Source: a virus
Lineage: Duplodnaviria > Caudoviricetes
Virus record (IMG/VR): IMGVR_UViG_3300033066_001190
Location: 32,001 to 96,000 of that record
Strand: one strand, 5' to 3'
Length of the DNA stretch: 64,000 bases
Shown: one piece after another, positions 1 through 64,000 of the stretch
Layout of the letters: each line of letters begins with the position of its first letter
Numbering within the stretch: position 1 is the stretch's first letter
Program-made: the position numbers and the translations under genes
Notes under the pieces: model-generated
Database searches by the model: none
What the model was told of the DNA's origin: nothing
Seen by the model: the letters and a program-made list of their open reading frames with translations, nothing else

Positions 1-2
1 AG

Positions 3-1976
3 CAAGAAGCATTATATCCAGATTGGAATAAACAAACCAATGCTTCAGGAACAGGATACAATACAATGTTTCAAACATGGGTTTATCCTTTTCAGAACTA
101 TGATGACATGAGGGTGATTTCTGATGCAGTGGGTTCTGCTGTTGGTTTTAATCCTTTAGATAGAACCTCTTTGTCCTCTGTACCATTAATGAATGAGTTT
201 GACAACAGTTCATTAGGTAATTCATATGCATTCCTTCAAAACGACTTAGTGCAAGTTACAGAGGCTTATTGGGTTAGCCAAATGAAAGTGGGTTTATTAT
301 GTTTAATAAATCCAGAAACAGGAGAACCAGTTTCTAGTATTGTTGATGAAAGTTTTGAACCAAAAAGGTTTGGTATAAAGGAATTAGAAGATTCTACATA
401 CAGAGAGCAGGTAGAAAATCAAGAGCCTGGAACAATTATATGGTTTTGGAAAAAACAAATTTGGCAAGGTTGTAAAATTAATGAAAATCATTTAAACTCT
501 TCTGTAAATACTCAGCATGGAAGAAAAGGGTTATATATAGATATTCGTCCAGCAAACTTTCAATTCAAAGGGGATTATAACCCATTTGATGCAAAACTAC
601 CTGTTGTAGGAGGAGTTTTTAATAATAGAAATGGTAGATCAATGTCTATTGTTGACTTATTAAAACCTTATCAGGTTTATTACAATGCTATTTTAAACCA
701 AGCTTATGGAATAACTCAAAGAAACAATGGTAAGTTTTTCTTGATGGATATTAATATCCTACCGTCTCTAAAAGATTGGGGAGGTGAAGAAGCTTATGAG
801 AAATTCATGGGTGTTGCAAATGCAATGGGTATTGGATTAGTAGATCCATCTCCTTCAAATCCTAACAATAAGCAAGGTAGTGGAGGATTTAATCAATATA
901 CAGTAATTGATTTAGATGAAACAGAAAAGGTAGTTAGGTTAATTAATCTAGCTATGTTGATTGAACAACAAGGCTTTGCTCAATTAGGTATTACTCCTCA
1001 AAGACAAGGGCAAACTCAAGCATCTGAAACAGCTCAAGGTAATATGATTGCTGTTAATAACTCCTATGCTATTACAGAAACCTATTTTGAAAACTTTTAT
1101 AATTATAAGAAAAGGAAAGAAAGACATCATTTAGATATTGCTCAATATTGTGCATCTAAACAAAAAGATATCACTCTTCCTTATATTACTTCTGACTTAG
1201 GAAATGGCTTCATAGCCATAACTGGAACAGAATTAATGACAAGAGATTTAGCTGTTTATCCAATAAATGCTCAAGAAACAGCTAGACAAAAAGCAATTGT
1301 TGAAGAACTTGTTCTTAAAAACAACACAACAAATATACCTTTATCTAAACTAGTAGGATTGTTAAGACACAATTCTATTATTGATATGCAAAAAGAGCTT
1401 GAACAAGCTGAAGCTGATTTCTGGAAACAGGAGCAAGAAAAAATGAAACATCAGCAAGAAATGCAAGATTCTCAATTGCAAGCTGTTGCTCAAGAAAAGG
1501 ATAAAGAAAGAGCTTTTGAAGCAGAGCAAAATCAATTAGATAGGGAAAATGAATTGAGAAAAGTAACACTCCAAGGAATTAGTGCGGAAGGTTCTTATAA
1601 TCCAGAAGTAGATAAAACTGGTCAATTAATTGAACAAACCAAATTAGGATTAGATCAATCTAGATTGGCTGCTGAAAATTCTTTCAAACAATCTCAATTA
1701 TTGAATCAACAAATTGATAGCTCCAGAAAACATCAGCTTGAAAAAGATAAAATAAAGAATGAAGAAAAGCTAATAAAACTTAAAGAGAAAGAAGTCAACT
1801 ATAAGAAGCAAATTGAGGACACAAAATTAAAAGCCATTGAAAAACAAAATCAAAGTCAGGAAAAACTAGCAGAACTTAAACACAAGAATGACAAAGAATT
1901 GTCTAAAGTTAAGCTAGATGTAGCAAAGGTTAACTTACAAGCAGCTAAAAAGAAAGCTAAAAATCCTAACAAATGA
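3..1976 (+). CDS. Portal protein (5' truncated by window)
   Basis: Frame is open from position 3, upstream of the ATG at 66. Contains a GITPQRQGQ...ETA motif and a long coiled-coil C-terminus typical of crAss-like portals. Lies upstream of scaffold/MCP. Confidence 0.8.
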   Translation, partial: QEALYPDWNKQTNASGTGYNTMFQTWVYPFQNYDDMRVISDAVGSAVGFNPLDRTSLSSVPLMNEFDNSSLGNSYAFLQNDLVQVTEAYWVSQMKVGLLCLINPETGEPVSSIVDESFEPKRFGIKELEDSTYREQVENQEPGTIIWFWKKQIWQGCKINENHLNSSVNTQHGRKGLYIDIRPANFQFKGDYNPFDAKLPVVGGVFNNRNGRSMSIVDLLKPYQVYYNAILNQAYGITQRNNGKFFLMDINILPSLKDWGGEEAYEKFMGVANAMGIGLVDPSPSNPNNKQGSGGFNQYTVIDLDETEKVVRLINLAMLIEQQGFAQLGITPQRQGQTQASETAQGNMIAVNNSYAITETYFENFYNYKKRKERHHLDIAQYCASKQKDITLPYITSDLGNGFIAITGTELMTRDLAVYPINAQETARQKAIVEELVLKNNTTNIPLSKLVGLLRHNSIIDMQKELEQAEADFWKQEQEKMKHQQEMQDSQLQAVAQEKDKERAFEAEQNQLDRENELRKVTLQGISAEGSYNPEVDKTGQLIEQTKLGLDQSRLAAENSFKQSQLLNQQIDSSRKHQLEKDKIKNEEKLIKLKEKEVNYKKQIEDTKLKAIEKQNQSQEKLAELKHKNDKELSKVKLDVAKVNLQAAKKKAKNPNK

Positions 1977-2326
1977 CAGAGATTAAGGTAGAATTTGGTG
2001 AGTTTATAATACTTCTTGAGGTATCAGATAATCCAGAATTATTTGCCAATAAACTTGTAAGCTCCCACAATTTTGATTTTACTGAAGAAGTGGATATAAA
2101 AGAATACAAAGGTTTTGTCAAAAAACATTATCATAATATAGCTTTTTTCTTAAAAACTGACTATTCTGAAGCAGATTTTGTGCATGAATTATTTCATGCT
2201 ACATACAGAATGTTAAACAATATTAGTATTCCTCTCAATGATGAAACTGAAGAAGTTTATGCTAGATATCAGGATATGTTATATCGCCTTATAAAACCAG
2301 AATTGGACAAATTAAAAAATGCATAG
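1973..2326 (+). CDS. Small zincin-like metallopeptidase
   Basis: FVHELFHA (HExxH) followed by EEVYA; ATGA overlap with the portal stop. Confidence 0.6.
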   Translation: MTEIKVEFGEFIILLEVSDNPELFANKLVSSHNFDFTEEVDIKEYKGFVKKHYHNIAFFLKTDYSEADFVHELFHATYRMLNNISIPLNDETEEVYARYQDMLYRLIKPELDKLKNA

Positions 2327-2349
2327 TAAAGCATATAACTGTCCTATTT

Positions 2350-2380
2350 TTTGAACACTCGTTATTTTTTGTTATAGTTG
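2350..2380 (+). promoter_or_regulatory. Putative Bacteroidota-type promoter (TTTG-N19-TATAGTTG)
   Basis: TTTG at 2350-2353 and TATAGTTG at 2373-2380; the same architecture recurs at 36219-36249 and 58079-58110. Confidence 0.5.
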
Positions 2381-2404
2381 CATTACAAGCAACAACAATA
2401 CATA

Positions 2405-3547
2405 ATGCAGTCAAATTTACTAAACATTCAACTTCTCACAGAAGCAGAAGTAGGAGAAACATCTAATGTAGAATTAGCTCCTAATTTAGAAACCTCAGAA
2501 GTAAAAAAGGATGATAAAGTTGCAGATCCTGCAACACCAACTACTCCAAAAATTGAACTATTAACGCCAGAAGAAGCAGGTGTTAAATTAGAAAAGGATG
2601 AGGAAGGTAATGAAATTGCAGTTAAAGAAGAACCCAAAGTAACAAAAGAAGATTTGGCTTTAGATTATAAAGCTTTAGCTGAATCCCGAATTAAGAATGG
2701 TGCTTGGGATGAATATGAAAATTGGAATGAATTAAAAGATTCAGTGGAATGGACTGCTGAATTGTTTGAAAAGTTAGAAACAGAACAGTTTCAAAACAAA
2801 GTACAAAAGGGCATTGAAGAAGAAAAATCTCAATTCGGCTCTCAATATGCTCAACTCTTAGAGCATGCAAAAAATGGAGGTAATTTTCAAGAATTACTAC
2901 CTTCTATCCAACAAGAATTAGATATTGAATCCTTAGATGAAACAGATTTAGATTCTGCTGAAGAATTAATCAGAGCAGAATGTGAAGCAAAGGGATGGAG
3001 TGAAAAAAGAACAAAGTCTTATATCACTTCGTTAAAAGATCAAGGAGATGATGAGAATTTCATCGAAACTGCTAAAGAAGCTAAAGCAAGCTTAAAAAGT
3101 ATTGTTTTAGAAGAAAGACAGGAACTCATCAAACAAAAAGAAGAAGAAGCTAGAGTCACTAAAGCATATTGGGAAACTTTCAATAAAAAAGTAAGAGAAA
3201 CTATTTTTAAAGATGAAGAGCTTTCCCCAAAAGAACAAAAAGATATTGACAAGTTTGTATTTGAATACAAGCATGTAGATCCAGCTTCTGGTAAAAAATA
3301 TTCTGATTTCAATTTGAAATTTGATGAAATCAAGAATGACCCAGCTAAATATGCAAAGCTCATCAAGTTGGTAAAAAACTTTGATGAAGTAGTGAAAAAA
3401 GACACTGCTAAAAAAGAAGCAGTTAAAGAAATCTCTTTCCTTTTGAGAGGAGCATCTCAATCCACAGGTAAAAAGACATCAGAATATCCTGAATTACAAC
3501 CAGATAAAAAAGTAAAAGGGTATAATCCTTTTAAAATCAAACCTTAA
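2405..3547 (+). CDS. Acidic scaffolding-like protein upstream of MCP
   Basis: Very acidic, helical/coiled coil, lies between portal and MCP. ATG 2405 is preferred over TTG 2378 because of its A/C-rich leader and because the promoter overlaps 2378. Confidence 0.6.
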   Translation: MQSNLLNIQLLTEAEVGETSNVELAPNLETSEVKKDDKVADPATPTTPKIELLTPEEAGVKLEKDEEGNEIAVKEEPKVTKEDLALDYKALAESRIKNGAWDEYENWNELKDSVEWTAELFEKLETEQFQNKVQKGIEEEKSQFGSQYAQLLEHAKNGGNFQELLPSIQQELDIESLDETDLDSAEELIRAECEAKGWSEKRTKSYITSLKDQGDDENFIETAKEAKASLKSIVLEERQELIKQKEEEARVTKAYWETFNKKVRETIFKDEELSPKEQKDIDKFVFEYKHVDPASGKKYSDFNLKFDEIKNDPAKYAKLIKLVKNFDEVVKKDTAKKEAVKEISFLLRGASQSTGKKTSEYPELQPDKKVKGYNPFKIKP

Positions 3548-3567
3548 AATAAAAAAATAATAGCTTA

Positions 3568-5229
3568 ATGGCAACTCCTACTTTACAGAATTTTGGAAAT
3601 AACCTCGTAGTTAAGAAAACTGATTACCGCATGGCGGGTACATTTACCGATGAAAACAAGTTGGTAAATCTATTTGGTTATGACAACGTTAAAGGTGATA
3701 ACTACATGGGGATTTTCTCCGTATTCAACCAATGGTCTACAGTAAATGTTCCTCTCTTAAAAAGGAGCATCATGGAAAAAAACATTATCTACACAAATGG
3801 TAATGTTGGTTCTTTAACTTTCGATATGCCCTATCGTTTAGAAGGTCTAACTGTTAAAGTAGATTTGACTGACGACATCCAATACCCAGGTATTGATGGT
3901 AGCATCTTTGAAGTGGTTATTGGAGATGGTGGATTAGATTCTGTATTACAAGTAGGTGATCGTATCACTGCTGATTACTACGATGGTCAAAACTTAATCA
4001 TTCGTGAAGTAGTTGGTATTTTTGGACAAGGGTTTAAATACAAGGTTCAGTTGGTTACAAATGACAAAACTGAATACTTTAATAAATCTCAACTAGCTCC
4101 AGGAACTCAATTCTTCAAACTTGGTCACACAGCAGGTGAATTTTCTCAAGATGGTTCAGGTATTTCTCAAGGTTTTGGTATGATGAGGTTACAACATCGT
4201 TTAGGTGGTCGCAGAATGTTGGAATATACATTAACTGGCGATGCTCAACGTTTGGAACTAAGTGGTTCTACTAAAATTGGTGGTTTTGACTTTGATCTTT
4301 CCAACTTGAACAAGTATGGTGATTTGAGTGATGCAATGAATGGTGGTTACTTGGTATTGGGAGAAAATGACGGAAAAGGAAATATTAAAAAAGGTACATT
4401 ACAATGGGTTAGTTTCATTGAAGTGATGTTGCATAATGAACTTGCTCGTTTGGAAGAACTTGATTTGATGTTCTCTCAAGGTGGTACTGTAACAGGCGCA
4501 AGGAATAAAACAGAAGTTGTTTCCGAAGGTTTGTATCAACAAATGAAACGTGGTAACTGGAGACATTTCTCTAAATACACTCGTAATGCAGTGGTAGATA
4601 CTTTCCAACAAGCATTTAGAAATCGTCCTGATATTCCAGATTACAAACGTTACTTCAAACTTGAAGGTGGTCGTGGTGCTGTAAATGAATTCCAAAAAAT
4701 CTTTAACCAAGAATTAAACACCACTGCAAACCAATTTGGAGGTATTATTAATGCTGATCAATTGGGTGTAATCAAAGGTGATGCAATGAATCTTGAGGTA
4801 GGATACCGTATGAATAAAGTGTTTATTTCAGGTGTGGGTTGGGTAGAAATTGAACATAACCCAGCATTTGATGCAACACAATCTCGTGTAATGGATCAAC
4901 CAATGATTGGAGGTTTACCTAAACGTTCTTACACTTCTTGTATTTTTGATTTGACTGACTCTAACAGCACTAATGCTGCTCAAGTAACAGGAGATGTAGA
5001 ATTTGCAAAAGGTATGGATACAGGTGCAAACATCTACTTAGTGAAAAATAAGAAAATGCCAGGTGTAAAAATCACTCACATTAATGGTCGTACTTCTCCA
5101 TATCCTGTAATGGCAGGTGGAGGTCAAGTAGCTTCTACAAGGTTTGATGCGTATACTCAATTGTTAGAAAATCAATCTAACATTTTCTTGAAAGATCCTA
5201 CTCGCTCAATCTTGCTTGAGTTGAAATAA
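3568..5229 (+). CDS. Major capsid protein (crAss-like HK97 fold)
   Basis: 553 aa; biased high-expression codons (CGT, GGT); EGLYQQM and EHNPAFD motifs; position after the scaffold. Confidence 0.8.
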   Translation: MATPTLQNFGNNLVVKKTDYRMAGTFTDENKLVNLFGYDNVKGDNYMGIFSVFNQWSTVNVPLLKRSIMEKNIIYTNGNVGSLTFDMPYRLEGLTVKVDLTDDIQYPGIDGSIFEVVIGDGGLDSVLQVGDRITADYYDGQNLIIREVVGIFGQGFKYKVQLVTNDKTEYFNKSQLAPGTQFFKLGHTAGEFSQDGSGISQGFGMMRLQHRLGGRRMLEYTLTGDAQRLELSGSTKIGGFDFDLSNLNKYGDLSDAMNGGYLVLGENDGKGNIKKGTLQWVSFIEVMLHNELARLEELDLMFSQGGTVTGARNKTEVVSEGLYQQMKRGNWRHFSKYTRNAVVDTFQQAFRNRPDIPDYKRYFKLEGGRGAVNEFQKIFNQELNTTANQFGGIINADQLGVIKGDAMNLEVGYRMNKVFISGVGWVEIEHNPAFDATQSRVMDQPMIGGLPKRSYTSCIFDLTDSNSTNAAQVTGDVEFAKGMDTGANIYLVKNKKMPGVKITHINGRTSPYPVMAGGGQVASTRFDAYTQLLENQSNIFLKDPTRSILLELK

Positions 5230-5268
5230 GTAAGAAAACAAAAGTAAAACAAAGCAACAAACAACAAT

Positions 5269-6243
5269 ATGGTATTAGATTTAACAAAAACGTACAAAGT
5301 AGAACCTAAGATTTCTCTAGGTGATGCTCAAGGATTAGATAAATTTGATTTATCTCGACACGTAGGAACTCTTAAACAAATCAGTGTACATTACGACACC
5401 TTAACAGGTAAGTTTAAAACTGGTTTAGATGAAAATGCTCCTGAAGTATTAGCACTACCTAAAGAAGAAAGGGAACAAAAGATTGATTGGATTAAAGCTA
5501 CTCGATCTTCACTTGAACAAAAAATTGGTAGACCTGGTATTTTAGATCCTACTAACGAAGATTTTTGGTCTGTGTGGTCAGTAAATTTAGAAATTGGTCA
5601 AGATAAACATGTTAAAGTTTTTGGACAGCACCCCTACTTTATTCCAGAAACACATTGGTCACATGCTTTAGCTCTTATTACTCTACAAGCAAATGATGCT
5701 TTACCAATGAGTAAGAAAGAAGCAAATAACCCAAAATATAAAGATGCTCAATTCTATATTACTACTCCAGAAGAGGAAGTAACAATGAGCAAAGAAAAGG
5801 TTAGGGAAAATCGTGCAAGGAACACAGAAATGTCTAAATTGTTTGATGATACTAATCCTCTATATGAAAGGGCTTTGCGAATTGCATACTTACTAAATGT
5901 TCAAAAAGAACCTGTAGGCTTAGAGAAGCTGGAAGAAGTTTTAGAAATGTTCTCTTCTCAGAAAGAATATATTAAACGATTCTTAGAGCTTTGTAAAATG
6001 GAAGATCAAGAATTAGAACTTCGTACCACTCTTAAAAAAGCTATCGAACTTGATGTTATCAGTTTTAATGCTGCTGATAAAGTTTATTACCGAGGAGGTT
6101 TTAACATGAGGGGAACTGAAGAAGCTGTAGTAAACATGTTTAAAGTTAATTTAGCTGATCCAGTGATTGCAAGGGAATATGTCGAAATTAAAGATGCTGT
6201 AAATAAACGGGAATCTAAGAAAAAGAAGAAAACCATTGCGTAA
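5269..6243 (+). CDS. Conserved crAss-like protein downstream of MCP (gene-75-like)
   Basis: KTGLDE, LDPTNEDFW and LKKAIELDVI motifs; synteny. Confidence 0.55.
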   Translation: MVLDLTKTYKVEPKISLGDAQGLDKFDLSRHVGTLKQISVHYDTLTGKFKTGLDENAPEVLALPKEEREQKIDWIKATRSSLEQKIGRPGILDPTNEDFWSVWSVNLEIGQDKHVKVFGQHPYFIPETHWSHALALITLQANDALPMSKKEANNPKYKDAQFYITTPEEEVTMSKEKVRENRARNTEMSKLFDDTNPLYERALRIAYLLNVQKEPVGLEKLEEVLEMFSSQKEYIKRFLELCKMEDQELELRTTLKKAIELDVISFNAADKVYYRGGFNMRGTEEAVVNMFKVNLADPVIAREYVEIKDAVNKRESKKKKKTIA

Positions 6244-6254
6244 TATGATTGTCA

Positions 6255-6917
6255 ATGAAACCAGAGTTAGTTTATTTAAAGTTTCTTCAAAAAGTAAACA
6301 AAGGGAATTCCCAGTTTAATATAACTTGCGATAGAGCAAGGTTTGTTCTTATAATTAATGAGTGTAAAAATAGGTGGGTTGAAAAACACATCAAATCCAA
6401 AGATTCTATTCTTATTGAGTCTTTACAAGAAATTGTAAAAACAGTAGAATACAATCAAGGGACAGATAAAGGAGATTACATAGAGTATGTTCTTAATGAA
6501 GATTTCTATGAATCCATATCTGCAAAGTGTGAAGCAAAAAAAGGTGAATGTAAAGGAGTAGTGTACTCTAGGGAATTAAAAAACCAAAATAAGAACATTT
6601 ACCAATTTGATGAAAATCTCAAACCTGATTTTGATTTTGAATGGAGTTTTCATTCAATTCAAGCCAACACTCTGAGAATATATAAAACCGATTTCTCAAT
6701 ATTGTTGACAACATTTTCTTACTATAAGGTTTTAGAAGAATTTGACATAGAAGGTTATATAAACATTGATAACCAACCTTCACAAAATAAAGAATTCATA
6801 CTTTCTGATCAATATGTAGATCAAATAATCAACATGGCAGCAGAAGAATTTATGAGAGACTATGAAAATCAAAACGGATTATTAATAGCAAAAGACAGAA
6901 CTCAGAATCAAGAATAA
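6255..6917 (+). CDS. Putative tail ring/head-tail connector protein
   Basis: About 220 aa; KVNK at the N-terminus and QIINMAA at the C-terminus resemble crAss ring proteins; synteny. ATG 6255, alternative TTG 6249. Confidence 0.5.
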   Translation: MKPELVYLKFLQKVNKGNSQFNITCDRARFVLIINECKNRWVEKHIKSKDSILIESLQEIVKTVEYNQGTDKGDYIEYVLNEDFYESISAKCEAKKGECKGVVYSRELKNQNKNIYQFDENLKPDFDFEWSFHSIQANTLRIYKTDFSILLTTFSYYKVLEEFDIEGYINIDNQPSQNKEFILSDQYVDQIINMAAEEFMRDYENQNGLLIAKDRTQNQE

Positions 6918-6944
6918 AAAACACAAAAAAATAAGTAAATAGAT

Positions 6945-8897
6945 ATGGCAGCAAATAGCTACAGAAACGTATTCCTTACCAATTTAGAAACAATTCCTTC
7001 TAGCGGTACTACCTTAGATTTGGGTATTGGTCAATTAGGTATTGTAAATGTAAGAACTAACGCACTTACAGCAACTCCAAATTTTCCAGCAGTTAGGAGT
7101 ATTCAGATTGTTCAAGGAACTTCTGATAAAAAACTTCCAAAAGGTTTCCAACAAGGTAATCAAACCTTTAGGACTCCTGAAATTCCTGCAAGTCCCAATA
7201 TTGAATTTTATGCTTTGAAAGCTCAAAAGCTTCAAAACATGATTGTTACATTGGGATATGATGGAGCAGATGCTACTAAAACAATGACTCCTCGTAAAGG
7301 AAAAGATGTACGTTTGTTCATCACTCTTACAGGTCAACCAATTGCTAACCTAGTAGCTAATACAGGAAATCACCCAGCAGCAATCACCGAAACCTTTGAT
7401 TTAATTTTACCTTGTACAGATGAATGTGCAGACACTTGTGGTGACACTGTAGACTGTAATGCTGTAGCAGATGCTATTATCAAACAAGTGTCAGAGCGTA
7501 AAACAATTGGCTCTATTAACTTGGTAGATGGCGTAAATGGAGAACCTGGATTCTTGCGATTGACTAAATTGGTTGATTGTGACACTCCTTCTGGTTTACC
7601 AACCACTGCTTGTCAAAAATGGGAATTGTTAATTGCTGATGCAGGAGATCAAGTTGCTCTTGGTACTGTACAAGCTCAATATCCAGGAAAAACAATTACT
7701 CGCACTAAACGTGATGGAATTTATTCAACATATGAACTATCTCTTTGTGATAACTCCACTCCTAGTGATTTTGTTGATAATGCTCCTGTAGTAATTCCAA
7801 ATTGTACTGAATGCCCTAGCGGATACACTTTAGTTAATGAGTTAAATGTTTACACTGCAACTAAAGCAGGTAATCAAGTAGCAACAGCAGCTAGTGGTGC
7901 AACAGGATATGTTTCAGGTTCTGGTAAGATTTTGGTAGCATTCGATGGTGTAAAAACTGTTCTTCAGTTTTACTCTACTAGCTCAAGTTTAGCAACTGTA
8001 GCAGCTTCTATTCCAACTTTCGGTGTAACAGCAGAAGGTACTGTACAATCAGTTTGTACACCTGATGCAAGTGTAACCACTGCATGGACTGAAGGAGATG
8101 CTTGTGCTAAAGCTCAAAAAGTATATCAAATCACTCTTAAAGATGACATTTGTGGTACTTCTCAATTAGCAGCTTTGCAAGCAATCTATGGATCTGGTGT
8201 ATCAATCTTCTCTACAAATGCTGACACTTGTACTCGTGTATATCATCTGACTGTAGATTCTGAACAAGAATGTGTAAACTGTGCTGATGTAGATACTCAA
8301 TACTTTACCTTTAAAAAGCCTGTAAACTTTGGAACAGCTATCTGGACTGAAGTAGCTGGACAAGATTCAGTGTATGGAACAGGTTGTGTTTGTGGTATTC
8401 GTTTTGAAAGTGCATATGTAGCTCGTGAAAGGAAAGAATGCTTCTTCCAAGAAGTGTCCGCTGAAATCGAACCATTGTTTATCTATGTTTCAACAACTAA
8501 CCCTGATTTCAGAGATTACTCTACCTTGTGCAATGAAGATGAAATCTTCCCTGTTACATTGATTCAAAATGCTCAATATCGTCAAGGTTGGGGATCTGTA
8601 GTAGCTGAACAAGTTAAATTGAGTCGTGCTTACTTTAACGAACCTTGGTTCACTGATCCAGCTACACGTGATGCAGTGGGATATGAGTTAGGTGTTGATT
8701 TGCAAGGATATTACGATCAATACACATTAAAATGGAAAACCCCTATTGCAGGTGCAGGTGGAGTGAGTGGATTTGGATTCAGCCAATTTGAAGAGTATGA
8801 ATGGACAATTTATACAGCTCAAGGCGAAGGTACTCAATTTGCAAATGCTTTAAATTCTTGGTTGATTTCTGTAGGAGCAGCTCCTGCTTCAATCTAA
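6945..8897 (+). CDS. Abundant Cys-rich virion structural protein (auxiliary capsid/decoration-like)
   Basis: 650 aa; MCP-like codon bias; many Cys/CxxC; followed by a terminator. Confidence 0.5.
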   Translation: MAANSYRNVFLTNLETIPSSGTTLDLGIGQLGIVNVRTNALTATPNFPAVRSIQIVQGTSDKKLPKGFQQGNQTFRTPEIPASPNIEFYALKAQKLQNMIVTLGYDGADATKTMTPRKGKDVRLFITLTGQPIANLVANTGNHPAAITETFDLILPCTDECADTCGDTVDCNAVADAIIKQVSERKTIGSINLVDGVNGEPGFLRLTKLVDCDTPSGLPTTACQKWELLIADAGDQVALGTVQAQYPGKTITRTKRDGIYSTYELSLCDNSTPSDFVDNAPVVIPNCTECPSGYTLVNELNVYTATKAGNQVATAASGATGYVSGSGKILVAFDGVKTVLQFYSTSSSLATVAASIPTFGVTAEGTVQSVCTPDASVTTAWTEGDACAKAQKVYQITLKDDICGTSQLAALQAIYGSGVSIFSTNADTCTRVYHLTVDSEQECVNCADVDTQYFTFKKPVNFGTAIWTEVAGQDSVYGTGCVCGIRFESAYVARERKECFFQEVSAEIEPLFIYVSTTNPDFRDYSTLCNEDEIFPVTLIQNAQYRQGWGSVVAEQVKLSRAYFNEPWFTDPATRDAVGYELGVDLQGYYDQYTLKWKTPIAGAGGVSGFGFSQFEEYEWTIYTAQGEGTQFANALNSWLISVGAAPASI

Positions 8898-8920
8898 GAA
8901 AAACAATATTAAATTACCCT

Positions 8921-8958
8921 AAAGTGGGAGGGATTCAAAACTCCCTTCCACTTTTTTT
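8921..8958 (+). terminator. Rho-independent terminator
   Basis: AAAGTGGGAGGGA-loop-TCCCTTCCACTTT followed by a T-run. Confidence 0.85.
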
Positions 8959-8984
8959 ATTTTATAGAAAAACTAAAACATAAA

Positions 8985-9419
8985 ATGGCATTTATCAAAC
9001 AACCTTCAAACCTAAGTAACGCTATTCTTAACTTTGTTAAGCATCTTGTATCTAAAGCTGTATATGAAGATATTAAGGCTCTTTTAAATCCTTGTTGTAT
9101 TCCAACATTGGAAATTGCTTCTGACTACACTTGTGTAAGCCCTAGTTATACTAGATTTAATGATGTAACTGTTACAGGAGATTATAAGAACAAAACAGCC
9201 ATATTGCTTTTTACAATTACTGAATCTGATGGCACTGTACAAACTTCAACAGTTGTCGCTACATTTGATGAAAATGGTTTATGGAATGGTTCTTTTACTA
9301 TGTTAGATTATTTTAATGATGGAATTGCTGACATTACAGTTAGTGTATTGGTAAATGGATCACGAGTTGTAGAAACTTCTAAAAATGTTCATTTAACAGG
9401 TATACCAAGTTGTGACTAA
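8985..9419 (+). CDS. Hypothetical virion protein (beta-rich, Ig-like?)
   Basis: 144-aa ORF within the structural operon. Confidence 0.5.
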   Translation: MAFIKQPSNLSNAILNFVKHLVSKAVYEDIKALLNPCCIPTLEIASDYTCVSPSYTRFNDVTVTGDYKNKTAILLFTITESDGTVQTSTVVATFDENGLWNGSFTMLDYFNDGIADITVSVLVNGSRVVETSKNVHLTGIPSCD

Positions 9420-9529
9420 TGGGCTGTAATTCTAAAAAATGTAAACAATGTGGTAAATCTAAACCAGCTTGCCAATTGGTAAATGGTTTATGTTCTACAT
9501 GTATAAGTTTAAATAGCAAGAAACATTAA
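9419..9529 (+). CDS. 36-aa Cys-rich peptide (absent from ORF track)
   Basis: MGCNSKKCKQCGKSKPACQLVNGLCSTCISLNSKKH; TAATG coupling at both ends fills the gap exactly. Confidence 0.75.
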   Translation: MGCNSKKCKQCGKSKPACQLVNGLCSTCISLNSKKH

Positions 9530-10071
9530 TGAGCTTTATAAATAATAACCTTTCTTTTAATATTCTTGAAACTAATGAGTGCAAGACTTTAGGTATATTA
9601 GATACAAGCTCATATAGAACTCCTAATGATGTTTCAGGGCTTGTATTACAGATATTACCTCCTAATGGGTTAGATCTTGTAGAAACTAATTACAATCAAA
9701 GTACTGTAACAATTATAAACAGCAACACTTTAAAAATAACAAAAGTAGCTGATCCTAAATATTTACAGGAGTTACCCGATGGGTTGTACACTGCTAAAAT
9801 AAGCATCTGTCCCTATGAAACCAATTGGACTGAAAAAAAATGGTATAGAGTTTGCCAATTACAATGTAAATTTAGTAAAGCTTTTCTCAAGGCTAAGATA
9901 AATGAATGTTCTTCTTGTTTAGATTTAAACATTTCAAAAAAATTAGAATCTGCTTGGGAATATATAATTGGTGTAGAAACGAATGTAACAGCTTGTAACT
10001 TTCCAGAAGCAGCTAGATGTTATGAAAAAGCAAATAAAATAATTGATAAAATTTTAGACTGTGGGTGCTAA
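9529..10071 (+). CDS. Putative tail hub/collar protein
   Basis: LPDGLY motif and Cys-rich C-terminus; synteny. Confidence 0.45.
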   Translation: MSFINNNLSFNILETNECKTLGILDTSSYRTPNDVSGLVLQILPPNGLDLVETNYNQSTVTIINSNTLKITKVADPKYLQELPDGLYTAKISICPYETNWTEKKWYRVCQLQCKFSKAFLKAKINECSSCLDLNISKKLESAWEYIIGVETNVTACNFPEAARCYEKANKIIDKILDCGC

Positions 10072-10339
10072 TTTAACTGCTTGTGATGATTGTGGTGCTT
10101 ACGATTTGGATTTTATCGAAAATCTCCAAACTACGCTCTCACAAAAAATGGCAGCAGAGATTAGTAAAAAAAGATTGAGCGAAGCCAATGATTTAGGTTT
10201 ATGCTTTAACCATACAACCTATTGGGAGCTTTATATGTGGAATAGCATATTGGAGCAAATAAAATATTGTAATTCTTGCTTTGCAGGATATGATATCGAA
10301 ACAATTGTTTCAAAAATAAAAAATACATTAAGTGAATAA
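10061..10339 (+). CDS. Cys-rich hypothetical structural protein
   Basis: Overlapping ORF in the operon with CxxC motifs. Confidence 0.45.
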   Translation: MGANLTACDDCGAYDLDFIENLQTTLSQKMAAEISKKRLSEANDLGLCFNHTTYWELYMWNSILEQIKYCNSCFAGYDIETIVSKIKNTLSE

Positions 10340-10913
10340 CTGCAATACATCTAGCAACGATTTTAATTACACTCCTTTTAAACATACCAGCGATGAAATC
10401 AAGTGGGTTGGAGAGTCTGTAGAATGTTTAAATGTTTGCAGAGGATCTTCTATCACTGTATTAGAACAAGCCATACTTAATAAACTTTGTATTCTAGTGG
10501 GAGAAACAAATATGTCTTCTGTAGATATACCTAGTTGTTTTATAACAGCTTGGATAAATAAAGACAAGACAATACTCTCTCTTTTTGAATTCCTTTTGGA
10601 TTTAGCTTGCGCACAACAAACAACGATAGATGGATTACCTACAACAAATAATCCTGTAATCACATTGGATTATAAATGTTGTGAAGATAATCCTTGTATT
10701 CAAACCGTTGCTGTAACAGTTTCCACACACTTACAACAAATATTAGATTGTATTTGTGCTTTAAATGCTAGAGTGGTAGAGCTTGAATCTCAAGTTTCTA
10801 CATTTGCTACACAAAGTTCAGTGACAGCTTTAAGTCAACAAATTCAATGTTTGAAAACTTCCATAAATTTATGGAATCAATCAACAGATAACCCTATAAC
10901 AATCAATTGCTAA
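10332..10913 (+). CDS. Cys-rich fibre/collar protein with coiled coil
   Basis: Repeated Cys-containing L..IL..C modules; coiled-coil end. Confidence 0.5.
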   Translation: MNNCNTSSNDFNYTPFKHTSDEIKWVGESVECLNVCRGSSITVLEQAILNKLCILVGETNMSSVDIPSCFITAWINKDKTILSLFEFLLDLACAQQTTIDGLPTTNNPVITLDYKCCEDNPCIQTVAVTVSTHLQQILDCICALNARVVELESQVSTFATQSSVTALSQQIQCLKTSINLWNQSTDNPITINC

Positions 10914-11656
10914 TGAGTTGCACAGATTGCAGAGATAGTATTTTAAATAACCAAGGTAGTATTATAGCTACACCAGCGTGTCAAGATAATTGTCCTGAAG
11001 AAGTTGATTGTGCAGGTATTAGCACCTATTCTAAATGTGTTATGGTTGGTATTGCATTAGAATGCATTGACACTCAACCTAATACGCCTTTGGATACAGT
11101 ATTAGCATTACTAGATAATAAAGCTTGTCAGGCGTATACAGATACATATAAAGTAAAAGTAGATGTAGATGACACATGTCCAGGATTTTTAGATGATAAA
11201 ATTGAATCTGATTCTTTTGTTATAGATATTTCTGATAATTCAGGTTGTAAAAAAATTACAATAAATGAAAAGAGATGGGCAGATCTTTATGAAGATTTCC
11301 CAACTTTAAGTTCTCCTTGGGAAGAAGCAACAGGAACTGTAGCCTCATTACAATATGCTATCAGAAACGATGAAGTAAGATTTAAAGGAGCTATCACAAT
11401 TCCCACAATTGGTAATGAATATCCTTCTGGAGGTTATGTAAATATTGCAACTCTTCCAGCAGAAGCTTGTCCAACAGAACCAAGAATATTTTTTCAAACA
11501 TTTGGTAAAAGCGCACCTCCTGCAAATGCTCCTGTACAATGGACATTGATTATTAATACTGATGGTAGTATTGATATTATAACTAATACTTTATCTCCAG
11601 GAGATACTTTTGGAAGTATAGTTTTTTATTTAGACATTGTTAATTACACCTTATAA
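10913..11656 (+). CDS. Fibre protein with receptor-binding-type C-terminal head
   Basis: Cys-rich N-terminus; C-terminal YAIRNDEVRFKG...IATLPAEACP resembles phage fibre tip domains; TAATG coupling. Confidence 0.55.
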   Translation: MSCTDCRDSILNNQGSIIATPACQDNCPEEVDCAGISTYSKCVMVGIALECIDTQPNTPLDTVLALLDNKACQAYTDTYKVKVDVDDTCPGFLDDKIESDSFVIDISDNSGCKKITINEKRWADLYEDFPTLSSPWEEATGTVASLQYAIRNDEVRFKGAITIPTIGNEYPSGGYVNIATLPAEACPTEPRIFFQTFGKSAPPANAPVQWTLIINTDGSIDIITNTLSPGDTFGSIVFYLDIVNYTL

Positions 11657-12636
11657 TGAGTTGCCCAGAAACCCCAGATAATTGCGGATGCTTATATCCT
11701 TCTAATACAAATTGTGTTGTACTAAAAGGTATTAATACAAACTGCCTATCGTTGGAAAATGGTACACCCCTATCTGATGCACTTAATACTATATTGAGTT
11801 CTGTTTGTGATTCAGTTCCACCTTCAGGGGTAAATCTAGTAGAATTGAGTCAAGGTAATGGAATTGTTATTACAGAAAATGTTGTAGGTGACACTAGAAT
11901 TTATACAATTGGTGTTAGTTCCTCTCTGATTAATCAGATAAATAACAATAGTTCTAAAATAACTACCCTTCAAGGATGTGTGCAGAATTCAGTTTTAAAC
12001 ATTACTTCTGATACATTAACTGTTACACAAACAGCAGCTACAGCATGTGGAAGAACTTTAAATCTTGAAATTGCTGTACCAACAGGAATTAGCTTGGATG
12101 GAATTATCGAGAATGATTTAACTAAACATGGGGCAAATGGTTCTAGTTTAAACCAAGTTCTTAAAAATTTTAGTTATGATTTATCATCAGCAAAATCTGG
12201 AGATCAAGTAAAGTTACAAATAGTTGGTCAAGTAGGTCGCCCTGAAGGAGGTTTACCAGATAACATCACCATAAATCTTTATGACAAAACAGGAAGTTCT
12301 ATTGTTTTTACATTTGAAGATAATTTGTTTATAAGTAGCTCACCTGCACAAAAGTATGGATTTAATGTAGAAATCATTATAGATTTAGAAACAGATATAA
12401 CAAATGGTGAAGCCGATGTTGTTATAAATGCAATATGGAATAGAAATGCTGAATCTAATGGAACTGAAGATGCTTCAGGTAATATACCTCAAGTTCGTTC
12501 AATATTCAATAAATCTGTAAGTAATTTAGGATTTACAAACTTTGTAACAAAGGTTTTAACAAGCAATTATTCAACTTTGGGTTCAAGCTACACTTTCTTA
12601 AAGAAATTTACAGCAGAGGTTCGTAAAAAAATATAA
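11656..12636 (+). CDS. Fibre/spike protein
   Basis: Same Cys-rich N-terminal module (NCV...CL...TPLSDALN.I); GNGIVIT repeat. Confidence 0.5.
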   Translation: MSCPETPDNCGCLYPSNTNCVVLKGINTNCLSLENGTPLSDALNTILSSVCDSVPPSGVNLVELSQGNGIVITENVVGDTRIYTIGVSSSLINQINNNSSKITTLQGCVQNSVLNITSDTLTVTQTAATACGRTLNLEIAVPTGISLDGIIENDLTKHGANGSSLNQVLKNFSYDLSSAKSGDQVKLQIVGQVGRPEGGLPDNITINLYDKTGSSIVFTFEDNLFISSSPAQKYGFNVEIIIDLETDITNGEADVVINAIWNRNAESNGTEDASGNIPQVRSIFNKSVSNLGFTNFVTKVLTSNYSTLGSSYTFLKKFTAEVRKKI

Positions 12637-12637
12637 A

Positions 12638-13552
12638 ATGGCTCTATTAGAAACAGCTTCTATTATAACTTTAGATGGTACAGGTACAGAAATACCTACA
12701 ATAGTTCTTACGGATCCTTGTAGCTTTTATGTACTTCAAGGTTCTGTTACAACAACAGGTAATTATGCAATTGTTCCAACAGGTACTCCAATTGTAGGAT
12801 ATAAGGTTGAATTTTATATAGATGGGGTTATTGACATCACTACAAATAGTAAAACATTTAGTATTTTTGGTAAGACTTTAACACAATTACAGCTTTCAAG
12901 TCCTCAGAAAATAGAATGTAGGTATTTAGGTTCAAGTTGGTTTGTGCATATTATTCCTTCATTTGGATCAAGTGCAATTATTTCTCAAGCTAATTTAGGA
13001 GCAAATTCAGTTCCTGCATCAGCTATACCTAATGACAGTATTACAGATGCTAAGTTAGCTACAATGACAGCAGCTTCATTAAAATATGGAAATGCATCAG
13101 GAGATCCAGGAAATTTAGCAATTGGTAATAACCAAATTCCAATAGGAAATGGTACAACTATCACCACAACTACAGTTAGTTCTTTGTATGGATCAATGAT
13201 TTCTGGTAAATACTTCGTCATCTATGGTGATATTTCATGGACATCTGGAGAACAAAATAAGAGTTATTACTATTTGCCAGCAGGAAATAGTTATTCTTTA
13301 CAACAAATATTGTTTAGAAGCTATTCTGACATGTCTTCAGGAGGTTCTGCGGAATTAGAAGTGTTTAATAGTGGAACTTCTATATATGCAAATACAGCAG
13401 TTTTTGGTTCTGCTGCTGCTGCTGGAGCTTCAAATGCTTTTACATTTAGTCCTGTTGAACCTTTTTCAGCAGGAGATACTTTGGAATTACTCCCTTCAAA
13501 ATCAACCCCAGGAGGAAAAGCTAAATTTACAGCTTTATTCCTCATAGTATAA
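12638..13552 (+). CDS. Putative fibre protein
   Basis: S/T/G-rich; SITDAKLA motif typical of fibre shafts. Confidence 0.5.
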   Translation: MALLETASIITLDGTGTEIPTIVLTDPCSFYVLQGSVTTTGNYAIVPTGTPIVGYKVEFYIDGVIDITTNSKTFSIFGKTLTQLQLSSPQKIECRYLGSSWFVHIIPSFGSSAIISQANLGANSVPASAIPNDSITDAKLATMTAASLKYGNASGDPGNLAIGNNQIPIGNGTTITTTTVSSLYGSMISGKYFVIYGDISWTSGEQNKSYYYLPAGNSYSLQQILFRSYSDMSSGGSAELEVFNSGTSIYANTAVFGSAAAAGASNAFTFSPVEPFSAGDTLELLPSKSTPGGKAKFTALFLIV

Positions 13553-13598
13553 AATAAACGTTGCTGTTCTTTTTGTTGCTTTAAAGAAGCATGTTTTT

Positions 13599-13624
13599 AG
13601 GGAGGGGAAACCCTCTCTTTTTTT
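13599..13624 (+). terminator. Rho-independent terminator (GAAA loop)
   Basis: AGGGAGGG-GAAA-CCCTCTCT followed by T7. Confidence 0.85.
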
Positions 13625-13646
13625 GACAATTTTCAACCTTATATAA

Positions 13647-15119
13647 ATGACAAATTACGAAATCGAACAAAGGATTAGACAAATAGAGAGATCTCTACAA
13701 TGTAAACAATCCTGTAGTTCTTCTGGAAGATTTGCAGCTAGGTCTATAGATTATAGCACATTACTTAAACAATATCAAGAAGCTAAACTTAGTCCTGGGT
13801 GGTATTTAATAGAAGACTATCAAACCATTTGCAAAGTACAATTTACAGATAGTAGTCATGATGGATCAGGAGGTGATGAAATATTAAATACTGAAATAGG
13901 TAATTGGACACCTCTTGTAGAACCTCTTTATATCAGAGCTATTACGGAAGACACATTTGATCCCAATGTAGTAAGTGCATTATACCCAAGTCATAGTATT
14001 TTATATGATATTGATAATAGCATTGCCGAATATTATGAATATGACGGAATTAATCATAAAGGAGTTATTTATCACAGGTTGAGTCCAAAAGGGCAACACA
14101 GACAATATGATTTTATGTCTGTTGTCTTTCGTAGATGGGTAGATTCACTAGGAAGGTATGTAGAAGTAAAACCTACAGTGGATGTAAATGACTATCAGGA
14201 TTATTTGTGTAATTTTGTAGGAGCAGAAATAACTGTAGAACAATGTTTCAGCTCTTCTGCCCAATCTGAATTCAATACACAATATGGATTAGACAATACG
14301 GTGATTCAAGCCAAGGGTCTTGTTGTTTTTAATTTGGAAATTGCAGCCAATGCCACTACAGGAACTTATTCATTTTCTGGTTATTTTTCAGACCAACTTA
14401 GATTACTTGTTCAATATAATCCTACAGATTTTACATGTTATGTACCTGGAGTTGCTACAGTTTCTTCAATTGATGTAGTTAATAAAACCATAACTTTTGC
14501 TACAGCCCCCACTACAAGTGATTACAACAGTTATTGTGTAATAAGGGGTACTGATGCAGCCAATGGTTCTACAATTCAATATGCTTACGGTAATACGTTT
14601 GGAGGAAGTTTTAATGAAATACACAGTGAGTTTATACATAATACAATAGTGTATGGAGAAACTGGAGCTGTACATGCTGTAAGAGTTGGGGGAATAAGGG
14701 TGCAAAGTTTGGCTAGATTAATTGGAGCAGGAAGAGTAAGTAATTCTTTTTTTGGTAACCCTTTATGTACAGCAGGTACAGTGGCTAATCTATCGGCTTT
14801 TGTTTTTCTTGATAATTTCTTTTTGGGAGATGGTGATTTTACAGATAATATATTTCAAAAAGCAGCAAACTTAACAGTAGATGACAATAATTCAATAACT
14901 CATTCCACATGGCATACTTTAGAAACTATATTGTTTAATGGTAATGTTGCAAGTCACGAATTTAATAACAGTGTTGCCAATAAAACAATAGCCAATGTAG
15001 CAGATTTAAGCGATCCAACAAAAGAAACAAGTTCATTCATTGATTTGAATGATGGAAAACATTATTTGGTGGAATTTGTCGGAGGTGTATTATCTCAAGG
15101 AACTGTAATAACTAATTAA
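13647..15119 (+). CDS. Putative tail spike/receptor-binding protein (beta-helix-like C-terminus)
   Basis: LSPGWYLIEDYQT and YDF...FRRW motifs; N/F/G-rich C-terminus (GNTFG, NSFFG, NFFLG). Confidence 0.5.
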   Translation: MTNYEIEQRIRQIERSLQCKQSCSSSGRFAARSIDYSTLLKQYQEAKLSPGWYLIEDYQTICKVQFTDSSHDGSGGDEILNTEIGNWTPLVEPLYIRAITEDTFDPNVVSALYPSHSILYDIDNSIAEYYEYDGINHKGVIYHRLSPKGQHRQYDFMSVVFRRWVDSLGRYVEVKPTVDVNDYQDYLCNFVGAEITVEQCFSSSAQSEFNTQYGLDNTVIQAKGLVVFNLEIAANATTGTYSFSGYFSDQLRLLVQYNPTDFTCYVPGVATVSSIDVVNKTITFATAPTTSDYNSYCVIRGTDAANGSTIQYAYGNTFGGSFNEIHSEFIHNTIVYGETGAVHAVRVGGIRVQSLARLIGAGRVSNSFFGNPLCTAGTVANLSAFVFLDNFFLGDGDFTDNIFQKAANLTVDDNNSITHSTWHTLETILFNGNVASHEFNNSVANKTIANVADLSDPTKETSSFIDLNDGKHYLVEFVGGVLSQGTVITN

Positions 15120-15130
15120 ACCTATACGTT

Positions 15131-15397
15131 ATGGCAGAAAGAATATTCAATTGGTTTGATTTAATTTTAAACTATTTTACAGAACATTTATCCCAAGATC
15201 AGGTGGAAAAAAGCATATCTTTCATCACAGGCGATTTAGCAGTTATGGCATTTTTATGGATACACTTAGATATAAGTGATTTTTTAGTCAAAATATGTGC
15301 TACTATTATATTAGGTATAGTGGGTGGAGCTGCGGGTTTATGTGGTAAGGATTTGTATAATTGGGTAAAAACAAAAGCTAAAAAGAAATGGCATTGA
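15131..15397 (+). CDS. Holin-like membrane protein
   Basis: Two hydrophobic segments and a basic C-terminus; upstream of the endolysin. Confidence 0.55.
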   Translation: MAERIFNWFDLILNYFTEHLSQDQVEKSISFITGDLAVMAFLWIHLDISDFLVKICATIILGIVGGAAGLCGKDLYNWVKTKAKKKWH

Positions 15398-15687
15398 ATA
15401 TAGACAGGTTTAACTTCATACAGATGTTTAATAATAGCAAGGGTAAAACATCCTTGATGTTATTTTCATCATTTATTGGAGTTATCACTTCTTCTTTGAT
15501 ATTTACTTTATGCGGAGTTATAGCAGCATTTATGGTGATGTTTGAAGCCAAATCTACAGACATTTCTAATGTTCTAACATCATTAGCTATGCAGTCGGTA
15601 GGCTTATTTACAGTGTCAATAGGAGCATTAACAACTAGAAGATTTACAGACGATAAAACAATTACAAACGAAAATAAAGAAATATGA
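15388..15687 (+). CDS. Second holin/antiholin-like membrane protein
   Basis: Two TM-like segments; overlaps the endolysin start. Confidence 0.5.
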   Translation: MALNIDRFNFIQMFNNSKGKTSLMLFSSFIGVITSSLIFTLCGVIAAFMVMFEAKSTDISNVLTSLAMQSVGLFTVSIGALTTRRFTDDKTITNENKEI

Positions 15688-16208
15688 TTTGGTTATATGC
15701 AGGGCATAATAATGGGGACTGCGGAGCAATTGCAAATGGTGTAAAAGAAGCAGATTTAACAAAGGAGCTTAGAAACCTTGTCAAGCAAAAGCTTGATGCA
15801 AAAGGTGTAAAAGTCACAATTGATGACGATGCTGATAATTTAATTACAACAATCAAAAAAACAAAATCAACAGAAAATGACGTTATTATTGATATACATT
15901 TTAACAGTAGTGCTAGTGTCAGTGCCACAGGAGTAGAAACCTTAATTCCTGATAGGTTCACTGTAAAAGAACAAAATTTAGCTAAAATTATTTCTGCTGG
16001 AATTGCTAAGACATTAGGAATTAAAGATAGAGGTGTAAAAACTGAAATTGATTCCCATAGAGGTAGATTAGGTATTTTACATCCAGCAGGAACAAATGTC
16101 CTTATTGAGGTGTGCTTTATTTCTAATCTTAAAGATTTACAAAGCTACCAAATCAAGAAAAATTTAGTAGCAGATGTTATTGTTAACAGTTTAATTGGAT
16201 TAAAATGA
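15684..16208 (+). CDS. Endolysin, N-acetylmuramoyl-L-alanine amidase (Amidase_3)
   Basis: AGH..D.GA...G.KE, IHFNS and LIEVCFISN catalytic motifs. Confidence 0.92.
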   Translation: MIWLYAGHNNGDCGAIANGVKEADLTKELRNLVKQKLDAKGVKVTIDDDADNLITTIKKTKSTENDVIIDIHFNSSASVSATGVETLIPDRFTVKEQNLAKIISAGIAKTLGIKDRGVKTEIDSHRGRLGILHPAGTNVLIEVCFISNLKDLQSYQIKKNLVADVIVNSLIGLK

Positions 16209-16921
16209 AAAAAGTAATAGAATTCTTTAGTGATAAATTAAATAGAGTGGCAACAATAGGTGTTGTTGTTATTATTGTTTTAATTCTTTTGTTAGCAAAA
16301 TGTGGTTCTAAAAAATCAAACCTCGATTCAGCATTGACATCTTTGGATTCTTTGAAGATGGAATTTACAGTGAAACATGCTAAAGACAGCTCTATCATAG
16401 CTGAACAGGCTTTGCTGATAGTAGATAAGGACAATGCAATGATTAAACAAATAGAAAAGTTTGAAAAATTATCTAAAGTTAAAGCTAAGATTAGCACTAT
16501 CACTGTTACCAAGATTGATTCCGTACTTATCCCTATTGAAAAGCCTATTGTTATAACCATCGTAGATTCCTTAAACGATTCTACTAAATACCTAAAAACT
16601 CCTGCTGATTTTGAGGTTTCTAAGCCTGATTATTCAATCAAAGGAACTATCACTGATTCTTCTGTATTAGTTAAATCTATCCTAATTCCAGATACATCAA
16701 CAATCATCATTGGAGATAAATCTACAGGATTATTCAAAAGACAATCTATTGTAAGAATCAAACATTCAAACCCCTTTATTCAACAATCTTCAATGAACAA
16801 TGTAGTTGTAAAGGATGATAAAATTAATAAACCTGTTGTAGGATTTATTATAGGTGGAGCTACAGGAATTGTAGCTGCAACAATTGTTAATGTATTAGTA
16901 AACTCTTTAAAACCTCGATAA
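16205..16921 (+). CDS. Spanin-like protein
   Basis: N-terminal hydrophobic helix ending LAKC, C-terminal TM helix; directly after the endolysin. Confidence 0.55.
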   Translation: MKKVIEFFSDKLNRVATIGVVVIIVLILLLAKCGSKKSNLDSALTSLDSLKMEFTVKHAKDSSIIAEQALLIVDKDNAMIKQIEKFEKLSKVKAKISTITVTKIDSVLIPIEKPIVITIVDSLNDSTKYLKTPADFEVSKPDYSIKGTITDSSVLVKSILIPDTSTIIIGDKSTGLFKRQSIVRIKHSNPFIQQSSMNNVVVKDDKINKPVVGFIIGGATGIVAATIVNVLVNSLKPR

Positions 16922-17043
16922 TGGCAGCTAAACCCACTAGTAATAACTTTTCACCTAAACCTAAGAAAGGTAAATCTAAAGCTAAAAAGAAATTAAATAA
17001 ATCAGAAAAGAAGAATAAAAAGCCATACAAAGGTCAAGGTTAA
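16921..17043 (+). CDS. 40-aa Lys-rich peptide ending KKPYKGQG (absent from ORF track)
   Basis: MAAKPTSNNFSPKPKKGKSKAKKKLNKSEKKNKKPYKGQG; TAATG coupling; followed by a terminator. Confidence 0.7.
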   Translation: MAAKPTSNNFSPKPKKGKSKAKKKLNKSEKKNKKPYKGQG

Positions 17044-17067
17044 AAAATATTGTTGTTGATTGTTGTT

Positions 17068-17110
17068 AAGCCCTCCTTGTTACAAGTCTGTAATTTTGGA
17101 GGGTTTTTCT
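17068..17110 (+). terminator. Rho-independent terminator closing the lysis operon
   Basis: AAGCCCTCC...TTACA-AGTC-TGTAA...GGAGGGTTT followed by TTCT. Confidence 0.75.
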
Positions 17111-17330
17111 TTATTGACTAAAGAACAGTTTTCCTCTGCAAATCATTAGGTTTGAAGGTCTCTAGTCTTCTTTTGAGAGATGTTTTGTAGCAGTGATTTT
17201 ATGAAGTCCTTGTTGGAAAACTGTAAAAAGCAGAATGATCTGTTAAGAGCAAGGGTATAAAATGCCTCACTACTATCGGTGACTATTTCAACACCTTTTT
17301 GTAATTAGCTTTCACTAACTCTGCTTCCAG

Positions 17331-17455
17331 TTGGAACATAAATAAAAAACCCCCACTTTTTCAAGTGAGGGCTGTTCCAAAAGCCTCACTAAATGCTGAG
17401 ACCCAAGTAGAGAGGTTAGGAACAATATCTTACAACATTAGTTCTCAGTTAATGG
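17331..17455 (-). ncRNA. Candidate structured leader/small RNA with alternative terminator/antiterminator
   Basis: Minus strand: CUGAGA/UCUCAG stem; AGUGAGGC/GCCCUCACU competes with the CCCUCACU/AGUGGGGG-U6 terminator. Confidence 0.5.
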
Positions 17456-17461
17456 TTGTTA

Positions 17462-17469
17462 CAAAATTA
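17462..17469 (-). promoter_or_regulatory. Bacteroidota -7 promoter element TAATTTTG
   Basis: Reverse complement of CAAAATTA matches TAnnTTTG and sits immediately upstream of the structured RNA. Confidence 0.5.
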
Positions 17470-17561
17470 ATACTTTTATCGAAATTACAAAATAAATTGT
17501 CATTAAATTCATTTATTTTGTTTATCAATTTCTGATACTCAAAAATAAAAACTATATTCAA

Positions 17562-17987
17562 ATGACCAAAACAAAAACTGTTAAAAAAAGTAAAAAGAAG
17601 GTAGATAAAGTTGCTTTGATGTCGTTCTTAAAACTAAAAGCAAGAGAGCTGACCTATTCTAGAACCAAGTGGGAAGTAATAATATATGGATTATTAAAAG
17701 AACAAGGTATATTATTTGAATTTCAAGAGCCTATAATCACTAAAAATGGACATGGGTATATTGCTGATTTCTTAATCAAAGGTACAAACCTTATAATAGA
17801 AATAGATGGTAAGCAATGGCATGGAACTAAAGAGCAACAAAAAAAGGATAACTTGAGATCAAGAAGATTAAGAAAAGACGGTTATGAAATTTTAAGACTT
17901 TGGAATTCTCAAGTGAGTGTTTGTTCGAAACAAGATTTGATTAAAATAATAAAACAGGCTATAGATAATGCTACTAAGGTATTGTAA
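17562..17987 (+). CDS. DUF559/Vsr-like PD-(D/E)XK endonuclease
   Basis: T..E, YIADF, IIEIDG..WH, D..R...L...GYEILR.WN. Confidence 0.85.
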
Positions 17988-19434
17988 TACGTCTTCGACA
18001 ATATATCCCACTGATTACCAGATGATTGTAGTTGATTCATCTGGAGGGGATATTACGCTAACTCTTCCTGATATATCTTCAATATTTCCCCCTGGAGTAC
18101 CCACTACAATTACAGACACTGTTAATTCGATTGTTTACAACATAGGAATGTATCAAATGACAGTGGTTAAATCAAGTGCTGCTAATACAATAACTTTAGA
18201 ACCTCCATCAGGAGTTACAATTGATAACACAACTTCTTATGATTTAACAGCTTTAAATGAAACTGTAACATTTACATTTGACTATGCTCTTAAAAACTAT
18301 AGACTTCTCTCTACAGCCTCTCAATCTGTTTCTTCTGGCACTGTAACTTCTGTAGCAGCCCTGACAATAGGAACAACAGGTACAGATGTTACATCTACTG
18401 TAGTCAATCCCACCACAACCCCTGTAATCACTCTTAATATCCCAACAGCCTCTGCTACAAATAGAGGAGCTTTAAGTTCTACAGATTGGTCAACTTTTAA
18501 TAGTAAACAAGCAGCAATAACCACTGGAACAACTTCTCAATATTTTAGAGGAGATTTATCTCTGGCTACATTTCCAACAAATGTTTCCTCTTTTACAAAC
18601 GATGTTGGTTACATCACTTCCTCTGCTTTAAGTCCTTATTTAACTTCTGCTACAGCAGCGTTGACTTATCAACCAATAGGAAGTTATCAAACTCAACTAA
18701 ATGGAACAGGGTTTATTAAAATATCTGGGACAACAATTAGTTATGATAACTCCACATACTTAACAACATCTTCTGCTGCTTCTACTTATCAGCCTTTAGA
18801 TGCCACATTAACAGCTCTAGCAGCTTATAACACAAATGGTATAATTGTACAAACAGCAGCAGATACATTTACAGGCAGAACACTAACATCTTCAAATGCT
18901 GCTATAACAGTAACAAATGGAGATTGTGTTTCTGGAAACCCAACAATTCTTTCTAACAACAACACAATTACACTTGCTAATAGATATTTAAATACGTCTA
19001 CAGCAGGTACAACAGAAGAAATTGTTTATTCGCTACTGATTCCTTCTGGTACGTTATCTTCAACAGATGCATTAAAAGTACAAGCAGCAGCTAAGTTTAA
19101 TACGGCTGCAAATGCTGTAATTCGTTATTATTTTAACACATCTGTTACATTGGCAGGAGCAACACAATGGGCGCAAGTAGGTACAGCTAACCAAGTGACA
19201 CAAGTGTTAACAAGAACAATTTGGAATACAGGGGCTGTAAACACTAATCAAGTGATGATCACTGTTACCACATCACTTGCCTCTGATGAAACAGGTGGAG
19301 CATTAAATACTACATTTCCAGCTACATCAATAAATTTTGGAGTAGATCAATACCTCCTTATTTCATTAGCTGGTTCTGCATCAGGAACAAATCAAATTAA
19401 AACAGTGATTGTAGAGAAAAAATTACAAGTATGA
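17968..19434 (+). CDS. Tail fibre protein
   Basis: [34 protein letters not shown] and [12 protein letters not shown] fibre motifs; Thr/Ser-rich. Confidence 0.75.
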
Positions 19435-19640
19435 TATTAATAGATAGCGTAGATAAAACAATACTAATAGGCAACCAAATCCAAACCTTTGATAATGCAG
19501 AATTGATAGATAAAGATGAAATTGGAATTTGGCTAAATCTATCTAATGGAGAAACCACAAATGTAAAAAGGTTGCTCTTTGTGTCTACTTTAATAGACAA
19601 TGATATATTAACTGAAGAAAGTTTACAACGATTGTTGTGA
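19431..19640 (+). CDS. Small hypothetical protein (possible fibre chaperone)
   Basis: ATGA-coupled to the fibre gene. Confidence 0.45.
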
Positions 19641-19683
19641 AATCAAATAAAAAACATATACATTTACAAAAACAAATTTAAAC

Positions 19684-20994
19684 ATGACATTAAAAGAACA
19701 AACAGACAATTACCTTGAGACTAATTTTGATAACATTCTAGCACTAAAATGTCTTCCCAACTTTAAATGGAGTTCAATAGCTAATGAAATTTCTCCAAAC
19801 ACAAACGGAGAATATGTAAGAACTCGATTTAGATACATGATGAAAAATCACAATCCTTTATTAAAATCAGCAGCTAAAAAGCACCAAGAAACTTTCCAAT
19901 ATTTAAACGGATTAGATTTAAAAGATAAAGGTACAAAAGAGTTTACATTTTCAGCAGATAAAATCCCTACAGAAGAAGAAATTGTTAAACATTTCAACAT
20001 TGATTTGACAAAATGGGAAATCTCCCAAATCTACCATAAAACCTCGTTTGGGGGTAAATATGCAATAACAGTTAATCAAAGGTTGTTAACAGGTGCTGAT
20101 AGTGTTGATTACAAGAAATTGTTTCAAGAGTTTATTGAAAGTAGAAATTTATCTATTTTAAATAGAGATTTATCTTTTTTAAAAAATGATAAAATAACTA
20201 ATAAAGAAATAGAAAATGCTTTAATTTTAAGTTTGTCAGATTTGCATTTAGATAGCAAAAGTTATGAGGGTGAGGTTGGGGCAGAATCAGGTATAGAGCT
20301 ATCTATTAAAAGAGCAAAAGATGCAGTTAAAGATATTATATACAGAGCTTCTTATGGACATGGTTTAGAAAAAATAATAATAATAGGAGGAAATGATTTT
20401 TTTCATGGAAATAATGCAAAAGGAACAACAGAAAAAGGTACTCCTCTGGATGTAGATAACAGGTGGTCAAAATCCTTTAAACAAGGTTTGGAACTTATTT
20501 CGTGGATAATTGATCTGGCAAATACTTTTGCCCCTGTTGATTATTATACTTGTTATGGTAATCACTCTCCCGAAAGAGAATTTTATCTTGCTGTAGCATT
20601 AGAAGGTCTTTATAGAAATAATAAACAAGTAAAAATAGAAACTGGCGAATCAACAAGAAAATATTTTACTTATGGTAATTCTGCATTTATGTTGTGCCAC
20701 GATGCTCCTAAAAGAGTTAAAGATTGCCCAACTGTATTTATAACTGAGCAACCAAAATTATATGCAGAAGCTAAATATAGATTTCTTTTAACAGGACATT
20801 TACATTCAAAACAAGAAACCTTTTTTATAAGTACTTCTGAAAATTTTGGTCTTTTGTGGAAAAGATTGCCATCGTTATCAAAAATAGACAAGTGGCATTT
20901 TGATAATTTTTTTATAGGAAATCAAAAATCTGCAATAGGTTTAATAATTAATAAAAATCATGGAGAAATAGCAGAATATGTCTACAATGAATAA
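19684..20994 (+). CDS. Calcineurin-like metallophosphoesterase with N-terminal HTH-like region
   Basis: SDLH, GNDFFH, GNHS, H and GHLH motifs. Confidence 0.8.
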   Translation: MTLKEQTDNYLETNFDNILALKCLPNFKWSSIANEISPNTNGEYVRTRFRYMMKNHNPLLKSAAKKHQETFQYLNGLDLKDKGTKEFTFSADKIPTEEEIVKHFNIDLTKWEISQIYHKTSFGGKYAITVNQRLLTGADSVDYKKLFQEFIESRNLSILNRDLSFLKNDKITNKEIENALILSLSDLHLDSKSYEGEVGAESGIELSIKRAKDAVKDIIYRASYGHGLEKIIIIGGNDFFHGNNAKGTTEKGTPLDVDNRWSKSFKQGLELISWIIDLANTFAPVDYYTCYGNHSPEREFYLAVALEGLYRNNKQVKIETGESTRKYFTYGNSAFMLCHDAPKRVKDCPTVFITEQPKLYAEAKYRFLLTGHLHSKQETFFISTSENFGLLWKRLPSLSKIDKWHFDNFFIGNQKSAIGLIINKNHGEIAEYVYNE

Positions 20995-22279
20995 CAAGCT
21001 CGAAATATTTAAATTTACAAAACATACAAGAGAAGAAATTGACAAAATAGGGATATATAAAATATCTTTAAAAAATGATTTCAAAAACCGATGTTATATA
21101 GGCTCTGCATTAATTACAGATAAAAGAAAAAGTCACCGTGGATTTTTTGTAAGATGGAAATCTCATTTAGAAGAATTAGAGAAAAATAAACATCATAGTC
21201 AAAAGTTGCAAAATGCCGTAAATAAATACGGAATTGAAAATCTTTGTTTTGAGATATTGGAATATTTATCAGACGGATTAACAAAAAAAGAATACGAAAA
21301 AATAGAAACGGAATACATAAAATTGTATAAAGCCTCTACATCAGGTTTCAATATTTGTCATATAGCAGGAACTTCAAAAGGTCTTAAAAAATCATTGAAG
21401 CAAAGATTAAAAAACTCTATAGCTAAAAGCAAAGGTAAGATATATCAATATTCTAAAGAAGGTCTCTTTTTAAAAGAGTACGATTCATTATTAGAGATAA
21501 AGTTTGACTATCCTGACATTAACAAGAATAGTATGTTATCAGGTTTAAAAAATGTAAATCGTCCTTACTATCGAAATTTTTATTGGTTTAGGGAATACAA
21601 AGGAGATAAGATTGACGTAAGTATTTATAAAAGAGAAATTAAATCTAGTTATAGAAATATACACCAATACGATTTAGATGGAAACTTGATAAAAATTTGG
21701 GATTCTTTAAAAGACTTAGAAAAAGCAGGGTTTTTACAAACTTGGAATATATCCTCTTGTATAAGAGGTTTAAAGAAAACCGCATATTCTTTTTACTGGT
21801 CAAATGGATTTATTTCAAAAGACATGATTGTAAAACCAACTCATACATATTTTATTAATAGGCCTTTTAAAGAACAAATAAAAAGACAAAAAAAAGTATA
21901 TCAATATAATTTAGTTGGAGATTTTGTTAAAGAATGGACAAGTATTAAAAAAGCTGAAGAAGCCCTAGGAATAAATAACATAAGCGCTAATTTAAGAAAA
22001 CTGCGAAATAGTGCAGGAGGATTTCAATGGAGTTTTATAAAATATGATAGATTAAAACCTCATTATTGTCCAGAAAAAGCAATTGATTCCAAAAAGGAAT
22101 TTAAAGTATTTCAATATAGTTTAGATGGTACATTTCTAAAAGAGTGGACTGGAGCTAAAGAAGCATCCAAAACATTAAATATTAATCGGGAATGCATTAG
22201 ACTCAGTTGTGTGGGTAAAAATAAAACAGGAGGAGGATATATTTGGAAATATGAAAAAGAACACTTATTAAATAACTAA
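20978..22279 (+). CDS. Free-standing GIY-YIG homing endonuclease with NUMOD1-type repeats
   Basis: GIYKI...YIGS, HHS.KLQ.A.NKYG; four IYQY..DG.F.KEW.S...AGG.W repeats. Confidence 0.9.
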   Translation: MSTMNNKLEIFKFTKHTREEIDKIGIYKISLKNDFKNRCYIGSALITDKRKSHRGFFVRWKSHLEELEKNKHHSQKLQNAVNKYGIENLCFEILEYLSDGLTKKEYEKIETEYIKLYKASTSGFNICHIAGTSKGLKKSLKQRLKNSIAKSKGKIYQYSKEGLFLKEYDSLLEIKFDYPDINKNSMLSGLKNVNRPYYRNFYWFREYKGDKIDVSIYKREIKSSYRNIHQYDLDGNLIKIWDSLKDLEKAGFLQTWNISSCIRGLKKTAYSFYWSNGFISKDMIVKPTHTYFINRPFKEQIKRQKKVYQYNLVGDFVKEWTSIKKAEEALGINNISANLRKLRNSAGGFQWSFIKYDRLKPHYCPEKAIDSKKEFKVFQYSLDGTFLKEWTGAKEASKTLNINRECIRLSCVGKNKTGGGYIWKYEKEHLLNN

Positions 22280-22287
22280 AATAATGG

Positions 22288-22322
22288 AAAACAGGGAGGT
22301 GTTAAAACTTCTCTGTTTTTTT
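22288..22322 (+). terminator. Rho-independent terminator
   Basis: AAAACAGGGAGGT-GTTAAA-ACTTCTCTGTTTT followed by T. Confidence 0.8.
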
Positions 22323-22351
22323 GTTTATAATAGCTTGTTAAGGTCTATTTT

Positions 22352-23086
22352 ATGCAGAAAACAGTAAGACAATTTATATCAGATATAGCTCAATCAGTTA
22401 ATGCTGAAAATGGAGATGATTTTATTTCTCCTAAATACATTTATAGCACTTCTCAAAGTGTAATAAGTGATTTTTTAAAGAAATCTAATTCTGGAGAAAG
22501 GTTAACATTTAAAATAATTGAAGGATGGTCTGAAATACCTGTACTCCCTATGATTTCTGTTCCTATTACAGAATGTAATCTAGGAGTAAATGTTTGCCAA
22601 AGATTAATGAGAAGTCAGTATAGGTTACCTGAAATGTACGAAAGTAAGTTTGGGGGACTGATTAAAATGGTGATTGCTCTTAATTTAGCTACAGAATATA
22701 AGCCTTGTTTTTCTGCTGCTAATTGGGTAGCTAAGTCTAAAAGACCTTATGGAAATGAAAAATATTATTTCTTTTCAGATGGATACTTATACATCCCTAT
22801 TAAAAAGGGAGATGATGAAAGTCCTGAAATCCTAAGATTGGAAGCATATTTCAAAAATAAGAAAGAAGTAAATGATTTCAACACTTTAATAAATGGAACT
22901 TGTGAATCTTGCAATACTAAAGTAGAAAACTGCAAACCTTTTCTAGATTACCCTATGGTAATACCCTATTACCTAGAAAATGATGTAAAGAAAGAAGTTA
23001 TTCAATTAATGCTTCGTAGATCACAAATTCAACCTGATGAGAATCCTAATTTAAACAGTTTACAAAAAGTTAACCAAAGTAAGTAA
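22352..23086 (+). CDS. crAss-like tail ring/structural protein
   Basis: T.RQ.IS, C...MRS...LP and YYF.SDGYLY motifs. Confidence 0.55.
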   Translation: MQKTVRQFISDIAQSVNAENGDDFISPKYIYSTSQSVISDFLKKSNSGERLTFKIIEGWSEIPVLPMISVPITECNLGVNVCQRLMRSQYRLPEMYESKFGGLIKMVIALNLATEYKPCFSAANWVAKSKRPYGNEKYYFFSDGYLYIPIKKGDDESPEILRLEAYFKNKKEVNDFNTLINGTCESCNTKVENCKPFLDYPMVIPYYLENDVKKEVIQLMLRRSQIQPDENPNLNSLQKVNQSK

Positions 23087-23709
23087 TGCAACTAGTAACA
23101 AAGAAAGGTATAACAAGAACTGGTCACAAAGAAAATGTATTTGATGCAGCTCTTTGTGAGAGGATAAGAAAAAGGTTAAAGCTGGATAAAAAACAATTAA
23201 GCAATGTAACCATTAGGAAAATAATCAAACAGTCTAATGAAGAAATAGGTAATCTGATTGTTAACAATTCAGAAGGGTATAAATTAGAATATGGATTTGA
23301 TTCAAAAAAACCAATGGGAGTAATAGCTCCTTCTAAACACCTACCTAAAGAATTTAGGGAAGATAGGGAAGAAAAGCTGCAAGAAATCAAGGAATTGGTA
23401 ATGCCAGAGCATTATAAAAAACAAATATTAAAAAGGTATGGTGTAGAGATTGATCATGCTTTAGATTATGATAAGCTATCAAAATTAAAGGTAAAGCTCC
23501 CTCACTTAAACCTAGACACATACTTTTATAAATACCGCATCATGTGGTTTAATCACAGAAATTGTAAAGATAGAAAAGCAAGGTGTTATACATTTAATGC
23601 AAGTAGGGTTTTAAATAAAAAATTTGCAGATCTTATATGGTCAGGAAAAGATTATTATGAATGGAACTTTAGTGATTTTTATGGTTATAAGGTTAATTCA
23701 GAATGGTAA
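23086..23709 (+). CDS. crAss-type IHF/HU-like protein
   Basis: H.NL.T..YKYRI.W...Y.F.A.R pattern; located just upstream of the tail tubular gene. Confidence 0.55.
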   Translation: MQLVTKKGITRTGHKENVFDAALCERIRKRLKLDKKQLSNVTIRKIIKQSNEEIGNLIVNNSEGYKLEYGFDSKKPMGVIAPSKHLPKEFREDREEKLQEIKELVMPEHYKKQILKRYGVEIDHALDYDKLSKLKVKLPHLNLDTYFYKYRIMWFNHRNCKDRKARCYTFNASRVLNKKFADLIWSGKDYYEWNFSDFYGYKVNSEW

Positions 23710-23721
23710 TAAATATTAAAA

Positions 23722-24645
23722 ATGGCAGATTATGATTTAGTTCCAGCAGATCAATTGCTGGCTCGTTTACAAGAAGAACTCTCTACGTACACAGCAAATG
23801 GTGTATTAGATACATCCGAATTATACCCTCAATTAATTTGGTTTGCTAATCTTTTGAATTTAGCAGTGTATCAACAAGAAGAAACAATTTTAAAGTTAGA
23901 AGATTATAGAGCTGAACTACCTTGTGATTTCTTTTTACTAGATTCTGCTTGGTTATGTGATACTAAAGCTTCTCACAATCAACTTAATTTTCAATCTTCT
24001 TTAGTTGTTTACACCGAAACTACAAATGAAACTGTTGGTAATGATGTAAATTGTGGATTACCTAACAATTACAATGCAACGGGATATTTGAATATTTCTG
24101 CTTGTAATATGGACACTCCTGTATTTAATAAACAAACCACTAAAGAATATGTTTATTCTGGAGTAAACCCTATTACATGGAAAAACCCTGTTTTACTTTC
24201 TTACAAAAAAGGTAAGTCATTAAGGCAGAATTGTGCTAAAGATTGTGCAAACTTGTTTTCAAGATTTCCTCAAGAAATTTCAATTAACAAAATAGGTAAT
24301 TCTTCTTACTTATATTCTACACTAAAAGAAGCTATTATTTATGTTAAATACTATGCATGGCCTGTAGACAAAGAAACAAACATTCCTTTAATTCCTAATG
24401 ATGTATATCTACAAGAATGTTTATTTAAACACTTGACGTATTACTTCTTCAAAAAGATCTATTTAAATGGAGATGATACAAATTTGGAAAATAAATTAAC
24501 ATTTACAAAACAAGAAGGTGAATTAGGTATTAGGGCAGCAATGAATTATGCTAAAATGCCATCATTCAATAAAATGGTTCAATTAGGTAAAAGAGCTAGA
24601 AAACGCTTTGCTTCTTACGAAGTTATGAGTGGATATCACTATTAA
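23722..24645 (+). CDS. Tail tubular protein (P22 gp4-like)
   Basis: DYRAELPCDF and Y.A.PVD....PLIP motifs; precedes the stabilisation protein. Confidence 0.7.
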   Translation: MADYDLVPADQLLARLQEELSTYTANGVLDTSELYPQLIWFANLLNLAVYQQEETILKLEDYRAELPCDFFLLDSAWLCDTKASHNQLNFQSSLVVYTETTNETVGNDVNCGLPNNYNATGYLNISACNMDTPVFNKQTTKEYVYSGVNPITWKNPVLLSYKKGKSLRQNCAKDCANLFSRFPQEISINKIGNSSYLYSTLKEAIIYVKYYAWPVDKETNIPLIPNDVYLQECLFKHLTYYFFKKIYLNGDDTNLENKLTFTKQEGELGIRAAMNYAKMPSFNKMVQLGKRARKRFASYEVMSGYHY

Positions 24646-24649
24646 GATT

Positions 24650-27600
24650 ATGGATATTAAAATAAATGCAGCAAAATTAGGGATGCAGTTATCAAAGCAT
24701 CCTTCTGAGTTATCTCCACAAGAGTATTCTTTAATGCTCAATGGAAATATTCAGTCTTTAGATGGTTCATTGTTAAAAATAACAAATGAGCCGTCTAACT
24801 TGTTATGCTCTAGATTTAAACCAAATTTTAAAGTTATTGGTACAGCTCCTATAAACGCTCAAAAGAAAGTGATATTCTTTCTTGTTAATCCCTTAACAGG
24901 TGAATCAGAAATAGGGGAAATAAAGAATGTTTCTTTTACAGATGTTCCAGATAGTGAAGTAAGTTGTTCAGATTGCAACACCCCTGTAATTGAAGATGTT
25001 CCATTAGAACAAACAACACAATCAGAATTATGTACTTACACTACACTAATTAACGCAGATTGTTTAAACTTTAGTTTAGACTATCCTGTAACAGCTACAT
25101 ATCAAATTACACCTTTAGGTTTAATTTTATTCTTTGCGAGTAAAAATAATCCTCTAAGATATTTAGAGCTTTATGATATTCCCTACACTATATCTAGATA
25201 TAACGAAGCTAATTGCAACCTTCCTATTTATACAACTAACCTTGATTGTAATAAAATAAAAATTGTTCCCGATTACTCCATTCCTTGTATTAATACAATA
25301 GATGTAGTTTCGGGAGGATCACTCACTGCTGGTGTTGTTCAATTCACTGGAGTATATGCCGAAAATGTAAAGTTTGAACAAAGTACACAAATTGTACCTA
25401 TCACTGATTATTTTCCTGTAAATAATCCAACTCCCATATTTGAAAAATCAGAAACTGTAAATACTAATTACACCACTGGTAAGGCTGTAAAAATAGAAAT
25501 AACAAACCTAGATACAGATTTTAATTATATCAATCTAGTTGTAATACACACCATTGATAATATTGTAAAACCTTACCTAATAGGTACATTCCCTATTAAT
25601 TCAAACACATTTACATACACTTATACAGGTAATAACAGAGAAGTAGAAATACCTGTAACTCTAGAAGAAATTACAAGAAGGAGACCTGTTTATGTGAGTG
25701 CAAGGGGTGTAACAGAAGCCAATAGTCACTTGTTTTGGTATGATTTAGAAGAACAACGACCTATTAATTTACAACCTGTAATAAATTTACTTTCTTTGAA
25801 ATGGGCTACTATTTCAGCAAGTGAAGATTTCTATAAAAATCCTATTTCAAACAATTACGTAAGTTTTGAAAGAGATGAGGTTGTTCCATTTGGTATAGAA
25901 TTCTTTTTTAAAAATGGGTTTTCAACCCCTGTTTTTCCATTAGTAAATAGGGAAGCTACTCCAAAAGATAGGGAAATTATTCTTCCTTCTGACCCCAACT
26001 ACATTGTTGATGATACAGCTTGTGGTACAACTCAAAGAACAGAGAGATGGCAGTTTTATAATACAGCAAGTGAAATAGGAGATTTACCATGTAGAATTAT
26101 ACCAACTGTTGGTAATGGTAAACCTTCCATGTTAAGTGATGGAGGATGCACAATTAATCCATATAAATATGGAGAATTTGCTTATTGGGAATCTGAAGCA
26201 AGATACCCTAATAATCCCGCTATTTGGGGAGATTTATGTGGACAACCTATTCGACACTTTAAATTTCCAGATAATTGTGTTTCTCCAATAACAAATAATA
26301 TTTCAACCTCTGCTCCTTTTGGAGCTAAAAGTACAATATATCCAATAGGAGTGACAGTTGATGTCGAAGAAATAAAAGCATTATTAAATCAAGCTGTAAC
26401 ACTTAACCTTATTACAGAACAAGATAAATTACAAATTGCAGGATATAGAATAAAAAGAGGTGACAGAACAGGTAGTAAATCCATTGTAGCTAAGGGTATT
26501 TTAACCAATATGGGTGTTACAACTACTTATAAAGTAGATGGTTCTGGAAATCTATTACCAACAAGTATTGAGGAATATTATCCTAATTACGGATTTAATG
26601 ATTTAAGACACGATGATCCTTATCTATCTATTGATTCTGTTAATTATCCTAATTATACAGGTAGTAAAAAGTTTACTTTCCATTCTCCTGAAACCAGCTA
26701 TGCAACTCCTCTGTTACCAACAGAAATTAAGCAGGAGTTAATAATTGGGGGTAAATGTCAAGGTAGTTTCACAGAAGTAGAAAGACATGCTAAATATGTT
26801 ATTCTTTCTGATGGTGCATACATCCTTGCTGATACGTTGGGTATTTTTGAAGCAGCTACTGATGCAGTGATTGCTGTAATGGGAACTGATTCAGCATCAG
26901 TTGGAATAAATTTAGCAATTGCTACAGTTATTAACACTATTACAAGCGCAATTAATTATTCCAATGATTGGTTACGTATTTTAAAAAGTCTTGGTAATCC
27001 TTACAATCCTGCTATATTTTATACTTCTGTAGGTAAGTATGTTAGTAGATGTTGTCCTGATGAAAATCAGAAATTTCAACAAAAAATAAAAAACACATTT
27101 TACTTACAACCTGGAAATCAGGTTATTTCCGAATTTGGTACAAGATTTCAAATAAATAACTTTAAAAGAGAAAGCTCTGTATATTTATCCCTGAATGATA
27201 ATTTTGGTTCTAACAATTCTTGTAACTTGCCAGAAGATAATTCAAAAGAGTTGTTTAGTGAAGGAGCTTTAGCAAATACGTTAAATGTATTAAGACCTGA
27301 AAGAAACATTAAAACATCTTACGTTTCTTTAAAGAATTATGTTCCTGATCAATATGGAACAATAGATCAAATATCGTGGATAGATACAGGATTTTGTGGA
27401 GAAATTGATTGGAGTACAGAAGCTCCTTCTGGATGCAAAGATTTAATTTTTGGAGGTGACACATATTTAACACCTTTTAGTTTTAAAAAGAAATTACCAT
27501 TCTTTGTTCAAGACAGGGTTAATGCAAACACTAATGATGATGTTCAATATAGATATTTATCTAACGTTGGCAAAACTGAATACTATTATAACACTTTAGA

Positions 27601-29311
27601 CCAACCTTATTATAACACCCCCACAATAGCAACCCAATTAGTTAATATGTTTGATCCTCCAGATACAAATTTGGAAGATGATAACAATACTACGGCTATT
27701 TATCATAAAGGAAAATTAACTTTATTTTATTACTCTGTTCCTATATTTATTGTAGAATCCAGCTATAATAATCATTTCAGACATGCTGAAAATCTGTTAG
27801 AAAAGAATTTCTATCCTAACATTTTAGATCTTCCTTATTGGATGCAGGAATTCAGAGTACCTATCAGTTACGATAATTACTATTTCTACAACACCACGTA
27901 TTCTAAAGAAAACAAAGAAAATCCGTTTTATGTCTTTAAAGACAACTTTAATCAAAGTGATGAAGACAAAAGAAGAAATCATTTTAATAGGATTATATAT
28001 TCTGCTCAAAACGATTGGTTATCTTACTCAGCTTTAGACAGTTTTGATTTTAGTTTAAATGATGGTAAGTTAATAGGCATTAAAGGAATTGAGCAAAATG
28101 CTGTTTTAGTAACACAAGAAAATGCTACTAAAATATTTAATGCTTATGTTACTATTCAAGCCAATGGGTTTGAAGCACAATTATCTACAGGTCAAATGTT
28201 TGCTGCTAAACCCAGAGAGCATTTTAAAACAGATTTAGGATTTGGTGGTTCAAACCATCAACAGATTCTTTCTACAGAGTATGGTCATTTCTTTGTGGAT
28301 TCTCAAAACCCAGCTATTTTAAAAAAGAATACAGAGGGATTGAGGGATGTCACAAGAGATGAAGAAAATAAAAAGGTAAAGCAATGGTTTCAAAATAACC
28401 TACCTTTTAAAATATTAAATGATTTCCCCAATGTAAATGTAGATAACACCTACAAAGACTTTGGTATTTGCTTGGGATGGGATAACAAGTTTAAAAGAGT
28501 TTTCATTACCAAAAAAGATTATGAGTTAAAGAAATCTTATAAATCTTTAGTGGATTATAGAAATAATAAATTCTATTTAGAAGATTTAGAGATATTTCCA
28601 ACAGATGAAACATATTTTATAAACAGGTGTTGGACAATAGCTTATGATGCAAAAATGGATCAGTTTATTAGTTTTTATAGCTTTAAACCCAACTATTATG
28701 TTTCAAATGAAGACTATTTTTCCACTGGTGAAAATAATGCTTTATGGAATCATTTGCTCACTGAAAAATCGTATCAAGTATTTGGTGAAAAGTTGTACCC
28801 ATTCTTGATAGAATTTGCTACACAAAATAAGTTTAACAATAATGTATTACAAGCTGTAAAGTTTAAAACTGATTTTAGAAGATTTCAGGGTGAAAATAAT
28901 TGGTCATTAATAAACAATAAAACGTTTACAGATGCAATAATCTATAACCCTAATCAATCTACAGGAGATTTAAAACTTGTGGTTGCTCAAAAAAATAACA
29001 ACTATCAGTTTTTACAATATCCTAAAATAACGGGATATCATAAAGAAATTCTTGTAGATAATGTAGAAAACTTCTGGAACTTCAATCAATTCAATGATAT
29101 AGCTTTAAGAAATGGTCAACCTATCACTGTTTATAAAAACACACCAGATGTACCATATACAAATGATTTAGCTATTTCCTATAAACCTCAATTCTATACA
29201 AATCCTTTGAGGAATGATTATTTCCAAATAAGATTAGGTAATTCTTTATATTCTAATTACAACATATTATTTCACTTGACATTAACACAACAAGAAAATT
29301 CAATATCGTGA
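24650..29311 (+). CDS. Tail stabilisation (muzzle) protein
   Basis: About 1550 aa; GM, NEPSN, RDEV.PFGI, F.YWES...YP, IRHFKFP, FTFHSPE, FGGDTY and WT..Y...ISF.SF.P..Y. Confidence 0.8.
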   Translation: MDIKINAAKLGMQLSKHPSELSPQEYSLMLNGNIQSLDGSLLKITNEPSNLLCSRFKPNFKVIGTAPINAQKKVIFFLVNPLTGESEIGEIKNVSFTDVPDSEVSCSDCNTPVIEDVPLEQTTQSELCTYTTLINADCLNFSLDYPVTATYQITPLGLILFFASKNNPLRYLELYDIPYTISRYNEANCNLPIYTTNLDCNKIKIVPDYSIPCINTIDVVSGGSLTAGVVQFTGVYAENVKFEQSTQIVPITDYFPVNNPTPIFEKSETVNTNYTTGKAVKIEITNLDTDFNYINLVVIHTIDNIVKPYLIGTFPINSNTFTYTYTGNNREVEIPVTLEEITRRRPVYVSARGVTEANSHLFWYDLEEQRPINLQPVINLLSLKWATISASEDFYKNPISNNYVSFERDEVVPFGIEFFFKNGFSTPVFPLVNREATPKDREIILPSDPNYIVDDTACGTTQRTERWQFYNTASEIGDLPCRIIPTVGNGKPSMLSDGGCTINPYKYGEFAYWESEARYPNNPAIWGDLCGQPIRHFKFPDNCVSPITNNISTSAPFGAKSTIYPIGVTVDVEEIKALLNQAVTLNLITEQDKLQIAGYRIKRGDRTGSKSIVAKGILTNMGVTTTYKVDGSGNLLPTSIEEYYPNYGFNDLRHDDPYLSIDSVNYPNYTGSKKFTFHSPETSYATPLLPTEIKQELIIGGKCQGSFTEVERHAKYVILSDGAYILADTLGIFEAATDAVIAVMGTDSASVGINLAIATVINTITSAINYSNDWLRILKSLGNPYNPAIFYTSVGKYVSRCCPDENQKFQQKIKNTFYLQPGNQVISEFGTRFQINNFKRESSVYLSLNDNFGSNNSCNLPEDNSKELFSEGALANTLNVLRPERNIKTSYVSLKNYVPDQYGTIDQISWIDTGFCGEIDWSTEAPSGCKDLIFGGDTYLTPFSFKKKLPFFVQDRVNANTNDDVQYRYLSNVGKTEYYYNTLDQPYYNTPTIATQLVNMFDPPDTNLEDDNNTTAIYHKGKLTLFYYSVPIFIVESSYNNHFRHAENLLEKNFYPNILDLPYWMQEFRVPISYDNYYFYNTTYSKENKENPFYVFKDNFNQSDEDKRRNHFNRIIYSAQNDWLSYSALDSFDFSLNDGKLIGIKGIEQNAVLVTQENATKIFNAYVTIQANGFEAQLSTGQMFAAKPREHFKTDLGFGGSNHQQILSTEYGHFFVDSQNPAILKKNTEGLRDVTRDEENKKVKQWFQNNLPFKILNDFPNVNVDNTYKDFGICLGWDNKFKRVFITKKDYELKKSYKSLVDYRNNKFYLEDLEIFPTDETYFINRCWTIAYDAKMDQFISFYSFKPNYYVSNEDYFSTGENNALWNHLLTEKSYQVFGEKLYPFLIEFATQNKFNNNVLQAVKFKTDFRRFQGENNWSLINNKTFTDAIIYNPNQSTGDLKLVVAQKNNNYQFLQYPKITGYHKEILVDNVENFWNFNQFNDIALRNGQPITVYKNTPDVPYTNDLAISYKPQFYTNPLRNDYFQIRLGNSLYSNYNILFHLTLTQQENSIS

Positions 29312-29736
29312 ATCCAGCATTTAAACTAAAAGAATCAAAAAAGGAAGAGAAGCAAGAATCTCTTCCAACAGAAGTAGCAGAATTAGCTGAATGTTTTATG
29401 AATGCTGCTAAATCTTTACATAAACTACATTTAAAAATTACAGGACAAGGTAGTTATGCTGCTCATGTAGCTTTATCAGGCTATGATAAATTTCATGATT
29501 TTGCGGATGACCTCTGTGAAGAGTATCAAAGCATTTCAGAAAATATTTTGAATATTCCTGAAAAGAATTCGGATATCCTAAATTCTGTTGAAGAAGGTAT
29601 AATATTTTTATCGTCTTTAAAATTAAAAATAGATAATTTACAAAAAATAACACCTTATTCAGAAATAAACAACTTATTAGACGAAGTAAAATCTGAAATT
29701 AATAAGATTAAGTATAAACTTTTATTTTTAAAATGA
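29308..29736 (+). CDS. Ferritin/Dps-like protein (DUF5856-like)
   Basis: H.LH...SYA.H.AL..Y......DD..E.YQ...N.LDE....NK.KY.L. Confidence 0.75.
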   Translation: MNPAFKLKESKKEEKQESLPTEVAELAECFMNAAKSLHKLHLKITGQGSYAAHVALSGYDKFHDFADDLCEEYQSISENILNIPEKNSDILNSVEEGIIFLSSLKLKIDNLQKITPYSEINNLLDEVKSEINKIKYKLLFLK

Positions 29737-29742
29737 TATTTG

Positions 29743-30606
29743 ATGAATTCCTATGTTTATATTTTTTTAGACCCCAGAAAGGAAGGCATTTGGTATTATA
29801 AAAATATTGTATTTTTTTATCAGCCTTTTTATGTCGGAGAGGGTATAAATAATAGAATTAAATGCCATTTTACTCCAAAAGCTCTTTCTAAAAACTGTTT
29901 AAAATCAAATATAATTAACAAAATATTAGAAGAAGGATTAGAACCAATAAAAAAAATTCTTTTTAGTGGTATTTCAAAAAATGAGGCACTTGAAATAGAA
30001 AGTGATATCATAAAAACATTTGGAACTCGTTATCATAAAACAGGTATCTTATCAAATGTTTTTAAATTTGGGAATAAATTTACAAAAGAGATGTATATTT
30101 CCGAATATAAAGCAGATAATAAAGCAGCTATTAAAAAAGCAGCCGAAATTAAAAAAGGTAGAACAAATATAGAATTGTATGGAGAGAAAATGGCTGCAAT
30201 TATAGGAAATAAAATTTCAAAAGTGTTATCTGAGAAATATAAAAATAAAGAGATTATCGGATATTGGCAAGGAAAAGAGATGGCTAAAGAACACAAAGAT
30301 AAACTTTCAAAAGCATTACAAGGTAATAAGAGAAGATTAGGAAAATTACATTCTGTAAAAGACAGAGAAAAAATGTCTCAAAAAATATCCGAAACTAAAG
30401 GAACTCCCGTAAAAGTAATAAAAAACAATGGTCAAATTGAATATTATTGTTCTGTTAATAAAGCAGCAAAGACTTATCTTGTAAGTGCGCAAATGTTAGA
30501 TGAAGCTTTCAAAAATAAAAAATTTTGCAATAGTAAAAAAGCAAATTGCAGATTTGAAATAATTACTAAAGAAGAATATAACCAACAATTAAAAAAGTGT
30601 CTTTAA
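29743..30606 (+). CDS. Free-standing GIY-YIG endonuclease with NUMOD3-type repeats
   Basis: YVY...DPR...PFYVG.G...R...H, EAL..E...I...G; HS...REKMS repeats. Confidence 0.85.
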   Translation: MNSYVYIFLDPRKEGIWYYKNIVFFYQPFYVGEGINNRIKCHFTPKALSKNCLKSNIINKILEEGLEPIKKILFSGISKNEALEIESDIIKTFGTRYHKTGILSNVFKFGNKFTKEMYISEYKADNKAAIKKAAEIKKGRTNIELYGEKMAAIIGNKISKVLSEKYKNKEIIGYWQGKEMAKEHKDKLSKALQGNKRRLGKLHSVKDREKMSQKISETKGTPVKVIKNNGQIEYYCSVNKAAKTYLVSAQMLDEAFKNKKFCNSKKANCRFEIITKEEYNQQLKKCL

Positions 30607-30830
30607 TGGAAGTTTCTATAACATTAAAGGGAGATGTTTTAAAAATCTACATAGATAACACTCTTCATTTATTAATAAAAGAGCCTATTATAGGTTTCCA
30701 AAGTTGGAACAGAGAGAACAGATGGTGGGAAATTGAATATTACCTACCCTCTAAAACCATTTTGACACAATATGACAATGTAGATAAGTGGAAAACTATT
30801 GTAAATGCACTTGATAATGTTTTTAAATAA
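30606..30830 (+). CDS. Hypothetical protein
   Basis: TAATG coupling on both sides. Confidence 0.55.
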   Translation: MEVSITLKGDVLKIYIDNTLHLLIKEPIIGFQSWNRENRWWEIEYYLPSKTILTQYDNVDKWKTIVNALDNVFK

Positions 30831-33643
30831 TGAAGAAAAAACTAAAAATCAAACCTAAAACTAAGTCTTCTGAATGGGAAATTCTTTCAGATGATTTACC
30901 TATGTACCCAAATGGAGGAGTAGCACCTATTGTTGTAAATGATCCAAATGATCCTAGGCTTAGAGCTTATAACGATAGTTTGAATTTATATAATTATTCT
31001 CAATCTCAACATAAATTAGAACCAATAAAAGATAAAAGCCTAAGTGATGTAATATTTAGCGGAGTGATAAAAGGTGCATCAATAATAGGTGGAGGGTTAG
31101 ATGCAATAGGAAGAGGATTAAACTCAATGGGGATAGGTAAAGATCTAAACACCCCTGAATTAGTTACTAAAAGAGCAAAGAAGCTTTCACAATTTACAAA
31201 ATTAGGTCTTAAAAATGAGTTAACAGATGAAGCAGCAATAAAAATATATGGTGACAACAAACCTTTGGTTAACGGAAGAGATAAATTTACAAATAATTTT
31301 AGAGATATACAAAAAAGAAGAGAGGAAACATTAAAAGAAAGTTGGAAAGAAAAAGATATACAAAATATGTATAAAAGCTTTGATGATTTTAAAAATAAGC
31401 AAACGAGACTGTGGGCTGAAGGGGATAAAGCAATTTTAAATAGTGATCAAATATTTTGGAATGATCCTACTTCATTAAGTTCAGATTTAGTGCATGGTCA
31501 TATTAATGCTTCATCAGATTGGGAAGGAATGGCTCAAAATGATAATTACCCAAAGCCAGTTCAGCCAGTAGTATTGCAACATAATTTACAGCAAGTAACT
31601 AAAAATCCAAATCCTTCTAGAGCCATTGCTTCAGGAACTAAAATTTATAAATCTCTAAAACCATTAAATAAAACTATAATTAAAGCACCTGAACCTCAAA
31701 AAGTAGAAATCCCTCAAATTGTAAATAATCAATCAACTTCTGTAAAAAGTCTTTTAGAAGATTACCCTGATAGCATGTATTATACAACTACTAGAAGTCC
31801 TGATGAAAAAGGTGGGGGACAGTTTGATAAAACAGGCAGAAGATATGGTTTAGTAGATGTATATGATAAAAAAAGAAAAACCAAAATAAAAACTATAGAC
31901 CCTGTTTTAAATAAAGTTGTAGAAATGAAATCAGGCGGAGTTATAAAATATAATGAATGGGAAATATTACCTGAAGCAGCAGATGGCTACCAATGGAGTA
32001 ATTCACAAACTCCTAATTATTCTGTTGGAAGTAGTGAAAATATCAATATTAGTAAAACAAGTGGCAATAGAAAATTAACTAAAAAGGAACTTGAGAGTAA
32101 CAGAAATGTAGCAAAAGCTTACGTTGAAAATCAAAAAGCTCAAGAATATCAAAATAGAAAAAACAAAATAAAGGAATCAATAACTGCACAAAATCAACCA
32201 CTATCTCTTAAAAATATACAAGAACAAACACAAGCAACAGGAGATAAACTTTCTTTTGCAATGAATAGTGGAGAATATGGAGATCCTTCAAAGCATCCAG
32301 TAGCATCGGAATGGTTAAACCTTGCAGATAATTTAAATCCTGCTAAATTTGTAGGTGATGTGGCTTCGGGTATTGGTTCTGTTCCACAAGATATTTCAGA
32401 AGGTAACTATTTAAAAGCAGGACTTTCTGTGGCAACTCCTTTAGCTGCGGGTGCTATAGCAGGAGTGGGGGCAGAAAACACAAAACAATTTGTTAATAAT
32501 TTAACTAATCCCTTAGCAGGAATAAATGTAGGGGAATATTTGACTACACAAACTCCTTTAAAAAATGCTTACAAATTAAATCCTTGGACATTTAAACCTA
32601 ATCCTGAAGCTTATTATAGAGGAATAGGGAGAGCTGGATTAGATGATGCTTTAAAATCTGGAATTATACGAGAAAAACCTGGAGGAGGTTTTAATGAAAC
32701 ATATTTTTCAGATAGATTCGATGCTGCGAAACCGTATAGTACAGAAAAGGGATATGGGGTTGGTAATCCATTTGCAGAAGATGATTCTTGGTATTTTGTA
32801 GAACCCAAAGATACACGTAGTTATATAGCAGAAATTCCTAAAAAGAATATTAATGCTGCAATTCCTAATAGTACAAATAATGCCTCTAATTATTGGTCTA
32901 CAACTGAACCGATTTTTACAAAAGATTCTAAATTTTATAGAGAACATTGGCTACAAGGATATAAAGAAATCCCTAAACCAGAAAACTTAACTTTCTCAAC
33001 AAACACTAATTTACCTAAACAAAATAACTTTGGTTCTATTTATAGTTTAAATCCTCTAACTTTGTTAGGAGAAAATCTTCCAGAGCAAGCTTATAGAAAA
33101 ATAGGAAATAGTAAGGGGTTGCAAGACATTATTGAATCAGGAGTAATTAGAGCAAAAAATCAAAAAGGGTATGGAACACCATATTTTGCACCAAATACTA
33201 CTTGGGAAGGATACAATGGAGTTTATGCAGTTGGTTATCAACCTGATGTAAACGCTGGGCAATATTTACAAAGAGCTTCTAAAACCAATCCACATAGAGG
33301 TGTTGTACCAGCTAATGAGCAGGGAATAATGCCAAGTGTTCCTTTTAATGAGCAAACTACTTTGTATAGACGACTTCCTTTTACATCTGCATATAAAACA
33401 GTCCCAAAAGAATATTTACAAAATCCAAATAACCATTTGTTAACAAATCCTTATTTAGCGGATTTACAAAACTTATCCGAGAAAGGATTAAAATATACAG
33501 GATATGGGGTTGCTGGGCATGATGTGTATGTAGATGAAAAAGATAGATGGCTTCCAGTATTTAAAAACAAAGTTAAAAATTTACTAAGTCAAAAAAAATC
33601 AGGAGGAAAAATAAAATCCTCAGATTGGGAAATAATTGAATAA
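30830..33643 (+). CDS. Modular putative cargo protein with two ART-like domains
   Basis: xxxGG/WEI linkers; hydrophobic Gly/Ala segment; two YR..G..GL.D...SG.IR...YF units. Confidence 0.5.
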   Translation: MKKKLKIKPKTKSSEWEILSDDLPMYPNGGVAPIVVNDPNDPRLRAYNDSLNLYNYSQSQHKLEPIKDKSLSDVIFSGVIKGASIIGGGLDAIGRGLNSMGIGKDLNTPELVTKRAKKLSQFTKLGLKNELTDEAAIKIYGDNKPLVNGRDKFTNNFRDIQKRREETLKESWKEKDIQNMYKSFDDFKNKQTRLWAEGDKAILNSDQIFWNDPTSLSSDLVHGHINASSDWEGMAQNDNYPKPVQPVVLQHNLQQVTKNPNPSRAIASGTKIYKSLKPLNKTIIKAPEPQKVEIPQIVNNQSTSVKSLLEDYPDSMYYTTTRSPDEKGGGQFDKTGRRYGLVDVYDKKRKTKIKTIDPVLNKVVEMKSGGVIKYNEWEILPEAADGYQWSNSQTPNYSVGSSENINISKTSGNRKLTKKELESNRNVAKAYVENQKAQEYQNRKNKIKESITAQNQPLSLKNIQEQTQATGDKLSFAMNSGEYGDPSKHPVASEWLNLADNLNPAKFVGDVASGIGSVPQDISEGNYLKAGLSVATPLAAGAIAGVGAENTKQFVNNLTNPLAGINVGEYLTTQTPLKNAYKLNPWTFKPNPEAYYRGIGRAGLDDALKSGIIREKPGGGFNETYFSDRFDAAKPYSTEKGYGVGNPFAEDDSWYFVEPKDTRSYIAEIPKKNINAAIPNSTNNASNYWSTTEPIFTKDSKFYREHWLQGYKEIPKPENLTFSTNTNLPKQNNFGSIYSLNPLTLLGENLPEQAYRKIGNSKGLQDIIESGVIRAKNQKGYGTPYFAPNTTWEGYNGVYAVGYQPDVNAGQYLQRASKTNPHRGVVPANEQGIMPSVPFNEQTTLYRRLPFTSAYKTVPKEYLQNPNNHLLTNPYLADLQNLSEKGLKYTGYGVAGHDVYVDEKDRWLPVFKNKVKNLLSQKKSGGKIKSSDWEIIE

Positions 33644-33656
33644 AAATACAAGAAAT

Positions 33657-36191
33657 ATGAAAATAAAGAATAAACAAGGGGAAATAATCGAAGTTCCTAA
33701 AGGAATGGAAGAAGTTGTAACAAAAGCTATACAAAATGGAGAAAATCCATTAGAAGTAATGAAATCAGGCGGTTGGATAAAAGATGCTATAAACCCTAAA
33801 CATAAGGGTTATTGCACTCCAATGACAAAAGCTACATGTACTCCTAAAAGAAAAACATTAGCTAAAACATTTAAAAAGCATTATGGTTTTCATGAAAATG
33901 GGGGAGTTATACCAAAAGCAGAAGAAGGTTGGGAGAACATTGGAGAAAATAACCCTGTGATTAATCAAGTGGATACTTCTAACATGGGTAATTATTCTCA
34001 ATCCTATAATTCAGGTTTAGGTTCTACAGTGAATCCAGATGGTACAATTTCTGTTTCTCAAGGATTACCCTCTAATTATGGAATGAATTCACCTAGTATA
34101 GATCCTCAAAGTCCTCCTAATAACTATGATTACAGTAATCCTCCCTCTATGGGTGAAATGGATGCTATACCAAAACCTAAAAAATTAAATCCTAACATCC
34201 TCACTGGTAATCCTTATATAAACAGAGTACAATCAGGATTATCTACTATTGATAAAGGCATAAAACAAGGTGGAGATGAGGGAGATGCTTTAATTGCTTT
34301 GGGTGCTGTGAAAACAGGTTTATCAGGTAGTGCAGGAATTGCAAATGAAATAGGAGCATGGAGAACAAATAAAAATGTAGCTGCACAAGAAAGCAACAAC
34401 TTCATAAACTTGTTCAAAGATGATTATACGTACAAACCAACATTTAAAGGAAATGATGAACAGTATGCAAAATATGGGAAATCAATCATGTCTGCGGAAT
34501 CTGGAATGAATATTCCTTCTAAATTCAGAGGAGATAGACATTATGAAAACTCCCAAGGAGGAATTCCAATTGATGTAAACATTCACACAAACGAAGCTAA
34601 CAATATGCAAGTGCCAATAGATCAAGCCAATCTTTTAGTGGAGGGCGGAGAATATTATTTACCAAAAATGGAAAATGGAGGAGATGCTCCTGCAAGAGTA
34701 TTATCAGATAGAAAAAACGTTGGTGTTAAAATCAATGGTAAAAAATTATCTCCTACAGAGCATTTAGATCATTTAAGTAAAGAAACACTAGGATTTACTC
34801 CGGATCAAATGACAAAAGCTATTGTTAAAGCTGATAAATTTGCTTTAAAAAATGGTAAATATCTCACTGATAATTCGGCACAAAATACAAAAAACGCCAT
34901 AAATTTGTTAGAGGAAACGTACACTCCAATTATACAAGAACTTAGTAATCAAGCATTTATGCAACAAGAAATTACAAAAGCTAAAAAAGGATTACCTTCT
35001 GAATTATCTCAAGCTAAATTAGGTAAAGCTGTATATGGAGAATATATGGAAACTAGACCTATTTCTTTAGATTTACCTCAAGAAAGTTTAGCAAATGTCA
35101 GTGTAACAACAAATGAATTACCTACTAATTTAAAAAGACGTAGCACTTTTGTTGCACCTAAATATAAAACAAAAGAGGGTATTGTAACACCTAGAGATAG
35201 AGATTTGAATGCAGCTCCTCCAACTGATTATGAATCTAGAGCAAAAATGTTAGAAGGTTTAAGGGGAAGTCAGTTTAAAGATTTTCAAGATTTTCAAGGA
35301 TATGATTATGATTTAGCTTTACAATCTCCAGAAGGTCAAAAAGCTATAAATGATATGTATTTATATTATGGTTTAACTAATACGCATGAAAAAGAGTTTC
35401 CTGATATTGCTAAAAAAATAATCAATCAAGAGAATTTAACTTATGATGAAATGGTTAAATTGAGAAAGAATTATGTTGATAATAATCCAGGAAAAAGGAT
35501 ATTAAATTATGATCCTTCTAGTCAATTTTTTACAAAAGGTTCTCAAAATACTGTAATTCCCACTAGTAAAACTGTAGAATCAGATAAATTTACAATTCCT
35601 ACAATACCTGTTGGTACAATTCAAGAATCTGTAGAATCTGATTATGGTTATCCTTTACCAGTGGCTTTAAATACCTATCCTAGAGATCCTGTTCAACTTT
35701 TACAACAAACTCCTCACGATTATGTTCCTAAAAATTTAACTCCTCAAATGGTTCGTAGACCATATAGAGGCGTAACATCTGTAGATAGAAGCATTGCGGG
35801 ACAAGATTTCTTAAACGATACACTAGCTAATCAGCAAGCTACACAACAAGCTAATAATGTAAATATTGCTGCTAGAAATGAAGCTGATAGGTTTAATCTA
35901 ACCAATAGGCAAAATATTGACACTGGTAATCTGAATAGAAAACAGGATTATATGGATGCTATTGCTAAAAGGGAAGCTATTATACAACAGCAAATGAATT
36001 TAGATAGAAATCAAGTGTTATCTGCTCAAGTTGATATGAATCATGAAAAAGCTACAAGAGATTATTTAGCTTCTGTTTACGATCCAAGATATGCTTTCAA
36101 TTCTACTTACACCCCTATTTTAAAACAAGATGAGAAAAAGAAAGAAAAGAAGAAATATGGTGGTAAAATCAATATAAAAAAGAAGAAATAA
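33657..36191 (+). CDS. Putative ejection/cargo protein
   Basis: Repeated xxxGG/AxxG motifs, G..H...GG...VEGGE, TM-like segment, basic C-terminus. ATG 33657 preferred over TTG 33636. Confidence 0.55.
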   Translation: MKIKNKQGEIIEVPKGMEEVVTKAIQNGENPLEVMKSGGWIKDAINPKHKGYCTPMTKATCTPKRKTLAKTFKKHYGFHENGGVIPKAEEGWENIGENNPVINQVDTSNMGNYSQSYNSGLGSTVNPDGTISVSQGLPSNYGMNSPSIDPQSPPNNYDYSNPPSMGEMDAIPKPKKLNPNILTGNPYINRVQSGLSTIDKGIKQGGDEGDALIALGAVKTGLSGSAGIANEIGAWRTNKNVAAQESNNFINLFKDDYTYKPTFKGNDEQYAKYGKSIMSAESGMNIPSKFRGDRHYENSQGGIPIDVNIHTNEANNMQVPIDQANLLVEGGEYYLPKMENGGDAPARVLSDRKNVGVKINGKKLSPTEHLDHLSKETLGFTPDQMTKAIVKADKFALKNGKYLTDNSAQNTKNAINLLEETYTPIIQELSNQAFMQQEITKAKKGLPSELSQAKLGKAVYGEYMETRPISLDLPQESLANVSVTTNELPTNLKRRSTFVAPKYKTKEGIVTPRDRDLNAAPPTDYESRAKMLEGLRGSQFKDFQDFQGYDYDLALQSPEGQKAINDMYLYYGLTNTHEKEFPDIAKKIINQENLTYDEMVKLRKNYVDNNPGKRILNYDPSSQFFTKGSQNTVIPTSKTVESDKFTIPTIPVGTIQESVESDYGYPLPVALNTYPRDPVQLLQQTPHDYVPKNLTPQMVRRPYRGVTSVDRSIAGQDFLNDTLANQQATQQANNVNIAARNEADRFNLTNRQNIDTGNLNRKQDYMDAIAKREAIIQQQMNLDRNQVLSAQVDMNHEKATRDYLASVYDPRYAFNSTYTPILKQDEKKKEKKKYGGKINIKKKK

Positions 36192-36218
36192 TCACCGTCA
36201 TAAAATTCATGGATTTTC

Positions 36219-36249
36219 TTTGACTATTAACAAAAAATAATTAATATTG
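36219..36249 (+). promoter_or_regulatory. Putative promoter TTTG-N19-TAATATTG
   Basis: Same spacing as the 2350 element; lies in an intergenic gap. Confidence 0.45.
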
Positions 36250-36253
36250 TAGT

Positions 36254-37705
36254 ATGGGATATAATCAATTCAGTCAAGCTGTACAACCCGTAGATTTATA
36301 TAAACCTATAGATGATAATGTGTTAGCTATGGGTCAAAAGTCTATTTATGACAGAGCTGAAAAATTGGGGGAAAAAGTAAGTGTTGCTGGTCAAAACATA
36401 TTTGGTATCAATACATATGGTAAAGATGCAGAAGTTTTAAATGAGCTGCAAACCACTTTTAACCAACAAATTGAGCAATTAGCTAAAGAAGGATTAGATA
36501 AACCTGATGTACAATCTAGGATTAATACATTGATTAGCCAATATTCTTCCAATCCAGATTTGATTAATATTCACCAACGCAAAGCTCAATATGATCAATT
36601 TGCTAAACAGTTACAAGACTATCAAGAAAAAGGTAAATTTGTTCCACCTTGGAAAATGAAACCTTTACAAGATGCTGAAAACTATTATAGTGGTGATAAA
36701 TATTTAACCAATAAAAGATTTACAGGTTCTATTGAAGCAGGTTTTGATTGGGATAAACACAAAGAATCTGTTGCTAAAGCTGTACCAGAATTAGAATTGC
36801 TTAAAAAAGGAATCACTAATGATGTTTATAAAGGTAAAGCTTATAATAACCTATACTCAGGTTTTTTAAATAGTGTATATACACAACCTGGAGCAATGGA
36901 AGATTTGCAAGGTCAATTTGAACACTACTATGGAGACCAAGATTTTGCTACTGCTGATAAACAATTAGCAGCTTCTCAATATGCTGATTTAAAAGCTATT
37001 TATGACAATACAGAAAATCCTATACAAAAGGAGCAAATAGCAAAAGATTTACAATATTGGAAAGATTTACACGATAATGTAAATCCAAACACATCCAAAA
37101 CTCAGGCTTTTGAACATTATGTAAAATCCGTTGCTCAAGATTTTGCAAATTCTGCAACAAATTTTGCTTTAAAAGAATCAAAATTGTCTGATGCCGAAAC
37201 ATTAAGGCGACAACACAATAATAGAATAAATGAAATAAAAGCTCAACAAGAAGCAAATCTTTCTAAATTGAGAGAAGCTCAAAGAATAAAGGCTTCAGCT
37301 TCTAATATTAGTGATTCTTTACAAAGAAAACTTATTGAAAAAGGTGTTGAGTCTGGATATACTTCTGAATTATTAAATGAGGATGGCTCTTTTAAATCAG
37401 CTTCAGATCTTGTAAAAATGGGATTAAATGATAAAGCAATTGATACCAAATTAAAAGTTGGAGATAAAGAATATGACAAATCTGAAATTGTAGCTAATAT
37501 AAATGCAGGAAATAAAGATTTTATAAAAGATTTTATAAATGCTTATTTACCAGAAGGTGCTGAAGAAGTAAAAATCGAAGGAAATAATATATTGTATGAT
37601 ACTGAAGGATATATCGGAAACCCCTTTGGATTCGATAAAAAAATTACAAAATCAGAATTATTAAAACTAATTGAGAGTGATTCAAAAATAGATGTAGGTA
37701 TTTAA
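36254..37705 (+). CDS. Putative ejection/cargo protein
   Basis: Helical, Cys-free; upstream of the virion RNAP as in crAss-like phages. Confidence 0.5.
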   Translation: MGYNQFSQAVQPVDLYKPIDDNVLAMGQKSIYDRAEKLGEKVSVAGQNIFGINTYGKDAEVLNELQTTFNQQIEQLAKEGLDKPDVQSRINTLISQYSSNPDLINIHQRKAQYDQFAKQLQDYQEKGKFVPPWKMKPLQDAENYYSGDKYLTNKRFTGSIEAGFDWDKHKESVAKAVPELELLKKGITNDVYKGKAYNNLYSGFLNSVYTQPGAMEDLQGQFEHYYGDQDFATADKQLAASQYADLKAIYDNTENPIQKEQIAKDLQYWKDLHDNVNPNTSKTQAFEHYVKSVAQDFANSATNFALKESKLSDAETLRRQHNNRINEIKAQQEANLSKLREAQRIKASASNISDSLQRKLIEKGVESGYTSELLNEDGSFKSASDLVKMGLNDKAIDTKLKVGDKEYDKSEIVANINAGNKDFIKDFINAYLPEGAEEVKIEGNNILYDTEGYIGNPFGFDKKITKSELLKLIESDSKIDVGI

Positions 37706-37708
37706 GGT

Positions 37709-40700
37709 ATGGCAGAAACATTAAAAGATCTTTACGGAAAGCTTGAGAAAGCTAATATAAAACTTCCCGATTATGACACTTTTGAAAAAAAGTATAATAC
37801 TCCCGAAGGAGCTGATGTTTTATATAAAAAACTAAATTCGGCTAATATAAAATTACCAGATGTTGAATCTTTTAAAAGTAAGTATTTTACAACATCTACA
37901 AGTGATAATCTTGTTAAACAGGATTCGGACAACATTATAACAAAAAATCTTAAAAATATAGTTTCAAATGTTACAGGTTATCAATTTGATCAACCTGAAC
38001 AAAAAGGTATTGATTTTGTATTTGGAAAAGACAAACAAAACAGGTCAATAAATACACCTTCGGCAACTATTACAATAGATGAAGAATCAGAACCTAATTA
38101 CAAATTAGCTGCTTTACAAACAACAGGTAAAGTAAATCTTACTCCTGAAGATATGGATAATCCATATGTAGTTGAAAGGGTAAGAGCTAACAAAAGAAAC
38201 ATAGATGATCAAATTCAAAAAGTAAAAGATGCTTACATTGAAACTAAAGATACAGATGTTTTATTTTCAGGTATAGAAGATTTAAAGAAAATCTATCAAA
38301 CCAAAGAAGGCTCTTTTGTTAAAAACCAATTAGATAAAGATTCTAAAAAAATAGAAGAAGAGATAAAACTTTTAGAAAACTATAAAACTGAAAATTCAGG
38401 TAAAGGTTCAGAGTTATTTCCAGATGAAGCTGAAAAAATTGTTGGAAAAAAGGGTATATTGACAAAAGCAGATGTGGGTAATAGACTTAAAGAACTTTAT
38501 GCAATAAGAAACACTCCTAAAAAAGAATTGGATGATTTACTTCAAGTGGATGAATCTCTAAATCAGGTAGCTAAAAGTCTAATTAAATATAAGGATGATT
38601 TAGCAGAAGCTGCAAGAGAAACTCCAGAAATATTAGTAAATCAAAAAGAAGACAATCTTCTTTACAATTTAGCTGAATATGGTACAAAGGTTTCCAATAC
38701 AAATTCTAAAGAATTGTACGATGCTAATTTATTAAAGTTTAAAAAGAGAATAGCTTCTGACGAACAAGGTAATTTTATAGATTTAAGACAACTTTTATCT
38801 AACACTACAAACAATGATTATTATACATCTAATTTAGTTGGAGATAGAGCTAAGTTCCAAGAAGATACATATAACGGAATTAAAGCTTTAAGGGATAACA
38901 TAGCTTTAGCTAAAGATGAAAAATATGGTATTCCTGCACAAATAAAAAGATTACAACAAGAAAAACAACAACTGATTGATACATATGCAAAAGCTAATGT
39001 TCCTGTTCCAGAACAGGAGCTAAGAGCTTTTGATGATATTATTAAATACAATGAGAATAAACTTACTAATCAAAATGCACTGTCTAAAAAATTAGACGAA
39101 ATAGAAAAACAATATCTTTCTGAATACAAAGATGTTAAACAGTACAAGGAAGATAATACTAAACTTTCTGAATTATACCTAAAAGATTCATCAAAAGTTG
39201 GAGTTTTAGATCAAGTAAGCTTAGAAGCTAAACCTTTTTACAAAACCCTTTATGGAATAACAGGAGGTGTAGCTCAAGCTATTGAACAAAACATAACATT
39301 ACCTTTAGAAGAAAAAACTGGAATTATTTCCAAAGAACAAAGAATAGCACAATCTTTAGATAATTATTATGCTATTAACAATGTCAACTTTTTGTATGTT
39401 CCTGATGCTATAAAAAACAGACAAAGTATTAAAATTACTAAAGATGATAAAGCTCCATTAGGTTTTAAAATAAATGATGTAAATGTAAGAGCTGCTTTAT
39501 CAGAAGGGGTAAATACATTTATTCAGTCTTATGCTTTTGGTAAAGCAGGTCAATTATTTGGTAAAGCAAGTGGTTTATCTGGAGCAATTGGTGAAGAATT
39601 AGGTACTGTATGGGGAGGAGCTTTTACATCTAATGTGATGATGTCTGAAATAGATGACCAAAACATTGAAAAATTCTTAAGAGGAGAAATTAAGTTTGAT
39701 GATATTGTTCCTAAATCAACGTTGGAAAAAACTTTAGAGGGAGCAACAGAAGCTATATGGATTCCAGAATTAAAAGTTTTAGATCACGCAGGACAAGAAA
39801 TTGTTAAAAAGTATGCTTTAGGTAAATTCTTACAGGAATCTGTAGGCAGAAAAATGTTATCTGATGATTTCAAGTATTTAGCTAAAACTGTTGTTAAAAA
39901 TGCTATTGAAGTTCCTTTACATGAAAGTATTGAAGAAATTGCAGGTAATGCAGGTCAAGATGTAATTGATATAGCTTACAAGAAATCAAACCTTAAATAT
40001 AATCCAGAAGAAAACTTTACTCTTCTAAACAATATTCAAACAGCTTTAGTTACTACAATTTCTATGTGGGTTACCTCTGCTGTTGGTATAACATCCAGTG
40101 CATTAAATAGAGCATCTATTGGAGACACCTATAATTATGAAATAGCAAAGAATGCTGATGAATTCTACAATTATGCTGTAGCAGGTATTAATGAGCTAGA
40201 TAACAAAGAATTTTCTAAAATCTATCCTCAATTTGCTTCTAAACAGGAAGCTATTTCCACAACTAAAAAAGTTTACGATCAATATAAACAACTGTTTAAT
40301 GAAGCTGCTCCAACTACATCAATGCTAGTTTCAGATGTAGATAAGCAAAACTATTTTAACATCCTGATGGATTTGAAGAAAATGTCTTTAGAACCAGCTA
40401 CAGAAGAAAATACAAAAAAAGCAGCTATACTTTTATCTAAAAAGCTTGCATATGATGTAAAAGCTAGTGAACTAAGAAATAAGCCTATTAAAGAAAGATT
40501 ATCAGCTACACTAGATGAATCAATTGATCAATTAGCTACAGACGATATAAATGTTCCTACATTGCAAGCTACCATTCTTCAAATGGAAAAATGGAAAACA
40601 TTGCTTGGAGATGATAAGCAATATACTAAAGATGTTCAAAGGCTAGACAATAAAATAGCAGAAGTAAAACAACGTATAATTGATTTAACTCCTGTTTCAG

Positions 40701-43700
40701 ATAAACCTCAAGAACAAGTAACTCCTGAACCTGTTGAAGAAATTAAATCTGATAACTCTTTTGAAAAAATCAAATCGGAAATTGATAATTTACCAAAAGA
40801 AGAAATAAAAACATTGCAATCTCTTTCTGAGATTGAAGCTAGATATCCTAATTTGAGTGAATCGGATCAAGAAAAGCTTTATGATTATGTAGATACAAAA
40901 CTTAACTCTTTAGAAAAAGAAGCAGATAAAGTGTCTACTTTTAAAGACAAAACAGGTAAAGAATTTTCTCTAACAAAGAAAGATCAAATTCTTGTTAATG
41001 GGGAAGTGTTTAACCCTATTTCCTATGAAAATAATAGACTGAAAGGGAAGTATTTAAATAATTCACAAGAAATATCCCTTAATCCAGAAGATTTTGAAAT
41101 TTCTACAGATAAAGAAGCTATAAATAAAGTTCTTTCTAAAACAAAAAAGGAAGAAACAAAAGAAACAGAGGATTTTATTTCTGCTGAAACTCTTCTTGAT
41201 AAAGAACCTAAAGCTACATCTTCTGATATTGAAGCACAAAAAGCTGATATAGAAAGAAGAAAACAAGAGGAGTTAATCATTCCTAATACAAATACTTCTT
41301 TGTATGACAGTGTTAAAAAATTAGAAAAAGGTATTGAAGATATTACAAACAAAATAGCTGAATTAGAAAAAGAAGGTAAAGGTAATATTGCTAATCAAAG
41401 AACAGGAGTTACATCTCTTTCTGGATTAGCAACTGATAGGAAAAGATTAGAAGACATTCGTGAAAAAGAGCTAGAGAAAATAAACAAAATCAATGCTAAA
41501 TATGATGCAGAATTAGCTGCTTTAGAAGGTAAAAAAGAAGAAACAAAACCTGTAGAAGAAGTTGAACCTGTTTCTAATGAAGAGTTAGAAAAGGAATTAC
41601 TACAAATAAATGAGCAAATTAAAGATGCTTTAAATGATGAAACTTCTACTATAACAGTAGAAGAGTTAGCTAAACTAGCTAATAGACAAAAAGAAATAAA
41701 AGCTGCTTTAGGTATTACAGAATCTAAACCTGAAACTAAAGAAGAAAAGGTTGAAAAAGTACAAGAAAAAGAAACTAAAATAACCGATAGTAAATTAAGT
41801 AAGGTTTACTATCCTTTTTCTACCACTCCTCAATATGTTACAAAATCTGGTATAACTGATGATCCTTTTATTCAAATTCAATCTAACGCTTTAAACAAGC
41901 TTAAAAAGGAGAACGAACTAAAGTCTTATGAAGACATGGGTGTATTTGTTACAGTTATGAACAATACATTCCCATTGGACGAAAAACATCAGCCTAAAAA
42001 TACTCTAGATGCTGTAAATTCAGGTAAAATAACAAAAGAAAGGGTAGAAGAAGGAAGGATTGCTGTTCTTACAAATAAAAATGGAGAACCTTTATATTTT
42101 GACAACGATGGAAATAGAACAACTAGTGATAAAGGAACAGTTGTTTATCAACCATTACGAGGAACTATCAAAGATGGTAAACTTGATATGTCCAAACAAA
42201 ACATTCCAACACAAGAGGAATTAAAAGCTTCTGGAGATTTAGAAAGGTTCAATATAGAAATTCAAAGACTTACAGAAGTACGTCTTTCAAAAGAACCTGT
42301 TACATTAAAAATAGCAGAAATTACTAAAGGTGTTGACAATTTTAATAAATCTGAAAGAACAAAAATTGATTCTAATAAGTATGATATTCTTATAAAATCA
42401 AATGGTTATGTTGTAGCAAAAGATAAAACCAACAACATAGAAGCTCCTATTTATAGGTCAACATTGGAAGCAGCAGGATTATCTGATTTCATTGCTGCCT
42501 TTATGAACATGAATAATAAAGAAGGTTTGGCTGCCAATCTTAAAAATGATTGGCAAGCAAGACGGGATTTCCTAGAAAAAGTTATCTACACATCTCCTGC
42601 TAGAAGAATACGCTTTAATGAACCAAATCTATTTTTAACATCTTCTGAAGAAGTATCTAAACTTCCTGTAAACGTATCCCAAATCTACTTAAATGAAAAA
42701 TTTGATTGGTATAAATGGGACGGTAATAAATTTATCCCAGATAATTTTAATACTTACCAAGATTTCTTGGCAGATAAACTAACTGTAGCTTCTGTATCTC
42801 CTAGTTATAATTCCTATATTAAATTAGGTGAACAAATATCTAAAGAAACAAAACCTATTCAGGAATCACCAAAACCTGAACAAGCTCCTTTAATTCAATC
42901 TCCTGTAGCTAAAGAATTTAAGAAATCAAATAGATCACAAGGAATAAAAATAAATACTGATGCGAAAGGATTATCAGGAGTTAGCAAAAAAACAGACCTT
43001 AAAAGAACTAAACTTCTTGGTAAACGGATTACAGAAGAACAAAATAAAATAGCTAAAGAGTGGTTTGATCAATATTTGAAACAATCAGGAGCTAATTTTG
43101 AAGACTTAAGAGATGTTGTAAATTCTGATGCATGGGCTACATGGTCTACTGCTGCTATTAAATTATGGCAAGGTGGGGATTTTACAGATTTATATCACGA
43201 AGCTTTCCATGATTTCAGTCAATTGTTTTTAACAAAAGAACAAAAGAAATCTCTTTATGACGAAGTAAGAAAAACAAAACCTAGAATATCTGATTTTGAA
43301 GCAGAAGAAATTATAGCTGAGGATTTCAGAAAATACATGTTATCTGGTCAAAAGTTAATTCTTAATAATAGAGTAAAAAGAAATACCATCTTTAGGAAGA
43401 TGTATAACTTTTTAAGAGAGTTATTTACAGGAACACCTTCGTTAGAAGTAGTTTATCAAAAATTAGCTAATCAAAATATTTCTTCTTATAAAAGAAATGT
43501 TGATAATGCTTTATTTGGTAAACTTAATAAAAACATAGAAGGTTTAACCTTCACTGAATCTGTAAATCTATATAGAGCTTTAGATAGCTTAATAGCTAAA
43601 CAATTTAGAGAATTTGGAATACCTATTTCTAGATTATTCAAAGAAAAAGAAGTAATTGAAAAAACATATCAGCAAGTTGCTTTAGATTTAAAAGCTGCTT

Positions 43701-46700
43701 TAGATCAAAATGAACAAGATTACAATGTTTTAGTTGATAGATATGCCGAAGCTGATGAGTTGACAAAATTATCTCTCTTACCAGATTTAACAGCTCTTGA
43801 AAAACTTGTTAACAATCTATCTTTTGTTCTGGAGAATTTTAATGATGTAAGGGCTAAACACCTTGTAGAATCTGAGTTTTTGAAAATCTCTAAAAGCTTT
43901 GTTCCCGAAGAAATAATAGACGAATTAAATCCAGAAACTAAAGATGCTATATATGATGATAAAGAACAGGAATCTGCAAAAGATAGAGCTTCTAATCAAA
44001 TCATTTATCTATTAGCTTCTTTACCGAAATACATTAACAAAAACGGAGAAAAGGTATTAGCTTACAATCCTTTTATTGATGTAATTGAAGACATTACAGA
44101 GTTTGATTTAGCTTGGAATAGGTTAGCTAAAAAACTTACAGGAGTTAGAGATTATAAAGTGATGATTGAAAAAATTCAGGAATTGACAAAAACTAACCCC
44201 GAATATGAAGAATTATTAAAGTCTTTACCAAATCCAAATATGGATGGTAAAGAGTTAACTCTTTTAGAAATTCAGTTAAGAAATCAATTCATTAATACTT
44301 TTTCTCAGCCTTATGTACCATTAAAGTTTGCTTCATGGTGGAAAGATGAAAAAGGTCAATTGAGAATAAATACCAAAGAAGCCACTGGTAAATCATTTGA
44401 TTTATTAAAATTGGATTGGGATGAAAATATTCAATCTATTCCAAACGAATATAGAATATTGGATGAAACTACAGGTCAATATTCTATTGATATTGATAAA
44501 ATAACTAAAGATTTTGAAAACATCAACAAACTTCGTCCAAAAAGGAAAGAAGAGTTTTTAAAAGCTTTGGGATTTTCATTTTCACCACAAACATTAGAAT
44601 CTCCCGAATACCTAGATTTGATTACAGATAATCTTGTATTGGGTAAAATATACAACGCTATAAAAGATTTATCTAATCTCAAAAATGGTATTTTACCAAA
44701 TGGGTATGAATTAACTGATTTTGAAAAAGAGTTTGTAAATAAACCTGTTACATCAATTATTGATGCTATAAAAGTATCTAAACATGGAAAAGATAAAAAT
44801 AGTATTCAGAGATTAGGTGATTCTCCAATTTTAATTCAGGGTCAAAAAGACAACATAGAACAAATTCAAGCTATTGAAATAAATTATTCTGATAGGTATT
44901 TCTCTGATAATTTGTTGAATTCTGAAAACTCAAACGTTTGGGCAATAAGACCTTGGAGTCAACAATCTGTTTTATATAGTTATTTGAATGATCCTAAGTT
45001 TGAAACTTATGAAGATTTAATAAATGATCCAACAGGAGCTTATTTTGATATATCTAAAAACCCAGATGCTGATAATATTTATCTAAATTCTGTATTTGAT
45101 GTTGTAACAGGTAAACGTAGATTAGATAGGAAAGGTAATCCTGTAAAAATTAATCTCTATAACCATAATGGTTTAGAAATCAATTTTGGAAATGAAACAA
45201 AAGGTGGTAAAACAACCTCTCTTTCTAGGTTTGAAAAATTAGTACAAGATATAGCTCCATTGTTATTATCTGGAAACAAGGAGCATATTCGATATGGTGA
45301 TAAAACTACTTCTAATGGTACTGAAATTAGGTTTAAAAGGCTTGTAGAACCTAAAGCTGAAAACCCATACCTACCTGTAGATATATCTTCTTTTAAAAAT
45401 ACTTACCTCCCACAAGAAGCAAAAGCGATATTTAGGAGAATACTTCATTCTGCCCTCTATCAAACCAATCAATATTTTACTGAGGGTATAGGTAAAGATT
45501 TTTCTAACTTTAATCAAAATCTTGAAAAGGAAGAATATTGGGGATATTTTGATGGTATTCTCTCAGAAGAAACCAAAAAAGCTTTAATTAGTCAAGGTTT
45601 AATTGAAAAACCTCTTGATATATTTAAATTGATTGACGATAACTCAAAATTAATTTATAGGGATTTAGAGGTATTTCTTGAAAATGACGTAAAGAAAATA
45701 AAAAAAGAAGTAGAATCTAACTATGCTGTTTCTACCGAAGATTTTATTCCTAATGAACTTTTGAAGAAAACAATCTATGGTGAAACAGAACAACAAAGTT
45801 TAGAAACAATTTATAGGGCTTTTGCTATAAATTCTTACATCATGAATCTTGAACACACTAGATTATTGTTTCAAGATCCTAGATTTTATGATAATAAAAA
45901 AGGTAGTTATAGAGAACCTTTTAAACGTTATGCTAAAGCCTCTTCTACAGGAACTATAGCTGTAAATGATGACCAGCAAAATGAATTTTTACAAGGTAGT
46001 AGATTAGAAAAACAATTATACGATAGTAAAAATCCAGACAACAAATCTCCAGAATGGACAGAAACAGGTATTGAAAACAGTGTTATTTTTAATGATGTTG
46101 TTATTTCTGCTGATGATTTTGTAAACCAAATTGAAGATATATTCAAAGATAAACCTTTAGAAGAACAATTAGCTGTAAGAAAAGCTTATTCTGATATTAC
46201 TTCTACAGATGCTTTTGGTTTTTGTACATTTGATTGGTACAGACAGTGGGAAATTAGAAGTGGAAATGATAATTGGAACAATGAAAAGGAAGAATTATAT
46301 AAGAAAATTGTTACAAAACAACCTATTTCTGAAGACGAATTACTAAAATCTTTTGCTTTTTTCCCACCAAAAAAACTAAGGGTTGTTGGATTTACTTTTA
46401 ATAGGAAGACTAATAGGTTTGTACCTATAGATTATAAATTTGCAGTTTCTCCACTTTTACCTAATTTGGTAGAAGGTAAGACATATGAAGTTGTAAAAGA
46501 TAACATGTTAAGACAGAATATATCTTTGGGATTGTTTAAATCAGCCTCTAAGCATTCTGCAATTACATCTGATGGTAAATTTAATGATTTGTATAATAAA
46601 GATGGAAGCGTTAATACAGGTGATTATACAATTAACCCTATTTACTCTGAATTCATTTTTGAAGTGGTTGCATCTCCAAAAGATTATAAAGGAAGTGTAA

Positions 46701-49700
46701 GTTTTTCAACACAGTTGAGAAAATTGTTGTTTGTCAACTCTTTTAATAATGGAGTACCAATTGATTTTAAAGGTGATAATTGGGAAAGTTTATCTCAATC
46801 TGAAAAAATAAAACAGTCTAACATATATAGACTTGAACAAGAATTTGGGGATACAATAGATAAATTGGTTCAAAATGAGAAAGAAAAGCTATTAAAATCT
46901 CTTAATATAAAAATAGACTCTGAAGGAAATTACGATGTTTCTGAAGAAAAACTATCAGAGTTATTAGAAAAGGAGTTTAAGAAAAGAAATCTACCAAATA
47001 ACGTAATCAAAAGTATACAAACTGTAAATGGTAAATTTAAGTATGCTTTAGACGCATCTTTACAAAGAGAAACAATAGAACAGATAATTCTATCTATTGT
47101 AGATAATAGGTTAAGGAAACAAAAAGGTTTAGGAGAATCCCTCATTCAAGCCTCTTCTATCGGGTATGAAAACAAAACACTTGACAGAGTTAGTAGTTGG
47201 AAATCTATAAATGGTAATGATTTACCTTTTTATCAATATGTAAAAGATGGTAAAACTAAGGCTCAAAAGGTTAAAATAGCTCTACAAGGTGATTTTAAAA
47301 ATCTTTTAAATCTGCCTCAAGTAAAAACTCTTTCTGAAAGAAACGATATAAAACCTATAGAGGCTTTAAATACACTTCTTAAAGACGAAGGTTTTGTAGA
47401 TTCTATAAGAGATTTAATTACTATTACAGGTGTAAGGATTCCTGTACAAGGAACTAACTCTATGGAATTTATGGAAGTTTATGAATTCCTTCCAGAAGAA
47501 GCTGGTTCTGTAATTATTGTTTCTCCTGCTCTTGTAGCTAAATCAGGAGGTGACTTTGACTGGGATAAAATTACATCTTTATATCCTTCTTTTAATGTGA
47601 CAGAATCAGGTATACTGATTTATCCAAATCAATCAGAAAAAGTAAATGAATCTGTATATAGAAATTTAGTAAAAGAATTTGATAAAGAAATTAGCAATGT
47701 TCCTGATTTTTACAATAAATTAATAAAGAGTATTTTTGATATTTCTCCAGAAGATTTACAAGATGAGTTAGTATCAGAAGATATATTTCAAACTAAAACT
47801 GTTCCAAGTTTTAAAACATATAATAGAGTTCAAACTAAGAAAGCTTTGAACAATAGGTTAAATCAAATAATTAGAGAAACCTTAGAAAGACCTGATATGT
47901 TTGAATCTTTGGTTACACCAAACTCTACTTACTTGTTTGAAGATATTGCAGATAAGAGGTTAGAAGCAATTTCTAAAAATAAACCAACTTATTCTGATAT
48001 ACCTAGTGTGACAGAATCACTTAATCAGTTTGAATCAAACACTGTAGGTAAACAATCTTTGGGTATTGGTGCTATATGGAATACATTATTTTCACAAATG
48101 CAAAAAGCAGGAGTGGTTTTAAATAAAACCTATATTACCAACATTGATTCTGCTAAACCGTTAGTAAAACAAACAGTAAACAGACTTCCTCACAACAAAA
48201 CAAAATCAGGAAATATGTCTTTATCTGGGATTTATTCTCAGACTTATAAAGGAACAAAATATCCTATTTCAGAAGTTATATCTCAATTAATGAATGGTTG
48301 GGTGGATGTAGCTAAAAAAGATTGGATTTTCTATATTAATGGTAGAAAAGAAATAGCTCCTACATTATTATATACAGCTACAACAGGTGTTCATAAAGAT
48401 TTGTTAGTAGGCTTTTTTAATCAACCTATTTTGTACGAATACATAAAAAATCTACAAAATTACAAGTCTCAGATAGTAAGGTTAAAAGATGAAAATCTTT
48501 ACAACAATGCTAAAAAGAATGCTATTTATGATACATTGTCTAAATATTTACCAGAATCTATTCTAAATGACTTAACAACTGCTTTTGAAAACGGTTCTCA
48601 AGGTTGGGAATTTTGGAATTACATAAATGTAGAATTGCGAAACTTAGCTGATTCTAATCCAGAAGCATTTGAACCAGAATCATTTATGAAGTTTGCTATT
48701 CCTGTAGATAAAAAATTAGCAATCCCTTCAACAGATCAAGAAAAATTAAATCAGGCTCTTTACTTAGTTCAATTTTTAGAATTACAAGAACAGGGTAATA
48801 TTGTTGAAAAATTGAGAAGGGTTGTTAATCAAGACACTGAAAAACCTGTCAATATTCAATATTCTAAAGAAAGACAGGTTAGAAGAGTTGAGTTAAAGGA
48901 TTATAGATTGATTCCAGAGGAGTATATTGAAAAAATGGCTAACGAATCTGTAATCAAAGGATTTACTCATTCTAAAACAGGTATTGATAAATTTGTTGAA
49001 AAGCTGACAAAAAATGTATTTGAAATAACAAATCATCCAGTTTTTAATAGATTTTTGTATGATGAATTTAATAAACCGACAAAAAATAAATACAAGAATG
49101 AGGAAATTGTTGAATTTGGTAACAGTATACCGTTCTCAATAAAATATAACATTTACGAAGATTGGGTAAAAGCTGTTAAAAACCAGTTTATAGAATACCT
49201 ATATCAAAACTATGTCTATAAGCCAAATACTACACAAAAAGTAGCTAATTATATTTTTGAAAAAATGAAACCTTCTACAGCATTAGCTTTAGAACTAGAA
49301 AATATAAAAACTGCATATCCAGATTTAGTGGAAAATAATCTACTTTTACAATTCTTGATTAGAGATAATTCAAGGGAAAAAGTGGGAGGAAAACCTAAAT
49401 ATGTAAATCTTAAACTTAGAAAAGATAGAATTGATTCATCAACAAGCAATGTATTAACAGAAGCTTTTGAAGATTTATTAAATTCTGATATTTCAGAAAT
49501 ACAACAGTTTTCAAGAAAACTTGCTCATTTTGCATTTATTCAATCAGGTTTACAAAAATCCCCAATTTCTTTTGCAAATATCATTCCTCAAGAACATTAT
49601 GGGGAAGATGTTTCCAACATTATAAAAGCATTTTCTGAATTAATGACAGAAAATCCTTTACAGGCTAAAAGAGAAATACAGAAATTTTATGATGATTATT

Positions 49701-50407
49701 TTAAGAAGTATAACAGAAAATTCTTTATTGCTCAACAAATATTTGATCCTGCAATAGGTAAAGATGTTAATGACATAGATTTTCAAAGTGAAGCTTACAG
49801 ATTCCGTAATTTTGTGAATACAAGAGCTTATGATTTACTTTCTAAAAAACAAAATATAGAGATTAAAAAACAGCAAGAGTTTTTAGATTCTGTTAAAAAA
49901 ATGTCTACTATTTCAGACACCCCTTTTACAGAAACTACGGCTAAAGAAAATCCAAATAATTTTTATATTTACGAATTCAATGAAAGTAAATCTGGAAAAT
50001 TGGGATCATCAAAAGTTAGAGAAGGTGGAAATAACACTGCTGCTATTATTTTAATGAAACAAGCTAAAGTGGAAGGCGGTAATTGGACAGATGATACATA
50101 TGCATCTAACATTAACCAAATAGATAGCTCTATTTCAGAAGCAATAGCAAAAATTCAACAACAAAAACCAGAGTCTATTGTTTTCCCTACAAATCTTACA
50201 CAATTTTCTAAATTACAACAATTTGCTCCTAAGACGGCTGCATATTTATACAAAGCATTACAAGATAATTTTGGAATAGATATAAAACCTGCTGATTTTG
50301 ATAATTTTAAAGAAGCACCTGCTGTTGAACCTACTGTAACTACAGAAGTAAAACCTATAAATGATATTATTAAAGATTTAGGAGAAGATCCTTTAACAAA
50401 ATGTTAA
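37709..50407 (+). CDS. Giant virion RNA polymerase polyprotein with zincin domain
   Basis: RIPVQG.NS...GGDFDWDK (DxDxD at 47552-47566), STQLRKL, GK..LGI.A, ISQLMNGWVDVAK; HEAFH...EE..AE.F at 43196-43330. Confidence 0.88.
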   Translation: MAETLKDLYGKLEKANIKLPDYDTFEKKYNTPEGADVLYKKLNSANIKLPDVESFKSKYFTTSTSDNLVKQDSDNIITKNLKNIVSNVTGYQFDQPEQKGIDFVFGKDKQNRSINTPSATITIDEESEPNYKLAALQTTGKVNLTPEDMDNPYVVERVRANKRNIDDQIQKVKDAYIETKDTDVLFSGIEDLKKIYQTKEGSFVKNQLDKDSKKIEEEIKLLENYKTENSGKGSELFPDEAEKIVGKKGILTKADVGNRLKELYAIRNTPKKELDDLLQVDESLNQVAKSLIKYKDDLAEAARETPEILVNQKEDNLLYNLAEYGTKVSNTNSKELYDANLLKFKKRIASDEQGNFIDLRQLLSNTTNNDYYTSNLVGDRAKFQEDTYNGIKALRDNIALAKDEKYGIPAQIKRLQQEKQQLIDTYAKANVPVPEQELRAFDDIIKYNENKLTNQNALSKKLDEIEKQYLSEYKDVKQYKEDNTKLSELYLKDSSKVGVLDQVSLEAKPFYKTLYGITGGVAQAIEQNITLPLEEKTGIISKEQRIAQSLDNYYAINNVNFLYVPDAIKNRQSIKITKDDKAPLGFKINDVNVRAALSEGVNTFIQSYAFGKAGQLFGKASGLSGAIGEELGTVWGGAFTSNVMMSEIDDQNIEKFLRGEIKFDDIVPKSTLEKTLEGATEAIWIPELKVLDHAGQEIVKKYALGKFLQESVGRKMLSDDFKYLAKTVVKNAIEVPLHESIEEIAGNAGQDVIDIAYKKSNLKYNPEENFTLLNNIQTALVTTISMWVTSAVGITSSALNRASIGDTYNYEIAKNADEFYNYAVAGINELDNKEFSKIYPQFASKQEAISTTKKVYDQYKQLFNEAAPTTSMLVSDVDKQNYFNILMDLKKMSLEPATEENTKKAAILLSKKLAYDVKASELRNKPIKERLSATLDESIDQLATDDINVPTLQATILQMEKWKTLLGDDKQYTKDVQRLDNKIAEVKQRIIDLTPVSDKPQEQVTPEPVEEIKSDNSFEKIKSEIDNLPKEEIKTLQSLSEIEARYPNLSESDQEKLYDYVDTKLNSLEKEADKVSTFKDKTGKEFSLTKKDQILVNGEVFNPISYENNRLKGKYLNNSQEISLNPEDFEISTDKEAINKVLSKTKKEETKETEDFISAETLLDKEPKATSSDIEAQKADIERRKQEELIIPNTNTSLYDSVKKLEKGIEDITNKIAELEKEGKGNIANQRTGVTSLSGLATDRKRLEDIREKELEKINKINAKYDAELAALEGKKEETKPVEEVEPVSNEELEKELLQINEQIKDALNDETSTITVEELAKLANRQKEIKAALGITESKPETKEEKVEKVQEKETKITDSKLSKVYYPFSTTPQYVTKSGITDDPFIQIQSNALNKLKKENELKSYEDMGVFVTVMNNTFPLDEKHQPKNTLDAVNSGKITKERVEEGRIAVLTNKNGEPLYFDNDGNRTTSDKGTVVYQPLRGTIKDGKLDMSKQNIPTQEELKASGDLERFNIEIQRLTEVRLSKEPVTLKIAEITKGVDNFNKSERTKIDSNKYDILIKSNGYVVAKDKTNNIEAPIYRSTLEAAGLSDFIAAFMNMNNKEGLAANLKNDWQARRDFLEKVIYTSPARRIRFNEPNLFLTSSEEVSKLPVNVSQIYLNEKFDWYKWDGNKFIPDNFNTYQDFLADKLTVASVSPSYNSYIKLGEQISKETKPIQESPKPEQAPLIQSPVAKEFKKSNRSQGIKINTDAKGLSGVSKKTDLKRTKLLGKRITEEQNKIAKEWFDQYLKQSGANFEDLRDVVNSDAWATWSTAAIKLWQGGDFTDLYHEAFHDFSQLFLTKEQKKSLYDEVRKTKPRISDFEAEEIIAEDFRKYMLSGQKLILNNRVKRNTIFRKMYNFLRELFTGTPSLEVVYQKLANQNISSYKRNVDNALFGKLNKNIEGLTFTESVNLYRALDSLIAKQFREFGIPISRLFKEKEVIEKTYQQVALDLKAALDQNEQDYNVLVDRYAEADELTKLSLLPDLTALEKLVNNLSFVLENFNDVRAKHLVESEFLKISKSFVPEEIIDELNPETKDAIYDDKEQESAKDRASNQIIYLLASLPKYINKNGEKVLAYNPFIDVIEDITEFDLAWNRLAKKLTGVRDYKVMIEKIQELTKTNPEYEELLKSLPNPNMDGKELTLLEIQLRNQFINTFSQPYVPLKFASWWKDEKGQLRINTKEATGKSFDLLKLDWDENIQSIPNEYRILDETTGQYSIDIDKITKDFENINKLRPKRKEEFLKALGFSFSPQTLESPEYLDLITDNLVLGKIYNAIKDLSNLKNGILPNGYELTDFEKEFVNKPVTSIIDAIKVSKHGKDKNSIQRLGDSPILIQGQKDNIEQIQAIEINYSDRYFSDNLLNSENSNVWAIRPWSQQSVLYSYLNDPKFETYEDLINDPTGAYFDISKNPDADNIYLNSVFDVVTGKRRLDRKGNPVKINLYNHNGLEINFGNETKGGKTTSLSRFEKLVQDIAPLLLSGNKEHIRYGDKTTSNGTEIRFKRLVEPKAENPYLPVDISSFKNTYLPQEAKAIFRRILHSALYQTNQYFTEGIGKDFSNFNQNLEKEEYWGYFDGILSEETKKALISQGLIEKPLDIFKLIDDNSKLIYRDLEVFLENDVKKIKKEVESNYAVSTEDFIPNELLKKTIYGETEQQSLETIYRAFAINSYIMNLEHTRLLFQDPRFYDNKKGSYREPFKRYAKASSTGTIAVNDDQQNEFLQGSRLEKQLYDSKNPDNKSPEWTETGIENSVIFNDVVISADDFVNQIEDIFKDKPLEEQLAVRKAYSDITSTDAFGFCTFDWYRQWEIRSGNDNWNNEKEELYKKIVTKQPISEDELLKSFAFFPPKKLRVVGFTFNRKTNRFVPIDYKFAVSPLLPNLVEGKTYEVVKDNMLRQNISLGLFKSASKHSAITSDGKFNDLYNKDGSVNTGDYTINPIYSEFIFEVVASPKDYKGSVSFSTQLRKLLFVNSFNNGVPIDFKGDNWESLSQSEKIKQSNIYRLEQEFGDTIDKLVQNEKEKLLKSLNIKIDSEGNYDVSEEKLSELLEKEFKKRNLPNNVIKSIQTVNGKFKYALDASLQRETIEQIILSIVDNRLRKQKGLGESLIQASSIGYENKTLDRVSSWKSINGNDLPFYQYVKDGKTKAQKVKIALQGDFKNLLNLPQVKTLSERNDIKPIEALNTLLKDEGFVDSIRDLITITGVRIPVQGTNSMEFMEVYEFLPEEAGSVIIVSPALVAKSGGDFDWDKITSLYPSFNVTESGILIYPNQSEKVNESVYRNLVKEFDKEISNVPDFYNKLIKSIFDISPEDLQDELVSEDIFQTKTVPSFKTYNRVQTKKALNNRLNQIIRETLERPDMFESLVTPNSTYLFEDIADKRLEAISKNKPTYSDIPSVTESLNQFESNTVGKQSLGIGAIWNTLFSQMQKAGVVLNKTYITNIDSAKPLVKQTVNRLPHNKTKSGNMSLSGIYSQTYKGTKYPISEVISQLMNGWVDVAKKDWIFYINGRKEIAPTLLYTATTGVHKDLLVGFFNQPILYEYIKNLQNYKSQIVRLKDENLYNNAKKNAIYDTLSKYLPESILNDLTTAFENGSQGWEFWNYINVELRNLADSNPEAFEPESFMKFAIPVDKKLAIPSTDQEKLNQALYLVQFLELQEQGNIVEKLRRVVNQDTEKPVNIQYSKERQVRRVELKDYRLIPEEYIEKMANESVIKGFTHSKTGIDKFVEKLTKNVFEITNHPVFNRFLYDEFNKPTKNKYKNEEIVEFGNSIPFSIKYNIYEDWVKAVKNQFIEYLYQNYVYKPNTTQKVANYIFEKMKPSTALALELENIKTAYPDLVENNLLLQFLIRDNSREKVGGKPKYVNLKLRKDRIDSSTSNVLTEAFEDLLNSDISEIQQFSRKLAHFAFIQSGLQKSPISFANIIPQEHYGEDVSNIIKAFSELMTENPLQAKREIQKFYDDYFKKYNRKFFIAQQIFDPAIGKDVNDIDFQSEAYRFRNFVNTRAYDLLSKKQNIEIKKQQEFLDSVKKMSTISDTPFTETTAKENPNNFYIYEFNESKSGKLGSSKVREGGNNTAAIILMKQAKVEGGNWTDDTYASNINQIDSSISEAIAKIQQQKPESIVFPTNLTQFSKLQQFAPKTAAYLYKALQDNFGIDIKPADFDNFKEAPAVEPTVTTEVKPINDIIKDLGEDPLTKC

Positions 50408-50414
50408 AACAAAA

Positions 50415-53267
50415 ATGAGCTGTTCATTAAATAAAACAAAAAAATTAGCAAGAGATAAGGGTATCATGAATGAGTTTAACAACTTACCAAGTGATACACC
50501 TCAAAGTGTTAATAATTTTAACAAATTTGCTGCAAACATAAAAGATTTAGCAATTTCTAAATTTGGAAAGCTTCCTGAAGGACTAACTCAACCTATCCGT
50601 TTAGAAGGAATAAAGGTTATTTTTAATAGAGGGTTTTTTGAATGGGTTGATAGGGAAAATGATAAACTTTCTTCTAATCAAAATAAACTATTTCAAAAAC
50701 AGTCTCAAGAAGGCATTATAGCTTCTGAAAAAACCATTCGTGATTTAGCTGCAAGAATATCGGATAGAATAGGAATTCCTTATAAAATTATTTCCGATAG
50801 AACACAGGAATTCAAAGGAAAAATTGAAAGTAATACAGCTATAATTAACTTAGCTTATGCTACATTAGATACACCTATACATGAAATATTAGGGCATCCT
50901 ATTATTAGGGCTATTAAAAATAATAAAGTTTTATCTGAAAAAGAATTTACTCAAGAAATATATGAAGGTAAAAGAACTTTAAAAGGTAAAACTGTTTTAG
51001 ATGATTATATAGATTATCAATCTGAAAAATTACAGCAAAATAATTATCATAAATTATATCAAAACCTTCTTAAAGAACTTGAATACGGTAAAGGTAAAGA
51101 AGTATTAGATAGAATTAAAAGGGATTATGTTTATAAAGCAGACTTTAAAAGAGATAATATAATTAAACAAATAAATGATTTAAAGTTTGAAGAAAACCAG
51201 TATATAAAATGGGATGAAAAAGAAGCATTAGCTTCTGTTCAAGAAAGAAAAAAAGTATTAGAGGAGGAATTAGAAAAAAATTATTCTGCTAATAAATACT
51301 CTTTAGAAGAACAACAAGAAGAAGCTATTGTAGAATTATTGGGTTTAATGACTGCTGATAAACTAGATGCTGTAAAAGATGGTAAACTAATATCTCTTCT
51401 CAAAAGGCTTCTTAAAGAAATGAAGCAATTTGTTCGTTCTTTATTAAGACAAAGAAAAGTAGAAATAGACAAATTACCTGATAATATGACATTAGGTGAT
51501 TTAGCTGATTTATTAGCGTATTCTAATAGTAAATTAATACTACCTGGATATGAAGTAATTTACACTACTCCTGATAATCAACAATTTAAAACTTATGCGG
51601 AAGCAAGTAATCATATTAGTGAATTGACTAAAAGTGTCAGAGATGTTGATTTAGATAATATTAAAATTCAAAAAGAAAAAGTAAACAACCCTGATGATAT
51701 AATAGTAGATAGTTTTGAAATTAGACATGATGATAAAATGCCTTCAGAATATGTAAGAATTGATGGCAAATGGTATCAGGAAGTTTTTTATACTCCAGAA
51801 TACTCTGGAGATCCTGGAGTAGAACATTATCCTATTTCTGATGAAAAAATTATTTCTTTATTTAATTCTCCTGAACAAATAGGAGTTTTTAAAACAGGAA
51901 TTGATATTTTAGGTTTTATACAAAAAAACAAAGAATATGAACAATCTAAAGAAATTATAGAAGAATGGAAAAAAGTAAATAACATTCAATATAATCCCGA
52001 AGAAATATATTCAAGGGGTCAAGAGTTTAGTTCTGTTGTAGGAGCTTATTCTTCTTTTGATGTAAATCTTATGATGCAGAATCTTCTTCAACATATAGAA
52101 GATAACGAAAAAGCAGGTGGTAAATTTGCTATTTCTGCATTTACTAAACCTATTGATAAACAAATAGGTCATTTAGAAGGTGAAGGAGGTAAGATTAAAT
52201 TTAAAATTTACCCCAAATCAGAAGATATTTTATGGGCAGCTAATACAGATGTTTATTCAGGAAGTGTTTGGGATGCTTCTGAAAAAGTAAGCAAAGATAA
52301 AAAATCTGAATTGTTAGGAGTTAGTTATACTAAATATCCAGCTTTAGTAAATGTTAATAAAGTGCAACCTAATTTAGCTTCTATTGTAGATGACTTGGCA
52401 CATCATCATAACGAATTAGGTATAGTTCTTACAGGTAATAATTTTAGATTAGAATATGATGAAGATATTCCTTATTCTACTAAAAAAATTATTGATTCTG
52501 TTAATTCAATACTAGATGAAAAATATGGTAAATTAGTTAAACCTGAAATTAGTAAAATCACTACTATTCCAAATACATTTGAATATTGGCAACAAGATAT
52601 GTATGAAGATGGAGGAGTAGATAGATTTAAAATAAAAATTTATAAAAAAGATAATAAGTGGTTTGAAGAATTTTTTGATACTAGGGGACAATCTGAAAGT
52701 ATTAGAGAGATTACTTATAAAGAAGTAGAAACTCAATTTAATGAAGCATTAGCTTCTAATTCTACACTTACAAAAAACAAAGGTATTCAACCAACTCAAA
52801 CTAATGAAACTTTAAAAGAGAGTATTCAAAATATTATAAATAAAATTCCTAGACAAGGGGAATTTGATTATTATGAATCTGATGGATATTTTTACATAAC
52901 ACAAAATCAAACAGAAATAGGTGTTGTAGCTTCTAAAGAAGAAGCTCTTAAACAAATTAAAGAATTAAATAATGGTAATAAAGAATATACTTCTCAAGCG
53001 TTGATTAACACTAAAATAGCAAAATTAAAAGAAGTAGCTAAAAAATATCCAAGAAGTTTAATTAGAAGTGAAGTTAAAAAGGAAACGAACAAATATGGTT
53101 TAGAGCGTGAATTTTTTGGAGATGAATTACCTTTTCAAAAAATATCTTCGGTAAATTACCAATCTTTATTATCTTTAAAACCTAATACAGATATTACAGA
53201 ACAAGAATGGGATGAATTAGATCAAGAAGAAAAAGAAGTTATATTATATCAAGCTAAAAATTGCTAA
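50415..53267 (+). CDS. Large cargo protein with zincin-like (HExxGH) domain
   Basis: DTPIHEILGHP...EEAIVELLG. Confidence 0.55.
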   Translation: MSCSLNKTKKLARDKGIMNEFNNLPSDTPQSVNNFNKFAANIKDLAISKFGKLPEGLTQPIRLEGIKVIFNRGFFEWVDRENDKLSSNQNKLFQKQSQEGIIASEKTIRDLAARISDRIGIPYKIISDRTQEFKGKIESNTAIINLAYATLDTPIHEILGHPIIRAIKNNKVLSEKEFTQEIYEGKRTLKGKTVLDDYIDYQSEKLQQNNYHKLYQNLLKELEYGKGKEVLDRIKRDYVYKADFKRDNIIKQINDLKFEENQYIKWDEKEALASVQERKKVLEEELEKNYSANKYSLEEQQEEAIVELLGLMTADKLDAVKDGKLISLLKRLLKEMKQFVRSLLRQRKVEIDKLPDNMTLGDLADLLAYSNSKLILPGYEVIYTTPDNQQFKTYAEASNHISELTKSVRDVDLDNIKIQKEKVNNPDDIIVDSFEIRHDDKMPSEYVRIDGKWYQEVFYTPEYSGDPGVEHYPISDEKIISLFNSPEQIGVFKTGIDILGFIQKNKEYEQSKEIIEEWKKVNNIQYNPEEIYSRGQEFSSVVGAYSSFDVNLMMQNLLQHIEDNEKAGGKFAISAFTKPIDKQIGHLEGEGGKIKFKIYPKSEDILWAANTDVYSGSVWDASEKVSKDKKSELLGVSYTKYPALVNVNKVQPNLASIVDDLAHHHNELGIVLTGNNFRLEYDEDIPYSTKKIIDSVNSILDEKYGKLVKPEISKITTIPNTFEYWQQDMYEDGGVDRFKIKIYKKDNKWFEEFFDTRGQSESIREITYKEVETQFNEALASNSTLTKNKGIQPTQTNETLKESIQNIINKIPRQGEFDYYESDGYFYITQNQTEIGVVASKEEALKQIKELNNGNKEYTSQALINTKIAKLKEVAKKYPRSLIRSEVKKETNKYGLEREFFGDELPFQKISSVNYQSLLSLKPNTDITEQEWDELDQEEKEVILYQAKNC

Positions 53268-56200
53268 ATGGCTGCACATTGTATAAATATAAATAGTCCC
53301 GATTTTAAAAAATTGCTGGAAGAAACAGGTTTTAAATCTGAAATTCTATCTGCTAAAATATCTATTTGGCAAGACAAAGTGGGTAAAATAGATCAATTTC
53401 CAAGCAAGTATGAATTATTTAAGTTAGAAACAGATAAAGAAGAGGGTAAATTGCAATCTGAAATTTCTGACATTGTAAAAGAAATAGAGAATGCAGATAA
53501 AGAAACTATTGTAAAAACAGTAGATGAATATTTTACCATTATTTCAAACCACTTAAAAAACCTAAGAGAAAGAAAATCTTACTCTAGACTTAAAAAAATA
53601 CTAACTACTTCAGAAGGTATAAACAAATTAAGTACATTACAAGACATACTTTCTCAAGCTAAGAAGCTAGAAGAAACCATTGAAAATGATTCAAGAAAGA
53701 TAAGAGCTATTGCTAAATCAGTTGTGCAAATAAATCACTTAACAGATCTGGTATTAGAAGATGTAAAAGATATAGTTAAATCTAAAGATGATTCCGTAGA
53801 AAATCTCCAAGTACTGCAAAGTTATTTAAACGTTTTAAATGATTGGGATATATTGTTAGACCAAGCTAGTCAATCTTTTGCAATTGGAAATCCTCTAACA
53901 ACAAAAAAGGTTGGAGAAGTAAAATTAAAAATCAAGCAAATTGAAAACCTCATTTCTAAAAATGATGAATTAGGAATTATTAAAGTTTTACAAAAGGTAT
54001 TAATTCCTGCATCCGAAGATATTATGAAGTTTTTAGAGCAAGAATTATCTGCTCAAAAACAAAGATTGCAAAGAAATATAGATAGAAAAGCTGGTGATAG
54101 TACAATAAAATCAATAGAATCTTCTATAAAAGCAATAGAAACAAAAATGAAAGAGCTTGATTTTAACAATGCTCAAAACATTTTAGACTTCTTAAAAGGT
54201 AAAAGAGGGGATGCTACTGTTTTTAATACTTGGTTAGAATCATTTAGAGATTCTTCTGATCCTACCATAGCTGCTTTTGCAACATTTTTAAAAGAAAAAA
54301 CTGATGAAGTAGCTAACAAAGTTTACAAAACTGACCTACAATATCAAAAAGATTTAGCTCCTTACATAAAAGAATCTGAAAGACTTGATCCTTCTATACT
54401 AACTAAAAAAATAACTTTTGAGGATTTGATTTTACAAGATGGTGAACCCACCACTGTATTATCTTTACTAAATCCTTGGAAAAATTATAGATTGGATTAT
54501 GCTCAATATTCAGAAAATGAGCAATTAGCAAAACAAAAGTATTTGGAAACTAATTCAGAAGAAGATAGAAAAGAATATTTACAAAAGAAAAAAGAAAGAC
54601 AATCTTTTGAGCAAAATGTGTTATACACTGAATTTGTTCCAGAAGTGTATGAAAAATATAAACTTTTTGATGATGAAATAGGTCAAGAACTTAAAAAAGA
54701 GTCTGATGAAATATGGGAAAAAGTAAATGAAATAGATGAAGCTTATAAATTATTTGGCACTGAATTAACTTCAGAACAAGAGGAACAAAAAGAAGCTTTA
54801 TTGTTGCAATATAAAATGCTTGGTAATTTAAATAAACCTGATGGAACTCCTAAAACAGGTAAAGATTTAGAGAAAGCTAAAAGAATGCAAGAAGTAAGAG
54901 CATTAAATAGAAAATTTTATGAATGGAAAGACAACTTAACCCAATTTGAAAAAGCTAAAGAAAGACATTCTGAATATATTATTTCCAAAGGTATTCCTGA
55001 AGATTCAGATGAATATAAATTAGAAATGAAAAAATGGGAAGATGAAAACTCTAGATTTGTTATAAAGGATGAATTTTACAAAAAGAGAGATAGCATTGTA
55101 AGAGAAATAGCTATTTTAACTAAAAAGTTTAAAAATAGTGATATAGATGAAAATATATCAGAATTGTGGAAAACAATACAATCTATTACATATGGGTTAA
55201 GGGATGAAGACAATCAACCTATTGGAATCCTTATACAGGAAAAAGGAGCTGAAAGAATAAAAGCTGCTCAAGAAGCTATACAAGATCTACAAAATAAAGT
55301 AACTAAAATATCAGGACTGTCTTTTGACGAACAAGCTGAAATGAGTAGATTGTTTGAAAAAGCTAAAAACAGAGAGATTACTCCTGAAGAAAGAAATGAT
55401 TTAGATTATCTTGTGGATAAATCAAAAACTGAAGGGTTGTCTAAAACTCAAAAAGAAAGACTTTTTCAATTATTTCAAGAACTAAAAGATTTACAATCCA
55501 CTTTACCTACAGAATATTATGTACAGGCTTTTAATAACTTGTCTACTAAATATTCAGTGGTGTTATTGGAAACAGGGGAAGTTGTTGAATCTGATGGAGC
55601 AATTGTTCCAATATTGGAATCAAAAGTGCTATCTAAATTGTTATCAAATCCTGATTTTAAAGAATGGTTTGATCTAAATCACATTCAAGTAGAAAAATAC
55701 AATCCTGAAAAAGAAGCAAAAGAATTAAAATGGCAAAGAACTTACCAATGGAATAAAATTATTCCAAACAATCCTGATTATATAGAGGTTAAGCCTTCCT
55801 TAAAATACAGTTATAGGGAGATAAAACCCGAATACAAAACAGAAAGAATAGTTGGAAAAACTGTAGATAATAAAGGAAATTGGTTACCAAATCCAGATAA
55901 AAAGGGAAGTGCTGCATATAGAAATGAAAAGTATGAGCAATTAGTAAAAGGTAAGGATGATGAGTCTAAGAGATTGTCTAAAATATTAGACATTCATACA
56001 AAATACTTATTAGACACTCAAGAAAGTCTATCCAGAGTTAATAAACTTTACTTAGATGTTCCTAGAGAAGAAAGAGAATCATATGAGCAAAACATAGCTT
56101 TTTTAAAAGATTTTATGAAATCTCCTGGCTCTATACCTAAATTAATATGGGAAAGAATCAAAGAAAAGTATAACAAATTAACATCTTACAATGAATCTGA

Positions 56201-57818
56201 TGTAAGTTATGAATCACCTTTTGAAGGTAAATACGACAAAGATTTTATCAAAATACCTATGAAGTATATAGGTAAAATTGATTTAAATGAAGTTTCTTTA
56301 AATTTACAAAAAAGTATTTCTAGATATAATTATTCATCTGAATTAAACAAGCAATTGGTAGAAACACTTCCTGTAGCAAGAGCTTTAAATAGAGTTTTAG
56401 AAAATAATGATGTCCATAAACCTAATAAAAAGAAAAATCCTCATAGAAAGAATGCTATTCAAAAACTAATAATTAGGGAATTTGAGGGAAAAAAATCTAA
56501 TTTAGAACTAGAAAATCTAGGAGCTGGTAAAAAACCTGTAGCAGCAACAATAAATTTAATGAAATATTTAGCTGCGTGGTCAAGTATTAGGCTTAATATC
56601 CCTGCTGCTGTAACTAACGTTGTTAATGCTGTTGCTCAAAACTGGATAAATGCAGGTAATCACTTATATTCTAAATCTAGCTATGCATTATCTGAATTAA
56701 TTTATGCTACTAGATTTTTTCCAAATTGGCAAAGAGATTATTATGAAAACAAGTTAGGTAATTTATCAATAGAATCTCAATTAGTTGATGTTTGGCAACC
56801 TGTACAAGGAGAAACAATTGAAGAAAACATAGGAAAGAAGTTTTCTCAATCAAAAGCCTATGACACATTAGCAGCAAATTGGCTGTTTAATTTACGTAAT
56901 TGGGGGGAATTTTATGTTCAAACAAGAACATGGATTTCAGCTTTATACGAAACAAAAGTTAATTATGGACAAGATGTAATATCTTTAATAGATGCTTATG
57001 AACTTGATTCAGATGGTATTATTAAATTGAAAGATGGGGTAGATAAGTCATGGGAAGTTGATGGAGAAAAGTTTAATAGATTAAAAAACCAAATACAAGC
57101 TTTAAACCGTAAAATACATGGCAATTATGCAACTTTCGATAAAACTCAATTAGAAATGTATGCTTTAGGATCATTAGCAATGTTCTTAAAACGATTTTTT
57201 GTTTCTATGGCCGCTAATAGATTTGCTTTTGGTGGCAATATTCATGAAGGTAGGTTTGATATAAATTCAGGTATTCAATATGGATATTATACTCAAACCT
57301 TGTCAATAGCTATTAAACAATTACAAAATGGTTTAAAAGATTGGGATTTATTAACAACAGAGCAAAAAAGAGCTTTAACTAAAACAACAATGGAAGTAGC
57401 TGTCATATTAGGAGCATTAGCTTTAATGATGGCAATGGGTTATTCTGGAGATGATAAAAACAAAAAGAAAAAACTCATTAATTATTCATGGTTAGAGCTA
57501 CATGTTTTATATCAGTTAGATAGACTTTATATAGAGACTTCATCTTTTATAAGCCCTAAATCTTATTTTGATTATGTTCTCGATTTTCAAATAAAAAAAT
57601 CACTAGAAAAATGGTATAAACTGCTTACAGATATTATTTCTCAAAATGAATATGAATCCTCCCTTAAAAATACAAAGGGAGAATTCATATACAAAAAGGG
57701 AGATAAAAAATGGAAAACTCAATTAAAAAGAGCTACAGGAATACAGCAATTAATGATGTCTGAAAAAGATCCTGATATTTTGCTACAAAGTTATGATAGA
57801 AGTGTTAGAGGGAAATAA
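53268..57818 (+). CDS. Large ejection/cargo protein (crAss RNAP-associated)
   Basis: 1516 aa, helical; HGNY...K...G...M...F...RF motif; C-terminal hydrophobic helix. Confidence 0.6.
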   Translation: MAAHCININSPDFKKLLEETGFKSEILSAKISIWQDKVGKIDQFPSKYELFKLETDKEEGKLQSEISDIVKEIENADKETIVKTVDEYFTIISNHLKNLRERKSYSRLKKILTTSEGINKLSTLQDILSQAKKLEETIENDSRKIRAIAKSVVQINHLTDLVLEDVKDIVKSKDDSVENLQVLQSYLNVLNDWDILLDQASQSFAIGNPLTTKKVGEVKLKIKQIENLISKNDELGIIKVLQKVLIPASEDIMKFLEQELSAQKQRLQRNIDRKAGDSTIKSIESSIKAIETKMKELDFNNAQNILDFLKGKRGDATVFNTWLESFRDSSDPTIAAFATFLKEKTDEVANKVYKTDLQYQKDLAPYIKESERLDPSILTKKITFEDLILQDGEPTTVLSLLNPWKNYRLDYAQYSENEQLAKQKYLETNSEEDRKEYLQKKKERQSFEQNVLYTEFVPEVYEKYKLFDDEIGQELKKESDEIWEKVNEIDEAYKLFGTELTSEQEEQKEALLLQYKMLGNLNKPDGTPKTGKDLEKAKRMQEVRALNRKFYEWKDNLTQFEKAKERHSEYIISKGIPEDSDEYKLEMKKWEDENSRFVIKDEFYKKRDSIVREIAILTKKFKNSDIDENISELWKTIQSITYGLRDEDNQPIGILIQEKGAERIKAAQEAIQDLQNKVTKISGLSFDEQAEMSRLFEKAKNREITPEERNDLDYLVDKSKTEGLSKTQKERLFQLFQELKDLQSTLPTEYYVQAFNNLSTKYSVVLLETGEVVESDGAIVPILESKVLSKLLSNPDFKEWFDLNHIQVEKYNPEKEAKELKWQRTYQWNKIIPNNPDYIEVKPSLKYSYREIKPEYKTERIVGKTVDNKGNWLPNPDKKGSAAYRNEKYEQLVKGKDDESKRLSKILDIHTKYLLDTQESLSRVNKLYLDVPREERESYEQNIAFLKDFMKSPGSIPKLIWERIKEKYNKLTSYNESDVSYESPFEGKYDKDFIKIPMKYIGKIDLNEVSLNLQKSISRYNYSSELNKQLVETLPVARALNRVLENNDVHKPNKKKNPHRKNAIQKLIIREFEGKKSNLELENLGAGKKPVAATINLMKYLAAWSSIRLNIPAAVTNVVNAVAQNWINAGNHLYSKSSYALSELIYATRFFPNWQRDYYENKLGNLSIESQLVDVWQPVQGETIEENIGKKFSQSKAYDTLAANWLFNLRNWGEFYVQTRTWISALYETKVNYGQDVISLIDAYELDSDGIIKLKDGVDKSWEVDGEKFNRLKNQIQALNRKIHGNYATFDKTQLEMYALGSLAMFLKRFFVSMAANRFAFGGNIHEGRFDINSGIQYGYYTQTLSIAIKQLQNGLKDWDLLTTEQKRALTKTTMEVAVILGALALMMAMGYSGDDKNKKKKLINYSWLELHVLYQLDRLYIETSSFISPKSYFDYVLDFQIKKSLEKWYKLLTDIISQNEYESSLKNTKGEFIYKKGDKKWKTQLKRATGIQQLMMSEKDPDILLQSYDRSVRGK

Positions 57819-58029
57819 CCTCTTCTTCATCAAAGCAGTTAAACAACCATCCTAAAGTTTTGAACTCCTCTAATTCAATTTGGAGGAGTTCTTCTTTTTT
57901 AAGCCCTTCACCATAATATTTTCTACTACATTCAAAAGGAATCAATTTAGTGCATTCTTCATCCTTTTTCTGTAGCCATATTTGGAGGAGTTTTCCATTC
58001 TCCATACGTTTAAAATACTCAACTGTCAT
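57805..58029 (-). CDS. Hypothetical 74-aa protein
   Basis: ATG with A-rich leader; TATTTTTG -7 box at 58055-58048. Confidence 0.45.
   Translation of the reverse strand: MTVEYFKRMENGKLLQIWLQKKDEECTKLIPFECSRKYYGEGLKKEELLQIELEEFKTLGWLFNCFDEEEVISL
57862..57900 (+). terminator. Terminator of the cargo operon embedded in an antisense ORF
   Basis: GAACTCCTC-12 nt-GAGGAGTTC followed by TTCTTTTTT. Confidence 0.65.
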
Positions 58030-58078
58030 TTTTATTTATATTTGGTTCAAAAATAATGAAAAGATTTTTCATTTTATA

Positions 58079-58110
58079 CTTGTTTTTGTAAAATATTTGC
58101 CTTATAATTG
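58079..58110 (+). promoter_or_regulatory. Putative promoter (TTG-N20-TATAATTG)
   Basis: Matches the 2350 and 36219 elements; a canonical TATATTTG also lies at 58037-58044. Confidence 0.45.
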
Positions 58111-58138
58111 CCTTTATTAATTAACTAAATAAAAAGCA

Positions 58139-58345
58139 ATGCCAGAACAAACATTAGGAGAACAAAGGGTTAGAACAACTTTTAATCCTTCTCAAGTTGG
58201 AGTAGTAGACCAGCTCAAGCAAAAAACTGCTGAACTTATTAATATCTGCGAAGAATTAAAAGTTAAAGATGCAAGATTAGCAAGTTTAGCACAAACTTCA
58301 TTTGAAGAAGCTGCAATGTGGGCAGTAAAAGCAGCCACAGCTTAA
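58139..58345 (+). CDS. Acb2/Tad1-like helical hairpin (putative immune-signal sponge)
   Basis: R.ASLA.T..EEA.MWAVKA C-terminal signature. Confidence 0.7.
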   Translation: MPEQTLGEQRVRTTFNPSQVGVVDQLKQKTAELINICEELKVKDARLASLAQTSFEEAAMWAVKAATA

Positions 58346-58371
58346 TTTTAACAATTTTAAATCAAAAAGCA

Positions 58372-58527
58372 ATGTATCAAAAAACACGTTTTAGTTGCAT
58401 TTACAAAGCTGGTAATAGCTATCGCTTTCGTAAAATGGTAAATGGTAAAAGGATTAGTCGTAATTTTACTCGACTAAAAGAAGCTCTCACATTCAAAAAA
58501 GAAATGGAAGTAACATATGGAAAATAA
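58372..58527 (+). CDS. Small AP2/integrase-N-like DNA-binding protein
   Basis: IY....SYR.R..VNGKR....F....EA..F; shares the AAAAAGCAATG leader with the preceding gene. Confidence 0.55.
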   Translation: MYQKTRFSCIYKAGNSYRFRKMVNGKRISRNFTRLKEALTFKKEMEVTYGK

Positions 58528-58834
58528 AAAGGAAGAACCTGTAAATCATGTATTTAATCCAAATGTTAAGTTTGAACTAACTTTACAGGAATTGAGTCAA
58601 ATTCAACAAGTGTTAGAGCCACTAGCTTTTGCTGCCAGTATTTTAGATGCTGTAAAACAAAAAGTGGCTTCTATTCCAGGAAATATGTTCCCTGTTTATG
58701 AAAATGATTTAGTGAATGAACCTGGAGTAGGATTAACACTTCGTAAATCTTTTTGGGAAAAACATCTCCCAAAAGAACCCTCTAAATCATTAAATTTGGA
58801 AACAGTAGATCAACAAGTAGTACAAAATAATTAA
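58517..58834 (+). CDS. Hypothetical protein
   Basis: 105-aa ORF overlapping the upstream gene and ending before a terminator. Confidence 0.55.
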   Translation: MENKKEEPVNHVFNPNVKFELTLQELSQIQQVLEPLAFAASILDAVKQKVASIPGNMFPVYENDLVNEPGVGLTLRKSFWEKHLPKEPSKSLNLETVDQQVVQNN

Positions 58835-58838
58835 CATT

Positions 58839-58871
58839 AAAAAGGGAGGCTTAAAACCTCCCTTTTCTTTT
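58839..58871. terminator. Bidirectional terminator between convergent operons
   Basis: AAAAAGGGAGG-CTTAAAA-CCTCCCTTTTCTTTT. Confidence 0.9.
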
Positions 58872-59437
58872 TATACCCTTTCTAAAATAAACAATGTGTT
58901 TCTAAACCAATGACAATAATCTTGTATTAATGCTCTAGCTTCATTTGTTTCTTTTTCCATTAACTTAAACCCTCTGTATTCAAATAATGGTAATATTTCA
59001 TCATTATTTAAGCAATTAACATGTCCAAACCCTGCTTGACCTCTAACAGCCCAAGAAGTAATAAGATATTTATCACAATTTAAACATAAATTGTCTAGAT
59101 AAATATTCATATATTTAGCATCTATATGTTCCCCGACTTCTAACGAGAGTATATTACCTTTCTGACCTAGGTTAAAAGGAATAGTTAAATCTTGTTTTAA
59201 AATGGGGTCAAATACCTTGTTTTTAGGAGGATCTCCTTCAAACCCAATTAAATTATTAAATCCTGCATTTTTTAAATCTTTTAGATATGAACCCAAACCT
59301 GCGCCAAAGTCGTAAATAGGAGTGTTACCGCCTCTCTTTAGGAATGTACAAATCCATTCACTTAGTTCTTTGCTATGTACATGATGTAAATGTGCTGTTT
59401 CAGCATTCCAATAACCTGTTTCTGATATTTCTTTCAT
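58871..59437 (-). CDS. Class I SAM-dependent methyltransferase
   Basis: YDFGAGLG motif I, SLEVGEHI, GQ.G.GHVN. Confidence 0.85.
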   Translation of the reverse strand: MKEISETGYWNAETAHLHHVHSKELSEWICTFLKRGGNTPIYDFGAGLGSYLKDLKNAGFNNLIGFEGDPPKNKVFDPILKQDLTIPFNLGQKGNILSLEVGEHIDAKYMNIYLDNLCLNCDKYLITSWAVRGQAGFGHVNCLNNDEILPLFEYRGFKLMEKETNEARALIQDYCHWFRNTLFILERV

Positions 59438-59461
59438 TGTTGTTTTTTTTTTAATTAATAG

Positions 59462-60127
59462 TTATTTCTTTGTTGGGTTTTTATGACCAATGTGTTCACA
59501 AACACAATCTTTTAAAATTGCAGCTCTGTAATTAAACTTTTTAGTGTTTTCCATGCATTCTTTTTCTAAAGCTGCTCCAGATTTATAAATTTTAGCAAAC
59601 TCTGAAAATCCATTAGGGAACATTGTTTTATAATCTGATAGTCTCCTCAATCCTGGATTCCAAGAAAAACCATTCCAATCTTTTAAATGATTTTCCCGAA
59701 TAAGACTAAAATTAAATCCATTATTTAAACTAGCGTGTTCAAATTCCACATTATGTTCGACAAATGCTTCCATTCCTTTTCTTATCCAAACTTGATGAAT
59801 ATTGTTATAATATTCCAATATTTCAAAAGATTGTTTTAAAAACTCACTATTTCCACTGAATAACCAATCTTCTTCACAATGGAAAATATATTTAGTTTTT
59901 ACTTCAGAATACAACAAATCTATACTAGCAGCTTGTCCAACATTTTCTCCAGATATTACAGTGATAAATGGATATTTTTCCTGTATTTCTTTTACAACTT
60001 CTGGTTTTCCGCTATCTTCTCTTAACAACCAATCTGCAACAGGAAATGTATTTGTAGCTAAAAAGCTGTCAATTGTTTGAAAAAGTAGCTCATTTCTATT
60101 ACAAGCTGTTATACACATTGTTATCAT
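59462..60127 (-). CDS. GT-A (GT2-like) glycosyltransferase
   Basis: ITACNR..L, EDS, FHCEEDW, HIG. Confidence 0.8.
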   Translation of the reverse strand: MITMCITACNRNELLFQTIDSFLATNTFPVADWLLREDSGKPEVVKEIQEKYPFITVISGENVGQAASIDLLYSEVKTKYIFHCEEDWLFSGNSEFLKQSFEILEYYNNIHQVWIRKGMEAFVEHNVEFEHASLNNGFNFSLIRENHLKDWNGFSWNPGLRRLSDYKTMFPNGFSEFAKIYKSGAALEKECMENTKKFNYRAAILKDCVCEHIGHKNPTKK

Positions 60128-60819
60128 CTCACTTTAATTTTATTTGCTTTTAATTGATTGTAATAGTTTATTTGAACCTGATCAGAAAAAGCATAATGGA
60201 TTCCCCATCCCATTTTCTTATTAACACTACTCAATCTAGAGTTAAATAACTTATATCTACTCATTCCATATTCTAAACTTATCCATTTAAAATGTAACAG
60301 GTTTATTTGCTCTTTGTTATAAGTAGCTTTAGTTACGGGAATAGGGTTACAGCTATGTGCGCCAGGTTTATAATATATTTCTATAAATTCTGCTGGTTTA
60401 AAGCAACAGGTTTTAGAATATCCATGTGAGGGACATCCAGAATCAATTAAATCAACATTTCCATCTTCTCCACACATATCATAACCAAAAGATTTAATGA
60501 TGTTAAAATCAGCATTTTTAAGCTTTTCTTCTGTTACATCTAAGAATTCATCTGCATCAACAATAATAACCCAATCTGCATTAGAATTTTTCCAACATTT
60601 GTTTTTAATTTCAAGGTATAAATCATCCCTAATTGTATTACCACTATTATAAGAAATTACCTCACAATTATTGTTTTTAGCTATTTCCAGTGTACCATCT
60701 GTACTTTCATTATCATATACGGTGATTTTACAATCAGGAAATCTTTCTCTGTACCATTTTATGAAGTATGGTAGAATCACTTCTTCATTGTATGTAATTG
60801 TAAATATCTCTACTTTCAT
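60124..60819 (-). CDS. GT2-like glycosyltransferase
   Basis: YNEE..LP, YDN.STDGT, WV..VDADEFL. Confidence 0.85.
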   Translation of the reverse strand: MKVEIFTITYNEEVILPYFIKWYRERFPDCKITVYDNESTDGTLEIAKNNNCEVISYNSGNTIRDDLYLEIKNKCWKNSNADWVIIVDADEFLDVTEEKLKNADFNIIKSFGYDMCGEDGNVDLIDSGCPSHGYSKTCCFKPAEFIEIYYKPGAHSCNPIPVTKATYNKEQINLLHFKWISLEYGMSRYKLFNSRLSSVNKKMGWGIHYAFSDQVQINYYNQLKANKIKVR

Positions 60820-61259
60820 TCTTTTATTTTAAGTAATTTACAAATGTATTTAAATTCATTAATGCTAGGACAAAATCCTCTGTAGACGATATTAAGTCCT
60901 TCTGCAATATAAATTGCTTTTTTCTTTTCAAGCCATTGTAATCTATATCTTTCTTTTTCAAAATGTAACCCATAAGAAGAAGGTAAAGTGATATTTTTCC
61001 ATCCTTCATTCTCAATTTGCTCTTTTGTAAGAAATGGAGTTCTTAATTTATTGCTGTTAAGATAATGATGTATTCTATTGATTGCTATTGTTTTTCCAAT
61101 AATAGAATTTCCTTTATCAACAATAATAAAATGCCATTTTACATCTTTAATGGTTTTGTCTGTAGTTTGTTCATAAATCTCACACTCATACCCAATTCTA
61201 AGATCTTCTAAATCGGGTATAAAATATTTAGTAGTTTCCTGTGTTTGCATAATAATCAT
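60816..61259 (-). CDS. Hypothetical protein
   Basis: Overlapping ORF in the minus-strand operon. Confidence 0.5.
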   Translation of the reverse strand: MIIMQTQETTKYFIPDLEDLRIGYECEIYEQTTDKTIKDVKWHFIIVDKGNSIIGKTIAINRIHHYLNSNKLRTPFLTKEQIENEGWKNITLPSSYGLHFEKERYRLQWLEKKKAIYIAEGLNIVYRGFCPSINEFKYICKLLKIKE

Positions 61260-61509
61260 GTTTTAAATCCTGATGATATTTCTTAAAATCAGTTGTTTTT
61301 TCAACTATTATCTTATAGTCAAATGTATAACCTTCTTTAATTGCTCCATTTTTTAAGTCTTCTATAGTTGTAGAAGAAAATCTAGATCGAGCGCCATATT
61401 TATTATCAATATTTTGAAATTCTGATATTGGTAAATTTGTTACTACTTCATATACACTGATATTATAACCTAAATCAGATGTTTTAACAACATATTTATT
61501 TTTTTCCAT
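61228..61509 (-). CDS. Hypothetical protein
   Basis: 93-aa ORF with A-rich leader. Confidence 0.5.
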   Translation of the reverse strand: MEKNKYVVKTSDLGYNISVYEVVTNLPISEFQNIDNKYGARSRFSSTTIEDLKNGAIKEGYTFDYKIIVEKTTDFKKYHQDLKHDYYANTGNY

Positions 61510-61519
61510 TTATTTAATT

Positions 61520-61819
61520 TTATTGTTTCATTAAACTGTTACAAATTAAACAATTTGTATCTCCTTTACAACTACAATTTTCTCTTAGCCAATTATTGTG
61601 TTGTATATTTTGTAATTCTTGCCATAACATAACTTCAGCTAATGTTAACCATTGTGTTCCAGAATATTTGATTATTTTATCTTCTTCTTTCAGGTTTTCA
61701 ATTTCCTTCATGATACCATCGCTTATCTTTTCTTCTTTTATATACGGACAATTTTTGCAACCGTTATTGCAACATTTACCTCTTGAGAGCAAAAATTCTT
61801 TTGTTAATGGCTTAGACAA
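61520..61819 (-). CDS. DUF5522-like Cys-rich protein
   Basis: FLL.RGKCC.NGC.NCPY. Confidence 0.6.
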   Translation of the reverse strand: MSKPLTKEFLLSRGKCCNNGCKNCPYIKEEKISDGIMKEIENLKEEDKIIKYSGTQWLTLAEVMLWQELQNIQHNNWLRENCSCKGDTNCLICNSLMKQ

Positions 61820-63521
61820 TGTTTAATACTTTTAATTGTTTGTTAGCAATATAATACAAAATAAGCCTTTCTAACACAAATGTGTGATATGTGTAAAAGT
61901 CTAATCCTGTATATTCTTTCAATTTATCAGCAGGTAACCCTGAAACATAATTAGCATTTTGGGAATATTCTTGATTTTCTTCCATAAAAGCAATAGCTGG
62001 TTTTACCCAATTTTCTACATAATCTTTCCAATATTCAGATTTCATGATGAAAAAGTTAGAATATGTATAATCATGTTTATTATAAACCTTATTTACTTTT
62101 AAGAAAGACAGCACTTTATTTAATAAATCCTCCAATTTAGGATGTTGTTTATAGCTAAACCTCAAATATTCTTCAGTTGTAGACCATTGTCTGTGAGCTA
62201 AATTGATAAAATCATATTCATTGTATTTATTCTCTAAAAACACCTTGTTTAAAAATTTCTGACTGAAGCCTGTTTTTAAATCAAACTTCCAACTAAATAT
62301 TCCTAAATATTCCTTTAACTCTTTATTATCTATAATGTCTATTGTGACATTCCACTCAAACAAATAAGATTTCTGTTCTAACGTTTTTACATGACTATTA
62401 TCATATTTGTTAAATTCTGTAAATTGTTCAGGAGAATATGTAATACCGTAAATATCTATATTGTCTAATTTAATAGACATATCTTTAGTTAATAGGTTTT
62501 CAAACACTTCTTTTAACCCTTCAATCCTTTCATTATAAAGATTATCTTTAGTATTTGTTGTATTAATATGATTTAATACAGCTTTTCTATTTTCTTCCTC
62601 TAATAAGTATAATAGCCATCTTTCATATTCAATGGGTGCATCAGCTTCACAAATGCCTCCTAATTCTTTTCTGCTATATATTCTACTTCCTACAGGAATG
62701 GTATTAGTAATCAAACATTCACTGAGTTTTAAGCTTGATTTACAATAGTTGAACTCAATATCCTCTAAAGGTAATAACAGCACATCTATCTCTTTATAAT
62801 GATCTAAATAGCTTTCTAATGGTAACAAGTCTTTAACAACTACATTTAAATTCTTTTTTACCTTAAATAGTTTAACTACTTCATCCCAATATGCATTCTT
62901 TTGATAGCCACAAATATGAAATTCATAATTACTTGCAATTAAATCATTTTTAGCAAATCTGTTAATAGCTCCTTTTAACTCTAGCCAATCAGGATAATGA
63001 CTAATTGAACCACATATACCCACTCTTATTTTGTCTGATTTGGTTTTTTCAAAACCCTCAATAGGTTCTAAAAAGTTACCTAAAAAAGCTGTATATTGAT
63101 TTATAGGAAGCAAATGCATTCCAATTCTAACAGTGGATGATGTTACAATATCAGCTTCTGAAGCTAGTCTAATAAGATTATCTGCTACTAGTTTAATCTT
63201 TGTAGCATTGTTATAAGAGGGATGTTTTTTACTGTATTGCCAATAATCATCAATATCCATTAAAACCTTTACATTTTTCTCTTTTTTCCATCTAGCTATT
63301 TGTGTAATCTTGTTTTTAATATTCCACAAATACCAAATTACATCGTTTTGCTGTACACTTTCTTCTGGAATAAATCTGTCTTTGTTATCAATTTGGATAA
63401 ATTGAAAATCTAACTCTTTACCATCTACAACAACTCCTTGTAGCTTTTTAGCTGGAATAATCATTCTGTGATAGCAGGAAGCTGATTCATCTACATAGCA
63501 TTTAATTACCTGTTTGTTCAT
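61812..63521 (-). CDS. Two-domain glycosyltransferase (GT-B-like N-terminus plus DUF4422-like C-terminus)
   Basis: YHR..P, DIDDYW, G.ISH..D, PL....FN.CKS.LK..E; C-terminal YSNFFIMK...FVLERL. ATG 63521 preferred. Confidence 0.7.
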   Translation of the reverse strand: MNKQVIKCYVDESASCYHRMIIPAKKLQGVVVDGKELDFQFIQIDNKDRFIPEESVQQNDVIWYLWNIKNKITQIARWKKEKNVKVLMDIDDYWQYSKKHPSYNNATKIKLVADNLIRLASEADIVTSSTVRIGMHLLPINQYTAFLGNFLEPIEGFEKTKSDKIRVGICGSISHYPDWLELKGAINRFAKNDLIASNYEFHICGYQKNAYWDEVVKLFKVKKNLNVVVKDLLPLESYLDHYKEIDVLLLPLEDIEFNYCKSSLKLSECLITNTIPVGSRIYSRKELGGICEADAPIEYERWLLYLLEEENRKAVLNHINTTNTKDNLYNERIEGLKEVFENLLTKDMSIKLDNIDIYGITYSPEQFTEFNKYDNSHVKTLEQKSYLFEWNVTIDIIDNKELKEYLGIFSWKFDLKTGFSQKFLNKVFLENKYNEYDFINLAHRQWSTTEEYLRFSYKQHPKLEDLLNKVLSFLKVNKVYNKHDYTYSNFFIMKSEYWKDYVENWVKPAIAFMEENQEYSQNANYVSGLPADKLKEYTGLDFYTYHTFVLERLILYYIANKQLKVLNIV

Positions 63522-63702
63522 ATCGTTTTCTGTTTCTTTCAAAAATTTGTAAGTCACGAAGATAAATAATTAAATCTGTAGTAGCCATATTTTCTAACTT
63601 CTTTTTATTCCATTGTCCTTCATCAGCTAAATCTCTAAATTTAGCATAACTGACAGGCATTCCTAAGATTTCTTCAATCATTTTTTCTTTGTTATGTTCC
63701 AT
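63502..63702 (-). CDS. Hypothetical protein
   Basis: 66-aa ORF in the operon. Confidence 0.45.
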   Translation of the reverse strand: MEHNKEKMIEEILGMPVSYAKFRDLADEGQWNKKKLENMATTDLIIYLRDLQIFERNRKRYEQTGN

Positions 63703-64000
63703 ATTTCTTTTTTAATTTTTGTGTGTATTCATACATTTTTGGACATTCTTGAGGGTTTGACTCCCACAAAAAATGAATCTGTGGCAAAACTACTAAAATA
63801 TTATCTTTTTCAAAAGCTAAATCAGGTCTTTGAGCTTTAGAAATCTGATGAGAATAACATATTATGTTCTTTTTATAAACTGTCCAAGACATTAATGTAT
63901 CTGTTTCAAAACATCTAACATTTCCATTTCTATCTGCTCTTTCATCCCATATTTCTAAATAAAGCTCAAACAATTTATTTATTCTTTCCTTTTTTTCTTG
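63692..64000 (-). CDS. HNH/NinG-like nuclease (5' truncated by window)
   Basis: C.E......SH..SK...P.L.F...NI.....H; frame is open to the window end. Confidence 0.55.
   Translation of the reverse strand, partial: QEKKERINKLFELYLEIWDERADRNGNVRCFETDTLMSWTVYKKNIICYSHQISKAQRPDLAFEKDNILVVLPQIHFLWESNPQECPKMYEYTQKLKKKYGT

Follow-up and report, generated by a model that had tools for sequence, protein, structure and literature searches.

The closest described counterparts of the element analysed here are RNAs of bacteria and phages. OppZ and CarZ of Vibrio cholerae are autoregulatory 3'UTR-derived sRNAs that repress a cistron of their own operon, which gives negative feedback at the sub-operon level (PMC7398697); those sRNAs depend on Hfq and RNase E and have linear seeds, while in our case the seed is a hairpin loop, the element belongs to a lytic phage, and no RNA species has been observed. 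The host type concerned here lacks Hfq. Bacteroidia do not use Shine-Dalgarno pairing, and their initiation depends on leader structure and upstream adenines (PMC6847099). In this setting GibS and FopS of Bacteroides thetaiotaomicron repress by covering translation initiation regions, and one FopS copy is 3'UTR-derived (PMC11697453); they are, however, host-encoded, have 5' single-stranded seeds and have their own Rfam entry, whereas the targets here are phage head-assembly genes. The c4 antisense RNA of phages P1 and P7 (Rfam C4) is a phage-encoded structured RNA whose exposed short segments pair with ribosome-binding regions of genes on the same transcript, with phage-specific compensatory changes in RNA and targets; c4 lies upstream of its targets in an immunity operon of temperate phages and is cut out by RNase P, while our element is a 3'UTR at a terminator in a late structural operon, with no sequence or model similarity to c4. 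Lastly, the UTR-derived non-coding RNAs of lytic phage phiKZ are evidence that virulent phages produce stable UTR-derived RNA species (PMC8545117), although those RNAs have no known targets and no reported leader complementarity, and come from a different phage and host lineage.

The stretch analysed, hereafter the window, comprises 64,000 nucleotides of a 106.6-kb IMG/VR virus record (IMGVR_UViG_3300033066_001190, positions 32,001 to 96,000). It contains a + strand late block consisting of a portal gene, a scaffold-like gene and the major capsid gene, followed by head, tail, lysis and giant virion-protein genes. The leaders lack Shine-Dalgarno sites and are A-rich, and the scaffold-like gene is preceded by a promoter of the TTTG...TAnnTTTG type that keeps its position in relatives, so that the tag described below would lie close to the 5' end of the mRNA; all this fits a Bacteroidota host. 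The nearest cultured relatives by capsid protein are Leptolyngbya phage Lbo-JY46 (32%) and Cellulophaga phages phi4:1 and phi17:2 (26%). The last gene of the tail or tail-fibre operon ends in the 72-nt 3'UTR of interest, and the features discussed are collected in the table.

Positions of the features in the window and, in the last three rows, in related phage loci (L numbers)
Feature	Position	Strand	Description
Portal gene	66-1976	+	Late block
Promoter	2340-2404		Bacteroidota-type, upstream of the scaffold-like gene
Target 2	2387-2395	+	AAGCAACAA, leader of the scaffold-like gene, -18..-10 from the ATG
Scaffold-like gene	2405-3547	+	Late block
Major capsid gene	3568-5229	+	Late block
Target 1	5251-5261	+	AAAGCAACAAA, leader of the gene after the capsid gene, -18..-8 from the ATG
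Post-capsid gene	5269-6243	+	324-aa protein
Upstream terminator	8921-8954		
Cys-rich ORF	9417-9527		Small, zinc-ribbon-like, overlaps the stop codon of the previous gene
Last tail or tail-fibre gene	12638-13552	+	304 aa, stop codon at 13550-13552
Antisense ORF	13321-13545	-	74 aa, starts 27 nt after the motif
SL1 hairpin	13556-13596	+	14 pairs with two small bulges, 10-nt loop
Anti-leader (site 1)	13572-13582	+	TTTGTTGCTTT; 13573-13582 form the loop, 13572 is the closing U
Intrinsic terminator (SL2)	13599-13625	+	Stem-loop 13599-13618, 8 pairs (5 G-C), GAAA loop; T7 at 13619-13625
Sister tract (site 2)	17049-17067	+	ATTGTTGTTGATTGTTGTT, before the terminator that ends the lysis cassette
Giant ORF	37709-50407		Single 4232-aa ORF, followed by ORFs of 950 and 1516 aa
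22-nt tract, L081/L082	12782-12803		Exact complement of the post-capsid leader
22-nt tract, L080	12695-12718		Complement of the post-capsid leader with one G.U
26-nt match, L079	about 13978-14003		Exact copy of the capsid-gene leader

The first-pass annotation had described a U/G-rich 3'UTR tract, capped by a GAAA terminator, that is the exact reverse complement of the leader of the gene after the major capsid gene and in part of the scaffold leader, and this observation is correct in all its coordinates and sequences. AAAGCAACAAA occurs exactly twice in the window, once on the + strand at target 1 and once on the - strand at the UTR (0.22 matches expected; 4 of 100 shuffles give two or more), and AAGCAACAA of the scaffold leader complements nine bases of the same tract, TTGTTGCTT. 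Within the window alone, however, the match is only borderline (p about 0.04 to 0.1 against dinucleotide shuffles): the UTR has seven exact 11-mer complements elsewhere in the window, an RNAduplex comparison of the whole UTR against 49 leaders is no better than shuffles (p 0.07-0.11), and the longest run against the three a-priori leaders gives p = 0.04. The whole-UTR comparison was misleading, in that it ignores that only the loop is exposed. With the hairpin loop alone, the post-capsid leader ranks first of 132 leaders in the genome (11 nt, against a mean of 5.5 and sd of 1.3; duplex -12.8 kcal/mol) and the scaffold leader third (-10.8 kcal/mol), and the site is also the longest reverse-complement match of the post-capsid leader anywhere in the first 22 kb of the + strand.

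The UTR folds into two hairpins, SL1 and the terminator SL2, in both the MFE and the centroid structure (z = -2.5 for the whole UTR), and the loop of SL1, UUGUUGCUUU, is together with its closing U the anti-leader tract. The tract is predicted to be unpaired within the UTR (mean pairing probability 0.14; 0.05-0.42 for the loop). The flanks of the loop pair better than shuffled flanks (p = 0.025 in this phage). The element thus lies in the 3'UTR of a coding operon and ends at the intrinsic terminator of that operon, which itself has the expected G+C-rich stem-loop followed directly by a U tract. A cmscan of positions 13400-17700 against Rfam, at E up to 1, gave only two chance snoRNA hits elsewhere, with no match to C4 or to the Bacteroides sRNA families, and literature searches found no description of this element.

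Scans with alignments of the capsid protein and of homologues of gene g6255 gave about 30 related phage loci, and four whole genomes (G numbers below denote genomes) and one 39-kb partial contig were also read. Twelve phages (11 distinct sequences, capsid-protein identity 26-55%) have the same layout after their last fibre gene, namely the stop codon, SL1 with an 8-14 nt loop of core UUGGUUU, and then a terminator; homologues of the last gene of the window's operon lie directly upstream of the element in L003-L007, and in cultured Cellulophaga phage phi4:1 the gene at this position, gp046, is annotated as a tail fiber protein. A covariance model built from these phages found further copies in L090/L091 and L092, and a scripted search found more in L076, L083, L085, L086, L087, L096 and L098; additional model hits in G004 and G005 lie inside coding regions without terminators and were treated as chance. 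Searches for closer relatives with the fibre protein alone, or with its alignment, gave nothing, and a metagenome scan gave only short contigs plus one TARA contig whose element lies beyond the part that was read; capsid relatives of 67-88% identity were seen but their contigs were not included in the comparison. The stems of SL1 share no sequence, and MAFFT could not align the UTRs, yet the stems pair: flank-shuffle p values are 0.001-0.23 per phage (Fisher 1.6e-11 over 11 phages), and on the model-based alignment 72.7% of cells pair against 42.3% in shuffles. The covariance model anchors on the loop and leaves some stems out of register, so this alignment understates pairing. All eight pairs change on both sides, and the covariation score is 0.766 against 0.24 (0 of 500 shuffles reach it) and at most 0.41 when partners are slid.

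In relatives, the leaders of the scaffold-like gene, of the gene after the capsid gene and of the small Cys-rich ORF, a third predicted target, carry an AAACCAA-type tag just before the ATG. We ranked every leader of six genomes (47-221 genes each) against the loop: the post-capsid gene is first or tied first in five genomes and tied second to fourth in the sixth, the scaffold gene is in the top four in all six, and the pairing always falls at -1..-20. These duplexes are short and A-U rich (-9 to -14 kcal/mol). In an unbiased scan, the longest reverse-complement match of the post-capsid leader anywhere on the + strand lies within 70 nt upstream of a predicted terminator in 15 of 28 loci, where about 6% is expected (binomial 1.7e-11). 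In the 169-kb genome G001 the word AAACCAAAAAA occurs six times, five times as sense copies in the structural block (four of them in gene leaders), while the single antisense copy is at this UTR. As an internal control, the terminator after the g6945 homologue carries no anti-leader in this clade.

Co-variation of the UTR and the leaders in relatives had been named in advance as a condition that the proposed pairing should satisfy, as had complementarity above composition-matched shuffles; the latter is only marginally fulfilled in this window, as described above, whereas loop and leaders do change together. This phage is the only one whose loop reads UUGC instead of UUGG, and both of its target leaders read GCAAC where all other AAACCAA-type relatives, including those with 86% and 91% capsid identity, read CCAA, a C:G to G:C flip (the leader of g9529 carries a weaker copy with one mismatch). 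The base 3' of CCAA is A, C or U in different lineages, and the loop has the matching U, G or A in 8 of 11 phages, with three mismatching at this position. In a more distant subclade the anti-leader is not in a hairpin at all but is a 22-nt single-stranded tract: L081/L082 carry an exact complement of a quite different post-capsid leader and L080 carries 22 nt with one G.U to yet another leader, the tract in both cases following the stop codon of the g6945 homologue directly and preceding the terminator that ends the head operon. An own-versus-cross permutation gives p = 0.0026, but it is limited by the low complexity of U-rich loops and A-rich leaders, so that cross-phage matches are also long (off-diagonal mean 8.7 against 10.4 on the diagonal) and some cross pairs beat the own pair. 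Shuffle tests per phage give p 0.003-0.3 (Fisher 1.7e-8); since the phages are related, the combined values overstate independence and are upper bounds on the real support. A sister tract before the lysis-cassette terminator complements the 3' half, CAACAACAAT, of the same two leaders, so that sites 1 and 2 together cover -18..-1, and equivalent second sites exist in G002 (12 nt) and G005.

On this basis we believe, with moderate confidence, that the element is an antisense 3'UTR RNA that damps translation of the post-capsid and scaffold-like genes. In this view the loop of SL1 pairs with the A/C-rich tag at about -5 to -20 upstream of the start codons in a Bacteroidota-type host whose ribosomes depend on unstructured A-rich leaders, and covering this region should lower translation initiation and perhaps expose the message to cleavage. 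The element may act as the tail of the full-length mRNA or as a processed small RNA, and its dose would follow transcription through the tail genes, making it a negative feedback or balancing device between head-assembly and tail gene expression. No promoter fits between the upstream terminator and the next gene, so transcripts ending at 13618 probably start upstream of the head genes, and pairing could therefore be intramolecular or in trans. The first-pass proposal, that a 3'UTR-derived sRNA or long-range pairing couples fibre-operon transcription to translation of head-assembly genes, is thus partly supported: what the analysis demonstrates is the structure, the loop-leader complementarity, the conservation of the same orthologous targets and the co-variation, which together support a selected RNA-RNA relation, whereas accumulation of a stable RNA, pairing in vivo, its mode in cis or trans, and repression as its outcome are our inference. 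No transcript, processing or protein data exist for any member, and target expression on mutation of the seed was not measured. We class the element as a variant among the 3'UTR-derived antisense regulators (sRNAs of the OppZ, CarZ and CpxQ type), and it is absent from Rfam and from the literature we could search. Post-transcriptional control in phages of Bacteroidota is almost unexplored, and a conserved phage RNA that covers the ribosome-loading region of head-assembly genes would be a simple, testable example of RNA-based dosage control in a virulent phage and would show how SD-less leaders can be regulated. The element is present in a cultured phage-host pair (Cellulophaga baltica and phi4:1), so the question is directly accessible, and it offers annotators a recognisable non-coding feature for a large group of environmental phages related to crAss-like phages.

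The main rival, which we consider unlikely, is that the pairing is real but serves RNA processing, the 3'UTR pairing in cis or trans with the leader between the capsid gene and the next gene so as to direct endonuclease cleavage (RNase III-type for the 22-bp versions) or protect an end, and so uncoupling the stability of the abundant capsid message from the genes downstream. No terminator or hairpin separates the capsid gene from the next gene (39-nt gap), and the 22-nt tracts of L081/L082 and L080, at the end of the same head operon, give duplexes of -27 to -28 kcal/mol; in this window and most relatives, however, the duplex is only 9-13 bp and presented from a loop, which is too short for RNase III, the target always sits on the ribosome-loading region, and the scaffold gene at the 5' end of the operon is targeted too. 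It is similarly doubtful that SL1 is a protein-binding or 3'-end-protecting hairpin, such as a site for a phage or host RNA-binding protein or for an antitermination factor acting on the adjacent terminator, with the complementarity a by-product of a U-rich loop. The hairpin does directly abut a terminator, the loop core UUGGUUU is nearly invariant in most relatives, as expected of a protein site, and composition alone gives chance runs of 5-8 nt, but this reading explains neither why the best-matching leaders are the same two orthologous genes in every genome, nor the G:C flip shared by loop and leaders in this phage, nor the unrelated 22-nt pairs of L080-L082.

A role on DNA, in which a phage DNA-binding factor recognises the same double-stranded site in either orientation at late-gene starts and operon ends, is less likely still. 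The same word does occur in both orientations and the scaffold gene has a promoter just upstream of its tag; yet the sense copies sit 0-10 nt before start codons, also where no promoter fits (the 39-nt gap), the orientation bias seen in G001 is strict, and the inverted copy is always flanked by a compensating, non-conserved stem, which points to a single-stranded RNA fold. Chance complementarity between a T-rich spacer and A-rich leaders, for which the weak window-only statistics speak, is already contradicted by the conservation of position, fold, targets and co-variation across more than 20 phages, and we regard it as very improbable. An antisense gene was also considered, but no relative has the minus-strand ORF found after the motif in this window; the idea was rejected and the ORF is probably spurious. 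A bolder reading, possible but tentative, is that this phage clade runs a private translation-control code, in which a short A/C-rich tag (AAACCAA type; AAGCAACAA here) replaces a Shine-Dalgarno site on a chosen set of late genes, and one or two 3'UTR anti-tag RNAs at operon ends act as master governors that read out how far late transcription has progressed and set the head-to-tail protein ratio, tag and anti-tag co-evolving as a phage-specific pair, as immunity specificities do.

The function of the main target is unknown: the post-capsid protein gives a confident AlphaFold model (pLDDT 90), but PHROGs, Pfam, PDB sequences, the Atlas, Foldseek and VIA-align gave no assignment and no informative fold match. 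Its phi4:1 homologue, gp063, is not among the MS-detected virion proteins, and in phi4:1 it and the scaffold-like protein are the only head-block genes from portal to gp061 not marked as virion proteins, which suggests, by inference, that both targets are assembly factors and not structural parts. The 26-nt match in L079 is used in sense as the leader of a minus-strand gene and is not an anti-leader, so leaders are reused on both strands. Finally, the single 4232-aa ORF of the window and the ORFs of 950 and 1516 aa that follow it are typical of giant virion or ejected proteins of crAss-like and phi4:1-like podophages.

Follow-up and report, generated by a model that had tools for sequence, protein, structure and literature searches.

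Between the stop codon of the last lysis gene and the terminator of the lysis module, the phage genome considered here carries a U/G-rich tract (site 2) that is complementary to the leaders of the two genes flanking the major capsid protein (MCP) gene, and in an energy scan of sense-strand windows it ranks first as a partner of these two leaders. We lean, if only slightly, towards reading site 2 as a functional anti-leader located where the lysis-module mRNA ends, at a 3′ terminus protected by the terminator. The window analysed comprises 64,000 nucleotides, bases 32001–96000 of a 106,587-bp IMG/VR virus record. An antisense function had been suggested in the first-pass annotation of this DNA; its core, terminator-proximal tracts as partners of the scaffold-like and post-MCP leaders, gains support, whereas the methyltransferase leader that it added as a target, the timing with lysis and the direction of regulation are unsupported.

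Judged from its sequence, the phage is a distant crAss relative. In family searches, the protein encoded at 3568–5229 matches the Crassvirus major capsid family, and the gene at 66–1976 encodes the portal. An SD core is present in eight of the 132 leaders, and all leaders of the phage taken together show a peak of A at positions −12/−11; SD-poor leaders with such a peak constitute the translation signature of Bacteroidota, as in Flavobacterium johnsoniae (PMC6847099). Leader composition thus points to Bacteroidota-like hosts. Words of the (CAA) type are enriched four- to eight-fold in leaders genome-wide. Late head and lysis genes form a single co-oriented block, hence a temporal switch between them is not obvious. 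The features that concern site 2 and its candidate targets are as follows.

15131–17043, genes of the lysis module, among them a holin-like ORF
15684–16208, Amidase_3 endolysin gene of the lysis module
Within the lysis module, gene of a 238-aa protein with hydrophobic ends, whose stop overlaps the start of the 40-aa ORF
16921–17043, plus strand, 40-aa lysine-rich ORF, last gene of the lysis module (phrog_17967, E 1.9e-6)
17046–17067, plus strand, U/G-rich tract of 22 nt, a 10-nt tandem duplication with one ATTGTTGTT per copy
17070–17103, plus strand, two-tier terminator hairpin with outer stem GCCCUCC/GGAGGG and inner stem UUACA/UGUAA
17104–17115, plus strand, terminator U tract TTTTTCTTTATT, directly after the stem
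5253–5276, plus strand, initiation region of the post-MCP gene (5269–6243), positions −16 to +7 with the AUG included, the best-supported target
2380–2400, plus strand, leader of the scaffold-like gene (2405–3547), positions −25 to −5, the second candidate target

The peptide encoded at 16921–17043 is extremely lysine-rich and contains no hydrophobic segment; phrog_17967 is a family of unknown function. The TAA stop codon of this ORF (17041–17043) opens the 3′UTR, where ATTGTTGTT is found at 17049–17057 and again at 17059–17067, so that the tandem seed described earlier is indeed present. The hairpin starts 2 nt after the tract, and the second seed copy falls in the single-stranded linker of the predicted fold. 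For 17030–17115, the MFE is −23 kcal/mol (z −4.0), none of 200 shuffles being equally stable, and the hairpin alone contributes −14.9 kcal/mol. A stable G+C-rich stem-loop, a U tract and a position at the end of a co-oriented block, the attributes of an intrinsic terminator, occur here together, and the terminator is of the same GGGAGG/CCTCCC class as those ending the late blocks at 8952, 13618, 22316, and 58868. The transcript of the lysis module is predicted to end with the segment 17044–17115. As in 3′UTR-derived sRNAs, the tract lies between the stop codon and the hairpin (17070) and shares the parental terminator. Scanning 16500–17090 for host-type promoters revealed no plus-strand TAnnTTTG box, and therefore a short RNA would need processing. 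Rfam yielded no match at the gathering score in the window, and the region 16900–17600 gave sub-threshold chance hits only.

The complementarity itself is exact. TATTGTTGTTG (17048–17058) is the perfect 11-nt reverse complement of CAACAACAATA (2390–2400), and ATATTGTTGTT (17047–17057) is that of AACAACAATAT (5260–5270), likewise over 11 nt, as the first-pass annotation had stated; it was also right that the latter match overlaps the start codon at 5269 (the first two letters of the ATG fall within 5260–5270), and that site 1, described below, and site 2 match neighboring stretches of the same leader, 5251–5261 and 5260–5270, respectively. When the tract was scanned against all 132 leaders, as had been recommended, its two best energy partners were the leaders of the genes starting at 5269 and 2405. 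Both targets are on the same strand as the tract and 11.8–14.6 kb away from it, unlike the targets of cis-encoded antisense RNAs.

The predicted duplex between 17046–17067 and 5253–5276 comprises 21 bp (three of them G:U) with the energy of −18.5 kcal/mol, and the one between the tract and 2380–2400, 18 bp with −16.6 kcal/mol. The region 5253–5276 is predicted to be largely unpaired (P unpaired 0.82), and cofolding of the 17030–17112 fragment with the 5269 start region yields a net gain of −17.9 kcal/mol, compared to −4 to −7 kcal/mol for control start regions. As a target, the 2405 leader is inferior to the 5269 leader, since it is locally paired in the −80 to +60 fold (P unpaired 0.37) and the net cofold gain is smaller, −5.7 kcal/mol; according to these models, it would remain the weaker one unless its transcript begins downstream of the pairing arm.

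A third leader had been listed as a possible target. The sequence AACAACAATG is present on the minus strand at 59444–59435, at the start of the ORF 58871–59437, as reported, and the leader shares 9 nt with the tract; it is outside the top energy partners and was rejected as a target. The methyltransferase label of this ORF found no backing either, as its product has no match to methyltransferases or to any other family.

The match was evaluated in two ways, against all 132 leaders and against the two leaders marked by relatives of the phage. In the former test, with composition-matched shuffles, at least one leader was matched over 11 nt with the probability of 0.25, and at least two, with the probability of 0.065; with natural T/G-rich windows, the respective values were 0.215 and 0.047. 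Tracts upstream of other terminators match leaders over 8–10 nt. Compared with any leader, the 11-nt match is unremarkable in this SD-less, A-rich phage and looks like chance. These results agree with the most serious alternative, that is, an ordinary 3′UTR with a terminator, whose TTG-rich repeat is a functionless product of replication slippage, while the leaders that it matches are the most (CAA)n-like ones in a genome with A-rich, G-poor leaders. The tract is of low complexity and resembles a microsatellite, and leaders as a whole show an excess of (CAA) words. Both target leaders pair even better with a generic (UUG)8, and almost as well with the reversed tract. The latter was discarded as a negative control, since the motif is nearly symmetric and reversal is invalid for repeat motifs; the reversed tract of a relative, G002, also matches the same leaders, over 12 nt. 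Some coding regions pair with site 2 as well as the 5269 leader does, and a chance 12-nt complement to this leader exists in the coding sequence at 46723. The initial verdict from the all-leader shuffles had been low-complexity noise; it was revised when relatives fixed the targets, because they define the two target leaders independently.

Relatives were retrieved by the capsid protein and form five sets.

G002, complete IMG/VR genome of 168,934 bp, MCP 55% identical (G001 is an identical fragment)
L046, L047, L049, and L051, metagenome loci, MCP 58–59% identical
L044, L045, and L050, short contigs, MCP 76–86% identical (L044 is the closest, 86%)
Lbo-JY46, cultured Leptolyngbya phage (PP438436.1), MCP 32% identical
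Cellulophaga phage phi4:1, MCP 26% identical

The MCP of L049/L051 had no match among viral contigs. The gene order is conserved among the relatives from the portal gene through the ortholog of the 12638–13552 gene. The post-MCP gene has an A/C-only repeat leader in every relative genome seen, and in most genomes the scaffold-like gene shares the motif of this leader, while the MCP leader lacks it. The motif is AAGCAACAA..ACAACAAT in the phage studied here, AAACCAAAAAAC in G002 and L044, AAACCAATAAACC in L045, L049, and L051, and AAACAACAACAAA in Lbo-JY46; in phi4:1, AAAACCA is kept in both leaders. The leaders with the motif are at 2380–2404 and 5239–5268 of the window, L029:8760–8788 and 11715–11740, L051:8795–8818 and 11680–11705, L052:16265–16290, and L053:21800–21827. 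Differences between lineages in a motif shared by both MCP-flanking leaders suggest concerted change.

The tracts complementary to these leaders are located as follows.

Site 1, TTTGTTGCTTT, 13572–13582, plus strand, in the 3′UTR of the 12638–13552 gene, upstream of the terminator 13601–13624, complementary to 5251–5261
G002, GTTTTTTGGTTT in the site-1 UTR, 12-nt complement of both leaders, rank 1 of 7,577 windows, shuffle P 0.0017 with one leader matched and 0.00015 with both
L049/L051, GGTTTATTGGTTT in the site-1 UTR, complementary to the post-MCP leader over 13 nt and to the scaffold leader over 11 nt, rank 1 of 4,324 windows, shuffle P 0.0012
Lbo-JY46, TTTGTTGGTTGTTTAT, complementary to the post-MCP leader over 7 and 8 nt with a bulged G in between, second among loci in a scan of 7,231 windows

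For the L049/L051 tract, the next best leader reaches 8 nt. G002, the sole complete genome among the relatives, has one anti-leader site and no second one, and a scan of 31 kb of phi4:1 found no terminator-proximal anti-leader. Folding models of G002 and L051 place the seed in the apical loop of a hairpin preceding the terminator (L029:20039–20070 and L051:20816–20847), which gives these two elements a predicted two-hairpin, sRNA-like layout. In Lbo-JY46, the seed and the terminator are at L052:33660–33735 (PP438436.1, approximately 91,580–91,650, complementary strand), the tract being 8 nt from the terminator. It is situated in a 410-nt intergenic gap that opens with another terminator and hence looks like a free-standing small RNA gene; AAAGCGTAAT-like motifs upstream of it might be phage promoters.

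Thus, complementarity has been kept through sequence change in independent lineages, and RNA–RNA pairing explains this most economically. From these comparisons, the support for site 1 and for pairing across the clade is considerably better than that for site 2. Site 2 resembles site 1, the orthologs of the latter in G002 and L049/L051 and the Lbo-JY46 unit in the identity of both target leaders, a pre-terminator placement and duplex energies of −16 to −19 kcal/mol. Site 1, however, belongs to the conserved 3′UTR of the ortholog of the 12638 gene and has changed together with its targets, while site 2 marks the end of the lysis module, which is missing from the relatives found. It is also closer to its hairpin, 2 nt compared to 8–20 nt for the sister elements, and displays the second seed copy in a single-stranded linker rather than in a hairpin loop as in G002 and L051.

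With the two leaders fixed, shuffled versions of site 2 match either of them over at least 11 nt with the probability of 0.0026, and both, with the probability of 0.00016; the corrected p-value, allowing for about 10 terminator UTRs, is approximately 0.003–0.02. Among 12,794 sense-strand windows of 30 nt, site 2 has the best summed duplex energy (−35.6 kcal/mol, z −5.8), and site 1 is ranked sixth. In the whole genome with both strands considered, site 2 is fifth of 35,520 windows, the four better ones being antisense to genes. In scans with eight control pairs of leaders, no terminator-proximal window came out on top, the best one having rank 23 to 229 of 6,397. These ranks, together with the location at the terminator-proximal position where relatives hold a covarying anti-leader, argue against slippage without function. 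Conversely, a single site suffices in G002. Taking all this into account, we treat a functionless repeat as a possibility of some weight, though we do not expect it to be correct.

The tract could also act as DNA, its repeats binding a protein or providing TTG (−33-like) elements for the −7 box TAATTTTG at 17091–17098; we consider this improbable, and transcription of the downstream gap and of the gene of the DUF559 nuclease from a promoter of this kind is just as improbable. The box is a perfect match to the Bacteroidota −7 consensus TAnnTTTG (PMC7366714), and the tract is a 10-bp direct repeat. However, even the nearest TTG stands too far from the box, at 25 nt, and a promoter inside a terminator stem-loop would be awkward, the box being formed by the loop and the 3′ arm of the hairpin; given the frequency of the motif, approximately 1 per kb, it probably occurs here by chance. 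A protein-binding site, in turn, leaves the joint change of the tract and the leaders in relatives unexplained. Finally, a leader of an unrecognized minus-strand gene or an extension of plus-strand coding is hardly credible and was rejected on the basis of the ORF list and stop usage: the tract reads AACAACAATCAACAACAAT on the minus strand, which is leader-like, and an identical 19-mer is a minus-strand leader right before an ATG in an unrelated phage contig (L021), but the ATG downstream of the tract opens only about 15 codons, and the 47-aa ORF starting with TTG (16887–17030) is a mere antisense of the lysine-rich gene; similarly, there is a hydrophobic stretch in frame past the TAA, but the extension would end past the terminator U tract, and recoding is excluded because TAA ends 100 of the 132 genes.

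If site 2 is indeed an anti-leader, the tract would act within the full mRNA or, with higher probability, in the form of a 3′ fragment that the terminator protects. A terminator hairpin shields 3′ ends from 3′ exonucleases, and this is the usual route to 3′UTR-derived sRNAs. The tract would base-pair with the A/C-only, SD-less start region of the post-MCP gene at 5253–5276, including the AUG, and, less certainly, with the scaffold-like leader at 2380–2400. The duplex over positions −16 to +7 would block initiation where ribosomes need an unpaired A-rich start region, and the synthesis of both MCP-flanking proteins would fall relative to that of the capsid protein. In-vivo pairing, action in trans and repression are what we infer from the features above; action in trans is more likely than in cis, because the partners are 11.8–14.6 kb apart with at least two terminators (8952, 13618) between them. 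We tentatively extend this to the crAss-related clade formed by this phage, G002, L049/L051, and Lbo-JY46, where late mRNAs, through their 3′ ends, or a small RNA might pair with the MCP-flanking start regions and tune their output relative to the capsid protein, site 2 coupling lysis transcription to the shutdown of assembly factors; in this general form, the proposal is rather doubtful.

SdhX and CpxQ are 3′UTR-derived base-pairing sRNAs of enterobacteria. Like such RNAs, site 2 has its seed directly upstream of the intrinsic terminator of the parental mRNA, and its predicted targets are initiation regions of other mRNAs. In Bacteroides thetaiotaomicron, 3′UTR-derived sRNAs (BTnc028-type) have been described, and GibS targets start regions via long A/U-rich seeds (PMC7366714); in Bacteroides, sRNAs with such seeds repress start regions (PMC7366714). 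The seed of site 2 is long and A/U-rich as well, as has been proposed for the Hfq-less Bacteroides. Unlike bacterial 3′UTR sRNAs, site 2 belongs to a virulent crAss-related phage, whose own morphogenesis genes are the predicted targets, and the seed is a tandem, microsatellite-like repeat. Hence, site 2 resembles a 3′UTR-derived base-pairing sRNA as a candidate only, membership in this class requiring an RNA species and an effect.

Two types of phage RNA control are also relevant. In phage-encoded cis-antisense RNAs, such as OOP and aQ of lambda and sar of P22 (reviewed in PMC12197685), a phage RNA controls phage genes by base pairing, as is proposed for site 2; these RNAs, however, are transcribed opposite their targets, while site 2 is distant from its targets and on the same strand. 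No element aimed at capsid-module start regions is described in this review of phage-derived sRNAs (PMC12197685). As for cis pairing, site 2 is similar to long-range elements of RNA phages in that a remote same-strand complement would occlude a start region, and such pairing is conceivable in read-through transcripts. In the ssRNA phages MS2 and Qbeta, long-distance RNA pairing gates translation. There, unlike in site 2, the partners are not separated by 11.8–14.6 kb of a dsDNA phage genome with at least two terminators in between.

To our knowledge, little has been established about post-transcriptional control in crAss-like and other Bacteroidota phages, and the same is true of the regulation of SD-independent translation. 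If correct, our reading would provide a simple example of a phage using an RNA to occlude the A-rich start regions of its assembly genes. Covariation across lineages makes the anti-leader idea directly testable, the more so as one carrier, Lbo-JY46, is cultured and Flavobacterium johnsoniae reporters exist. It would also yield a search rule for other phages, namely, the best complement of MCP-flanking leaders located beside terminators.

Little can be derived from homology about the two target proteins, for which no informative sequence match was found in Pfam, PHROG or PDB. The product of 2405–3547 is E/K-rich and is encoded between the portal and MCP genes, and its “scaffold” label, based solely on this position and composition, is provisional. 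For the post-MCP protein (5269–6243), the predicted model, a confident one (pLDDT 81), resembles only uncharacterized proteins of crAss-like phages, S0A085 of phi14:2 and one from the Azobacteroides phage ProJPt-Bp1, with no solved structure matched in the structure search; its gene is a conserved one of the crAss lineage, to which the fold assigns no candidate function. The phi4:1 orthologs of the target proteins, gp065 and gp063, are annotated as hypothetical, and their neighbors are virion proteins verified by MS. This annotation suggests, by inference only, that both target proteins are perhaps assembly factors absent from the mature particle.

The lysis module is absent from the relatives found, and thus site 2 has no ortholog there. 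With the 238-aa, amidase and 490-aa proteins as queries, viral contigs, cultured phages and metagenomes yielded no relative apart from one distant homolog (P0002, 37% identical), encoded on a 2.5-kb contig. In G002, the gene L029:20151, a homolog of the 17968 gene, directly follows the site-1 terminator and is adjacent to L029:19094, the ortholog of the 12638 gene. In the window, these two genes flank the block 13647–17987; besides the lysis genes and site 2, it holds the gene of the 490-aa protein, the 518-nt gap and the DUF559 nuclease gene. As the flanking genes adjoin in G002, the block represents a module inserted here or lost in G002. Site 2 is at its right-hand border, so that its position with respect to the 17968 gene corresponds to that of the single G002 element. 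The closest relative, L044, still has AAACCAAAAAAC, which makes the (CAA)n leader found here a recent one, like the tracts matching it.

The exact 19-mer of site 2 has 26 hits in viral contigs, all of them unrelated and due to chance. In the 518-nt gap, a near-consensus Bacteroidota promoter, TTTG-N18-TAATTTTG, is present on the minus strand within 17340–17495, its −7 box at 17469–17462 facing a strong minus-strand terminator (17373–17348 followed by a T run); a non-coding RNA of about 110 nt, with no match in Rfam, is predicted between them. The adjacent gene at 17562–17987 encodes a free-standing DUF559/Vsr-like nuclease (PF04480, E 1.8e-14); its end and the beginning of the 17968 gene overlap, and it is probably a mobile nuclease gene.

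Follow-up and report, generated by a model that had tools for sequence, protein, structure and literature searches.

Disulfide joining of successive ejected proteins has been visualized in Cyanopodophage A4 (Anabaena phage A-4L), in which cryo-EM of the pre-ejectosome places a bond between gp27 Cys1715 and gp26 Cys5; the C-terminal helix of gp27 is docked in gp26 and locked by this disulfide, which the paper presents as a single structural detail, without proposing a general rule, a chain or portable modules (PMC12002296). These two residues are the sole Cys of gp27 (1717 aa) and gp26 (1114 aa). In the crAss-like phages, DFDxD is the catalytic motif of the virion RNA polymerase (vRNAP), according to 10.1101/2020.03.07.982082, and packaging of the cargo block into virions has been documented by mass spectrometry for phi14:2 and crAss001 only (10.1101/2020.03.07.982082; PMC10172136). 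In the crAss001 virion, disulfides between subunits occur in proteins of the tail and of the portal vertex, but the cargo is not resolved in the maps (PMC10172136). Cargo cysteines or disulfides are mentioned neither in PMC10172136 nor in 10.1101/2020.03.07.982082, and our literature search found no paper describing terminal cysteines or cargo disulfides in Crassvirales. Cys-poor internal proteins are also ejected by N4 (Schitoviridae; vRNAP gp50 with gp51 and gp52, all three with zero Cys) and by T7 (gp14-16, with zero Cys in gp15 and gp16), and no terminal pairs exist in either phage.

The window analyzed here, a 64,000-nucleotide stretch of a caudoviricete virus record, encodes three consecutive putative cargo proteins (Table 1). 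Their ORF translations, 6,698 residues altogether, contain five Cys, four of which lie at the two gene junctions: the 4232-aa protein has two, the 950-aa protein two and the 1516-aa protein one, and both outer ends, the 4232-aa N-terminus and the 1516-aa C-terminus, have none. The count and placement are exactly those of the original prediction. The probability that at least four of five Cys would fall inside four 6-residue junction windows by chance is 8e-10. The Cys content of the three chain proteins is 0.05-0.2%, whereas that of the other proteins of the window is 0.2-6.8%.

Table 1. Features of the cargo block, in window coordinates.
Feature	Position	Strand	Remark
Three cargo-like proteins 5' of the chain, of 937, 851 and 483 aa	30830..37705	+	no terminal Cys; outside the chain
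4232-aa giant protein, 485 kDa	37709..50407	+	first chain member; holds the virion RNA polymerase
RNAP catalytic subunit homology	45626..48490	+	tblastn; phi14:2 g066, Carjivirus gp44
Cys2839 of the 4232-aa protein	46223..46225	+	sole non-terminal Cys among the three proteins
DFDWD	47552..47566	+	residue 3282; consistent with DFDxD, the crAss-like vRNAP catalytic motif
Pfam DUF7831	49925..50254	+	directly 5' of the C-terminal hook
Cys4232 codon, TGT	50402..50404	+	final residue; C-terminal hook of junction 1
950-aa protein, 110 kDa	50415..53267	+	second chain member; hooked at both ends
Cys3 codon of the 950-aa protein	50421..50423	+	N-terminal hook of junction 1
HEILGH in the 950-aa protein	50880..50897	+	HExxH residues kept by all of 38 homologues
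C-terminal hook module, type A	53145..53264	+	three short helices, then Cys950 (codon 53262-53264)
1516-aa protein, 177 kDa	53268..57818	+	third member, closing the chain
N-terminal hook module, type A	53268..53417	+	coil tail with Cys5 (codon 53280-53282), then two helices

The labeling of the 4232-aa protein as an RNAP was borne out, since its C-terminal half matches phi14:2 g066 (tblastn, E 6e-14) and carries the DFDWD motif; Carjivirus gp44 and 67 further records were also matched. A PDB sequence search with this protein gave no match. Searches of the cargo proteins against PHROGs and Pfam returned DUF7831 alone, with no zincin-type match for the 950-aa protein, and this protein likewise had no match among deposited phages by tblastn, nor did its family profile match phi14:2 gp65 by hhalign. 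The invariant HExxH nevertheless suggests that the 950-aa protein is a putative zincin-like metallopeptidase. The corresponding blocks of phi14:2 (gp67-gp66-gp65) and crAss001 (gp47-gp50-gp49) share with the window a DFDxD RNAP, giant proteins (predicted virion components in the window) that are encoded after the tail genes, and terminal Cys at both junctions; they differ in their cut sites, the window having a gp67-like part fused to the RNAP and the next protein split into 950 and 1516 aa. A4 is alike in having consecutive giant internal or ejected proteins with a sole or, in the window, near-sole Cys close to the upstream C-terminus, three residues from it in A4, and at about residue 5 of the downstream protein, but it has one junction, two proteins, a pentameric ring and no RNAP. 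As blastp of A4 gp27 and gp26 against the window proteins gave nothing better than E 0.34, the two systems are considered analogous, not members of one family. Although the original prediction knew of no description of such a link, the A4 structure is one, a head-to-tail disulfide of the same geometry (PMC12002296).

Both Cys were found at 46 distinct junctions among 39 related viral contigs, within the last 1-8 residues of the upstream protein and at residue 3-6 of the downstream one, whereas neither was present in 24 control gene pairs; because the junctions have shared ancestry, these counts overstate the number of independent events, and the distinct junction positions number at least eight. 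Homologues of the last protein had exactly one Cys, at residue 3-6, in 25 of 27 cases and never a C-terminal one (0/27), and among 120 homologues of the 950-aa protein, approximately 85 had exactly two, one per end. In fused genes, the junction Cys were gone on both sides, together with the hook helix. The outer chain ends were Cys-free in the relatives examined; for the first N-terminus, this statement covers the window, eight reference phages and P0149, since homologue searches starting from the first 700 aa of the 4232-aa protein gave almost only fragments. The comparative expectations raised from the window sequence, namely that a C-terminal Cys is accompanied by one at the N-terminus of the following chain protein, that both vanish upon fusion and that the chain ends lack them, were strongly borne out in the relatives. 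The same arrangement is present in phi14:2, Carjivirus gp45-gp44, cr108_1, crAss001, cr111_1, cr106_1, cr55_1 and cr4_1. In crAss001 and cr106_1, the first chain gene lies on the opposite strand with the Cys rule intact, indicating a protein-level feature and not a DNA junction signal. The rule is therefore kept across Crassvirales regardless of gene adjacency. Exceptions were an N-hooked protein without a C-hooked upstream partner (L028), Cys located about 60 aa ahead of the C-terminus (L017 and some other proteins) and an orphan C-terminal Cys in Carjivirus gp47.

The hook Cys sit on small terminal modules that are predicted to dock. AF2 placed Cys5 of the 1516-aa protein in a coil tail preceding two confident helices and Cys950 immediately after the final, likewise confident, helix of the 950-aa protein; Foldseek comparison of the N-hook model with the PDB found nothing below E 4. 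A profile of the type A N-hook matched 36 proteins, in each case at residue 1-5 and in none of them internally. The module types co-vary across the junction: C-type A was paired with N-type A at 8/8 junctions, and the ...KEC type with the CKY.Y type at 5/6. For the complex of two terminal segments, the last 55 aa on the 950-aa side and the first 60 aa on the 1516-aa side, ESMFold2 gave a score of 0.59 against 0.00 for the best of 3 controls; given that the mark is reached by 58/80 solved complexes and 2/110 mismatched pairs, and that passing scores of 0.60 or less comprise 7/80 solved complexes and both passing mismatches, this score lends weak support to docking. At least 97% of the contacts agreed between runs, with partner pLDDT of at least 77, and the score does not cover the Cys-Cys distance.

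In relatives, a GIY-YIG (PF01541) homing-endonuclease cassette brings one hook pair into the 950-aa family at three places, residues 184/207, 354/359 and 703 (950-aa numbering), with the endonuclease ORF free-standing between the halves. The residues added on the two sides are 8 + 23 at 184/207, 26 + 34 at 354/359 and about 16 + about 27 at 703, and these tails are missing from the unsplit window protein; no endonuclease is present at the window's own junctions. Two known routes for an endonuclease in a split gene were rejected. For a group I intron, Rfam gave no match in four loci when the gathering threshold was applied and none over the L008 cassette at E<=1; only approximately 130 nt lie outside the ORF. 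As for a split intein, the added peptides are below the approximately 130 aa or more of combined intein fragments, and the Pfam matches include no intein domain. The added 16 and 27 aa or so are not long enough to form an intein fold; splicing is not to be expected, and the halves should stay separate chains. Fractured genes, in which a free-standing homing endonuclease lies between the halves of a split intein (Dassa et al., PMC2677866), have the same layout of half gene, endonuclease and half gene, but the crass peptides are below the size of an intein fold. In Aeromonas phage Aeh1 NrdA-a/mobE/NrdA-b, tails arising from the endonuclease insertion reassemble the split enzyme and are needed for function (Crona et al., PMC3045599). 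There, too, a free-standing homing endonuclease splits the gene and leaves new C- and N-terminal tails that are absent from the unsplit homologue; the crass tails differ in being Cys-tipped, and the same tail pair with GIY-YIG recurs at three sites of one family.

Relatives also encode the conserved HExxH core of the 950-aa protein fused to the 1516-like part. The proposal that the 950-aa protein is a plug-in module is only partly right, since it arose by fission. Relatives do, however, have small modules of 124-318 aa that are hooked at both ends.

Given the paired junctions, the co-varying hook types, the hook-less fusions and the Cys-free chain ends, we propose, with a probability of roughly 0.65, that the terminal Cys are dock-and-lock disulfide tethers joining the chain proteins end to end. 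The three proteins would be pieces of what is one polyprotein in relatives, and every internal end would bear a small helical docking module tipped with a single Cys. The C-terminal module of each protein would dock onto the N-terminal module of the next, and the two Cys, a few residues from the chain ends, would oxidize to a disulfide once the particle leaves the reducing cytoplasm. The product would be a near-linear covalent chain, 4232-950-1516, of about 771 kDa, taking the place of the peptide bond in the fused version. Such a tether would hold the pieces at 1:1:1 through packaging and ejection; the chain may pass the tail as one thread, and its pieces may separate by reduction in the host. 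The disulfide chemistry is ascribed to crassviruses by analogy with A4, and the disulfides of the crAss001 virion speak in its favor. Against it, many hosts inhabit anoxic, reducing habitats, and a thioredoxin search of the phage's own 106.6-kb record gave no match. An Erv1 search of the same record carried no information, since the family was matched in no control genome either.

The hooks might dock as proposed while the thiols bridge a metal ion or engage in other non-disulfide chemistry, which we regard as quite unlikely. The sequence by itself does not distinguish the chemistry, assembly occurs in the reducing cytoplasm, and ferritin genes are found at some junctions in relatives, although the junctions are the block's only permissive insertion sites. 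With one Cys per side and a His within 4 residues of the hook Cys at only 1/46 junctions on the C side and 2/46 on the N side, however, no tetrahedral Zn-type site is apparent, and the matching geometry in A4 is that of a disulfide. Alternatively, each terminal Cys could bond a third partner, such as the portal, the capsid interior or another cargo protein, and the orphan hooks of Carjivirus gp47 and L028 would fit such an arrangement. The joint occurrence of C- and N-terminal Cys at junctions with their absence from both chain ends, the co-variation of hook types and the cassette that carries both hooks jointly into new sites all argue for the chain neighbor instead, and bonding to a third partner appears unlikely.

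We consider it very unlikely that the Cys form intramolecular disulfides cyclizing N- to C-terminus, or homotypic ones (A-A, C-C). Exactly one Cys at each end of the middle proteins would fit cyclization, but the first and last proteins, each with a single hook, would be left with an unpaired Cys; homotypic bonds predict neither the joint presence of the two sides nor the co-variation of types. There remains the reading that chance, composition or a nucleotide-level junction signal, such as translational coupling or start-codon overlap, produced the pattern. In one cassette type, the Cys-stop codons do overlap the ATG of the endonuclease gene. Against this stand the chance probability for the window alone, the variable position of the Cys, the use of both Cys codons (TGT 76, TGC 13) and the survival of the rule across opposite strands and intervening genes. 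So far as sequence data allow, this last reading is refuted.

Among the phages of the human gut, crassviruses are the most abundant, and for the storage and ejection of their RNAP-associated cargo of about 0.7 MDa, the Cys rule offers a concrete model that is cheaply testable in cultured phages. Tentatively, and at somewhat less than even odds, we suggest that orthogonal docking peptides with a Cys at the tip serve Crassvirales and their relatives as portable connectors, so that a giant ejected polyprotein may be cut at many places, some by endonuclease cassettes that carry both connector halves, and still be delivered as one covalent, redox-cleavable train that accepts small double-hooked modules. 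If this is true, the connector would give a selfish endonuclease in an essential gene a third option next to introns and inteins. It has been suggested earlier that the fused polyproteins are cleaved into components; if the rule holds, re-tethering of the split forms would imply that the linkage itself is selected, which bears on that suggestion. The rule would likewise explain the purging of other cysteines from the ejected proteins and the ability of endonuclease cassettes to break up genes whose function is kept, and it would provide short, apparently orthogonal dock-and-lock peptide pairs for protein engineering.

Translation of the window gave three abutting ORFs encoding cargo proteins of 4232, 950, and 1516 aa, which together contain five Cys in 6,698 residues; elsewhere in the window proteome, the Cys content is 0.2-6.8%. 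The 4232-aa protein has Cys at residues 2839 and 4232, the latter being its final residue, the 950-aa protein at residues 3 and 950, the latter again final, and the 1516-aa protein at residue 5 only. The original observation that four of five Cys lie at adjoining termini, with the outer ends of the chain (the 4232-aa N-terminus and the 1516-aa C-terminus) free of Cys, was thus borne out. The probability of at least four of the five Cys falling by chance inside four 6-residue junction windows is 8e-10. Terminal Cys are absent from the three cargo-like proteins (937, 851, and 483 aa) directly upstream of the 4232-aa ORF.

Coordinates of the three chain ORFs and of the ferritin (PF00210) or DUF5856 genes at junctions of related contigs
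Feature	Sequence	Position	Strand
ORF, 4232 aa, first of three	Window	37709-50407	+
ORF, 950 aa, second of three	Window	50415-53267	+
ORF, 1516 aa, third of three	Window	53268-57818	+
Ferritin/DUF5856 junction gene	L022	9308-9796	
Ferritin/DUF5856 junction gene	L028	8532-9023	
Ferritin/DUF5856 junction gene	L006	4383-4736	
Ferritin/DUF5856 junction gene	L027	7426-7779	

Two other Cys patterns were seen in the window. All Cys of the 851-aa protein (33636-36191) form a C-x7-C pair (residues 60 and 68), a spacing also present in crAss001 gp45 (390, 398), cr111_1 (224, 232), and cr106_1 (259, 267); phi14:2 g069 has Cys at 369 and 378. The structural-block proteins at 8985-12636 are Cys-rich (2.5-6.8%) and also have terminal Cys at adjoining ends, the ORF at 10512-10913 ending in Cys and the following two ORFs (10913, 11656) beginning M-S-C. 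Because the tail hub and ring proteins of crAss001 are joined by disulfides (PMC10172136), they may be clasps of a related kind.

In the 4232-aa protein, the C-terminal half matched crAss-like RNA polymerases (69 records in total), including phi14:2 g066 (E 6e-14) and Carjivirus gp44. DFDWD at residue 3282 fits DFDxD, the motif given for such polymerases in the abstract of 10.1101/2020.03.07.982082, and the sole Pfam match is DUF7831, near the C-terminus. The 950-aa protein falls in a large uncultured family (129 matches from the homologue search, zero of them to deposited phages), and homology of this family to phi14:2 gp65 was not demonstrable. HExxH is invariant throughout the family, and effector-type Pfam domains vary among its members (ART-PolyVal, NADAR/YbiA, zeta-toxin-like kinase, RNase H). 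Portal and head-protein matches and gene order fit a distant crAss-like phage, whose IMG/VR record spans 106.6 kb at about 80% completeness.

For the 950-aa protein, approximately 85 of 120 homologues have two Cys and no more, the first at residue 2-6 and the second at position 1-7 counted from the C-terminus. For the 1516-aa protein, 25 of 27 homologues (1,500-2,650 residues) have a single Cys, at residue 3-6, and a C-terminal Cys occurs in 0/27. Across 39 related viral contigs and the window, both Cys were present at 46 distinct junctions (38 direct and 8 across an inserted gene) versus 24 control gene pairs with neither, so that a C-terminal Cys co-occurs with an N-terminal Cys in the next chain member, as had been proposed; these 46 junctions are related by ancestry and represent far fewer independent events. 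They occupy at least eight distinct positions. The N-terminal Cys is residue 3 (n=19), 4 (n=10), 5 (n=7), or 6 (n=2), and the C-terminal Cys is final (n=14), penultimate (n=11), and never more than 8 residues from the end. The junction Cys were also expected to vanish in gene fusions, and they are absent at the 12 loci where 950-like and 1516-like parts are fused (proteins of 2,053-4,071 aa). Two contigs have ORFs that are open at both ends (2,874 and 4,081 aa), and these too lack junction-type Cys.

The exceptions to the Cys rule are the related contig L028, proteins with Cys about 60 aa before the C-terminus, and Carjivirus gp47. In L028, a 57-aa ORF with CxxC (5608-5781) lies between a giant ORF lacking a hook (a Cys-tipped terminal module) and an N-hooked protein; among the junctions, it alone departs from the rule. 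In contig L017 (5546-7219) and proteins P0033, P0047, P0074, and P0098, a conserved domain of about 60 aa comes after the hook-type Cys and forms the C-terminus. By eye, this domain resembles the motifs ending the 937-aa cargo protein (window 33600-33640), and it may act as a distinct signal for packaging or processing. In Carjivirus communis (L042, 706-3279), the sole Cys of gp47 is penultimate and the protein after it, gp46, lacks Cys altogether, leaving an orphan hook.

Among reference phages, the sole Cys of phi14:2 gp67 (1797 aa) is its final residue, the vRNAP gp66 (2180 aa) has only Cys3 and Cys2179, and gp65 (1421 aa) has only Cys3. In crAss001, the Cys are at 2339 of 2341 (gp47, sole), 5, 1334, and 2404 of 2412 (gp50), and 5 (gp49, sole); cr111_1, cr106_1, cr55_1, cr4_1, cr108_1, and Carjivirus gp45-gp44 also follow the rule. 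In crAss001 and cr106_1, the first chain gene and the remaining two are on opposite strands, so the rule belongs to the proteins and not to the junction DNA. In contrast, the 3,500-aa virion RNAP gp50 of N4 and the co-ejected gp51 and gp52 (L049) contain zero Cys, as do T7 gp15 and gp16, indicating that Cys depletion is general to ejected proteins, whereas terminal pairs are not.

The hook Cys are on putative docking modules, for which alignments revealed recurrent types; these include the C-terminal 40 aa of the 950-aa protein and the N-terminal 50 aa of the 1516-aa protein. In AF2 models, Cys950 immediately follows the terminal helix of the former, and Cys5 of the latter is in a coil tail preceding two confident helices. 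The N-module profile matched 36 proteins, invariably at residue 1-5 and with 0 internal matches, and the C-module is absent from fused proteins. The module types on the two sides of a junction vary together: C-type A was paired with N-type A in 8/8 junctions and the ...KEC C-type with the CKY.Y N-type in 5/6. The type-A pair is at the 950/1516 junction in the window versus the RNAP/950-family junction in most relatives, and therefore moves as a unit. Junctions of one genome differ in module type in the window, L002, L004, L008, and L027, and two junctions of L034 carry A-like N-modules; for a defined chain order, the types would have to differ between junctions. Small double-hooked modules (124, 199, and 318 aa) occur in L028, L032, and L034.

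We consider it probable, at roughly two chances in three, that the junction Cys form a dock-and-lock disulfide tether between neighbouring cargo proteins, on comparative grounds and by analogy. Beyond the comparative data, the main support is cyanopodophage A4, in which cryo-EM placed the C-terminal helix of the ejection protein gp27 inside gp26, together with a Cys1715-Cys5 disulfide (PMC12002296); our check of the sequences found these to be the sole Cys of gp27 (1717 aa) and gp26 (1114 aa). No sequence similarity was found between the window proteins and gp27 or gp26, so A4 is an analogue. Other inter-subunit disulfides are present in crAss001 virions (PMC10172136). A metal bridge between hook Cys is less likely than a disulfide, given that His is close to the hook Cys in just 1/46 and 2/46 junctions. 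Intramolecular or homotypic disulfides do not explain the pattern, as they leave both the single-hooked end proteins and the co-variation of hook types unaccounted for. The disulfide tether would join the proteins end to end, with no more than 8 and 5 residues overhanging, which would keep the chain thread-like; crAss001 cargo must unfold in part to clear constrictions of <50 Å (PMC10172136). The originally suggested threading through the tail and reductive release in the host cytoplasm are putative later steps.

In relatives, a cassette consisting of a GIY-YIG (SegE-like) endonuclease gene between a ...KEC C-hook and an M-A-C-K-Y N-hook splits the 950-aa family at 184/207, 354/359, and 703 (numbering of the window protein), each position being found in 8-11 distinct proteins. 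The unsplit window protein is contiguous over all three sites, and the cassette hooks are added sequence. In L008 (about 11865-11875), and likewise in L014, L017, and L027, the endonuclease ATG shares bases with the Cys and stop codons that close the upstream C-hook; hook and endonuclease are therefore physically interlocked. An intron was ruled out by zero Rfam matches, at the gathering threshold in four loci and at E<=1 across the L008 cassette, and a split intein by length (about 16 + 27 aa, too short). The closest precedent is NrdA of Aeromonas phage Aeh1, split by mobE, whose insertion-created tails are essential for activity (PMC3045599). Genes for ferritin, DUF5856, amidase, and YkuD-domain proteins are also inserted at junctions; in four relatives, the ferritin or DUF5856 gene is exactly between C-hooked and N-hooked cargo genes. 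These insertions are most simply explained if junctions are the sole permissive sites in the giant-ORF block.

Cargo cysteines and cargo disulfides are mentioned neither in 10.1101/2020.03.07.982082 nor in PMC10172136, and wider literature searches found no description. The earlier statement that none was known is not quite right, a single head-to-tail disulfide having been described in A4 (PMC12002296). Already known, then, are this one disulfide and the tails of Aeh1 NrdA; what is new is the chain rule across the order, the pairing of hook modules, and an endonuclease cassette with Cys-tipped hooks.
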